Source of the DNA: Malacoraja senta
Taxonomy: Eukaryota
Assembly: GCA_038087875.1 (NCBI GenBank)
Contig: CM075990.1
Span: 6,264,001 to 6,324,000 of the forward strand
Direction: 5' to 3'
Length of the DNA: 60,000 nucleotides
Shown: one piece after another, positions 1-60,000 of the stretch
Position numbering within the stretch: position 1 is the stretch's first letter
Layout: each line of letters starts with the position of its first letter
Translations under genes and position numbers: made by a program
The notes under the pieces: generated by a model
Databases searched by the model: none
Told to the model about the DNA's origin: nothing
The model's input: only the letters and a program-made list of their open reading frames with translations

Positions 1-285
1 GAAGATATTGTTTGAAAATATTTTTATTTTCTCTTCCCAACCCCAAAAGGAAACGTCTTAAATAACACAATGTCAGCCTTGTCTGATGTTCTCTGCGTTC
101 CAGGATATATGTAAACTTCAATCTCACTGACTAATCAGTGCTGTGCTAACTCACTCTTCCTCTTTGTTGTCTTGTAGCATTTATATTCTTTATGTTTTTA
201 TGTGTTATCTGAGTCTATATGCATCCGATGCTGCTGCAAGCAAGATTTTCATTGTACTTTTACATATGACAATAAACTTGACTTG

Positions 286-488
286 TAGAAACAAAGAACT
301 CCTTTATACCAAAGATAGATACAAAGTGCTACAGTAACGCAGCGGGTCAGGCAGCATCTCTGGAGAACATGGATATGTGACGTTTAAGTCTGAAGAAGGG
401 CACCGACCCAAAATATCACCTATCCTTTTTCTCCAGAGATGCTGTCTGACCCGCTGAGTTACTTCAGCAATTTGTGTCTATCTTTCGT
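286..488. mobile_element. Palindromic Penelope-derived short repeat (inverted pair)
   Basis: aaagatagatacaaagtgct...cagcatctctggagaa followed by its reverse complement; flanked by direct cttgacttg (277-285, 489-497). Confidence 0.7.
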
Positions 489-989
489 CTTGACTTGCAG
501 TTCTCTGCCTGTAAGTGACCAATGGACGGTGTGATTGATTGAGTGAGGGTGATTCATTTGAGGTGCCAGCATGTCCTACGCCAAGATTCCCTACGCCACA
601 CCTTTTCTCCTCGAACAACATGACATTTGTGGTTTCTCACTTTGTGTGTGTTGACTGCCATATATATCCCAGTACAGGCTCTACATGCGTTATCAGCATT
701 TTGTGTATGGACAGCCTGTACCAATGAGCAGGTGTGTGGGAGATCAGTGGGGTGGATTTGCCAGCTGCTGCCAGCATCTTCTGCCATGTGGGAACAAGGC
801 ACTCCCGTCTGCCTTTTTTCTCCTTCCCACTGGTGCCTGCCCACAGCCCAAGCTGCTACACTTGGAGGCTGTGTGGAGTAAAGCAGAGTTGGGCAGACTC
901 ACTCCCTCACTCGCCAAGTCAGTGAGTCCAGCTGGCGACCACTCGGCCCGCGCCTGCTTGCTCTCCCGTCACAGCTGTTTCGGTTGCAA

Positions 990-1378
990 ACAATTCTCTG
1001 ATGAGAGGGGATCTTATTGAAACAGATAAGATTATTAAGGGTTTGGACACGCTAGAGGCAGGAAACATGTTCCCCGATGTTGGGGGAGTCCAGAACCAGG
1101 GGCCACAGTTTAAGAATAAGGAGTAAGCCATTCAGAACGGAGACGAGGAAACACTTTTTCTCACAGAGAGTGGTGAGTCTGTGGAATTCTCTGCCTCAGA
1201 GGGCGGTGGAGGCCGGTTCTCTGAATACTTTCAAGAGAGAGCTGGATAGGGCTCTTAAAGATAGCCGAGTCAGGGATATGGGGAGAAGGCAGGAACGGGG
1301 TACTGATTGGGGATTATCAGCCATGATCACATTGAATGGCTCGAAGGGCCGAATGGCCTACTCCTGCACCTATTGTCT
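990..1378 (+). mobile_element. CR1/HER1-like LINE 3' fragment
   Basis: Encodes ..RTRGHSLRIRSKPFRTETRKHFFSQRVVSLWNSLP.. (CR1 ORF2 C-terminus) plus gggccgaatggcctactcctg tail. Confidence 0.85.
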
Positions 1379-2071
1379 AGAACAGAACTCTGCTGTAACC
1401 TGGGGACTTCTTTTAGTAAATACCCTTGAAAGTACGTGGTTCTCTGTAAAGCATTCCATAGTCATCCTGATGTCAGGAAATTAGGCATTAATATCAATTT
1501 GCCTGATCTTCAAAAAGCAATGTGGCACAATTTAGGCTGCTACATCCCCCAGAAGTAAGGTGGATGGATGCATCTTATTAAACTATTCATTGGGGCTATG
1601 CAGCTGAATTTCTGTGCACATCTGATGTTGTGGAGGAAGATTTGCCCAATTCCCTCATTGATCTTGTCAGTGCATGACCCTGTGTGAAGCCCAAGCACCT
1701 GGTCTCAGCGGGTCTTGCGTTTGCCATCCCACCTGTGTTGATCCAGTGCAAGAGATTTCACAGTGGTTGTCCGAGCTAGGTGAAAGGAGGCTCATTCCAG
1801 GATACTGGAATATGGGTGTGTTTGGGCATGAAATGAAGAAGGAATAGAGATGGTGAGGCTGGGAGAGAGACCCCCGAATGCACTCCCTATCCATTGATCT
1901 TGGTCGTATTCAGTATATGTGCTCCCTTCTAAATACCCCTTCTTGCATTGCCTCGTTCATCCGCCTCGTAATCTTAATGTTTGGACACTGTCACTTTCCC
2001 CAACTATTCCCACTGGCTCATCGTTCCATTCCATGTCAAGCACCCCAAGAGGGGATGACTGGAGGTAGACC

Positions 2072-2375
2072 ATGGGCGGCATGTGGTGCAGCGGTAAAGC
2101 TACTGCCTTACAGCGCCAGGGACCCAGGTTCGATCCTGACTACGGGTGCTTGTCTGTATGGTGTTTGTACGTTCTCCCCGTGACTTGCGTGGGTTTTCTC
2201 CGGTTTCCTCCCACACTCCAAAGACATACAGGTTTGTAGGTTAATTGGCTTGGTGTAAATGTAAAATTGTCCCTAGTATGTGCTGGGTAGTGTTAATGTG
2301 CGGGGATCGCTGGTCGGTGCGGACTCGGTGGGCTGAAGAGCCTGTTTCCGCGCTGTATCTCTAAACTAAACTAAA
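2072..2375 (+). mobile_element. tRNA-derived V-SINE (HE1-like)
   Basis: tRNA-like head (ggtgcagcggta...ggttcgatcc), V-domain (gtttgtacgttctccccgtg...ttcctcccacactccaaagac), CR1-type tail with (taaac)n. Confidence 0.85.
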
Positions 2376-2486
2376 CATATGACACTCAAGTCAACTCTAT
2401 CATTCATGAGCTTACATTGATCTGAAGGTTCATTATGTTAATTGAAGATTTTGTTGAATTAAATTTATCTCTGACTTTCTTCCAAG

Positions 2487-2594
2487 GTATTGGAATTGAT
2501 GGGGGAAATAACAAGGATCGGAACGACAAAGGGAAACAGATCTGTATCATTAAAAGAAATGGTAAAATAAAGTTATTGGAAGAGGAAGTAAGCA
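2487..2594 (+). CDS. GFPT1: GFPT exon (human exon 3 equivalent), glutaminase domain
   Basis: ttccaag|GT...AGCA|gtaagt, 108 nt, encodes GIGIDGGNNKDRNDKGKQICIIKRNGKIKLLEEEVS. Confidence 0.92.
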
Positions 2595-2700
2595 GTAAGT
2601 ACATTCTTGATTTAAAGTGGAAAGATTTTTCATGGTTATTTTTAACAACTCATAATCTCAAGAGATTTATTGCGATGTAAACTTGCTTTGATAAGATTAA

Positions 2701-2924
2701 AGGGCCTGTCCCACTTGGGCATCATTTGCGCGTCATTTACCCGACATCATTTACGCGTCGTGAAAGCACGTGAAGCGCGCATGGCGTGCATTACGCGCAC
2801 ATGGTGCGTGGTGACGTAGGCAGTGACACGCAGTCGCGCGCCGCGCCCCAGGATTTTGTGATTCACAAAATCTTCGCACGCCACCTGCGTGACGCGCAAA
2901 TGCCGCCCAAGTGGGACAGGCCCT
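2701..2924. mobile_element. Non-autonomous DNA transposon (MITE), CpG-rich, AGGGCCTGTCCCACTT TIRs
   Basis: TIRs agggcctgtcccacttgggc / gcccaagtgggacaggccct; second copy at 56583-56805. Confidence 0.85.
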
Positions 2925-3117
2925 TCACTAATGTGGAATTACACAGATTTTACAACACTATTTGCAATCAGATGGATATGCAGGGAATGGAGGGATATGA
3001 ATCTGTGCAGGGAGATAAGATTAGTTTCACTTGGCATCATGTTCGTCAAGGACATTGTGGACCAAAAGGCCAGTTCTTGTGCTGTACTGTTTTTATTTAG
3101 ATTTAGTTTTAGAGATA

Positions 3118-3606
3118 CAGCGCAGAAACAGGGTTCGATCCCGACTACGGGTGCTGTCTGTACGGAGTTTGTACATTCTCCCCATGACCACGTGGGTTTT
3201 CACCGAGATCTTCGGTTTCCTCCCACACCCCAAAGACGTACAGGTTTGTAGGTTAATTGGCTTGGTGTAAGTGTAAATTGTCTCTAGTGTGTGTAGGACA
3301 GTGTTAATGTGCGGGGAATGCTGGTTGGCACAGACTCAGTGGGCCGAAGGGCCTATTTCTGCGCTGAATCTATCAAACTAAAACAATATTAACACCATCC
3401 TACACACATTAGGGACAATTTACAGTGTATCAAGCCAATTAACCTACAAACCTGAACGTCTTTGGATTGTGGGAACACCTGGAGAAAACCCACGCAGGTC
3501 ACGGGGAGAACGTACAAACTCCGTACAGACAGTAGCCGGAATCGAACCCAGGTCTCTGGCGCTGTAAGCGCCATCAGGCAGCAACTCTACTGCTGCGCCA
3601 CCGTGC
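3118..3606. mobile_element. Two V-SINE copies tail-to-tail (+ 3118-3385, - 3389-3606)
   Basis: V-domain on + strand followed immediately by its reverse complement. Confidence 0.8.
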
Positions 3607-4829
3607 GTGCTGTTCTATGTTCTAACTCAACATCTGGGCCATTCAGGCAGCTAGTTTGTTTGGTTTTAGTTCAGTTTATTCGTTTAATTTAGTTTATTAG
3701 TTTATTATTGTCACGTGTACCGTGAACCATGTCACCGTGTCGCTAGGTAAAGTGAAAAGCTTTTTGTTGCGTGCTATCCAGTCAATGAAAAGACTGTATA
3801 TGATTACAATCTAGCCGTTCACAGTGTACAGATGCTGGATAAAATATTTAGTGCAAGATAAAGTCCAATAAGCTCCAATTAAAGATAGTTTGAAGATCTC
3901 CAATGAGGTAGATGGGAGTCCAGGACCGCACTTTAGCTGATGAGAGGACGGTTCAATTGCCTGATTGTTTGTACTCCATCAAATCTTTTCCCTATTTCTT
4001 TCTCAATCTGGAAATTAATGTTGTTGCTTTTGTCAAGATCCTTCCTGTAACTGAAGCTATTTTGACTTTTTTCTATTTACAAGAAAAATAAGATCAATAC
4101 AGTTCTGAGAATCTTTTTTTGTGCAAAGGTAAAGCTGCTTGTAATTTAACTTGGCCCTAACTCTGCAAATGCAGTATGGGAACGATACAGAGTAAAGCAA
4201 CAAAAAAAATGCAATCAAAATTTTCTGGTATCCTCCTGGCCTTCCACAGTTTACCCATCATCAATTAATGTTGAATAGTATGTGACTTCTGAGGGTTTAA
4301 CTCCACAAGTTTAAAAGACCTTCTCTTCCCACCAACTCAGTTCTAATAACTAGTGGAAGTTAATACTGTCAGCTGGAACATTAATGACCCAACAGCTTTG
4401 AGACAAAGTGCTGTGAGCTTCACATATCTGGACATTTTTACAAAATCATTGAGGAAATTTTGCGCAAGGACAAGAGTAATAAAACTTCTAATTTTAGAAA
4501 TTAAATTCTCTTTTAGCGCAGAACTAGGTAACTGTTGCATTCTAGTCAGAAGTCTGCAATTTAGTGTGGGCCGAAGGGCCCGTTCCTACGCTGTACAAGT
4601 TCAAATCCCAGTTTCAATATTTCGATGTTATTCTGTGTGATCGCTGCACTGTTGGAACCACCAATATTTTTAACATTTAATTGAGCACCCCTCCCTCACC
4701 TCAGGTGGGATGTAAAGATGCAATGGTCCCGTTTTGAAATGGACTTCTTTCCATTGTTCTGCCAATGTATTTTGATTCTTCCATCAACAGTACAGTTTAA
4801 ACTGACTAGACGATTTACTCCTAATTTTT

Positions 4830-5140
4830 TTTTTTAGTATAGTGTTTAGATATACAGCACAGAAACAGGCCCTTTGGCCCACTGAGTCTGCACCGACCAA
4901 CGATTCCCACACACTTACGCAATCCTACACACACTAGGGACAATTTACAATTATATCAAGCCCATTAACCTACAAACCTGAACGTTTTTGGAGTGTGGGA
5001 GGAACACCTGGAGAAAACCCACGCAGGTCACGGGGAGAATGTACAAGCTCCATGCAGACAGCACCCGTAGTCAGGATCGAACCCGGGTCTCTGGTGCTGT
5101 AAGGCAACAACTCTACCGCTGTGCCAACCTGCAGCCGTGT
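4830..5140 (-). mobile_element. V-SINE (HE1-like)
   Basis: Reverse complement of the 2072-2375 family. Confidence 0.8.
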
Positions 5141-6179
5141 ACCCCTGATTTAGTTTAGTTTAATTTGGTGACTTATTCCCCGCAAATGCCTGAAGCCATC
5201 AGCTTGAAGTATCGATCAGGGCATCAGCCACGAAGTCTGCGAAAGTACTCGGGCTGATTTAGGATGACCTGAAACAAGAAGAAAAAGGGAGAGCAAAATG
5301 CCGTTCAGCCCCTCTGGCTTGTTCTGTAATGCTATGACCATTCTCCTGCCCTATCCCCGCAGTCTTCAATTCGATTCAAAACAGACTAATGGATTTCTGG
5401 CTATGAATGTGTTTGAGTTTCTAATGTAGAGAATTCCGCAGGTTCGCTGCCCTTTGAATGCAGAACATAGTTTAAGTTTATTATCGTCTGATTTACCAAG
5501 GTAGTGTGAAAAGCCTTTTTCTTTGTGCATACTATCCAATCCGATCAGATAACCCTATACAGAAATACAGTCATATCAAACCTAAGTACAAAACAGCAAA
5601 GTATAATATACAGAGTGCAGGTATAGTTCTCAGCATTGTAGCACATCAGTTCCATAGACAAAGTCCAATGCCCACAATGGGATTGAGGTGAATCGGCTCA
5701 GAACCCTAGCTTAGAACTTTCTACTCCTTTCTTCCTACTAAATAGTCTGCACTTCATTGTGGGTCTTTGTGTTCCTCAATTCCAGATAACTTGGCCAAGA
5801 AAAAACATCTTTTTTTAAAAATCGTAATATCAACACTGAGCCTATTGTGAATTTTGTACTTTTCATTGAGGTAAATTTTCATTCCCCCAAATTCCAAAGA
5901 ATGCAGCCTCATTTACGCATGTGAAGACCTGGCATCTCAGGAGATCTTCTTACATTCCAGTTGTGGCAAGTATATTATTTTTGTCAGGTAGGAATATCAA
6001 ATTAATACACGCTATGCCAGGTATTGTCCAGTCAGAGTTTTAGGTGATTGTCGTAGAGTCACACAGTGCAGAAATAGTTCCTTTGGCCCAACTTGTCCGT
6101 GCCGACCAGCGAGCCTGTCTGTAAATGCGAAGTCTGCTGCTGTCACACTATGGTAAATATGTTCTGATTTTCTTTCCAG

Positions 6180-6305
6180 AACAAGAGGATATTGACTTTG
6201 ATGTTGAATATGAAACACATTTTGCTGCTGCTCATATTCGCTGGGCAACGCATGGTGTTCCTAATATAGTCAACGCTCACCCACAGAGGTCGGATAAGGA
6301 CAATG
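6180..6305 (+). CDS. GFPT1: GFPT exon 4 equivalent, copy A
   Basis: tttccag|...|gtgagt, 126 nt, [42 protein letters not shown]. Confidence 0.93.
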
Positions 6306-6625
6306 GTGAGTGTGCGTGCCCCCCCACCATTTCAACGGACAACCATTCACTTGCACCTCGGAGGCAGTTACTCTGCCGCTGTGTCGCCTGTACGTGCTAA
6401 AGGATGCACTGAAGCTTGGTCCAGTGAACCAGTCCTTCCCCCACTGGACACTGAAGGACTGGTTCACGCATAACAACCCGCAAACACTCGCAGGGTTTAT
6501 TGTTCAAGGAGGTCACGTGAGTGGCATTGGTGCATTGTACACAGGATGTATTAACTGATGCCACTATCAATGTGTGGGCTTGAGGCATTGAACGTAAAGA
6601 ATGCCAGGCTCTGTCGTATTTCCTG

Positions 6626-6759
6626 AATCTAATTTTTACAACTTTTATATATATAATATATATAATTTTTATACATTTAAAATATATATAATATATATAA
6701 AAATCTAATTTTTATAACTTTTATATATATATATATATGTTGTAAAAATTAGATTTTTA

Positions 6760-6800
<41 letters not shown>

Positions 6801-6822
6801 AAAATTATAAAAATTATAACTT
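6626..6822. repeat. AT-rich (TA)n tract with internal direct and inverted repeats (copy B about 16956-17152)
   Basis: aatctaatttttacaac ... gttgtaaaaattagatt inverted pair among (TA)n runs. Confidence 0.8.
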
Positions 6823-6955
6823 CTAATCAAGGACATGAACATTTACTGATATAAGTCTTAATAATTTGACGCCGACCGTAGACTAAGACCGTACTTAATA
6901 TATTGTGCTTTTCTTGTCTCTTCCTTGCAGTGATGTTTCTGTTTTTAATCTGCAG

Positions 6956-7014
6956 AGTTCATCGTTATTCATAATGGCATCATTACCAACCACAAGAATC
7001 TGCGGAAGTTCCTG
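6956..7014 (+). CDS. GFPT1: GFPT exon 5 equivalent, copy A
   Basis: ctgcag|...|gtaagc, 59 nt, EFIVIHNGIITNHKNLRKFL. Confidence 0.93.
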
Positions 7015-7096
7015 GTAAGCCCTCAATAACCAAGTATTGACTTTCAAAGCATCCTTACCATGTGAAACATAGTTATTCCCTCATCTGGAAGTTATC

Positions 7097-7302
7097 TGGT
7101 GGCACTGTGGTGTAGCGGTAGAGTTGCTGCCTTACAGCTCTTGCAGCGCCGGAGGCCCGGGCGCTGTCTGTACGGAGTTTGCACGTTCTCCCTGTGACCG
7201 CGTGGGTTTTCTCCGAAATCTCCGGTTTCCTCCCACACTCCAAAGACATGCAGGTATGTAGGCTAATTGGCTTGGCTTTTATGTAAATTGCCCCCAGTGT
7301 GT
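7097..7302 (+). mobile_element. V-SINE, partial (copy B about 17428-17633)
   Basis: tRNA-like head and V-domain. Confidence 0.75.
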
Positions 7303-7685
7303 AAAAGTTTTTGTTTGTGGTTTGATGCTAATTGCCACAAGTTTAAATTTTGATGAACACAGTTGTTCTCCAATTCTGCTCGTCCTCTGCCCCCCTTCCA
7401 GTTGCCTTTTATGCTTGTGCCTGACCTTTTAACTGCCTTGATATTCCTCCAGAACCCCTGCTTATAATGTTCTGTCTCCCTTTTTAAAAGCCTCAGCCAA
7501 ACTTGCTGATGCCCTTTCACCTTCCCCGGCGCACTCTCATTTCACTGAACCCTTTCATGTGACAACATTGGAGGCCTTCACAAGAGGCCTTCACTCAGTT
7601 GCTGGTGTTGGAGGCCTTCACTCAGTTGCTGGTGTCATTGGACGTGACTCTTTCGTGCAATTGTTTTTTCTCTCTCTCCCTTCAG

Positions 7686-7820
7686 GAAAGCCAAGGCTAC
7701 GGGTTTGAGTCAGAGACCGATACCGAGTCTATTGCCAAGCTGATCAAATACGTCTACGACAACAGTGAGAATGAGGAGATCAGCTTTGCCACTTTGGTGG
7801 AGAGAGTTATCCAGCAACTG
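7686..7820 (+). CDS. GFPT1: GFPT exon 6 equivalent, copy A
   Basis: cttcag|...|gtgagt, 135 nt, [45 protein letters not shown]. Confidence 0.93.
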
Positions 7821-9150
7821 GTGAGTGAGAATTGCAGAGTTTGTACCCACCTTGAGTTTTTTTGTTAAAATGTGTGCCTGTAATATTTTCATTATTGATG
7901 ACGACATTGAAGGAGGCCATTCAGGCCACAGAGTCTACGGCAGCTCTCGGTGCAATCCCATGAGTCTTATTTATTTCACTGTGACCTGATCTATAATAAT
8001 AATAATAATAGATTTTATTTATATAGCGCTTTTCAGGACTCAAAGTCACTTGCCTATCAGCTCCTTCCAATTCTCTTAAGCTTCCCCCCCCCCCCCCTCG
8101 CCTTCCCCCACATACACGAGAACTAGTCTGAAGAAGGTTCCCAACCCGAAACGCCACCCATCCATTTCCTCCAGAGATGCTGCCTGACCCGCAGAGTTGT
8201 GTGCTATGTCTATCTTTGGTATAAACCAACATCTGCAGTTCCTTTCCACACTAGGGGCAGTTGACAGAGATCTCTTAACTTATTCTCTACCTATCAGTTC
8301 TGCCTAGTTGTCTTGCCCTCCACATGCCCTGCACGTTGTCAGTGGGCAGAGAACAAGGTTCTCCCTGTGATGATGTGGACTTCCCTCAGGGGTTCTGGTT
8401 TCCTCCCATACACAATAGGTGCACGCGTAGGCCATTTGGCCCTTCAAGCCAGCACCGCCATTCAATGTGATCATGGCTGATAATCCCCAATCAGTACCCC
8501 GTTCCTGCCTTCTCCCCATATCCCTTGACTCCGCTATCTTTAAGAGCCCTATCTAACTGCGACACCTACGGCATGTAGGTATGTGAATTGACCACTGGAC
8601 GTTGTATCCAAAGTAACCGCTTGGTGGAATCTGGAGCGAGTTAATGGGAATTAGGGGAATATAAAAATGATGTTGGTGTAAATGGGTGGTTGATGGTTAG
8701 CTGGGACTCTGTTGGCAGAAAGGCCTGTTTCTATGGTGTGCGACTCTGAGATTCTGTCGGGTGAGTAACCTCTGTGATGACAATGACATTGCCACTGGCC
8801 AAAGATCCAAACTAGTTTGGTCTGGGCTTGTTTTAATTACAGTAGAGAGCAGTGTCAGTCATCAGTGCACTGAAGCAGAGATAGACACAAAATGCTGGAG
8901 CAACTCAGTGGGGCAGGCAGCATCTCTGGAGAGAAGGAATGGGTGACCTTTCGGGTCGAGACCCTTCTTCAGACGAGGGGGGAAGCGTAAGAGAATTGGA
9001 AGGAGCAGAGATCAAGTCACTGCACTGATTCAGTGCACGGAAGCATCTGTCTAAGCTTGTGCGAGAGCTGACAACGGGTTCATTCCTCCCTTGGAACGGG
9101 CTGCTTAGCTTAGGTGCTGTTTGCAAACCGCTTTCAAAGCAAAATTCAGT

Positions 9151-9276
9151 CTGAAGAAGGGTCTCGACCCAAAACGCCGCCTATTCCTTCTCTCCATAGA
9201 TGCTGCCTCACCAGCTGAGTTTCTCCAGCATTTTTGTCAACCTTCGATATTTTCAGCATCTGCAGTTCTTTCTTAA
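9151..9276 (+). mobile_element. Penelope-derived short repeat beginning at a degenerate hammerhead core
   Basis: Starts ctgaagaagggtctcgacccaaaacg; flanked by 17-bp direct repeat tcaaagcaaaattcagt (9134-9150, 9277-9293). Confidence 0.75.
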
Positions 9277-9414
9277 TCAAAGCAAAATTCAGTGCCTTTC
9301 AGCTGCCCATGCAATTGAACCACACTAGTTGCTCAATAAAGTTGAGAGCGTGTTTTCAGATTTTAGTTTGGAAATGCATTGCATTCTTCATTGACGACTG
9401 TGCTTGTTTTACAG

Positions 9415-9476
9415 GAAGGTGCCTTTGCCTTGGTGTTCAAGAGTGTCCACTTCCCAGGACAAGCCGTCTGCACCAG
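9415..9476 (+). CDS. GFPT1: GFPT exon 7 equivalent, copy A
   Basis: ttacag|...|gtaaag, 62 nt, [20 protein letters not shown]. Confidence 0.93.
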
Positions 9477-9559
9477 GTAAAGCACCACAGTTCTGGACCT
9501 TAGGGGGAGGTTTTCATGCATTTTATACACAGTTTATCAAATACAGCTAACCTAGCCTC

Positions 9560-10150
9560 AGTACTGGAAAGTCGAAGATAGACACAAAAAGCTGGAGCAA
9601 CTCAGCTGAACAGGCAGCATCTCTGGAGAGAAGGAATGGGTGACGTTTCGGGTCGAGACCCTTCTTCAGACTGGTTAGGGATAAGGGGAAAAGGGAGATA
9701 TAGACGGTGATGTGGAGAGCTAAAGAACAATGACTGAAAGATATGTAAAAAAGTAACGATGATAAAGGAAGCAGGCTATTGTTAGCTGTTTGTTGGGTGA
9801 AAACGAGAAGCTAGTGCGACTTGGGTGGGGGAGGGATGGAGAGAGAGAGAGAATGCCGGAGCGATCTGAAGTTAGAGAAATCAATATTCACGTCTGAAGA
9901 AGGGTCTCAACCTGAAACATCACCCTTTCCTTCTCTCCAGAGATGCTGCCAGTCCTGCTGAGTTACTCCAGTTTTTTATGTCTATCATCAATATTCATAC
10001 CATTGGGCTGTAAGCTGCCCGAGCGAAATTTGAGATGCTCTTCCTCCAATTTGCATTTAGCCTCACTCTTGACAATGGAGAAGACCTAGGACAGAAAGGT
10101 CTGTGTGAGAATGGGAAGGAGAATTAAAGTGTTTAGCAACAGGGAGATCA
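9560..10150 (-). mobile_element. Penelope-like element 3' fragment (GIY-YIG ORF end + 3' repeat), interrupted by a + strand short repeat at 9891-9986
   Basis: Minus strand encodes ..KLEEEHLKFRSGSLQPNGMNIDFSNFR, typical of the end of a PLE ORF; inner insert flanked by atcaatattca (9880-9890, 9987-9997). Confidence 0.75.
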
Positions 10151-10269
10151 AAAAGTCCTTTGTCATTGGAGGAGCTGCATATCAGCAGTGGAATGGAACC
10201 TGTGAGGTGTGTCAGTGAGCTGTGTTCTACAGAACAGTGAGGAAGGCACTGTCCTGGCAGAGACTAGAC

Positions 10270-10806
10270 CAGGGGTGGGGAACCTTTTCATGTTGGAATG
10301 CCGCATTAAGTTAGCTGTAATCTAACAAGGCCGCATCCAAGAAACTTCAATTAGATATACTTCAAAATGTACATTATTTTGTAAAAATCGAACTACTAAG
10401 TACTAACTTCAAGAAAATGAAAAAAAATTGTTAATTCTAAAGTTAACTAACCTTTTAATAACTTTGTTGTGACTGCTTATTGTGGGAGGTTAACGTACAT
10501 TCTAGAGTCACATTAGAACTAAATCATGAGCATAACAGGTGTTAAAATAGCCCTCATGACTTACTAATGTTTTAATTGTGGCCATCAGTCGGGGAGGATT
10601 ATTTCATTGAATCTTCTTTTACACTTTGGTATTTTAAATACATTCATTTTGAGATAAAAATAAAAAGAATAAAAGACGAACAAAAACATATTAATAAAAT
10701 TTAAATAAAAGGATTTGTTCTACAAAATTTGGATTCATTCAAAAGGCCGCACTTAATGGCCTAGAAGGCCGCATGCAGCCTTAAGGCCGCAGGTTCCCCA
10801 CCCCTG
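10270..10806 (+). mobile_element. hAT (Charlie-like) MITE (copy B 20617-21153)
   Basis: TIRs caggggtggggaacct / aggttccccacccctg; 8-bp TSD gactagac/gactagat. Confidence 0.88.
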
Positions 10807-13023
10807 GACTAGATTGTCCTCTCCCGCTTCCACTGTGTCCCAGACTGGTTCGGTCTGCTTCTTCTATCCTCGTCCATGCCCTTGACCCTCTGGATGAAGG
10901 GTCCCAATTCTCTGGTGGTCAGCCTTACTTAACCTTCAGCTTATCCAAAGCTCCCCTTACAACTCCCATTCCTGCCAACTCCCATTCACTGTTCTGCACT
11001 GCCTCCCAGTCTGGAAGCATGCCCTATTTTGTAACAATGTCAGCTTTTGTGTTCAAGTTCCTCCATCCCCTTTCCACACAGTATCACCATCACTTTCTCA
11101 ATCATACCACCCGCCCTCCACCTCTATTTCCCTCTCCACCCTAAATATTGAAAGTGGGGGCTTTGGGGAGAAGGCAGGAGAATGGGGTTGGGAGAGATAG
11201 ATCAGCCACGATTGAATGGCAGGGTAGACTTGATGGGCCGAATGGCCTAAATCTGCTCATATCACTCATAACTCATGGAGGCATTTCAGCTTTGGAGTCG
11301 CCTGACCTTGTGCTCGATTAAAGCTGCTCCACTCAGCCTGCATCTCCCCCCCCCCACCTCCAAAATAGGGCTGTCCTTAAACGTAAAGGTCATGCAGTGA
11401 AAAGAAGAGTTAATTTGGCACAACACAACAAAATCAAACCACCCCATTACCGCAGGTGGCCATGGTACAAGCTTGTTGGAGGTAGTCCGTCTGATGTCAG
11501 TGGGAGTTTGGGTAGGTTTTTTGGTCAGTGGGATCACAGATTCAAGAACCATTCAAGTTCCCAGGTGGGGAAGTCAGAAGAATGGAAGTTTGAGCTGTAC
11601 ATTGCTTCCATCTGCACGGCTGCTTGCAGCTTATAGTCATAGAGTCATATTGCGTGGGAAACAGGCCCTTTGGCCCAACTTGCCCACACCGGCCAACATG
11701 TCCCAGCTATACTAGCCCCACCTGTTCCACTATTTCCTTTAGGAAGGAGATGAGGACACATTTCTTTAGTCAGAGGGTGGTGAATCTGTGGAATTCCTTG
11801 CGACAGAAGGCTGCAGAGGTCAAATCAGTGGATATTTTTAAGGCATAGATAGATTGATTTTTGAATAGTACAGGTGTCAGAGGTTATGGGGAGAATGGGG
11901 TTAGAAGGGAGAGATAGATCAGCCATGATTGAATGGTGGAGTAAACTTGATGGGCCGAATGGCCTAATTCTACTCTTACGACCTGCCTGCATTTGGCCCA
12001 TATCCCTCTAAACCTGTACTATCCATGTACCAATCTTAACTGTTTCTTAAAAGTTGCGATAGTCCCTGCCTCAACTACCTCTTCTGACAGCACGTTCCAC
12101 ACACCCAGCAGCCTTTGTATGAAGACATTACCCCTCAGATTCCTTTAAATCTTTTCCCATTCACCTTAAACCTATGTCCTCTTGTCCTCGATTCCCCCTA
12201 CTCTGGGCAAGAGACTCTGTGTATCTACCCAATCTATTTCTTCCATGATTTTATATACATCTTCTACAAGGATGTATTTAAACAGACTGACAGGAATGTC
12301 AGGAATGTATTCACAAAGGCTGTGGGGTGGCAGCCTTGTGCTTTCAGGCTTCAGGACATGTTACTTACAGTACAAATCTGTAGGAAAGTCGAATGGAAAG
12401 ATTGACTCAATGATGGCCATTCTTGGCAAAATGTATACGTCTGTTGGCAAATCCACAGGAATTTTTTAGCACAGTTGCCACCTACGTATCTGACAAAACC
12501 AGCTGCACTCTGCTTACACTGTGGTCGATGTGTATGTTTATACGGTGTGGCAGTGGGCAAGATAAAACTAATCCCCAAAACCAACTCCACTGAAACCTGC
12601 AAGCTTTGCTCAATGGAGCTTAAGAGTAATATGGCCATTGACAGGAAACAGTTGAGTTATTTTTATGATTTTGACCAGCCTTCAATATAAACCTTTCAGC
12701 AATCTGAAGTTCTCTGTCCTTCCAAGTTGCATAACTTAACTCTCTTTTTAAACACCAAAGGTGATCCAAAGATTTTGCTTTTATGCTGTTAATTCTAGTT
12801 ACTACTTAAGAAATGCACTTTTTTTTTTGAGAAGATGATTGTTCCTGGGACGTGGAGATGAATGGAGAGACAAGTATGGTCTTGTCTTTCAAAAGATGGT
12901 GGTGAATCTCCTTGAACATCTGCAGCCCATGTGGTGTCTGAACTCCCACAGAGCTAGTAGGTTGGGGAGCTGCATGATTTTGACCCGTGATGAGCCAGGA
13001 ATGGTGGATATATGTCCAAGCAA

Positions 13024-13330
13024 GTGGCGGCACGGTGGCACAGCGGTAGAGTCGCTGCCTTACAGCGCCAGAGTCCCGGGTTCGATCCTGACTAAGGGGG
13101 CTGTCTACATGGAGTTTGTACGTTCTCCCCGTAACCTGCCTGGGTTTTCTCCGGGATCTCCGGTTTCCTCCCACACTCCGAAGATGTACAGGTTTGTAGG
13201 TTAATTGGCTTGGTATAATCGTAAATTGTCCCTAGTGTGCGTAGGAAAGTGCTAGTGTGTGGGGATCACTGGTCGGCCCGGTCCCAGAGGGCCGAAGGGC
13301 CTGTTTCCATGCTGCATCTCTATACTAAAC
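13024..13330 (+). mobile_element. Full-length V-SINE (copy B about 23388-23694)
   Basis: ggcggcacggtggcacagcggtagag head with A/B boxes, V-domain, gggccgaagggcctgtttcc tail. Confidence 0.85.
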
Positions 13331-13743
13331 AGTCTAGTGCACGTCAGAGAGAGCATCTTGCCGGTGGTGCTTGCACCTTTCTGGATGGCAGGGATTGCTA
13401 ATTGGAGAGATGTTTCCAAAGAGGACTTGAAGTCACAGGAGTCCATCCCTTTGGAGATATGCTGGTAGTGGATGGTTAAGGCAATGGATGAGATATTGAT
13501 CAAGTTCCCCCTCTGGATTGGGATAGTTTCAAAGTTTTTGATATTTGTTGAAACATCTATGTCTGGTATGGAGTCTTGATGCTCTTGACTTATGCTTTGC
13601 TTGGAAAAGCTCTGCCACTTAAGAGGTAATGGTGGAATTGTCTACTTTGGTAGCCAGACCATTTATGTTGGTCTATGTACTGGTGGCCTTCAGGAAGTTG
13701 ATGCCAAGTTACATAGCAATGGGAGACCACTGAATGGTGGTGT

Positions 13744-14449
13744 TGTGGCGGCTCCCAAGGGTCGTGCCATCATAGTGTCAAACCCCTCGGCACAGGAGTG
13801 GTTCAGTCCGGAGGCGGCCCTTAGCCGGAGGCTTTAAAGGCAGGGGTTTTGGGTGCCATCTTCCTCTCGTTTGGTCTTCCCTAGAACTGGGAGGATATTA
13901 ATAAAAAGTGCTTCTCAAAACACGACTTCGTGCTTAATTCCGAGACCCACGCACTACATTGGTGACCCCCGACGCTCCATTGGCGTCATGATGGAGAGAA
14001 GACAAAGCCCTACCTCCTCACAGGCTGGCCCGGCCCGGCCCTGTCTCTGGACGCGGTCTCCGTAAAACTGCCCAACTTCTGGACCACCCGGCCGCTCATC
14101 TGGTTCCAGCAGGCGGAGGCCCAGTTCAACCTGCGGGGCATCACGGTCGATGCCACCCGCTTCTATTACCTGGTGGGAGCCCTCGACCAGGATGCGGTTG
14201 AAGAGGTAACGGACTTCCTCGCAGACCCCCCGAACGATGATAAATACCTCGGCCTGAAAGAGCTCCTGCTCCAGATTTACGGACTGAGTAGGATGGAGCG
14301 GGCAAGTAGGATCCTGCATATGGGGGGCCTGGGCGACCGACGGCCATCTACGCTCCTAAAGGAGATGGTGGCGTTACTAGACGGGCACACGCCGTGCCTG
14401 TTGTTCGAGTACACGACTTCGTGCTTAATTCCGAGACCCACGCACTACA
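13744..14449 (+). mobile_element. Internally deleted Gypsy LTR retrotransposon (CsRn1-like), present only in copy A
   Basis: TG...CA termini; 4-bp TSD gtgt; 5' LTR 13744-13958 with AATAAA at 13900; PBS tggtgacccccgacg (tRNA-Trp type); gag fragment VKLPNFWTTRPLIWFQQAEAQF; last 39 bp of the LTR repeated at 14411-14449. Confidence 0.9.
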
Positions 14450-15165
14450 GTGTCTTCTTTGGAAATGGTCAGTGTGTGTGATGTAACAGCTTGGGATTGA
14501 TGTTGGTGACCATACTAGAAGACGGCCTGGACTACTACTTTAGATGAGGCACGATGAAAGAGATTACTCGTCCCAATCAGTAAATGGGCAGAGAATTCTT
14601 GATTGTAATCACATACAGTCTTTCCGCTAGCTGGATAGCACGCAAACAAAAAAGATTTTGGCTGCACCTTGGTAATAAACTACACTAAAATATGTGTTCT
14701 GCTTCAACTTTATGATCTGCCTTGATCATAGCCAAAGAAACATGAAATCTGTAGCACTGAGAAAACCCTGTCATTTGGGAATGAATATTTAATGTTCTAG
14801 TTTGAGATAAACTATGTCCTAGTTAAAATGTTCCCAAGCATGCGGAGGAGAACAGAGATCTAAGCATCTTCAACATCTTGGTACGTTAGTTAGAACGCTG
14901 CAACTTCAAGCCCTCCTCCTAACATGGACCTTTTGTATGGAGGATTCTACATAAGTGTAATGCTGAGAAGGTATGATCACCCTGCCACCCTCCCAATGAG
15001 AAACTATCCCTGGAGGAAGGTGTTGCAGTACAAAGAAGGCTTGGGCGTTTGTACAATGTGCCGGTCTACAGTTATCCTTCGAGATCCTTCAACCGCATGT
15101 TACCTGGCCAACCCTTTCATTGCTGTGCAGAAGATGATTGCTCCATGTCCCAGCATTGTAAGAGT

Positions 15166-15303
15166 TTTCTTCTTGCGTATGGCGTGCACAGCCTAAAGTT
15201 GTAGGACAACTTGTTCTATTTGATCTTATTTGATTGTGCACGCCAGGTTGATTGCATTCGTCGAAACAGGGCGGACCACGTGAAGGTTGCAATCTCCCAC
15301 CCC
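15166..15303 (-). mobile_element. Short non-autonomous Ingi/Vingi-like retroelement with 5' HDV-like ribozyme (copy A)
   Basis: 11-bp TSD attgtaagagt (15155-15165, 15304-15314); 5' double-pseudoknot; 3' stem and ATACGCAAGAAGAAA tail. Confidence 0.75.
15250..15303 (-). ncRNA. Predicted minimal HDV-like self-cleaving ribozyme (54 nt)
   Basis: GGGGUGG-GA-GAUUGCA-ACC-UUCACGU-GGU-CCGCCCU-GUUUCGA-CGAA-UGCAAUC: P1, P2 and P3 all pair in HDV order; folded by eye. Confidence 0.72.
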
Positions 15304-15565
15304 ATTGTAAGAGTGAGAACAGCTGAACACACTTCATTGGAAGTGAAGGCCTTTCATAATATGGAAAGGGTACACAGAATTTTTTTCCCACCGTGGTAAA
15401 TACGAGAGGGCATAGCTTTAAAGTGAGAGGGACAAAGTTTAAATGGGATGTGCAGGACAAGTTTTTTTTTACACTGAGAGTCTTGGTTGCCTGGAGCTCG
15501 TGCTGCCAGGAATGATTACGATAATGATGTTTAAAATGTTTTTAGCTCAGCACATGGATATGCAG

Positions 15566-15765
15566 NNNNNNNNNNNNNNNNNNNNNNNNNNNNNNNNNNN
15601 NNNNNNNNNNNNNNNNNNNNNNNNNNNNNNNNNNNNNNNNNNNNNNNNNNNNNNNNNNNNNNNNNNNNNNNNNNNNNNNNNNNNNNNNNNNNNNNNNNNN
15701 NNNNNNNNNNNNNNNNNNNNNNNNNNNNNNNNNNNNNNNNNNNNNNNNNNNNNNNNNNNNNNNNN
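15566..15765. other. Assembly gap (200 N)
   Basis: Run of exactly 200 N. Confidence 0.99.
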
Positions 15766-16509
15766 CCGCAGGTTCGCTGCCCTTTGAATGCAGAACATAG
15801 TTTTAAGTTTATTATCGTCTGATTTACCAAGGTAGTGTGAAAAGCCTTTTTCTTTGTGCATACTATCCAATCCGATCAGATAACCCTATACAGAAATACA
15901 GTCATATCAAACCTAAGTACAAAACAGCAAAGTATAATATACAGAGTGCAGGTATAGTTCTCAGCATTGTAGCACATCAGTTCCATAGACAAAGTCCAAT
16001 GCCCACAATGGGATTGAGGTGAATCGGCTCAGAACCCTAGCTTAGAACTTTCTACTCCTTTCTTCCTACTAAATAGTCTGCACTTCATTGTGGGTCTTTG
16101 TGTTCCTCAATTCCAGATAACTTGGCCAAGAAAAAACATCTTTTTTAAAAAATCGTAATATCAACACTGAGCCTATTGTGAATTTTGTACTTTTCATTGA
16201 GGTAAATTTCATTCCCCCAAATTCCAAAGAATGCAGCCTCATTTACGCATGTGAAGACCTGGCATCTCAGGAGATCTTCTTACATTCCAGTTGTGGCAAG
16301 TATATTATTTTTGTCAGGTAGGAATATCAAATTAATACACGCTATGCCAGGTATTGTCCAGTCAGAGTTTTAGGTGATTGTCGTAGAGTCACACAGTGCA
16401 GAAATAGTTCCTTTGGCCCAACTTGTCCGTGCCGACCAGCGAGCCTGTCTGTAAATGCGAAGTCTGCTGCTGTCACACTATGGTAAATATGTTCTGATTT
16501 TCTTTCCAG

Positions 16510-16635
16510 AACAAGAGGATATTGACTTTGATGTTGAATATGAAACACATTTTGCTGCTGCTCATATTCGCTGGGCAACGCATGGTGTTCCTAATATAGT
16601 CAACGCTCACCCACAGAGGTCGGATAAGGACAATG
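16510..16635 (+). CDS. GFPT1: GFPT exon 4 equivalent, duplicate copy B
   Basis: Same sequence as 6180-6305, in the duplicated block after the N gap. Confidence 0.85.
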
Positions 16636-17090
16636 GTGAGTGTGCGTGCCCCCCCACCATTTCAACGGACAACCATTCACTTGCACCTCGGAGGCAGTTA
16701 CTCTGCCGCTGTGTCGCCTGTACGTGCTAAAGGATGCACTGAAGCTTGGTCCAGTGAACCAGTCCTTCCCCCACTGGACACTGAAGGACTGGTTCACGCA
16801 TAACAACCCGCAAACACTCGCAGGGTTTATTGTTCAAGGAGGTCACGTGAGTGGCATTGGTGCATTGTACACAGGATGTATTAACTGATGCCACTATCAA
16901 TGTGTGGGCTTGAGGCATTGAACGTAAAGAATGCCAGGCTCTGTCGTATTTCCTGAATCTAATTTTTACAACTTTTATATATATAATATATATAATTTTT
17001 ATACATTTAAAATATATATAATATATATATAAAATCTAATTTTTATAACTTTTATATATATATATATATGTTGTAAAAATTAGATTTTTA

Positions 17091-17131
<41 letters not shown>

Positions 17132-17286
17132 AAAATTATAAAAATTATAACTTCTAATCAAGGACATGAACATTTACTGATATAAGTCTTAATAATTTGA
17201 CGCTGACCGTAGACTAAGACCGTACTTAATATATTGTGCTTTTCTTGTCTCTTCCTTGCAGTGATGTTTCTGTTTTTAATCTGCAG

Positions 17287-17345
17287 AGTTCATCGTTATT
17301 CATAATGGCATCATTACCAACCACAAGAATCTGCGGAAGTTCCTG
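17287..17345 (+). CDS. GFPT1: GFPT exon 5 equivalent, duplicate copy B
   Basis: Same sequence as 6956-7014. Confidence 0.85.
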
Positions 17346-18017
17346 GTAAGCCCTCAATAACCAAGTATTGACTTTCAAAGCATCCTTACCATGTGAAACA
17401 TAGTTATTCCCTCATCTGGAAGTTATCTGGTGGCACTGTGGTGTAGCGGTAGAGTTGCTGCCTTACAGCTCTTGCAGCGCCGGAGGCCCGGGCGCTGTCT
17501 GTACGGAGTTTGCACATTCTCCCTGTGACCGCGTGGGTTTTCTCCGAAATCTCCGGTTTCCTCCCACACTCCAAAGACATGCAGGTATGTAGGCTAATTG
17601 GCTTGGCTTTTATGTAAATTGCCCCCAGTGTGTAAAAGTTTTTGTTTGTGGTTTGATGCTAATTGCCACAAGTTTAAATTTTGATGAACACAGTTGTTCT
17701 CCAATTCTGCTCGTCCTCTGCCCCCCTTCCAGTTGCCTTTTATGCTTGTGCCTGACCTTTTAACTGCCTTGATATTCCTCCAGAACCCCTGCTTATAATG
17801 TTCTGTCTCCCTTTTTAAAAAGCCTCAGCCAAACTTGCTGATGCCCTTTCACCTTCCCCCGGCGCACTCTCATTTCACTGAACCCTTTCATGTGACAACA
17901 TGGAGGCCTTCACAAGAGGCCTTCACTCAGTTGCTGGTGTTGGAGGCCTTCACTCAGTTGCTGGTGTCATTGGACGTGACTCTTTCGTGCAATTGTTTTT
18001 TCTCTCTCTCCCTTCAG

Positions 18018-18152
18018 GAAAGCCAAGGCTACGGGTTTGAGTCAGAGACCGATACCGAGTCTATTGCCAAGCTGATCAAATACGTCTACGACAACAGTGA
18101 GAATGAGGAGATCAGCTTTGCCACTTTGGTGGAGAGAGTTATCCAGCAACTG
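18018..18152 (+). CDS. GFPT1: GFPT exon 6 equivalent, duplicate copy B
   Basis: Same sequence as 7686-7820. Confidence 0.85.
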
Positions 18153-19760
18153 GTGAGTGAGAATTGCAGAGTTTGTACCCACCTTGAGTTTTTTTGTTAA
18201 AATGTGTGCCTGTAATATTTTCATTATTGATGACGACATTGAAGGAGGCCATTCAGGCCACAGAGTCTACGGCAGCTCTCGGTGCAATCCCATGAGTCTT
18301 ATTTATTTCACTGTGACCTGATCTATAATAATAATAATAATAGATTTTATTTATATAGCGCTTTTCAGGACTCAAAGTCACTTGCCTATCAGCTCCTTCC
18401 AATTCTCTTAAGCTTCCCCCCCCCCCCCTCGCCTTCCCCCACATACACGAGAACTAGTCTGAAGAAGGTTCCCAACCCGAAACGCCACCCATCCATTTCC
18501 TCCAGAGATGCTGCCTGACCCGCAGAGTTGTGTGCTATGTCTATCTTTGGTATAAACCAACATCTGCAGTTCCTTTCCACACTAGGGGCAGTTGACAGAG
18601 ATCTCTTAACTTATTCTCTACCTATCAGTTCTGCCTAGTTGTCTTGCCCTCCACATGCCCTGCACGTTGTCAGTGGGCAGAGAACAAGGTTCTCCCTGTG
18701 ATGATGTGGACTTCCCTCAGGGGTTCTGGTTTCCTCCCATACACAATAGGTGCACGCGTAGGCCATTTGGCCCTTCAAGCCAGCACCGCCATTCAATGTG
18801 ATCATGGCTGATAATCCCCAATCAGTACCCCGTTCCTGCCTTCTCCCCATATCCCTTGACTCCGCTATCTTTAAGAGCCCTATCTAACTGCGACACCTAC
18901 GGCATGTAGGTATGTGAATTGACCACTGGACGTTGTATCCAAAGTAACCGCTTGGTGGAATCTGGAGCGAGTTAATGGGAATTAGGGGAATATAAAAATG
19001 ATGTTGGTGTAAATGGGTGGTTGATGGTTAGCTGGGACTCTGTTGGCAGAAAGGCCTGTTTCTATGGTGTGCGACTCTGAGATTCTGTCGGGTGAGTAAC
19101 CTCTGTGATGACAATGACATTGCCACTGGCCAAAGATCCAAACTAGTTTGGTCTGGGCTTGTTTTAATTACAGTAGAGAGCAGTGTCAGTCATCAGTGCA
19201 CTGAAGCAGAGATAGACACAAAATGCTGGAGCAACTCAGTGGGGCAGGCAGCATCTCTGGAGAGAAGGAATGGGTGACCTTTCGGGTCGAGACCCTTCTT
19301 CAGACGAGTTCTAGTGTAGGAGGGGGGAAGCGTAAGAGAATTGGAAGGAGCAGAGATCAAGTCATTGCACTGATTCAGTGCACGGAAGCATCTGTCTAAG
19401 CTTGTGCGAGAGCTGACAACGGGTTCATTCCTCCCTTGGAACGGGCTGCTTAGCTTAGGTGCTGTTTGTAAACCGCTTTCAAAGCAAAATTCAGTCTGAA
19501 GAAGGGTCTCGACCCAAAACGCCGCCTATTCCTTCTCTCCATAGATGCTGCCTCACCAGCTGAGTTTCTCCAGCATTTTTGTCAACCTTCGATTTTTTTC
19601 AGCATCTGCAGTTCTTTCTTAATCAAAGCAAAATTCAGTGCCTTTCAGCTGCCCATGCAATTGAACCACACTAGTTGCTCAATAAAGTTGAGAGCGTGTT
19701 TTCAGATTTTAGCTTGGAAATGCATTGCATTCTTCATTGACGACTGTGCTTGTTTTACAG

Positions 19761-19822
19761 GAAGGTGCCTTTGCCTTGGTGTTCAAGAGTGTCCACTTCC
19801 CAGGACAAGCCGTCTGCACCAG
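19761..19822 (+). CDS. GFPT1: GFPT exon 7 equivalent, duplicate copy B
   Basis: Same sequence as 9415-9476. Confidence 0.85.
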
Positions 19823-22800
19823 GTAAAGCACCACAGTTCTGGACCTTAGGGGGAGGTTTTCATGCATTTTATACACAGTTTATCAAATACAGCTAACCTA
19901 GCCTCAGTACTGGAAAGTCGAAGATTGACACAAAAAGCTGGAGCAACTAAGCTGAACAGGCAGCATCTCTGGAGAGAAGGGGTGACGTTTCGTGTCGAGA
20001 CCCTTCTTCAGACTGGTTAGGGATAAGGGAAAAGGGAGATATAGACGGTGATGTGGAGAGATAAAGAACAATGAATGAAAGATATGCAAAAACGTTACGA
20101 TGATAAAGGAAACAGAACATTGTTAGCTGTTTGTTGGGTGAAAACGAGCTGGTGCAACTTGGTGGGGGAGGGATGGAGAGAGAGAGAGAATGCCAGGGCG
20201 ACCTGAAGTTAGAGAAATCAATATTCACGTCTGAAGAAGGGTCTCGACCTGAAACATCACCCTTTCCTTCTCTCCAGAGATGCTGCCAGTCCTGCTGAGT
20301 TACTCCAGCTTTTTATGTCTATCATCAATATTCATACCCGAGTTTGGTCTGGGCTTGTTTTGGGCCCGAGCTAAATTTGAGATGCTCTTCCTCCAGTTTG
20401 CATTTAACCTCACTCTGACAATGGAGAAGACCTAGGACAGAAAGGTCTGTGTGAGAATGGGAAGGAGAATTAAAGTGTTTAGCAACCGGGAGATCAAAAA
20501 GTCCTTTGTCATTGGAGGAGTTTGCATATCAGCAGTGGAATGGAACCTGTGAGGTGTGTCAGTGAGCTGTGTTCTACGGAACAGTGAGGAAGGCACTGTC
20601 CTGGCAGAGACTAGACCGGGGTGGGGAACCTTTTCATGTTGGAATGCCGCATTAAGTTAGCTGTAATCTAACAAGGCCGCATCCAAGAAACTTCAATTAG
20701 ATATACTTCAAAATGTACATTATTTTGTAAAAATCTAACTACTAAGTACTAACTTCAAGAAAATGAAAAATAAATTGTTAATTTTAAAGTTAACTAACCT
20801 TTTAATAACTTTGTTGTGACTGCTTATTGTGGGAGGTTAACGTACATTCTAGAGTCACATTAGAACTAAATCATGAGCATAACAGGTGTTAAAATAGCCC
20901 TCATGACTTACTAATGTTTTAATTGTGGCCATCAGTCGGGGAGGATTATTTCATTGAATCTTCTCTTACACTTTGGTATTTTAAATACATTCATTTTGAG
21001 ATTAAAATAAAAATAATAAAAGACGAACAAAAACATATTAATAAAATAAAAATAAAAGGATTTGTTCTGCAAAATTTGGATTCATTCAAAAGGCTGGACT
21101 TAATGGCCTATAAGGCCGCATGCAGCCTTAAGGCCGCAGGTTCCCCACCACTGGACTAGATTGTCCTCTCCCGCTTCCACTGTGTCCCAGACTGGTTCGG
21201 TCTGCTTCTTCTATCCTCATCCATGCCCTTGAACCTCTGGGATGAAGGGTCCCAATTCTCTGGTGGTCAGCCTTACTTAACCTTCAGCTTATCCAAAGCT
21301 CCCCTTACAACTCCCATTCCTGCCAACTCCCATTCACTGTTCTGCACTGCCTCCCAGTCTGGAAGCATGCCCTATTTTGTAACAATGTCAGCTTTTGTGT
21401 TCAAGTTCCTCCATCCCCTTTCCACACAGTATCACCATCACTTTCTCAATCATACCACCCGCCCTCCACCTCTATTTCCCTCTCCACCCTAAATATTGAA
21501 AGTGGGGCTTTGGGGAGAAGGCAGGAGAATGGGGTTGGGAGAGATAGATCAGCCACGATTGAATGGCAGAGTAGACTTGATGGGCCGAATGGCCTAAATC
21601 TGCTCATATCACTCATAACTCATGGAGGCATTTCAGCTTTGGAGTCGCCTGACCTTGTGCTCGATTAAAGCTGCTCCACTCAGCCTGCATCTCCTCCCCC
21701 CCCCCCCCCCCCCCCACCTCCAAAATAGGGCTGTCCTTAAACGTAAAGGTCATGCAGTGAAAAGAAGGGTTAATTTGGCACAACACAACAAAATCAAACC
21801 ACCCCATTACCGCAGGTGACCATGGTACAAGCTTGTTGGAGGTAGTCCGTCTGATGTCAGTGGGAGTTTGGGTAAGTTTTATGGTCAGTGGGATCACAGA
21901 TTCAAGAACCATTCACGTTCCCAGGTGGGGAAGTCAGAAGAATGGAAGTTTGAGCTGTACAATGCTTCCATCTGCACGGCTGCTTGCAGCTTATAGTCAT
22001 AGAGTCATATTGCGTGGAAACAGGCCCTTTGGCCCAACTTGCCCACACCAGCCAACATGTCCCAGCTATACTAGCCCCACCTGTTCCACTATTTCCTTTA
22101 GGTAGGAGATGAGGACACATTTCTTTAGTCAGAGGGTGGTGAATCTGTGGAATTCCTTGCGACAGAAGGTTGCAGAGGTCAAATCAGTGGATATTTTTAA
22201 GGCATAGATAGATTGATTTTTGAATAGTACAGGTGTCAGAGGTTATGGGGAGAATGGGGTTAGAAGGGAGAGATAGATCAGCCATGATTGAATGGTGGAG
22301 TAAACTTGATGGGCCGAATGGCCTAATTCTACTCCTATCACTTACGACCTTCCTGCGTTTGGCTCATATCCCTCTAAACCTGTACTACCCATGTACCAAT
22401 CTTAACTGTTTCTTAAAAGTTGCGATAGTCCCTGCCTCAACTACCTCTTCTGACAGCACGTTCCACACACCCAGCAGCCTTTGTATGAAGACATTACCCC
22501 ACAGATTCCTTTAAATCTTTTCCCATTCACCTTAAACCTATGTCCTCTTGTCCTCGATTCCCCCTACTCTGGGCAAGAGACTCTGTGTATCTACCCGATC
22601 TATTTCTCCCATGATTTTATATACATCTTCTACAAGGATGTATTTAAACAGACTGACAGGAATGTCAGGAATGTATTCACAAAGGCTGTGGGGTGGCAGC
22701 CTTGTGCTTTCAGGCTTCAGGACATGTTACTTACAGTACAAATCTGTAGGAAAGTCGAATGGAAAGATTGACTCAATGATGGCCATTCTTGGCAAAATGT

Positions 22801-24819
22801 ATACGTCTGTTGGCAAATCCACAGGAATTTTTAGCACAGTTGCCACCTACGTATCTGACAAAACCAGCTGCACTCTGCTTACACTGTGGTCGATGTGTAT
22901 GTTTATACGGTGTGGCAGTGGGCAAGATAAACTAATCCCCAAAACCAACTCCACTGAAACCTGCAAGCTTTGCTCAATGGAGCTTAAGAGTAATATGGCC
23001 ATTGACAGGAAACAGTTGAGTTATTTTTATGATTTTGACCAGCCTTCAATATAAACCTTTCAGCAATCTGAAGTTCTCTGTCCTTCCAAGTTGCATAACT
23101 TAACTCTCTTTTTAAACACCAAAGGTGATCCAAAGATTTTGCTTTTATGCTGTTAATTCTAGTTACTACTTAAGAAATGCACTTTTTTTTTTGAGAAGAT
23201 GATTGTTCCTGGGACGTGGAGATGAATGGAGAGACAAGTATGGTCTTGTCTTTCAAAAGATGGTGGTGAATCTCCTTGAACATCTGCAGCCCATGTGGTG
23301 TCTGAACTCCCACAGAGCTAGTAGGTTGGGGAGCTGCATGATTTTGACCCGTGATGAGCCAGGAATGGTGGATATATGTCCAAGCAAGTGGCGGCACGGT
23401 GGCACAGCGGTAGAGTCGCTGCCTTACAGCGCCAGAGTCCCGGGTTCGATCCTGACTAAGGGGGCTGTCTACACGGAGTTTGTACGTTCTCCCCGTAACC
23501 TGCCTGGGTTTTCTCCGGGATCTCCGGTTTCCTCCCACACTCCGAAGATGTACAGGTTTGTAGGTTAATTGGCTTGGTATAATCGTAAATTGTCCCAAGT
23601 GTGCGTAGGAAAGTGCTAGTGTGTGGGGATCACTGGTCGGCCCGGACCCAGAGGGCCGAAGGGCCTGTTTCCATGCTGCATCTCTATACTAAACAGTCTA
23701 GTGCACGTCAGAGAGAGCATCTTGCCAGTGGTGCTTGCACCTTTCTGGATGGCAGGGATTGCTAATTGGAGAGATGTTTCTAAAGAGGACTTGAAGTCAC
23801 AGGAGTCCATCCCTTTGGAGATATGCTGGTAGTGGATGGTTAAGGCAATGGATGAGATATTGATCAAGTTCCCCCTCTGGATTGGGATAGTTTCAAAGTT
23901 TTTGATATTTGTTGAAACATCTATGTCTGGTATGGAGTCTTGATGCTCTTGACTTATGCTTTGCTTGGAAAAGCTCTGCCACTTAAGAGGTAATGGTGGA
24001 ATTGCCTACTCTGGTAGCCAGACCATTTATGTTGGTCTATTTACTGGTGGCCTTCAGGATGTTGATGCCAAGTTACATAGCAATGGGAGACCACTGAATG
24101 GTGGTGTCTTCTTTGGAAATGGTCAGTGTGTGTGATGTAACAGCTTGGGATTGATGTTGGTGACCATACTAGAAGATGGACTGGACTACTACTTTAGATG
24201 AGGCACGATGAAAGAGATTACTCGTCCCAATCAGTAAATGGGCAGAGAATTCTTGATTGTAATCACGTGCAGTCTTTCCGCTAGCTGGATAGCACCCAAA
24301 CAAAAAAGATTTTGGCTGCACCTTGGTAATAAACTACACTAAAATATGTGTTCTGCTGCAACTTTATGATCTGCCTTGATCATAGCCAAAGAAACATGAA
24401 ATCTGTAGCACTGAGAAAACCCTGTCATTTGGGAATGAATATTTAATGTTCTAGTTTGAGATAAACTATGTCCTAGTTAAAATGTTCCCAAGCATGCGGA
24501 GGAGAACAGAGATCTAAGCATCTTCAACATCTTGGTACGTTAGTTAGAACGCTGCAACTTCAAGCCCTCCTCCTAACATGGACCTTTTGTATGGAGGATT
24601 CTACATAAGTGTAATGCTGAGAAGGTATGATCACCCTGCCACCCTCCCAATGAGAAACTATCCCTGGAGGAAGGTGTTGCAGTACAAAGAAGGCTTGGGC
24701 GTTTGTACAATGTGCCGGTCTACAGTTATCCTTCGAGATCCTTCAACCGCATGTTACCTGGCCAACCCTTTCATTGCTGTGCAGAAGATGATTGCTCCAT
24801 GTCCCAGCATTGTAAGAGT

Positions 24820-24957
24820 TTTCTTCTTGCGTATGGCGTGCACAGCCTAAAGTTGTAGGACAACTTGTTCTATTTGATCTTATTTGATTGTGCACGCCGG
24901 GTTGATTGCATTCGTCGAAACAGGGCGGACCACGTGAAGGTTGCAATCTCCCACCCC
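24820..24957 (-). mobile_element. Same Ingi/Vingi-like short element in copy B (ribozyme 24904-24957)
   Basis: Ribozyme sequence and TSD the same as in copy A. Confidence 0.75.
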
Positions 24958-25304
24958 ATTGTAAGAGTGAGAACAGCTGAACACACTTCATTGGATGTGA
25001 AGGCCTTTCATAATATGGAAAGGGTACACAGAATGTTTTTCCCACCGTGGTAAATACGAGAGGGCATAGCTTTAAAGTGAGAGGGACAAAGTTTAAATGG
25101 GATGTGCAGGACAAGTTTTTTTTACACTGAGAGTCTTGGTTGCCTGGAGCTCGTGCTGCCAGGAATGATTACGATAATGATGTTTAAAATGTTTTTAGCT
25201 CAGCACATGGATATGCAGGGATCGAGAAATATGAATCATGTGCAGGCAGATGAGATTAGTCTATCTTGATATCATGTTTGTCACAGGCATTGTGGGCTGT
25301 AGGG

Positions 25305-25970
25305 CAGGGGTGGGGAACCTGCGGCCTTCTAGGCCATTAAGTGCGGCCTTTTGAATGAATCCAAATTTTGTAGAACAAATCCTTTTATTTTTATTAATAT
25401 GTTTTTGTTCGTCTATTATTATTTCTATTTTAATCTTAAAATGAACGTATTTAAAATACCAAAGAGTAAAAGAAGATTTAACAAAATAACCCTCCCCGAC
25501 TGACGGCCACAATTAAAACATTAGTAAATCATGAGGGCTATTTTAACACCTGTTATGCTCATGATTTAGTTCGAATGCAACTCTGGAATGTATGTTAACT
25601 TTGACATGCACGAAAAATGCTTTCTTGCTGCGAAACTATATTCTCCTACCTAACCCAAATCATGACGCCCTTAAGGTCACAAATGACGGACACCCATCTG
25701 GAAGATCAGCTGAAACTACGTACCTCCATGTTGCAACCAAATATTCAAATGCTTTTCCACAAAAAGCAGTCACAACAAAGTCATTAAAAGGTTAATTACC
25801 TTTAGAATGAACAATTTTTTTTCATTTTCTTGAAGTTAGTACATAGTAGTTGGACTTACAAAATAATGTACATTTTGAAGTTTATCTAATTGAAGTTTCT
25901 TGGATGCGGCCTTGTTAGATTACAGCTAATTTAATGCGGCATTCCAACATGAAAAGGTTCCCCACCCCTG
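25305..25970 (-). mobile_element. hAT (Charlie-like) MITE, longer inverted relative of 10270-10806
   Basis: Same TIRs; imperfect 8-bp TSD ctgtaggg/ctctaggt; inserted in a CR1 tail. Confidence 0.85.
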
Positions 25971-26089
25971 CTCTAGGTCCTGTTCCTGTGCTCTACTTTA
26001 CCAGGTTCTAATATTGACATCTTAATAAATTATTTGTTTTGCCTGATGAATGACTTAATGCTGATTTATTTTTTATTATTATTACTTAG

Positions 26090-26169
26090 ACGGGGAAGTC
26101 CTATGATGATTGGTGTGAAGAGTGAACATAAGTTTTTAACAGATCATATACCGGTTCTCTATCGCACCT
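26090..26169 (+). CDS. GFPT1: GFPT exon 8 equivalent
   Basis: acttag|...|gtaagt, 80 nt, [27 protein letters not shown] (RRGS PKA motif kept). Confidence 0.93.
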
Positions 26170-26276
26170 GTAAGTAACTGTGGAGCTGAGAGTAAAGAGG
26201 TTTATTTATTGTGCTTTCTACCTGAGCAAATGAGTTATTGATTATCTAAAAGGAATATATGCTGCATAATATGATA

Positions 26277-26699
26277 GTAGTAGGCCTCCCCCCCCCCCCC
26301 CCCCCCCCCCCCGCCCCCCGCCCCCGCCCCCGGTCATGACTGACGATGGGTGATGCATCCTAGTTTGCAGGTGATCTGTGGTCGGATGCAAGCCTGGGCG
26401 ATGTCATATGGAGGACAGGCTGTTGCCCATGCAGTACGTCCCCCCTCTCCACGTCGCTGATCGATCCAAAGGAACAGCAGGGCCTTTATAGTTTGGCACC
26501 AGCGCCGTCGCAGGAGCTGCCAGTGCGAGGTTGTAGACAACGACGAACTGCCTTAGGGGCTCTGACCGGATTTTCTTGAGGTTTACTCCAGGAGCCTTTT
26601 CCATGACTGGATATGGCCACAAGGCAGTGGAGGTTTTAAATCAGAGTTTTCCCTCTCCTAGATGGACTGCCTTCCCAGGCTGACGAGCCCCATCTGCCC
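26277..26699 (-). mobile_element. RTE-derived short non-autonomous retroelement
   Basis: 7-bp TSD tatgata (26270-26276, 26700-26706); minus-strand 5' end gggcagatggggctcgtcagcctgggaaggcag resembles RTE-clade 5' UTRs as recalled; (cta)n tail; internal G-run. Confidence 0.6.
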
Positions 26700-27176
26700 T
26701 ATGATAAGGCCTCATTTAATATTTGTGCTCAAAACATATGAGGATTAGGCACACCATATGATCATGAATTGTCGCAACAAGCGGTAGAATTCTGGGTTTG
26801 GATGGAAGAGGGGAAATAGCTTGTAATGGGAAGAAAAATCAAACATGTTTGATTCATGGATGCATTTATAACGTGGATTTGAGGTACAGCTGGAAGGCAG
26901 ATTGGTTTAATATGGTGGAGGTTGTTAAATGATTTAATTAAATGGCTGATTAGCGCCAGCTTGCAATCTCACTATCTTGATTTCATTGGGTCTAAGTAGA
27001 AACCATTTTGTTTTACATCAATCCAGCTTGTCCGTTTGTGTTTCAGCACAGAATGCAAGCAGGGGGGGTCTTTTATTCTGAGCCTTTGTTAGGGGAGGGG
27101 GCTGGTGGGGAAGAAGTCACGTGTGTAAAAATGCCAATCTCTCATGATTTACACGCTTTTTGAATGATTTTAACAG

Positions 27177-27285
27177 GCAAAGAATTGAAGCCGAGCTGTC
27201 CCTTGCCCCGCACTGATGCTTCCACCTCGTTGTACCCTGTTGGGGAAGAAAAATCAGTGGAGTACTACTTTGCATCCGATGCCAG
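27177..27285 (+). CDS. GFPT1: GFPT exon 10 equivalent (variable loop)
   Basis: taacag|...|gtgaat, 109 nt, [36 protein letters not shown]. Confidence 0.9.
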
Positions 27286-28003
27286 GTGAATGGTTTTATC
27301 TTGCAGGCTTCAGTATTTTGTGTTGGTTCAATGAGAGTGATGCTTGTAAAATCATAGATCTACAGGGAGAAAGCTGGAGAATGGGGTTCAACCAGGATTG
27401 AATGGCAGAGTAGACTTGATGGCCCGAATGGACTAATTCGGTTCCTAGAACTTGTGAACTTACATATGCATTTCCATAACTTAAATGCAAAGTGCCCCAG
27501 TTAACTCTAGTAAGACTTCCACTTGAACTGAAACATTTGTGGACCTTTGATGGCATTGGTTAAGTTAGCGTTTTCTGTTGCTAAGGTGAGGTAATTGAGG
27601 CCTGTCCTTCTCGACTGGAGCACTGTGCTTTAAGGTAGTAAACTTGTCAATGAGGGGAAGAGGGACAGTTCTCACTCTTGCTCCAGCATTCAATCTCCAC
27701 AGGTCTGAAGAAGGACCTCCACCCGAAATGTCACCCATTCCTTCTCTCCAGAGATGCTGCCTGTCCCGCTGAGTTACCACAACTTTTTGTGACTATCTTC
27801 CCATTTAAACCAGCATCTGCAGTTCCATCCGACACAGTAAATTTGTAAAACTGTGATCAAACACAGAGATTCCACAAATAGCTGACTGGGGATTTTTTTT
27901 AAATTCAAGGATATTTTTAATCTTATAATCTTCGGCTGGGGGGGGGGGGGGGGCAGTTTACAATGAGGGTGTCATGGAGATGTTATTTTGTTTTATTTTG
28001 CAG

Positions 28004-28167
28004 TGCAATCATTGAGCACACAAACCGAGCGATCTTCCTGGAGGATGATGATGTGGCGGCAGTGGTGGATGGATGTCTCTCTATTCACCGTGTCGAACGC
28101 ACAGCGAGTGACTGCTCAGCGAGGGGTATTCAGATACTGCAGGTGGAGCTTCAACAGATGATGAAGG
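28004..28167 (+). CDS. GFPT1: GFPT exon 11 equivalent
   Basis: ttgcag|...|gtaagg, 164 nt, [55 protein letters not shown]. Confidence 0.94.
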
Positions 28168-28873
28168 GTAAGGCCGTATGTCCTCAACACTATAAAGTGT
28201 AGCAGGAGGCCATTCAGCCCATTGTGTCCATGCCAACCAAATGTACTCCCTCCTCAAACTCACTATTTGTAGCTATGTTGATGATGGCTCCAATGGAGAT
28301 CGCACTGAACATATTTTGAAGAAGGGTCTTGACCCGAAACGTCACCCATTCCTTCTCTCCAGAGATGCTGCCTGTCCCGTTGAGTTATTCCAGCATTTTG
28401 TGTCTATCTTTGAACCAATTTTAAACCTACTTGCTAATTCCTGTTGGATTCCATGACTTTTTTTTAAAAACCTTTCTGATCAGTTTGGCTGCATAGATTT
28501 GGTCCGCTAACGTGTTAGGAATTTACAGAAAAATCGTCCAGTTTTAAAGTTCTATGATCTTTAGCTGCGGAGGTTGCCTGGAGTTTGAATGCTGGAGCAA
28601 GCGTGAGGACCGACCCTCACTCCCTCATTTCTCACCCACAGAATTCTTGTTTTATTTTTAAAATCGGCCGTGTTTCTGCAGAGTGGCAGTCTGAGCTCGA
28701 AGCTTGCTTGCTAGAATACCCATTCCAGTTCCTAGTTGCCTCTTTACTGACTGAAAACTGGAAAGTGCTCGCCTTTTAATGTTTGAAGTGAGCAGAACAG
28801 CAGTGTAAATTCCTCGGAAGGCAGGAAGCTGTGTTCACCGTCGCCACTAAAAGCAGACTGGCAGTTTATGTTA

Positions 28874-29237
28874 AGGGCCTGTCTCACTTACACAACCTTT
28901 TCAGCGACTGCCGGCACCTGTCATAGGTCGCCGAACATTTTTCAACATGTTGAAAATTCAGCGGGGACCAGAAAGATGCTACGACTCTTTGGGTGACTAG
29001 GAGACCTCTCACGACCATACAAGCGACCCCTGGCGACATGTCACGGGTGTCGCGGGATGTCACCAGGGGGCATGTCGCCAGGGGGTTGCCTGTATGGTCG
29101 TGAGAGGTCTCCTAGTCACCCAAAGAGTCGTAGCGTCTTTCTGGTCGTCGCTGAATTTTCAACATGTTGAAAATTTTCGGCAACCTATGACGGGTGCCGA
29201 CAGTCGCCAAAAAGGTTGCGTAATTGGGACAGGCCCT
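28874..29237. mobile_element. Fully palindromic MITE with AGGGCCTGTC TIRs
   Basis: Left arm of about 170 bp is the reverse complement of the right arm; termini shared with 2701-2924. Confidence 0.85.
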
Positions 29238-29566
29238 TAAGAGGAATGCCCTAAGTTAACCTTTCTCTGCAGTCATTGTATCAGTGAAGCCCAGATCCTT
29301 GTTCTGCCCATCTTTGGATATGAACGTCATTGACAAGTGACCACTGAATCCGAACATTATAGTGATATAGAGTCATGGATTCACACAGCACTGAAACAGG
29401 CCCCTCGGCCCAACTTGCCCATGCCTACCAAGATGTCCCATCTACAGCAGTCCCACCTGCCCACATTTGAATCCTATCCCGCTAAACCTTTATGATCCAT
29501 GTACCTGTCCAAATGTCTTGAATGTTGTTATAGTACCTGCCTCAACTGCCTCCTCTGGTAACTCAT

Positions 29567-29733
29567 AGAAACAACGACCTGCAAATGCTTGTTTATACCA
29601 AAGACAGGCACAAAGTGCTGGAGTAATTCAGCGGGTTGAGCATAATGAAGAAAGGTCCCGACCCGAAACGCCACCTTTCCTTTTTCTCCACAGATGCTGC
29701 CTGATCCACAGATTTGCTCCAATACTGTATATG
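29567..29733. mobile_element. Palindromic Penelope-derived short repeat nested in a minus-strand CR1 fragment (about 29365-29905)
   Basis: 14-bp direct repeat ctctggtaactcat (29553-29566, 29734-29747). Confidence 0.7.
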
Positions 29734-31028
29734 CTCTGGTAACTCATTGCATATACCCACCACCCTCTGTGAAAAAATTGCCCCTCAGGTCCCTATTAAA
29801 TCTTTCCTGTCTCATCTGAAATCCATGACCTCTGGTTCTTAATTCCCCTACTCTGGGTAAAAGACTCGTGCGTCTACCCTATCTATCCCCTTATGATCTG
29901 ATACACTTACACAGACTACATTAAATCATGGACTAGCAGTCTTGTAGTCTGAGGAAAAAACTAGATAGAACTAGGAACTGCTACTTCTATCTGAGCTGTG
30001 ATTTTATAAGATAAAGGCAGATCTTTTGCCTCATCCCTGCTTTCTTCCACTGATTACTTTTATCCCCCAAAGCTAAAAATTGATGTACTTGGACCGTAAG
30101 ACACTCTAGTTTCTAAAGATACATACCCCTCTTACTTTGTGTAGGGAGGAACTGCAGATGCTGGTTTAAACCGAGGATAGACACAAAGTGCTGGAGTAAC
30201 TCAGCAGGTCAGACAGCATCTCTGGAGAAAAGGAATGGGTGACGTTACGGGTCAAGACCCTTCCCGAAACGTCACGTATTCCTCTTACTTTGTGACTGTC
30301 CTTTGGTCCTGGACATCCGAACCAGGCAAAACATCAACTCTGCATCTCGCCTGTCAAATCCCGTAAGGAATTTTATACGGTTCAATGAGGTGACCTCTCG
30401 TTCTTCTAAACTAAAGAGAGCACAGGCCCAGTCTGGGTAATTGTCATCTGTGCTGCCTTGCAAATGAAGGATTAAAACAAGGCCCTGCCTTTGCTCTCCA
30501 GTGACGTGTGGGATCAGGCAGAGGGGATCAGGGGCCTTTTCCCTGGTGTCCTGCTCAACATTTATCCCTCGATCAACATCACAACAAACAGATTGTCTAT
30601 CTGGTTTTCACTTCCTGCTCCTGAACTGAGGGGATAGTTAATGGTCCGCAGCATTGCTGGGTCTGAAGTCACGTACAAGCCAGGCTGGGTCAGGGCGACA
30701 GATTTCCTTCCCGGAAAGACATGTAATCCTCTGACAATAGTCACGGATTTGTACAGCATGGAAACAGGCTTTCAACCAACCGCATCCGTGTCAATCCTTC
30801 TCTCCCATCTACTCTCATCCATAATATCCGTATTCTACTATGCCTTAGGCCTTGCCTTTGTATCCCCCGCACCTACACTTCAATGAGTTCTGAGCCCACC
30901 AGCAAGTTTACTCCACTGCAAAATCTCCTCCTATGCTTTGCCATTTAAGTGTCTGCCTAAATGTCTCTTGTATGTCGTGATTGCGCCCAATTCCAGCGCC
31001 TCCTCCAGGCAACCTATACCTCAACTTG

Positions 31029-31257
31029 AAGGTAGACAAAAATGCTGGAGAAACTCAGCGGGTGAGGCAGCATCTATGGAGCGAAGGAAATAGGCAACGA
31101 TTCGAGCTGAAACCCTTCTTCAGACGGATTGAAGAAGGGTTTCGGCCCGAAACGTTGCCTATTTCCTTCGCTCCATAGATGTTGCCTTACCCGCTGAGTT
31201 TCTCCAGCATTTTTGTCTACCTTCGATTTTTCAGCATCTGCAGTTCCTTCTTAAACA
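31029..31257. mobile_element. Palindromic Penelope-derived short repeat with hammerhead-like motifs on both strands
   Basis: About 95-bp inverted arms; 15-bp direct repeat ctatacctcaacttg (31014-31028, 31258-31272). Confidence 0.8.
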
Positions 31258-32042
31258 CTATACCTCAACTTGCTGCTTTCTCGGTTATCTTTACTGATTC
31301 TATGTTGAATTCATAAATGATTTAATTCCTGGAATTTAAAATCCCAGATGGCGTAGGGAATTGTGAAATCTGAGATGAGAACAAATTTTCTGCCAAAATC
31401 AGGCCAACCTGGATTGTTTGCACAGAAGCTGAATTTATAGTCAATGTAGAATGGGTAGCTTACAACTCAATGGTACGAACATTGAAGATAAGCGCAAAAT
31501 GCTGGACTAACTCAGCGAGACAGACTGCATTTCTGGAGAGAAGAAATGGGTGACGTTTCGGGTCAAGAACGATTTTAGGTAACCTCTAACAACTCCCCAT
31601 CCCACTGTGCCATCCCCCACCTGAACTTACACCTATTTCGCCCCTCTCCTTCACCTACATTCCTTCCTCTAGCTTCACAATTTGCAACTCTTGAATCCTT
31701 TTGTCTCACACCTTTTGGTTTTTCATCTCCGGCCTTTGTCCAATTTACCAACTGCCCATCGAACCCCCCCCCCCATCGCCTGTGTTCACCAAGCTTTTTC
31801 CTGCCTCTCCTCTCTTTTAACTCCTCTCCCCCACCCTCGCCCTCACCCCCACCCTCACCCTCTCTGCCCCCCAGCCCCCACCACTTCACTCAGTCTGACG
31901 AATGGTTCTGACCCAAAACATCATCCATCCATGTTCTCCAGAGATGCTGCCAGACTCTGAGTTACTCCAGCATTTTGTCTTTTTATTTACTGTAAATGTT
32001 CCTTACAATGTGTTGGGAGTTATTAAATACACACACAGTTAG

Positions 32043-32441
<399 letters not shown>

Positions 32442-33821
32442 TAATCATTGTACTGGAACCATTTCCCGCGTTGAAGGCAGCTACGGTCAAACTTCAGGTT
32501 GCAAGAACTTTTTTTTTTCCAAAAGTGCAATTGCCTATTTTTCTCTTGCATTGTACATGAAATCTCCATTGCAGTGTTCACTAGGGACAGTGGTCTGTTT
32601 GATACTTTGGTGCTGGTGTCATCCAGAATTTGCCCTCGTATCCATCTGGCCTGGAGAGGTGAATGTTAGCTCTGTTTCTCTTCCCACAAATGTGGCCAGA
32701 CCTCCAGAATATTTCCACATTTTCTACTTTTATGGGGGATAGTGGACACTTTAAATTTAATCTACCAAGGTGGTTTGTTGCAACTTTACAGGGTGGTGGT
32801 TAGAGCTCACCTGAGGTACTCTGTTGAGTTCTGGTCTCAATGTTATAAGGAATAATATTTGTATGAAGGGTGCATAGGGCCAGTTGAACTGATGTATTGT
32901 ACCCAATGGAAGCCCATGCAAGGTAGAGCTCCCTCTGAGTTTGTTTTGGGAACCCCACCCTCCCCCAGAATATTCTGATCACTGGCTGTCAAAGACTTTC
33001 AAAGTAGATTTAAATGGACAATTTCACCTCCCTGCTGTGCAGTGAGTGAGCTGCAGGTTGGAGTTGGCTGTGTCAGCACTCGTAGAGCCACTCCATTAGT
33101 CTGACCACCTTGTAATCGGGCACCGAGGCTAGCATCTGTCATTGAGAGAATGGTGCAATTCATAGTTAAGGATCAGAGTTCTTCCTATGTATAGGAAGGA
33201 ACTGGAGATGCTGGTTTAGACCAAAGTTAGACATAAAATGCTGGAGTAACTCAGCGGGTCAGGCAACATCTCTGGAGAGAAGGAAATAGGTGACGGTTTG
33301 GGTCGGGTCTGAAGAAGGGTCTCGACCCGAAACATCACCTATTCCTTTTCTCCAGAGATGCTGCCTGACCCGCAGAGTTACTCCTGTTACTGCCGCTCCG
33401 CGGATCGGACAATCCGACCCAACATGCGAGGCTAACAGTGTCGTTTACCCTCTGTGTTGAAGTGGCTATTGGACCAGAAAAGCATTTAGTTGGTGTTAGG
33501 AAAATCCCTAATTCCTTGATAACAGGAATTAGGGATTCGCTGAGTGTGAAGGTGAGGACGCTCCATCCTCTTCTTAATGCAGCAGATAATTCCAATACTG
33601 CAGCGCCCTGATTTACAAAATGGGTAGGAAGGAACTGCAGATGCTGTTTTACACCGAAGATAGACACAAAATGCTGGAGTAACTCAGCGGGACAGGCAGC
33701 ATCGCTGGATAGAAGGATGCTGCCTGTCCCGCTGAGTTACTGCAGCATTTTGTGTCTATCTTCCCTGTTTTACAAAGATGTCTAGTGCAATGTGGCAACG
33801 GTATTGGATGCTCTCCTGTAG

Positions 33822-34049
<228 letters not shown>

Positions 34050-34239
34050 TGATATTTTTAAAGTTGGAATATCAAATATCAAAAGTTCTAATTCAAGTTT
34101 TGCTGAGATCAGCCCATGAAACCTCCAACTTTATTTACAGAATAGTTTATTTTCTGTTCGATCTCTGTATGCATTGCTGTTTCTATTTTATCATCGTTAT
34201 ACAGTGTGGAAACAGGCCCTTCAATGGTGTTTACCTGTG

Positions 34240-35140
34240 CTAGTCCCTTTTGCTTGCATTCAGCCCATATCCCTGCAAATGCTTACTATCCATGTACCTG
34301 AGTAAATGTCACGATAAGTAACTTATCAAAATGCACCACCTTGCACTTGTCTGAGTTAAATTCCACCTGCCATTCCTTAGCTCACTTCCTCGATTGATCT
34401 AAGTCCTGTTGTAATCTTCGATAATCTTCTCTGTTGTCCAGTCTACCCACCAGTTTTATTATCATCTGCAGACTTACTAACCATGCCAACTACCCATCAA
34501 CCAGATAGATGGTAAGCAAAAGTGGACCTAACGTCGCTCCATGTGGCACACTGCTGGTCACAAACCTCCAATCTGAATAACAACCCTCCACTCCCACCCT
34601 CAAACTTCTAACACCAAGCCAGTGGAGTAGCTCCTACTGGATCCCAAGTGATCTCGCCTTATGGACTAGCCTACAGACGTTCAGGTATGTAGGTAAATTG
34701 GCCTGGTAAAGGTAAACATTTTCCCTGGTGTGTGTAGGATAGTGTTAATGTGTGGGGATCGCTGGTCGGCGTGGATGCGGTGGGCCGAAGGGCCTGTTTC
34801 CTCAATGTATCTCCAAACTAAACTACCATGTGGGACCTTGTCCAAGCCCTTGCTGAAATCGCTGTAGATCAATATTCTTTATCACCTCATCAAAAAAATC
34901 AATCATGATTGTGAATCTCTACATCCTATGCATAAAGCCATGCTGGCTATCCCTAGTTAGTCCTTGCCTTTTCCAAATGTTGGTCGATCCTCTGCTTCAG
35001 AATCCTTTCCAGTAACTTTCCCATCACTGATGTTTAGACTGACTAGCACAACATCAATTGCCATCCAGACCTCTGATACCTCACTTGTGGCTAAAGATGA
35101 TGCAAATATCTTTGCCAGGGCTCCTGCAATTTCTTCCCTT
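34240..35140 (-). mobile_element. Degraded CR1 LINE RT fragments with nested V-SINE tail
   Basis: Minus strand encodes IYSDFSKGLDKVPHG and a YADD-like motif (atcatctgca on +). Confidence 0.65.
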
Positions 35141-36524
35141 GTTTCTAAGTCAAGTCAAGTCAATTGTTTAAACTCAACGAGTTTATTATCATGTGCATAA
35201 GTACGACAAGGTACAGATGCAATGAAATCCTTGCATGCAACAGCATCACAAGCACAATATTCTTGGCTATGCCCTGACTGTATATGTTGTGGCCCATATT
35301 AACTACCTGTTGCCCAGGTAAGTGTTGCCCAGCCTTCATGTCAGTGTCCGCAGGAAGTAGTTGAGAGTCGGACAGTTACTATTAGACTTGTATTACCATA
35401 GGATGGTCAACGTCTGAAACAACTAAAAACTGGAGTGGCTGAAATAAAATCAGTAAGTCCCAAAAATACTCAGCCGGCCAGGCAGCATCTGTGGAGAAAA
35501 GGTGATGGGTGGGGTTAGAAGTGAATGGGGAAGGGTCGGGGTTGGTGAGTGGAATGTGGGTGGGAGAGTGGTTCATAAGTTAAGGAATAGGATTAGGCCA
35601 TTCGGCCCATCGAGTCTACTCCGCCATCCAATCATGGCTGATCTGTGCCTCCTAATCCCATTTTCCTGCCTTCTCCCCATAACCCTTGACACCAGTTCTA
35701 ATCAAGAATTTGTCTCTCTCTGCCTTAAAAATATCCACCGACTTGGCCTCCACAGCCCTCTGTGGCGATGAGTTCCACAGATTAACTACTGTGGATCAGT
35801 AGATGGGGAAGGGTTGGCTTGATGGGTGGGATGTGGGTGATTAGGTGGGGAATTGGTTGGTTGGCAGAGAAAGGATTGGGTTGTGGGTTTTGTGTGGTTG
35901 GGTAAGTGGAGATAGGGGACCAAGATTGGGGATAATTGAAGAAGAAGGTAAACAAAGGAAAAAGAGTTTGAGTGTAGAAAAGTCATGTGTAGGAAGGAAC
36001 TACACTGAAGATAGACACAAAATGCTGGAGCAACTCAGCGGGACAGGCAACATATCTGGATAGAAGGAATGGGTGATGTTTCTGGTCTGAAGAAGAGTCA
36101 GGAAGTCATGTTGCACCATTATAAAATGTTGGCCATACTGCATTTGGAGTAATGTGTGTAGTTCTGGTCACCCCATTACTGGGAAGATGTCACAGATGGC
36201 TGTGGAGACCAAGTCAATGGATATTTTAAAGACAGAAATAGATAGATTCTTGATTAGTACGGGTGTCAGAGGTTATGGGATGAAGGCAGGAGAATGGGGT
36301 TAAGAGAGAAAGATAGATCATCCATGATTGAATGGCGGAGTAGACTTGATGGACTGAATGGCCTAATTCTACACCTATCACTTATGAACTTCAGGAGTTG
36401 AAGACTTGGAGCGGGTGCAGATGAGGTTTATCAGAATCTCCCTGGGTTTGTAGGTATTGGCTTTGAGGACAGGTTGGAAAAACGTGGATTGTTTTCTCTA
36501 GAGCATTGGAGGCTGAGGGGTGAC

Positions 36525-36830
36525 CTAGTTTAGTTTAGTTTAGAGATAGAGCGATGAAACAGGCCCTTCGGCCCAACGAGTCTGCACCGACCAGTGATAC
36601 TCACACATTAACACCATCTACACACACTGGGGACAATTTTTACATTTACGCCAAGCCAATTAACCTACAAATCTGCACGTCTTTGGAGTGTGGGAGGAAA
36701 CCAAAGTTCTCGGAGAAAACCCGCGCTGGTCACGGGGAGAAAGTACAAACTCTGTACAGACAAGCACCCGTAGCCAGGGTCTCTGGCTGTAAATGCTGTA
36801 AGGCAGCAACTCTACCACTGCGCCACCCGC
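36525..36830 (-). mobile_element. V-SINE nested in + strand CR1 fragments (about 36100-37170)
   Basis: (tttag)n tail, reverse-complement V-domain and head. Confidence 0.75.
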
Positions 36831-38094
36831 AAGTTTATAGAAGTATATAAACTTAGGAGAACCATAGGCAGGGAAACAGGCAGAACTGTTTGTCCCAGAG
36901 TGAGAATGTTAAAAACTAGAGAACATAACTTGAAAATTGGAGAAAGTTTAAAGGAGATGTGTGGGGGCAAGTTTTTGTTTTACACAGGTTGGCGGGTGCC
37001 TGGAACGTGCTGCCCGGGATGGTGATGGAAGCAGACACGATAGTGGTGTTTAAGAGACACACATAAATATGGACCAGGAGTAGGCAAAAGGGATTAGTTT
37101 GAGTAGGCATATTTGGCCCAGACATCATGGGCCGAAGGGCCTGCTCGTGTGTTAATCTGTGCCGTGTACTGTTTTCTAAAGGTGGGTTTGATCTTCGGAG
37201 AGGGCATGCCTGGCCCTGACTACACAGATGTGTTCATATGTTAACGGCTAATTTATTGCAGTTCTCGATCTGGAGTCTGTCTCTCACAGCTGTTGTCTAA
37301 TGGTGACAAATTGTCTTCCGATTGAGAGAGGCTGGGTGGGGAGGTGTTTCACGCTGAACTGTGCTTGCTTATTGACAGGCTCCACGCCTCATTAACCATG
37401 TTTGATTATAATGAGGCAATTATCTCTCCAGAAATTGAATTCATATGTAAATGGCGGCAATGTCAGACCCTGCACCATCGGTGTTCCCCCACAGCCCTGC
37501 AACTCCCCCGACTCCCACCCACTGGCCCGGAGTTTGCAGCAGGATAATTGTCCCTCTGTGCTGCCACCGTTGGCCTCTTGGCTGCTTATTTACATTGCCC
37601 TGCAGCTTCAGTTGAAATTGGCCCTTTGCTTTTTCGTCCAATTCCCCAGTGTAACACAACTCCTGTCTATATTTGGAAGTTCACTTGTAACATGAGAAAT
37701 CATTCAGTGCGTCAGGAGGTGGTTTTACTTTGCACAAACTGTGGGGGAAATTTGGGAAGAACTTGTCTTGCTTTTTTGTACAGTCGTCTTTCTTTTAAAA
37801 TAGTTACGTGTAATTTAGGTACGATTTATTTTTTGTGTGTTTGTCTGAGTCGATGTCTTTTTTTTGTGGAAATCTTATATGCAATTTTGCACATTTTGTT
37901 TTAGTGTTTGTCAGTGTCTAAGTGTCTGTGATGTTGCTGCAAGCAAGATTTCCATTCTAATTGTACCTCACCGCAGTTGTGCATACAACGATAAACTTGA
38001 CTTGACATTGGTTGACTCGCATCCAGTTTTCTATCCTAACCATCAACTGGATCTGTGGCTTTTCCTAAGGAGCACTGTGCCAATTTCCCAGAAA

Positions 38095-38295
38095 GAGAGA
38101 GCCAGAGGGGAGGGGGAAGGAAGAGGGGGGTGGGTGTGAGAGACAGAAGGGGGGGAGGGGAGGCAGACAGAGGGGGAGGGAGGGAGAGACCCAGAGGGGG
38201 GGGGAGAGGCGAGGAGGGATGGGAGAGAGACAGAGTGTGGGGGGGGGGGGGGGGAAGAGGGAGAGAGAGAGACGGGGGATGGAGGGGTGGGGAGA
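38095..38295. repeat. Purine/G-rich low-complexity tract
   Basis: (GA)/(G)n runs. Confidence 0.85.
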
Positions 38296-39007
38296 CACAC
38301 TAGGGACAATTTACAAAGGCCACCCTGCACGTTTTTGGAATGTGGGAGGAATGTCTTCGTTTTTATTTAGCAGTATTTATTTTAGAAATTTTATGTGTCA
38401 TTTATATAATTTATTTTGTGCTTGTCTGCATCTCTGTACTTTTGATGCTGCTGCAAAAAAGATTTTTCATAGTACCTGTCCCTCACCATCTTTGTGCATG
38501 ACAATAACCTCGACTTGACTTGACATGTCCATTATTTGGAGATATCATCAGTCCTTCATCGGCACTCGGTTGAAATCCTGCAATCCGTCTCCCACTGCCT
38601 TCTGGAAATACCTTCTCTAGATTGACTGCGATAGACCAGGAATGTGGTAACTCACCACAATATATCCTGGCTGCCTCAGTGATGCCTAGCTTCTGATAAA
38701 ATGAATCAGCCTGTTTTTCCGATATTCCTTCTTCTGCTCTCCCTTTTCTGACCAAAGAGGAGGAGGATTTCCACAAGCCCTTACCTTCTTGGGTACCTGA
38801 GCTGCCAATTCAATTGCCCGATACCAGCTCGAGTGCAAACTGCTGGGACATTGAACATCTAATGTACCTTCTAAATGACCTGTATTGTTCCTGTTTGTGT
38901 ATGTTGATCCATAGCCAGATAGCCTGCTTTTGCAATCATTTGATATTTTCTCCACGTTGAAAAGAAATTCCATTTTCCTTTCTTGTTAGAGTTGAATTGT
39001 TCCCTGA

Positions 39008-39157
<150 letters not shown>

Positions 39158-39216
39158 TGAAATATGTTTCTTGATGCAAGATTATTTGCCCTGCTTTTAA
39201 ACGGCACCAGCATTTG

Positions 39217-39409
39217 TTGGGACAGGCAGCATCTCTGGAGAAAAGGAATAGGTGACGTTTCGGGTCGAGACCCTTCTTCAGACTCGTGAGTCTGAAGAAA
39301 GGTCTCGACCCGAAACGTTTTCTCCAGAGATGCTGCCCGACACGCTGAGTTGTACCAGCTTTTTGTGTCTATCTTCAGTGTAAACTAGCATCTGCAACTC
39401 CTTCCTACA
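39217..39409. mobile_element. Palindromic Penelope-derived short repeat; intact hammerhead motif on - strand at 39251-39283
   Basis: Reverse complement reads GUCUGAAGAAGGGUCUCGACCCGAAACGUCACC; inverted partner at 39290-39320. Confidence 0.75.
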
Positions 39410-42039
39410 TCACCATTTATTAGGAAATGATGGAGAACCAACATGAACTGAGTTCGTTCATTCATCCTGGTGATCTGAGGGGTTTGCTAATTTCTTTAGC
39501 CAGAAGAGTGGTGAATCTGTGGAGTTCATTGCCACAGACGGCTGTGGAGGCCCAGATATTGGGCATTTTTAGAGCGGAGATTAATAGGTTCAGTAGTAAG
39601 GGCATCAAAGTTTATAGAGAGAGGGCAGTAGGATGGGCTTGAGAGGGGAAAATAGATCCGCCATGATCGGATGGAGAAGCATAGGGGGGGGGGGGAGGTT
39701 AGGGGAAGAGTCTGATTTGCATAATGGATGGGTTGGGTTATGTCTTGGGCAGGATATTTCTCATAACAAAGGTCAATGCATCCTGATGGGGTGCTTCCCA
39801 TGGTGCATCTGTAGACATTGGAAGATTTGTTGAAAACATCTGAATTTCCTTATTGTTGTGAGGAAGTGGAGGTGTGGGTGTGTTTACTTGCTCACAGCAT
39901 TTACCAGGTCAGATTGCTGGTGATATTTACACCAAGGAAGTTGAAGCTCTCGACCATCCCCACTAAAGGACCATTGATGCAGAGTGGGGCCTTTACTGCA
40001 CCCCACTTCCTGACCAGCTCCTTTCTTTTGCCCTCATTGAAGGAGAGATTGTCTTGACACCAATGTACTAAGCCAGTGAGTTTGGCGCCAGTTTTGTCCA
40101 ACAGCTTCATATTGGGGGATGAACAAAACGTGACGGTGTGGATCGACATAAAAAGCCAGAGTAACTCAGCGGGTCAGGCATCATCTCTGGAGAAAAGAAA
40201 TAGGCGACGTTTTGGGTCGAGACCCTTCTTCAGACTGAAGAAAGGACTCGACCTGAAATGTCACCTATTTGTTTTGTCCAGAGATGCTGCCCGACCCGCT
40301 GAGTTACTCTGGCTTTTTGTGTCGATCTTCGATTTAAACCAGCATCTGCAGTTCAATTTCTACACTGGAGAAAGTGTGGGCTTGGTCTACAAGATGGCAG
40401 CGAGTGCGAGCTGCTTCCTAAAGTCTGCCGCCTCCAAGTCTTCGTTTCTGCTACAGCATCTTTTTTCCCAGCAACCCACCACATCAAAACACTTCTAAAA
40501 TGTCTATAGTGACCTTAAGCAAATGTGTCATTGGATTACTTACCAACCTTATCAAAACCTTTTTATTATTTTAATATTAGTATCAGATCTTCCTCTTGGT
40601 CTGTTCGAATAAAAAAGGACATCTCTTTCCCTGGCCTCCAGCATCTCTCGCTCCTGTATAATTGCAATGAATTTGTGTGTGCGTCTGAGTGCGTGCGTGT
40701 ATGGATGGACCACTGTTGGTTTATATGGTGCGCTATCTGCCGAATGTTCTTGCAGTGTTTGTGAACCGAGGGACACTCACTCTCCACAACCCACCTGATC
40801 CAAATAAATACAAACCCAGTACAAACATATTTTAAGAAGCAGCTGCTGTTCTCCAGCAGTGCTGACAGCACTCTGCTATATTAAAGGTCACTGCTGTAGT
40901 GTTGAGGCAGAATGCTGGCCTGTGTTAATGTGCCTTAGGCCACGTAACTTTAACCCAACCGTTAACAAGGTCAACTGACAGTCGGCCTGTTGAATGAGAC
41001 CTCAGTACACGACTGTGTAGGAAGGAACGGCAGATGCTGGTTTAAACCGAAGCTGGACACAAAAAGCCGGGACAGGCAGCATCTCTGGAGAGAAGGATTG
41101 CATGACGTTTCGGGTCGAGACCCTTCTTCACACTCCTTCTGTTTGGACTACATCAGGATTGGTTAATAATTTGGAATAAACGGCGATAAAGCATGGTAAT
41201 CTGGTACAGGATGTCTCTTGGCCTGTATTCTATCGTATTTTGACAGATTGTATTATCAACCCTGCGTAGGAAGAAACTGCAGATGCTGGTTTATACCGAA
41301 GCATCTTCAGTATCTTCACTCTGATGAAGGGTGAAGATACTCGAATCATCACCTATCCTTTTTTACCAGAGATTTGTCGCAAGTCGAACCATCGTAAATC
41401 GGAGAGCACCTGTATAGATCAGAACAGGTTCAGAGGACACTGACATTTTTCAGCCTTATTCCCACATTGTGATATTTTTAAACTCTGAGTGTTAATGGAC
41501 ATAGCATCTGCCTTCTTTACAATAATAAAGCTGTACGTAGAAACATAGAAACATGGAAAGTTGTTACAAGAGTAAGCCATTCGGCCCTTCGAGCCAGCAC
41601 CCCCATTCAATATGATAATCCAAAATCAGTACCCCGTTCCTGCTTTCTCCCCATCTCCCTTGATTCCGTTAGCCCTAAGAGCTAAATCTAACTCTCTCTT
41701 GAAAACATCCAGTGAATTGGCCTCCACTGCCTTCGGTGGCAGAGAATTCCACAGAATTCCATCATGACTATTAAACTTTACTGGCCAGAACCCAATGGTG
41801 TAAAGTGATGCCTGAGCCCAGCTTTGAGGGTCTTCACTGGTAGAGATGACCCTTGCTCTTGAGTAATGTTTAAAGACACAGCAGCTGGGATTGTGTGGAG
41901 TTTTCCCATGCCCTTTCATGGCCATGCCTGTTGCCAGTTTTTTATATTTTGAGTTTTGTGGACCATGATCATTTAAAGATCTTATTTTATGAATCTGACT
42001 GCATTAAAGATCCTTGGGGCCAAATAAAAGTACTATCTT

Positions 42040-42590
42040 TAAACTATGCGCCACAGAAAGCATTTTAACGGCTTCATTACAGCATGGTTTGGGAACAGCT
42101 CCATCCAAGACCAATAAATTGTGGAAAGTTGTGGAAATAGCCCAGACCATCATGCAAACCAACCTGCCTTCCATTGACTCCATCTACACTTCATGCTGCC
42201 TCGGCAAGGCCAGCAGCATAATCAAGGATCAGTCTCACCCCAGACACTCCCTCTTCTCCCATCAAGCAAGAAGTACAGAAGTTTGAAACGCACACCTCCA
42301 GATTCAGGGACAGTTTTATCCCAGCTGTTATCAAGCAACTGAACCGTCCTCTCACCAACCAGAGAGCAGTCCTCACCTTACATCTACTTCAATGGAGACC
42401 TTTGAACTGTCTTATCGGACATGACTGGACTTTATCTTGCACTGGACGTTATACCCTTTGTCCTATATCTGTGCACAGTGGACGGCTTGATTGTATAGTC
42501 TTTACTTTGACTGGATAGCACGCAACAAAAAGCTTTTCACTTACCTCTGTACACATGACAATAATAAATGACTAAACTAAACTAAATAAA
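42040..42590 (+). mobile_element. Rex1/Babar-like LINE 3' fragment
   Basis: ..ESILT..W.G..LPSIDSIYTSCCLGKASSIIKDQSHP..; ends aataaa(ctaaa)n; related pieces at 39720-40140 (-), 44930-45290 (-), 48000-49120 (+). Confidence 0.65.
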
Positions 42591-43634
42591 TTAGAAATCT
42601 AATTTTTCATTTTTATGAGGATATACTATTTGCTCTCCCAGAATCATCATTTTGGAAAGTGCCTCTGGGTCAGGGAAGACTTGCTGCTTCTCCAGTTCTG
42701 TGTGTTTAGAGGTGATGGTGAGGCTGGTGAGAGACCCAGTCCCATCCACAGATGGGGCAGGAGGTGTCTGATGGTGTGGGCACATAGAAACATTGAAACA
42801 TAGAAAATACGTGCAAGAGTAGGCCATTTGGCCCTTCGAACCATTCAATATGACCATGGCTGATCATCCAAAATCATTACCCCTTCCTGCTTTTTCCCCA
42901 TATCCCTTGATTCCTTTAGCCCTAAGAGCTAAATCTAACTCTCTCTTGAAACCATCCAGTGAATTGGCCTCCACTGCCTTCTGTGGCAGAGAATTCCACA
43001 GATTAGCAACTCTCTGGGTGAAAAAGGTTTTCCTCATCTCCTCTCGGGGTGAAAAAAAATTTCTTCACCACATTGAGAGATGGTGCACAGAAAATTGTTC
43101 AAATCATTTAGACACCATAGTTAGTTTTAGTCACTTTTTATTGGACTATTTGATTTTGCTTGAGAAAGTTTTGAACATAGTGTAACTTTTATTTCAGTGT
43201 TGCACAACTATTTTACTTCATATTCCTGCTTAATTATTTCACTTATTATTCCTGAATCAAATGAATTCTTTAGCATCAAATACAGGCAGTGTTGAATTAT
43301 TTACATTGCTTAATTAAAATTATTTATGACCAAGACATTTTATTAAAAAATAGTTCATCATGTATTGATTCATGTTACTGGGTCATTGTCGGGTCTCGGA
43401 CCCACTAATATCTTATTGAGTATTCACTCTGGTGTTCTTCCTCCAAAATAAATCCCCTCAACAAAAACAAACTTCTGGAATTATTTCCCTAAACCCCTCG
43501 ACCGCTTTTGCTTTAGGAAAATCTACATCTGTTACTAAACTTCTACTCCCTTTCCCTGTATCCCTTTCTTGGAGCCCAATGTCTTTGATAATGTTCCTGA
43601 GAAGTGTCCTGTGAGGTTAAAGTTCAAGTTGTTT

Positions 43635-44645
<1,011 letters not shown>

Positions 44646-45987
44646 CATTTTTCTGTTTATTTGCACACACGAGGCCAAGAATTAATTTGGGAATTCTTTG
44701 GAAGAATGAGAAGGTATTTTGTAGAAGAATTGAGAAGAGATTTAACTGAGGTTTATAAGATTCTGAGGCGACTAGACGGGCTGGTGACATGGAGAATACT
44801 TTCCCTGGCATTGGGAGAAAGAGCCCAAAACAATGTTCACAGTCCCTGGCTACAGCACAAGAGATTTGGCAATAAGGTTAGGAAAAAAATCTGTACTGAG
44901 GATAAAGCCAAATTGTTAAGTAAGTAAGTAAGTTTATTGGCCAAGTATTCACATACAAGGAATTTGCCTTAGTGCTCCGCCCACAAGTAACAACATGACA
45001 TACAGTGAGAGTTACGAATGACTCAGACAACACTAAACATTAATAATAATAAGACATTAATGATAAAACACCATTGATCAAGCATGTGAACCAACAAAAT
45101 ACCAGATCAAAGGGAGGCTACAGATTTTTGGCTGTTGAGTAGAGCAACTACTCGTGGATAAAAACTGTTTTTATGTCTGGCTTTGGCAGCTTTGACAATC
45201 TGGAGTCGCCTTCCAGAGGGAAGTGATTCAAAGGGTTTGTGGCCAGGGTGAGAGGGGTCAGAGATGAACTTGCCCGCTCGCTTCCTGGTTGAATATATTT
45301 AAGAAGATCACAGCTGAATTCCTGGAGAGAAGGAATGGGTGAGGTTTCAGGTCAAGACCCTTCTTCAGATGGTTATTGTGGTCTCCAAGATTCTACCATC
45401 CATCCTGTTATGACCTTCAAAAATCTTCTCAACATTTACTCCCAATTTCTCTCCGTTTAATAGTTTCTTCCCCAAACAGACCTGACGGATTTAGTCTCCC
45501 CAGTAAATCTACAAACCCCTGAAGAAAACCAGTTGGACCATGTTCTGTCATGCTTACCCAATTACACCCTGACCTTTGTGGCTTGGTGGTACTTGGTGTG
45601 CAGAGTTGCCGGGAAAACGACTGGGAAAATATTCCTTGCCCAGTGGATTCAAAATCAAGAGGTAGAGCAAGCGTGAATTGGTCACCATTCTTTATTCTGC
45701 GAACATGATTGCAACAACTTCAATTAAACCTAGCTGATATTTTGGGGAATTTTCAGTTCTTGTGCGCAGACAATAGTGGAACTGGAATCTTGCTCAGCAA
45801 TTTGCCAAATTACTGTAGATTTCTAACGAGACAGGCAGAATTTTTCTTTGTTTTCTTTGTTTATTTTTGCCTGTTTCCAGTTCTTGAATTCTCATGATTC
45901 AGAAGCGTGTTAAATAAATTCCGCTTTGTTGGTGCATGTTGTAAGGGTGCTGAAGCGTTGCCGTGCATTTGAAACTTCTGGCAACTC

Positions 45988-46187
45988 NNNNNNNNNNNNN
46001 NNNNNNNNNNNNNNNNNNNNNNNNNNNNNNNNNNNNNNNNNNNNNNNNNNNNNNNNNNNNNNNNNNNNNNNNNNNNNNNNNNNNNNNNNNNNNNNNNNNN
46101 NNNNNNNNNNNNNNNNNNNNNNNNNNNNNNNNNNNNNNNNNNNNNNNNNNNNNNNNNNNNNNNNNNNNNNNNNNNNNNNNNNNNNNN
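45988..46187. other. Assembly gap (200 N)
   Basis: Run of exactly 200 N. Confidence 0.99.
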
Positions 46188-46799
46188 CAACTAGACTGGG
46201 CAGCAGGTGGAGGTTCTGTGAACTGATCTCTACCTCCTCAAGCAATGAGCTGCACAGTTTGATCTTTCCTGTCTAATCGTGGCTCAAACTGAACTTGGAG
46301 AGGGAACACAAACAGCAGATATGTTTACATTTGGTTACAGCCTTTTAAAAAATGCTTGAGCTCATTTCACACGGTCCATAACTAACTGCTTTTGAAGTCT
46401 AGAAAGAAGGAACTGCAAGGAACGGCTGGTTACAAAAGAAGACACAAAGGGCTGGAGTAACTCAGCAGGCCAGGCAGTATCTCTGAAGATGCATGGTTAG
46501 GTGACATTTTTGGTTCAGGACCCTTCTTCACGCCTACCATGTTCAATTTAGATGTTGTAGGAACGAACTGCAGATGCTGGTTTAAACCGAAGATAGACAC
46601 AAAATGCTGGAGTAACTCAGCGGGACAGGCAGCATCAAAGATCCTATAGCAAAGCAGCATCTCTGGATCAAAGGAATGGGTGATGTTTCAGGTCGAGACC
46701 CTTCTTCAGACTTTAATTTAGAGATACAGCATGGAAAGAGATCCTTCTGCCTCAAGTCCATGCTGACTATTGGTCACCCGCTCATCAGTTCTACAGTAT

Positions 46800-47491
46800 T
46801 TGTTTGCTGCATAAAACTTTATAGATTTTGGAGTGATATTTTTGAAATATTTACAAAATTATTTAAGATAAGAATGGAACCCAATACTGAATTGATTATA
46901 TTTGGAGTAATGGAAGATGGGAATAAATTGAATTCATCTCAAAATTTATTTTTAAATTATGGTTTAATAATAGCAAAAAAATGAATACTTGAATTTTGGA
47001 AAAATACACCAATACCAACGCTCAAGATGTGGATCGCAAGCATGTTGGACACCGCACATCTTGAGGAAATGCGATTCCTCCTAATAGATAAATCAGACCA
47101 ATTCATAACGAGTTGGTCTCCATTTGTCGTCTTTTTGGAATCATATGGTGCAACACAATTGTAAAAGCTAACTGTCTCGGGACTGGGCGAGGGATGGTCA
47201 AGATTATAAATAATGATGATCTTACTTCTTTTTTTTCTTTTTTTTACTCTCTTTTCCCCATTTTCTTTTCTTTAACTTTCTTCTTTCATTCTTTTTTCTT
47301 CTTCTTCACACACTATATATCTCACATTTTTCTATACTTTATTAGCTAATTTATTTTTCTTATTCTTCTTTATTATAATAAAAAAATAAGAAGCTGGACA
47401 TAAAATGTATTATGAAAATATATTTTAGGCACTTTGGTACCATACGATTGTACTAATAAAATTAAAATATTTTAAATTAAAAAAAAAAAAA
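46800..47491 (+). mobile_element. 5'-truncated L1-clade LINE with polyA tail, inserted in a minus-strand V-SINE
   Basis: L1-like ORF2 end (FWSDIFEIFTKLF..IIFG..YGLIIAKK*ILEFWK..W), AATAAA + A-tail, 11-bp TSD ttctacagtat (46789-46799, 47492-47502). Confidence 0.8.
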
Positions 47492-47739
47492 TTCTACAGT
47501 ATCCCACATTCCCATCCACTCCTTTCACACTAGGGCCAATTTATTTACAAACTCACACGTCTTTAGGATGTGGGAGGAAACCGGAGCACCCAGAAGAAAT
47601 CCACATGGTCTCAGGGAGAACTTGCAAACTCCACACAGACAGCACCAGAAGTCAGGATCGAACCTTGGACCCTGGGCCTGTGAGGCAGTAGCTCCTCCAG
47701 CTGCACCACTCTGCCACCCTTGTTTCAACTCTCTTTCCT

Positions 47740-47990
47740 ATTTCCACATTGGTCTGTGTCCACTGACATGTTGAGGCCAACTGTAAGTTAGAAGAACAAC
47801 ACCGCATATTCCACTTGGACAGGCTACAACTCAATGGGATGAACATTGAGTTTAGCCCATCTCAGGTAACCCCCACCCCAGTGTTCCTTTCCCACACCAA
47901 CTGATCCATGAAGGGCCTCTCACTTTGTTCACTGTTCCCTTTCTCCCTCTTCCCTCACCGGGTTCCATCTGCCCATTATCCATACACTTC
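47740..47990 (+). mobile_element. Penelope-like ORF-end fragment
   Basis: Encodes KLEEQHRIFHLDRLQLNGMNIEFS. Confidence 0.65.
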
Positions 47991-50900
47991 TCTCGCTCTC
48001 TCTTCCCCCGAATGTGCAGCCAGACAAATCTCCAATATCTTCTATAATTTTGCCAACAATATGTTGCTGGACGAATAACAGGGAATGCTGTAGGATCACA
48101 GGTGGGAGACCGACAATGTGTTTGAGTGATTCCACAACAATAATCTTGTTCTCAACGTTAGCAAGAGTAAAGAGCTGATTGTTGACACCCACAATGGAAA
48201 GTCAAGGGACCATGAATCTCCCTTCTGTGGTGAAATGGTGGTGGAGAAAGCCAAGTTCCTGGGAATACCCATCCCTCGTGATCTATCCTGGGATCGGCAC
48301 ATTGATGCAATCATAAAGAAGGATCATCAATGTGAGACACAAAATGCAGGAGTAACTCAGCGGGACAGGCAGCATCTCTGGAGAGGAGGAATGGGTGACG
48401 TTTCTGGTCGAGACCGTTATTCTGACCCGATAGTCTCGACCCGAAACGTCACCGATACCTTCTCACCAGAAATGCTGCCCGTCCCGCTGAGTTTACTCCA
48501 GATTTTTGTGTCTATCTTTGGTTTAAACCAGCATCGACAGATTCTTCCTACACAAATGCCTCTACTTCCTCAGAGGTTTAAGGAGTTCCGGCATGTAGCT
48601 GAATATTCTATTGAACCTCGACAGTGGAGGTTGGCCACCAGAACGGAGGAGAGCAGGCTGACTGGTTGCATCGTGGTTGCGTTGGGTAACTTGAAAGCCC
48701 AAGAATGAAGGAGGCTGCGAAAGTGGAGAACAATGCCCCATCACGGGTACTAACCTCGCCACCATCAGAGAGATCTGCGGGAAGCACTGCATCAAGAATG
48801 CGGCTGATATCAAAGTCCCACGCTTGCATCTCGTTGATACCATCGGGAAGAAGGTACAGGAGCCCGAGAACTGTGACCTCCAGGTTCGAGACTAGGTTCT
48901 TCGCATCAACCACCAGGCTCTTGACCAACCTGCGCATCCCTAACCACAATCATATCTCAGCACCAAACTACTAAAGTTGCATTATAATGGTCTGCTTACC
49001 TAGTACAACTTAGAATGATTGTTTTATTGTTTATTATATTTATTTGTTGTTGTGATGGCAAAGCTGCAGCAAGTAAGAATTTCATTGTTCTGATCCTGGT
49101 GCGTATGACAATTAAACTCTTGATCTACAACCAAAACTGAAGATGACATTATATTGAGACTGCATGGAGAAAGTTACTTCATTACACACTATCCCTCCTA
49201 AAGTGGATGGTATTACTTCCTACTTGGAGATGAAGTCTGGAAACAGGCTTTTAGGCCCAGCAAGTCCACGCCGATCATATCAAACAGAGAGCACAGCACA
49301 GGAACAGGCCCATCAGCCCATAAAGCCTGTGCTGAACATAATGCCAGGATGAACTAATCTACTTTGACTGCACGTGATCCATAACCCTTCCATTTCCATG
49401 TGTCTATCTAAAAGCCTCTTAAATACCACTTTAGTATCTGCCTCCACCTCCGCTCCTGTCCACACATTGCAGGCACCCACCCACCACTCTCTGTGTAAAA
49501 AAAAAATCTTACCCTGCACATCTCTTTTCATCTTTGCCCCTCTCACCTTAAGGCTATGCCCTTTGCCATTTCCACCTTGTGGGAAATGGTTCTGACTGGC
49601 TTCTGATGCGGTTGATATTTGGCAAATAGGCATGGGCCAAATGCAAGCATATGGGATTAACATAATGGGACAATTAGGTGGGATCTATGATTCTGTTGAG
49701 CTCTTTTTAAAACTCGCATGGTTCTGGTAATATTTTGGTTATCCTAGTGGAAGGAATACAAATGTGTTAGGAAATCCAAAGCCAAACTAAGATTGACACA
49801 GTATGATAGAGTCACTCAGTGGGACAGGCAGCATCTCTGGAGAGAAGGAACGGGTGACGTTTTGTGTTTAGACCCTTCTTCATTCTCTCCAGAGATGCTG
49901 CTTGTTCCTTCTCTCCAGATACTGAATTACTCCAGCATTTTGTGTCCATTTAGGTTGTACACCAGCATCTGCAGTTCCTTCCTGCACACCAAAGGCCAAC
50001 TAATTGTTTTTATTTAGTATTACTTTGTGATTACAAAATTGAATGTCCAGATTTCACTTTAATCATTTATTTATTGCAACTCCACCCAAGAGTTCCCTTG
50101 GTTTCAACTTTTAAAAACTATCCAAGTCTTGATTTAAATCTCAAAGTCACTTACTTTTCCAGGGTGTGAACGGTGCCTGTGGTGAAAATTGTCTTGCTCT
50201 TTGAGGTTTTATGGGCACTGGCAGGAGTTTCAAAGACCTGGCCATGGGATTGCCATGGAGAGCAAGAGCTGTTCTGTTCTGCAGGTGTGGAAAGGCATAT
50301 TCATTGCCTGACATTGCGGGGTAAGCTGCCACTAAAGCCGTCTGAAGAAGTGTCTCGACCCGAAACATCACCCATTCCCTCTATCCAGAGATGCTGCCTG
50401 TCCCACTGAGTTACTCCAGCATTTTGTGTCTATCTTCAGTTTACAAATATCTTCACCATATTTATATCCATTTTCCTGCAAACCTATGTAATAGAAGTTT
50501 GTACGTCTTCTTCCCCATCTCTAACTGCACAGCATTAACAGCCAATTAACTCCAAGGTACATTATAACCACTTTAAAGCAAAACCACTGGTTGGAACACT
50601 TTCAGTCCTTTAATCGGATCCATTCTTAAACCTAGGCTTGCATTGAAGGATACAAACTGCTGGAGTAACACAGCGGGTCAGACAGGCAGCATTTCCGGAG
50701 AGAAGGAATGGGTGACGTTTTGGGCCGAGACCCCTCTTCAGACTATTTTCGGGTAGGTGATGTTTGGGGTCAGAATTTTTCTTCAGACTCGGGCTTGCAT
50801 TAAATATTTTTCCAAAGTGTTCAAACAGCAATTTCACAGGTTAAAAGCACAGCATGGAAATGAAATAGAACTCATGACTGGTGGGGGGAAAATATATAGG

Positions 50901-53166
50901 CTGACATCATAAGCCTGAAACAGAGAGCTTGCCTTTGAATGCTGCACCAGCTCCATTCTGGGCTGTAATCCTCTGGGCATAGACACAGTGGCTTTCCCTC
51001 TCCTCTTTGTTTACTTAGTTATACAATATCGTGTCTGCCTCACCATCATCGCCTGCAACTTCCCGTAAATCAAATCGACTCAAACAGCTGGTCAACATTT
51101 GAGCTGCAATGGAATCCACACAAGTAGTTCAACCTCATCAAAATTAACCTTGAACCGAAGACAACTGCCTGTCTGAGACAGCAATCAAGAGATAGTCAGC
51201 TTTAAAACAGGGTTTATAAAAACTAATTACATAAACATTTAATCGGCTGCGTAATTTTGATATAAAAGTTGCCCAACCTTTCTGCTGGAAGTGAAGTAAA
51301 CATGATGAGGACATCAAAACGTTGACAGTTCCAAGATTTTATTATTTTTTTGCAAAGCAAAATGGTTAGCAGTCTTAGGTGCCAAAAGCAATATTTTGTT
51401 TCTTATCTCCATGGCTGTGACTCATGTAAATGCCCTGAGTTAAATTCCTGCTTTGTCCTTTCACCCTTTAGGGAGACTGTCCGAGGGATAATGGCTAAGT
51501 CAGTAACTGCGGAATGATCAGCATTGCTTTAAGCTAGTGAAACCTGGCTACTCAACTGGAAGTAACATTGGAATATGTTGTGGAGCCTGATTTAGTTCCA
51601 GGGACTCCTGTAGTTTTATGTCTCACACAGAATGGTATTTTATGTGGATCAATCAGGGTGCAGCAGTAATATTGTGGCATATTTGGCTGATGAAATGCAT
51701 ATAATTGCCCTTGAAAGCAAATTTTACAGCTGAAATTGTAACAGCAATCAGCTTTCAAAATAAAGCTTTCGTAATAAAAATAGTAATTTAATTGTGACAG
51801 TTGGGGTTTTGATGGTTACAGAATAAATTGCTTAAAATCTTCATATTTTTTAAGGGTAGTCACACATTTCAAAACAGATTCATATTTAATTAAAATACAA
51901 GCTGATATTGAGAAGATGATACCCACCACTGTGATATGTTTAGAGAACAGACAGTGAAATGGAGGAAAGTTCATTCACTGTCAAGCATTTTAAGCTGTGC
52001 TGAGCTTAGAACTTTGCTATGTAAATATGCCATCTCTCCTAAACTTCATTGTCAGAAAACTTTAAATAATTTCAAAATATGAACACTGTCTTAACCCTTC
52101 ACCTAAAACTTTGCGTTCCGCTAATGAATTAGTTTTCTGATTTTAGCCCCGATATATTATTTAGTTCCTCAACCTGAAAGTTAACAATATGATTCCTTAT
52201 TTAAATAGAGTCATGGAAACATCATGGATACAGCGTCAAACAGGCCCTTCCGTCCACCAGGCCTTTGCTGACAATCAGTGATCAATCCAACATTAATCTA
52301 GTCATTTTTATTTTCCCTATTTTCTCATCAATTATTCCTCACCCCCCCCCCCCCCCCCCCCACCACTCAGATTCCACCATTTCCCTATATGCTAGGGGCA
52401 AGCAATTAACAGCAGCCAATTAACCTACTAGTTCAAAATTCTTTGGGACATGGGATGAAACTGGAGCACTTGGTCTCAACCACATGGTCATAGGTGAGCA
52501 AGTGCAAACTCCATACATTCAGCAGCGGAGGTGAGGATTGAACTCCAGCCACTGGCACTGTGGGGCAGTGGCTCTACTAGGTGTTCCACTGTGCTACCCA
52601 TGAACATGCAGTGCATCTTTTGTAATATTTGTAACATATATTGTGGCCTGTGATTTGGTGAGTGTGGTGAAGCAACAATGTCTGCAGTAATTCACACATC
52701 TCTCAGATATCCCTTCATGGCATCTTCAGTGTCCACCGTCAGTGAATTCACAAGCTGGCTGAGGTAGCAATTTCATTGAATAAGCCTCACAGACTACAAG
52801 CTCACGTTTATATATTCATCATTTTACTGAATGTTAAATAAAAATTATAATAAAGATGGAAGATAAAATATTACAACATTCTTTAAATTGTTTTGTTTTC
52901 AAACACACTATATTGTGTATATATTATAATAAGTTTTAAAACTAAAAAATATATATGAATTATACAAGATAGTGAGTGTTAAATATGAGTGTGTGTGTAT
53001 ATATATAGTTTACAGATACAGTGATACAGTGGGAGGAAAGCGAAGATCTCGGAGAAAACCCACGCAGGTCACGGCGAGAACGTACAAACTCCATACGAAC
53101 CCGGGTCTCCGGCACTGCAAGCACGGAATGGCAGCAACTCTACCACTGCACCACCGTGCTTCCCTT

Positions 53167-53248
53167 ATATATACATATATATATATATATATAATATATA
53201 AATGTGTGTGTGTGTGTGTGTGTGTATAGATATATATATATATATATA
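53167..53248. repeat. Compound (TA)n/(TG)n microsatellite
   Basis: Direct reading. Confidence 0.9.
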
Positions 53249-54444
53249 GTGAGTTTTAAAACAGAAAATATTTTTAAGAAGATTGAGAGGGAGAATTAAA
53301 ATCCACATTAAATTTGTTTTTAGTGACTACAAGCAGTAATTATGGTTCAGCTGCCATTTCGTGGACTGCACTCACATCTAACAAAATGTATCGTTTTCAG
53401 ATAATGTTACAGAGGGGATAGTTCAGACACACCTGAAATATTAATCAAATCATAGATTACTATGGAGGAGCCATTAAAAGTGGACTGTAGAGGAATGCTG
53501 GATTACTGAACGGATGTCTCCTTCATTTAACGCACGCACAGAAATCCATATGTTGCTAGTAGTTTCACGGTTAATGCTAACCGTTTTACTATTAGTTCAA
53601 CCACAAGCAGCGGAAACCTCTCTGGTCAAAACCAAATTCCTTAACACAGCTTGCAATCCATTGAAAAGTGAGCATTGAAAGCAAAAGCTAAAATTGGAAA
53701 ATAATTTTATTTTATTTTACACGTGAGGCTGCCGATAAGCGTAAGTTCCTAGAGCACATATCTTGTAGCCAATGTCATTGGCCCTTACATCTCTAAATAG
53801 CAACTGCCATTACATAAGAACAGAGATGAACCCAAGTTTCTTAATATTTGCCTATACTGCTCAACACTTATCTCAGTGCCACTTTCCTGCCATAACCTCT
53901 TATCCCCTAATTCCTTTCAAAATACAAAAATATATCAATCCCTTACTCAAATAGACTGAGTAACTGAACCTCCACAACCATCTTGGGCAGAGAGTTCCAA
54001 ACATTCATTGCCCTTTGATGAAGAAATTTATTCTCAGCTCATTCCAGATCGTCCAACCCTTTATTCTAAGACTGTAGCCCTTGATTTTTGACACCACAAC
54101 CAAGGGAATTATCAATCACCATTACATTTGCTTTGCCAAGCCCCAGAGGAACGTCAATTGTTTCAATGGGATCACCTCTTTTTCCTTCCAGGGTATATAA
54201 GATCAGTCTGATTAATATCTCCTCATAAAACACACCAATACAAAATCTCCACCAACACCACTTTAATTGATGTTGATGTTGGCGATAAAGAAAGACACAA
54301 AGTTCTGGAGTAACTCAGCGGGCCAGGCAGCATCTCTGGAGAACATGGATGGGTGACGTTTCATGTTGGGACCCTTCTTCAGACTGATTGCAGGAAGGTC
54401 AGGAAAGAAAGCTTGAAATTGAGGGGAGGTAGATCAGAGCATCA

Positions 54445-54869
54445 AGGGCCTGTCCCACTTTCACGACTTAATTCAAAACCTCTGCTGAGTTTAAAGTACC
54501 TAAAAAAAAATCAAGATCATGGTAATCTACAAACTCCTACGACCTTCCATGACTATGTTCACGAACTCCTACGAACTCCTACGAGTATGTCTACGAATGC
54601 CCACGACTAATTTGATGCCCTCCTTACGAGTAAAAAGTTGCAATTTCTTTCATCCTGACCATTTTTTTTACTCGTGGACATTTTTTACCAGGCTGGAAAA
54701 AAGTCCCGACTTACCTGATGCCACGAGTACCTACGGCTATCATAATGGGCCGCTACGATATATCTATGAACTCCTAAGACCTCCTACTGACTCGTTACGA
54801 ACATTCTGCGAGTTTGAATCAAGGGGAAAACTCGGGAGAATTCGTGAATAACTCGTGAAAGTGGGCCCT
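54445..54869. mobile_element. MITE with AGGGCCTGTCCCACTT TIR and internal (actcctacga)-like repeats; right TIR partly deleted
   Basis: agggcctgtcccactttcacga ... tcgtgaaagtgggccct; nested in a Penelope-derived repeat. Confidence 0.75.
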
Positions 54870-56582
54870 TGAACCAAGCCTTCGCAATGAAGTTCTTTCC
54901 CTCCGCAGATGCTGCCTGACCCATTGAATTCACCCAACACTGTTTTTTGCTGAAGATTACAACAAAAAAAGTTTGGGACTAATGTCTTGTTTTTCCTTAC
55001 AGCCTACTGCAGTTTCTTGTAGCTCTCATATTCATCAAGGTTATAATTATCAACTATTTCACAAAATGATGAATATTGGCCAAGACACTATTGATTACCT
55101 CCCTGCTTCTTTGAACCTTTTAATCTACCTGAGAAAGTAGATGGGTTCTCGGTTTAACGGTTCATCCCAAATTGCTTCCTATGATTGTGTATCAATTAGA
55201 ATTTCACGGGACTATCAGTTTATGTTTCGGTCCTGAAGTCATTGCATTAAGAAGGAAAGGGGGAAGGGGATGCCAGAAAAACTGGCAAGATGAATTCAAA
55301 ATCCGCTTGCTTTCCAAAGGAATGATTTGGGACTGGAAAATTGCAGCTTTGAGCAAAGATTGGATAACCTTGTGTTGTTATCTTTGAATAGAGAAGGCTT
55401 AATTGAGTTTTCTCTATTTTACATGAAATTGCTAGGATTAAATAGAGCACAATTGGAAGGGCCTATTTCTCTTAGTCGAGGGATCAAAATCCAAAGGGCC
55501 AAGATTCAAAGTATTTTGTTGAAGGGTTCGCGGGGAGGTGAACATTTTCTTCCTCCAGCAGTTGCTGGAAATTAGAACTCATTGCAAGAGAGGATATGTT
55601 GGTAATGAATTGGGATCTAAAGGGCTGTAGGCCTAATGGTGGAAGCTGCAATTAGGTTCACCTGCTCCCTTTTACTGGCATGGATGTGATGGGCCAAATG
55701 GCCTCCTTCTGTGCAACAAAGTGTCTGTGATCCTTTAAATGGCCTCTAGTGATTTTTTTAGCAGAACCTGGGAGTAATGTGCATTGAAGAACTGATGTTC
55801 AGAGCCACTATCAGCATCACTTGCTTATTTGGGACAAAGCCAAGCAGCTCATCAAGAGGATCCATAACGGTTCACAAAACCAAATGAAGGTGAATTGTGC
55901 AATGAGTCTGCCCGGAGGTTGTATATGCAGGGTGATGAATTGACTGACGCAACTGAAACATGCAAGTGTGAGCAATGATACTGAGCTTGTCCCGCAAGCC
56001 CAGATGTTCGAATTTTCAATTGAACTAAGAAGAGGAATACTTTACAACTTCCTCCAAATGTTATACTTTAAGGATCAAACTGCACTTCACACACGCCCGC
56101 TGCTCCACCCACCTAACCAGGGAGGTACAATTTTACATAATATTATCAAATTACAATGAGACATGTTATCCCTATCAGTTGTGTCCTGACTTTAATGAGT
56201 GAAGCAAATCAGGGTCAACTTAGCCTTAAAAGACATTTAAAAGGCATTTCCTGTAGTGCAAACTAGTATGTTAGATATTGTTCACCCCGACACAATAGAA
56301 ATAACACATGTGTGGTGTTTAATGCTGATTTTAAATTTTAAAGAAGATATAATGTTAAAATTGAGGAGATAAAAATGGAAAGTGTTTGTGGATAGGATAA
56401 TATAGCAGAATTAAAATGTGTAAGATATTGTTCATTTTCATATATTTATAATTTGGCCTCATTTTGTTTGCATTTAAGAAACCCACGGACCATGATAATA
56501 TGAAATGACTGTTTGAACATTTGTCTTTGAAGAAGTAATTGTGCTTCAGATAAAGATATGGGCCGATGTACTAAGATTTTAA

Positions 56583-56805
56583 AGGGCCTGTCCCACTTGG
56601 GCGTCATTTACGCGACATCATTTGCCCGTCACAACGCACACGTGATGCGCGCCTGGCGTGCATTCCGCGCGCATGGCACGTGGTGAGGCGTGGTGGCGTA
56701 GGCAGTGATGCGCGGTTGTGCGCGGCGCCCCAGGATTTTGGGATTCACAAAATCTTTGCGCGCACCTGCGTGATGCGCAAATGACGCCCAAGTGAGACAG
56801 GCCCT
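56583..56805. mobile_element. CpG-rich MITE, same family as 2701-2924
   Basis: Same TIRs and internal sequence; nested in a CR1 RT fragment. Confidence 0.85.
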
Positions 56806-57364
56806 TTAGAATTCTTTTGATAAGGTGCCTCATCAAAGGATATTGCAGAAAGGTAAAAGTTCACGATGTTAACAGTGTTTTGGCATGGATACAGGGCACC
56901 TGCTAAAAGAAACAGAAATGAGCTAAAATGTATCTTTTTCTTGTTGGCAAGATGTAATGAATGGTGCACCACATGGATCAGTTCTGGGGCCTCGTCATTA
57001 AACAACATAATTGACTTAATAAAAAAACAGAATATTTGGTTATTTTGATGATGATGCAAAGATAGATAGGAAATTAAAAACATGTGGCTGGAGGAACTCA
57101 GTGGTTCAGGCAGCATTGCAGATGGAAATGAACAGATGATGTTACAGACCCGTCTGAAGAATTAGATATGTTGGTGGCATTTAAAAGACTTTTGGACAGG
57201 CATGTGGATATGGAGGGAATGGAAGGAAGGATATGGGTTATGTGCAACTAGATAAGTGACAGTCTTGGCATCATGTTCGGCACCTTGTGCACCGAATGGC
57301 CTGGTCTTGTGCTATAATGTTCTATGTTCTACCCCCTTTATCAAACAACAAACTTGTGCCAGAT

Positions 57365-59318
57365 TATGTAAAAGTTTTGCAGTTTATTAATGATTACAGA
57401 AAGTACAGACGAACTGGAAAGGTACAAACTTATCAGATGTACATTTAAAACAGATTGATGCCAATACAAATGTGAAACACAATTTAACTGTTTCAGTATT
57501 TAAATCTCTTTGTATAGTGTCAAATTATGTATTCCGTTGATGCGATATTTTTTTTTTTTTTAATTTATGAGGATTTCCACGTGCTAGAAATTGAAAATTG
57601 TGTATTTTCTGTCATGTATGCATTTACGTGTTCCATGCACTTTAAAATATTCAATATCTTAAATATGACCAATTAACACATTGCTGAACCGATCAGCTGT
57701 TGAATTTTATAGCCAAATGGTTTGCTTTCCAAAATCAGCAAATGTTTAAAATACACAACAGATCAGATAGTGAAGGTCCACTCAAAATATTCACACATCA
57801 GTCCTGGTCTGCCATATGCTTCCAGCCTTCTCCCGCTGAAGTTCTGTTCCCAATAATTTTATCATTTTGTTTCTAAAATATATACATTGTTATTTAAAAA
57901 TTATAAAACACAACATTGAACAGCTTAGTTTTTTGAGTACTGATTCCAAAGTTGCAAATTCTGTCATCATTAAGAAAACAATCAAAAATATATTTAAAAA
58001 AACATTAGGAATCAAAATTAATTTCATAAAACTGCTAAAAAATGGCTGTCGTCAAATTAATTACATACAATAAAACCGTACAAAAGGCTCCATTTAATAT
58101 TTGTTCTTGGAGAGATATATTTTTGAAAGCAACAGTTAATAGAATCTTTACAACTTTAAAATATTGTCATCCATTCAAGTTAAAACTAAAGAATGCAAAT
58201 CACTATTAACACTTTAAAATTGCTTTTAATATGCTTTCAGTATGAAGTTGCCAGTCTAGCAAAATGCTACTAGCTATCTTATATAAAATTTCCTGAGCCC
58301 TGTGGATCTTTATACAATGCCCCTATGAAGTAGCATGGATTATTTTTCTTTGTGAGTTTAAATTGTGTGTAACTAAGTAATGGTCTGCATGGCACACCAG
58401 TGTTGAGGTTATTTTGGTCCCTTTGCTCTCTGTTCCACAAGTTGCCCAAATCCAAACATGATTAGACAAAGTTTTCCTTTGTTGATTCTATTAAATTGAG
58501 CAACTATGCCACTGAAACATGAATGCATTCCAGTTTGCCTTTCTATAGACGTTTTTCCATTTATGACTGCATAACCTGTTCATGTGCTCACCAGAAATGT
58601 TCCATGAAATAACCAATTTCAAATATGATCACAAGCCATGGTTAAAAAGAAAGAATTAGCAGGCTTTATGTACTAAATGTTAAAGCAAAATATTCATGTC
58701 CTACTCAAGCTCACTTAAGCTTGCTCTATTAACTATTGCATGCATCTAGCATCTTGAGGATTTAGTGGCCAACGTTACTCAAATTTAAGTACCTACACCT
58801 AGACCACAGTTTAGTAAATTAATACATTTAACTGTCCTGCAGTATTTTTTATTCTCTATTAGCACAAAAGCTTACAATATTTCCTTTACCAGAATGGGAT
58901 ATATGTATCTCATCTGTTATAAAACACAATAATAGACATTGTTATTTACGTGTGCCAAAATGTAGCTGTGTCCTGAAGAAAATGGTATAATGTAATTTGT
59001 AAGGAAGGGAATAAGTAATTAGAATTGTATAATTAGATCTAGTCTGAAAAAGGATTAGGGCCCTTAGATTTACATTGAAATAACTATAAAGTGCTTAGCA
59101 TCCAGCAGATAAGCAGTTCCAAAACCCTAATTATATTTTTGAATGCTTTCTGTGAGCTATTACCCACAGTTAACAGTGTTATGCAGATCTTGTCATAAAA
59201 CAATCCTGTTATCTGGTAGCTCGTTAATAAGTTCTATAAGAAGGGCATGTTCAACTTTACACATGTGAAGAGAGGAATACCACGGGTCACAACCTGCGTA
59301 TATCTCTTCTTCGTCCAT
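57365..59318 (-). other. Possible terminal exon / 3' UTR of an unidentified convergent gene
   Basis: Repeat-free AT-rich 2 kb; minus-strand AATAAA at 57383-57388; candidate acceptor ttgcag| at 59318 followed by a short frame xGRRRDIRRL* (stop 59287-59289). Not recognised. Confidence 0.3.
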
Positions 59319-60000
59319 CTGCAACATTTTAAATTCAAGGACAGCAAGAATACTCTCTAGATTCAGACCATTGTTTGGGTCGAGCACAGTTTAGGGTCAC
59401 TAACCATGTACAAAAGAAGTCAAGTATAACTTAAATTGCAGTTGAGAGTTCAGCGAATTAATCAGTTATGGGGTCAATCTTTGTTATATTGCATCAACAT
59501 GCAACTTTAGAGTTATTCTACTGGTCAACTAACCTATGGCTTGCATTACATTAATTACATGAGAACCTTTTCACTTGCCCTGGCTTTACATTCTCACAAC
59601 GTTTATCTTTAAACATGTGATAAATAAGGACCGAGTAGCCTGATGTTGATTGACCACGATTTTACACACTTAAATAAATGTGACAAACTCTTAATCATAC
59701 CACCTCACTAAATAAGTCTGAAATAGCCTGTTTTTTCTACTCGTACCCAGAAACTTGCAATAATGAGGGCGTGATACCAGTGCACACCCTGAAAGATTGT
59801 GGAAATGTGGATTAAGCTGAATTATTCACACAATATGTAACACCCCCTAAATTACTCCATCTTTGATGATAATTTATTGATTCCTTTACATATAACAATA
59901 GTCCTGTTTGCCAGCTACAAAATCTCACAACATAATTCTCTGCATTCAGAGGGTTTCTTTTGGTTATGGGTAGGGTGCAGCTCTTGCAAGTTCTTGAGCT

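What the first reader, a model, noticed from the sequence alone, without database searches (positions are those of the whole stretch)
15166..15303. 138-bp retroelement whose 5' end is a near-P4-less HDV-like ribozyme
Seen: the minus strand reads GGGGUGG GA GAUUGCA ACC UUCACGU GGU CCGCCCU GUUUCGA CGAA UGCAAUC. P1 (7 bp with a G1.U wobble), P2 (7 perfect bp) and P3 (ACC/GGU) pair in the nested double-pseudoknot order of HDV ribozymes. The CGAA junction carrying the catalytic C sits directly before the P2 3' strand, and P4 is reduced to a UUCG loop. G1 (15303) abuts an 11-bp TSD, so the element begins at the predicted cleavage site. The remainder is an 11-bp stem (UGGCGUGCACA/UGUGCACGCCA) with an inner hairpin and an AUACGCAAGAAGAAA tail. 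Known: the ACC-UCAACGU-GGU P3/L3 of the L1Tc/Ingi Pr77 ribozyme is very similar, and Ingi/Vingi LINEs spawn short non-autonomous derivatives. Inference: a SINE-like family with no tRNA head that trims its own 5' end from host transcripts. I cannot tell whether it is already described in cartilaginous fish. It is antisense to GFPT, so it would not cut this pre-mRNA. Also present at 24820-24957.
Basis: partly seen in the sequence, partly recalled or inferred. Interest (0 to 1): 0.78.

Follow-up and report, generated by a model that had tools for sequence, protein, structure and literature searches.

The report
Ribozyme-headed mini-Vingi retroposon, CPEB3 kin
This 138-base insert is one of more than 6,000 copies of a tiny jumping element made from the two ends of a longer, likely Vingi-type retrotransposon; it begins with a minimal RNA fold predicted to cut itself free, and sister elements begin with near-copies of the mammalian CPEB3 ribozyme, which therefore likely came from such an element.

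Summary
The element is a non-autonomous retroposon with at least 6,273 exact-pattern copies in G000. It is the first ~81 and last ~44 bases of a decayed ~3-kb LINE (APE + RT, no RNase H: Vingi architecture) found in the same genome, plus a (GAA)n tail. Its 54-nt head fits the HDV-ribozyme fold without P4. Of 30 copies picked by their 3' end, 28 reach the head; 19 of 26 TSDs end at G1 or overlap it by one base. Twelve other Vingi-like or related heads keep the same fold with compensatory changes. The core and connector resemble phage theta ribozymes. Cleavage is untested, and an internal promoter is not excluded. Corrections: the window's second copy is the same insertion in a duplicated segment, and the TSD/G1 border is ambiguous by one base. 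Ribozyme-headed deletion derivatives are known (NARTc, R2 SIDEs); I found no paper on Vingi ribozymes or P4-less ones in animals, but key papers and Repbase were unavailable. By-product: Vingi heads here and in Repbase nearly match the mammalian CPEB3 ribozyme, suggesting its origin. Other agents in this scan noted the same in other genomes.

The parts
15166..15303 (-). Whole element, 138 bp, bipartite non-autonomous retroposon
15304..15314 (-). Upstream target-site duplication ACTCTTACAAT (12 bp if G1 is counted)
15155..15165 (-). Downstream target-site duplication
15250..15303 (-). 54-nt P4-less HDV-like ribozyme fold; predicted cut just 5' of G1 (15303)
15297..15303 (-). P1 5' strand; pairs with 15268-15274
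15288..15294 (-). P2 5' strand; pairs with 15250-15256
15275..15287 (-). P3 (ACC/GGU) and L3 (UUCACGU); C22 (15282) would pair with G37 (15267) as a single-pair P1.1
15261..15267 (-). 7-nt connector GUUUCGA in place of P4
15257..15260 (-). J4/2 CGAA; C44 (15260) is the predicted catalytic cytosine
15223..15303 (-). Part matching the 5' UTR of the partner LINE (element bases 1 to about 81)
15210..15222 (-). Short filler at the deletion junction, likely a local duplication
   Evidence: inferred
15166..15209 (-). Part matching the 3' end of the partner LINE: last codons, TAG stop (15193-15195), short 3' UTR, (GAA)n tail
15180..15245 (-). 11-bp stem (15235-15245 with 15180-15190) joining a LINE-5'-derived arm to a LINE-3'-derived arm, with inner hairpin 15196-15212
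24820..24957 (-). Same insertion repeated inside a duplicated segment (24104-25218), one base different

Best explanation
The element is a high-copy, non-coding deletion derivative that joins the 5' and 3' ends of a likely Vingi-clade LINE, and its first 54 bases are predicted to fold into a minimal HDV-type ribozyme that would cut the RNA just before G1. Shown: copy number, TSDs, start at G1, both ends shared with an APE+RT LINE, compensated pairing across related LINE heads. Inferred: a source copy is read through by a host transcript (or from an internal promoter); the ribozyme cuts upstream RNA away with C44 as catalytic base; the LINE protein binds the 3' stem and (GAA)n tail and inserts the RNA by target-primed reverse transcription. 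The window copy is antisense in a GFPT intron, so GFPT pre-mRNA would not carry the ribozyme strand; it is most likely a neutral insertion.
For: Copies: 3,182 exact matches to a 3' 21-mer, 1,974 to a head pattern, 6,273 to a 24-nt head pattern with four free places; reversed-pattern controls 0. 5' end: 28 of 30 copies picked by the 3' end reach the head; 26 of 28 have a TSD (7-14 bp), 19 of 26 end at G1 or overlap it by one base; TSD finder null 27 of 870. In four public runs of four coded organisms loose ends pile up at 15303/15304. Partner: LINE copy L167/L173 carries element bases 2-77 at its 5' end, 100-137 at its 3' end, one TSD around both, and APE and RT coding remnants between. Its intact relative P0001 (1,019 aa, 80% identical over the RT piece) has APE + RT and no RNase H hit, the Vingi architecture given in PMC13708176 (passages). 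Structure: LINE copies have U5-A where the short element has U5.G, and CUAA for CGAA. Across 13 heads P1, P3, P1.1 are 94.2% paired with 27 double changes (shuffles 8.0; slid controls 44-58% paired), including a U-A P1.1 pair; P2 77 of 78 cells paired against 43 shuffled, J4/2 always CNAA. In the first 100 listed copies base 44 is C in 93 (6 of the other 7 are CpG-type T) while base 45 is G 64, T 23, A 9, C 4 (hand count). Phage theta hits have the same ACC-UUCACGU-GGU core and a GA-UUUCGA-CNAA connector, and some have 7-nt connectors (PMC10879173 supplement file 6, part 1 of 60); that class cleaves in vitro and is killed by C-to-U (passages). A second P4-less short family with a different P1/P2/P3 has the connector GUUUCCA.
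Against: No cleavage data; only contigs, no raw RNA reads, were available, so no RNA 5' end was seen. Rfam score for this head is far below cut-off. The genome-wide selection test failed to discriminate: C44T 210 against G45A 399, but the neighbouring CpG shows the same 1:2 skew (6 against 12 in 100 rows). The 13 heads were chosen partly by the descriptor, so the pair counts lean toward the model. Only 7 of 23 metagenome loci with upstream sequence had a strict descriptor hit (5 families; 0 of 23 on the reverse strand), so the head is not shown for all Vingi-like elements. The connector is one base shorter than the commonest theta form, P1.1 is one pair, and G37-C44 could close a 2-bp UUCG hairpin that hides the C. 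Seven of 26 TSDs end 1-6 bases upstream of G1, and several copies start at G2. No intact partner ORF was seen among the 150 scored matches. For the window copy the upstream flank can pair with P1 (9-bp hairpin). No named Vingi protein was available for a tree.
Confidence: 0.8

Rival explanations
1. The head is mainly an internal promoter that starts transcription at +1, as Pr77 does in L1Tc/NARTc; the ribozyme fold is a second function or only trims a few bases. This can be true together with the best explanation.
For: L1Tc's first 77 nt are both promoter and ribozyme (PMC3185411, PMC3383444, passages), and Vingi is described as sister to Ingi. The short element keeps about 81 nt of LINE 5' end. 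Start at G1 fits either mechanism.
Against: Primary sequence of P1, P2 and P3 changes freely between families while pairing is kept, which fits an RNA structure better than a DNA promoter. No tRNA; best Pol III A-box match has 2-3 mismatches and no ordered A/B pair in the head (recalled consensus).
Confidence: 0.25
2. The P4-less head was active in the parent LINE lineage but is slow or dead in the short element; full-length copies simply reflect a very short template.
For: Connector is very short; CpG skew test gave no sign of selection on C44; 9 of 28 sampled copies fail the descriptor, as expected from neutral decay.
Against: Without a cut or a promoter the RNA would carry upstream host sequence, yet TSDs abut G1 and loose ends pile there. 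Frequent variants shared by many copies fall at J1/2 base 8, at U5.G/U5-A and at base 45, none breaking the fold. The LINE itself has the same P4-less head, and a second family has one too.
Confidence: 0.12
3. It is an ordinary tRNA-derived SINE or a chance fold in a repeat.
For: Size and tail are SINE-like; Rfam finds nothing at cut-off.
Against: No tRNA; head matches the LINE 5' UTR at about 91%; descriptor null 0 in 6 shuffles; covariation.
Confidence: 0.02

Closest known systems
NARTc / RIME / SIDER (L1Tc-ingi clade, trypanosomatids; PMC3185411, PMC4035085, PMC3383444, passages)
   Same: Short deletion derivative keeping the LINE's 5' and 3' ends; HDV-like ribozyme cutting at +1 (shown in vitro there); single-pair P1.1; related LINE clade.
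   Different: Those have a P4 helix and a 77-nt head and live in protists with polycistronic transcription; this one is 54 nt, lacks P4 and sits in an animal genome; activity here is untested.
R2 SIDEs of Drosophila (PMC3414825, search listing and start of abstract only; also described in PMC4035085 passages)
   Same: Internally deleted non-autonomous element headed by an HDV-like ribozyme.
   Different: R2 is rDNA site-specific with a restriction-like endonuclease; this family is dispersed, makes 7-14 bp TSDs and has an APE-type partner.
Vingi LINEs and their internal-deletion derivatives (Vingi-1_EE; PMC5786205 passages and supplement; PMC13708176 passages)
   Same: Bipartite ORF-less derivative; partner is a single ~1,000-aa APE+RT ORF without RNase H; named Vingi 5' ends printed in the supplement (Vingi-2_Gav, Vingi-4_Crp, Vingi-2_SPur, Vingi-1_BF) have the same fold by eye, two of them the same L3.
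   Different: [quoted passage not shown] This family was not in the passages I saw; Repbase and Dfam could not be searched.
Minimal HDV-like (theta) ribozymes of gut phages (PMC10879173 passages, section 7, supplement file 6 part 1)
   Same: No P4; 6-7 bp P1, 7 bp P2, ACC/GGU P3; rows with identical L3 and a UUUCGA connector before CNAA; length about 54 nt.
   Different: Theta ribozymes are about 99% phage-borne and often follow tRNAs; the paper found none in human, mouse or protist genomes. Here the motif heads a retroposon; the connector is G-UUUCGA rather than GA-UUUCGA.
Mammalian CPEB3 ribozyme (Rfam RF00622; PMC8233481, PMC10919898, PMC5984629 passages)
   Same: HDV fold, G1.U, L3 UUCACGU, GU after P1, single-pair P1.1, CGAA.
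   Different: CPEB3 has P4, different P1/P2/P3 sequence and is single-copy and intronic; this element does not score on RF00622, but its sister Vingi-like families do (up to 64 bits).

Membership tests
HDV-like ribozymes | Nested double pseudoknot P1, P2, P3, P1.1 in HDV order | tested here: met
   descriptor parse and null; covariation
HDV-like ribozymes | Catalytic C opening J4/2 (CNRA) right before the P2 3' strand | tested here: met
   CGAA here, CNAA in 13 of 13 heads (the descriptor requires it for heads it found); C in 93 of 100 listed copies
HDV-like ribozymes | G1 wobble or pair at the cut site coinciding with the RNA 5' end | tested here: met
   element boundary at G1 by TSDs and loose ends; this is the DNA boundary, not a mapped RNA end
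HDV-like ribozymes | Mg-dependent self-cleavage lost in C-to-U mutant | not testable with these tools
   needs a bench assay; the genomic proxy was inconclusive
Rfam HDV/CPEB3/drz families | Score above the curated cut-off | tested here: not met
   14.4 bits against 44 for RF02682; no RF00622 hit. It is not filed under any Rfam family
Minimal (P4-less) HDV-like ribozymes | P4 absent, short loop between P1.1 and the C | tested here: met
   7-nt connector; comparable rows
Theta ribozymes | Fit to the published descriptor; phage, often tRNA-adjacent | tested here: not met
   not phage, no tRNA; the descriptor figure is a picture and was not seen
Bipartite non-autonomous LINE | 5' and 3' ends of one autonomous LINE joined, no ORF, TSD, tail | tested here: met
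Vingi clade (partner LINE) | Single ORF with APE and RT, no RNase H, about 3 kb | tested here: met
   P0001 Pfam; L173 span and tblastn cover. Genomic copies are broken, so the single ORF is inferred from P0001
Vingi clade (partner LINE) | RT phylogeny with named Vingi and Ingi references | not testable with these tools
   no named reference protein came from any call; tree has only unnamed relatives
tRNA-derived SINE | tRNA-like head with Pol III A and B boxes | tested here: not met
   head is LINE 5' UTR

The most novel reading that the evidence does not exclude
HDV-type ribozymes are the ancestral 5' end of Vingi retrotransposons; this family is a P4-less, theta-like ribozyme amplified to thousands of copies in an animal genome; and the mammalian CPEB3 ribozyme, reported as not found outside mammals, is a domesticated Vingi 5' end.
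Probability: 0.7. Interest if true: 0.78.

Novelty: new variant of a known kind. Interest (0 to 1): 0.6.

Why it matters
It would add Vingi to the LINE clades with a 5' ribozyme, move P4-less HDV ribozymes from gut phages into an animal genome at thousands of copies (a natural mutation library, and many potential intron cut sites where copies are sense), and offer a testable origin for the CPEB3 ribozyme, for which PMC8233481 notes a lack of outgroups. Vingi 5' UTRs are used in gene-insertion platforms (PMC13708176), so a self-cutting head there would be of practical use. The architecture itself (ribozyme-headed deletion derivative) is already known.

Tried and rejected
Second window copy as independent evidence: rejected. 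A head and a tail 3.9 kb apart on C1 (L081, L059) as a full LINE: they are two short copies; L091-L093 were fetched for this and not used. Exclusion pattern at the 5' end to find the LINE: 7 hits, all truncated or rearranged short copies; the 3' exclusion pattern worked. CpG skew as proof of selection on C44: inconclusive. Rfam: nothing at cut-off for this head. Public runs: contigs only, so no RNA start, strand or level; 'RNA' labels are guesses. Contigs of two other coded organisms run from the flanks 20-26 bases into the element, below the 31-base bridging rule, so a shared insertion is only suggested. Kojima 2011, Ruminski 2011, Webb 2009 and one review id (recalled) are not held. Sequence and in-genome look-ups of earlier scan notes found nothing.

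Full report
Observation. A pairing descriptor that I wrote (P1 7 bp, P2 at least 6 bp, P3 3 bp, L3 7-8 nt, single P1.1 pair, CNRA before P2') finds only the two window copies and nothing in 6 shuffles of the window. P1 has two wobbles, and there is no P4 stem: seven bases (GUUUCGA) join P1 to the CGAA. The TSD is 11 bp, or 12 if G1 is counted. The copy at 24820-24957 shares its flanks and lies in a 1,116-bp stretch 99.1% identical to 14450-15565, beside an N gap and an 8.3-kb duplication that also repeats GFPT exons; it is the same insertion, likely an assembly duplicate. GFPT-type exons are on +, so the element is intronic and antisense. Rfam has no hit at cut-off; on a 151-base stretch its best, weak match (14.4 bits, cut-off 44) covers exactly 15250-15303.

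Family. G000 (1.94 Gb) has 3,182 exact matches to a 3' 21-mer, 1,974 to a head pattern and 6,273 to a 24-nt head pattern with four free places; reversed controls give 0. These are lower bounds for diverged copies but include assembly duplicates and a few LINE heads. The 40 best DNA matches are 93-100% identical. In the first 30 loci picked by the 3' end alone (one duplicate pair among them), 28 reach the head, 26 of 28 have a 7-14 bp TSD, and 19 of 26 TSDs end at G1 (10) or overlap it by one base (9); 7 end 1-6 bases upstream; the finder's null rate is 27 of 870. 19 of 28 still pass the descriptor. Public runs under eight organism codes hold 93-100% of the sampled words, and in four laid runs loose ends pile up at 15303/15304 and at the tail. 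No tRNA is present.

Partner LINE. A 3'-anchored exclusion pattern found copies whose last ~40 bases match the element but continue upstream into a coding region. Searching with its RT piece gave about 25 close copies (77-88% identical) and at least two more distant families. Copy L167/L173 has element bases 2-77 at its 5' end, 100-137 at its 3' end, one TSD around the whole, and APE and RT remnants between. The junction lies at about base 81, followed by a 13-base filler, then the last codons, stop, short UTR and (GAA)n of the LINE; L055/L056 are an intermediate deletion form. The intact database relative P0001 is 1,019 aa with APE and RT and no RNase H hit, which is the Vingi architecture stated in PMC13708176 (passages). 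No named Vingi protein was available, so the clade rests on architecture and on the similarity of named Vingi 5' ends printed in the supplement of PMC5786205. All partner copies seen are broken; an intact driver was not found among 150 scored matches, which is unexplained given how alike the best short copies are.

Structure evidence. The LINE head differs from the short element by U5-A for U5.G and CUAA for CGAA. Two other Vingi-like LINE families in G000 (B: L177, L184, L192; C: L185, L186, L189, L190), first noticed by position at the element start, begin with the same fold in different sequence and with P4. Among 77 metagenome loci, 23 had enough upstream sequence; 7 had a strict hit (5 families), 0 on the reverse strand; a relaxed descriptor on 31 chosen regions added L228 and L264. 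Several loci with upstream sequence (L193, L194, L201, L204) had none. On 13 heads, P1, P3 and P1.1 are 94.2% paired with 27 double changes (shuffled mean 8.0, 0 of 500 as high; slid controls 44-58%), with one U-A P1.1 pair; P2 is paired in 77 of 78 cells against 43 shuffled, and J4/2 is CNAA in all. These heads were partly chosen by the descriptor, so position at the element start and the independent Rfam hits carry more weight than the percentages. An endonuclease tree of 23 rows spreads ribozyme-bearing families over several supported clades (unrooted, no named references). Within the family, variants shared by many copies fall at base 8, base 32 and base 45; in 100 listed copies base 44 is C in 93 while base 45 takes all four letters (hand count). 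Against: the genome-wide count of C44T (210) and G45A (399) looks like selection, but the next CpG has the same skew (6 against 12 in 100 rows), so it is inconclusive. For this copy the upstream flank can pair with the P1 5' strand.

P4-less form. PMC10879173 (passages, section 7) defines minimal HDV-like ribozymes as lacking P4, shows in vitro cleavage lost with C-to-U, and reports nearly 99% of them in phages, with none in human, mouse or protist genomes. Its supplement file 6 (part 1 of 60) has rows with the same ACC-UUCACGU-GGU core, rows with GA-UUUCGA-CNAA, and rows with 7-nt connectors; these rows are search hits, not all assayed. A second short family in G000 (D: L290, L292, L296-L312, L186:4691-4754) has different helices, the connector GUUUCCA, a Vingi-like tail and TSDs.

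Mechanism. Most likely (0.8): read-through or internally promoted RNA is cut before G1 by the ribozyme, and the Vingi-type protein copies it from the (GAA)n tail by target-primed reverse transcription. Family, ends, partner and conserved fold are shown; cutting, the RNA source and the driver are inferred. An internal promoter as in L1Tc (PMC3185411, PMC3383444, passages) may coexist.

Comparison with what is known. Ribozyme-headed deletion derivatives are known (NARTc, SIDER, R2 SIDEs), as are Vingi deletion derivatives (PMC5786205), and a review says that some LINEs and SINEs of metazoans use hammerhead or HDV-like ribozymes (PMC6765202, passages). PMC5786205 lists six ribozyme-bearing clades without Vingi. 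Full-text searches found no paper linking Vingi to a ribozyme: 'HDV-like + ribozyme + Vingi' gave one review without that link in the 12 of 24 places shown; 'CPEB3 + ribozyme + vingi' gave one paper where the word is Tvingi; further searches showed none in their listings. Kojima 2011, Ruminski 2011, Webb 2009, Riccitelli 2014, patents, Repbase and Dfam were not seen and could hold prior notice; I recall that Webb 2009 reported such ribozymes in lamprey, lancelet and sea urchin, which may be Vingi heads.

CPEB3 link (outside the finding). The Rfam CPEB3 model matches 51 places in G000, 39 over cut-off, of 59 scored. Family F (up to 64 bits) is followed directly by a Vingi-like endonuclease frame; metagenome locus L220 scores 55.6 bits upstream of a Vingi-like ORF, and F and L220 fall in one starred clade. 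Family G copies have the CPEB3 P4 stem strands. By eye, Vingi-2_Gav (PMC5786205 supplement) matches the human ribozyme as given by primers in PMC5984629 at 37 of 40 bases from P1 to the base of P4 and at 14 of 14 bases through J4/2 and P2', with a compensatory change at the end of P2. [quoted passage not shown] Convergence under strong constraint is the rival, but identity in freely covarying helices argues for descent. Eight earlier AI reports of this scan reach the same reading in other genomes; they are not independent evidence, and my reading was formed before I saw them.

Papers seen: passages of PMC13708176, PMC4035085, PMC6765202, PMC5753468, PMC10919898, PMC3391268, PMC5984629, PMC3383444; passages plus one section of PMC3185411, PMC8233481; passages, one section and parts of supplements of PMC10879173; passages and supplement passages of PMC5786205; listing only for PMC3414825.

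Verdict. Real; new variant of a known kind; interest 0.6.

Noticed in passing
G000 loci L270-L273, L275-L277, L279, L280, L286, L288, L289: Family F: Vingi-like LINE whose 5' end scores up to 64 bits on the Rfam CPEB3 ribozyme model, with an endonuclease frame directly behind.
   Followed up: partly
L281, L283, L285, L291, L294 (about 1500-1610 from the match start): Family G: old repeat of about 90 bases with a CPEB3-like head including the same P4 stem strands; no ORF or tail found. Families H (L274, L278, L282) and I (L284, L287, L293, L295) are similar short CPEB3-like repeats.
   Followed up: partly
L290, L292, L296-L312; L186:4691-4754 (-): Family D: a second P4-less ribozyme-headed short element of about 170 bp with Vingi-like tail and TSDs; copies start with four G, one short of a 7-bp P1.
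   Followed up: partly
L220:3617-3690, L221, L222 (metagenome contigs): Vingi-like LINE whose head scores 55.6 bits on RF00622 (cut-off 35).
   Followed up: yes
PMC5786205 supplement; SINE2-1_AMi 61-127: An alligator tRNA-SINE carries a CPEB3-like Vingi head behind its tRNA part, with changes in L3/P3 that would break the fold, as expected if cutting removed the promoter (by eye).
   Followed up: no
L177, L184, L192; L185, L186, L189, L190: Vingi-like LINE families B and C have P4-bearing HDV folds, long open frames (up to 886 and about 700 aa) and different 3' tails.
   Followed up: partly
L145, L147, L155, L156, L158, L163, L165: Many partner-LINE copies have an inverted 5' part, as in twin priming.
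   Followed up: no
window 15235-15245 with 15180-15190; L173, L174: The 11-bp stem pairs a 5'-UTR arm with a 3'-end arm; the LINE has the same complementarity with one mismatch, so full-length RNA might pair end to end. Part of it is the palindrome GTGCAC.
   Followed up: partly
window 5436-13743 vs 15766-24107; 14450-15565 vs 24104-25218; N gaps 15566-15765, 45988-46187: Near-identical duplications (98.2% and 99.1%) around an assembly gap repeat GFPT exons; probably uncollapsed haplotypes.
   Followed up: partly
window 13966-14478 (+): A 171-codon frame that looks like a gypsy/BEL-type gag N-terminus (resemblance recalled), present in one duplicate only.
   Followed up: no
L186:5045-5122 (-): Decayed short element with CPEB3-like P2/P3 and a GAA tail.
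   Followed up: partly
element CpG sites 41-42 and 44-45: G-to-A exceeds C-to-T about 2:1 on the element's sense strand at both CpGs; context-dependent decay, cDNA deamination or selection are all possible.
   Followed up: partly
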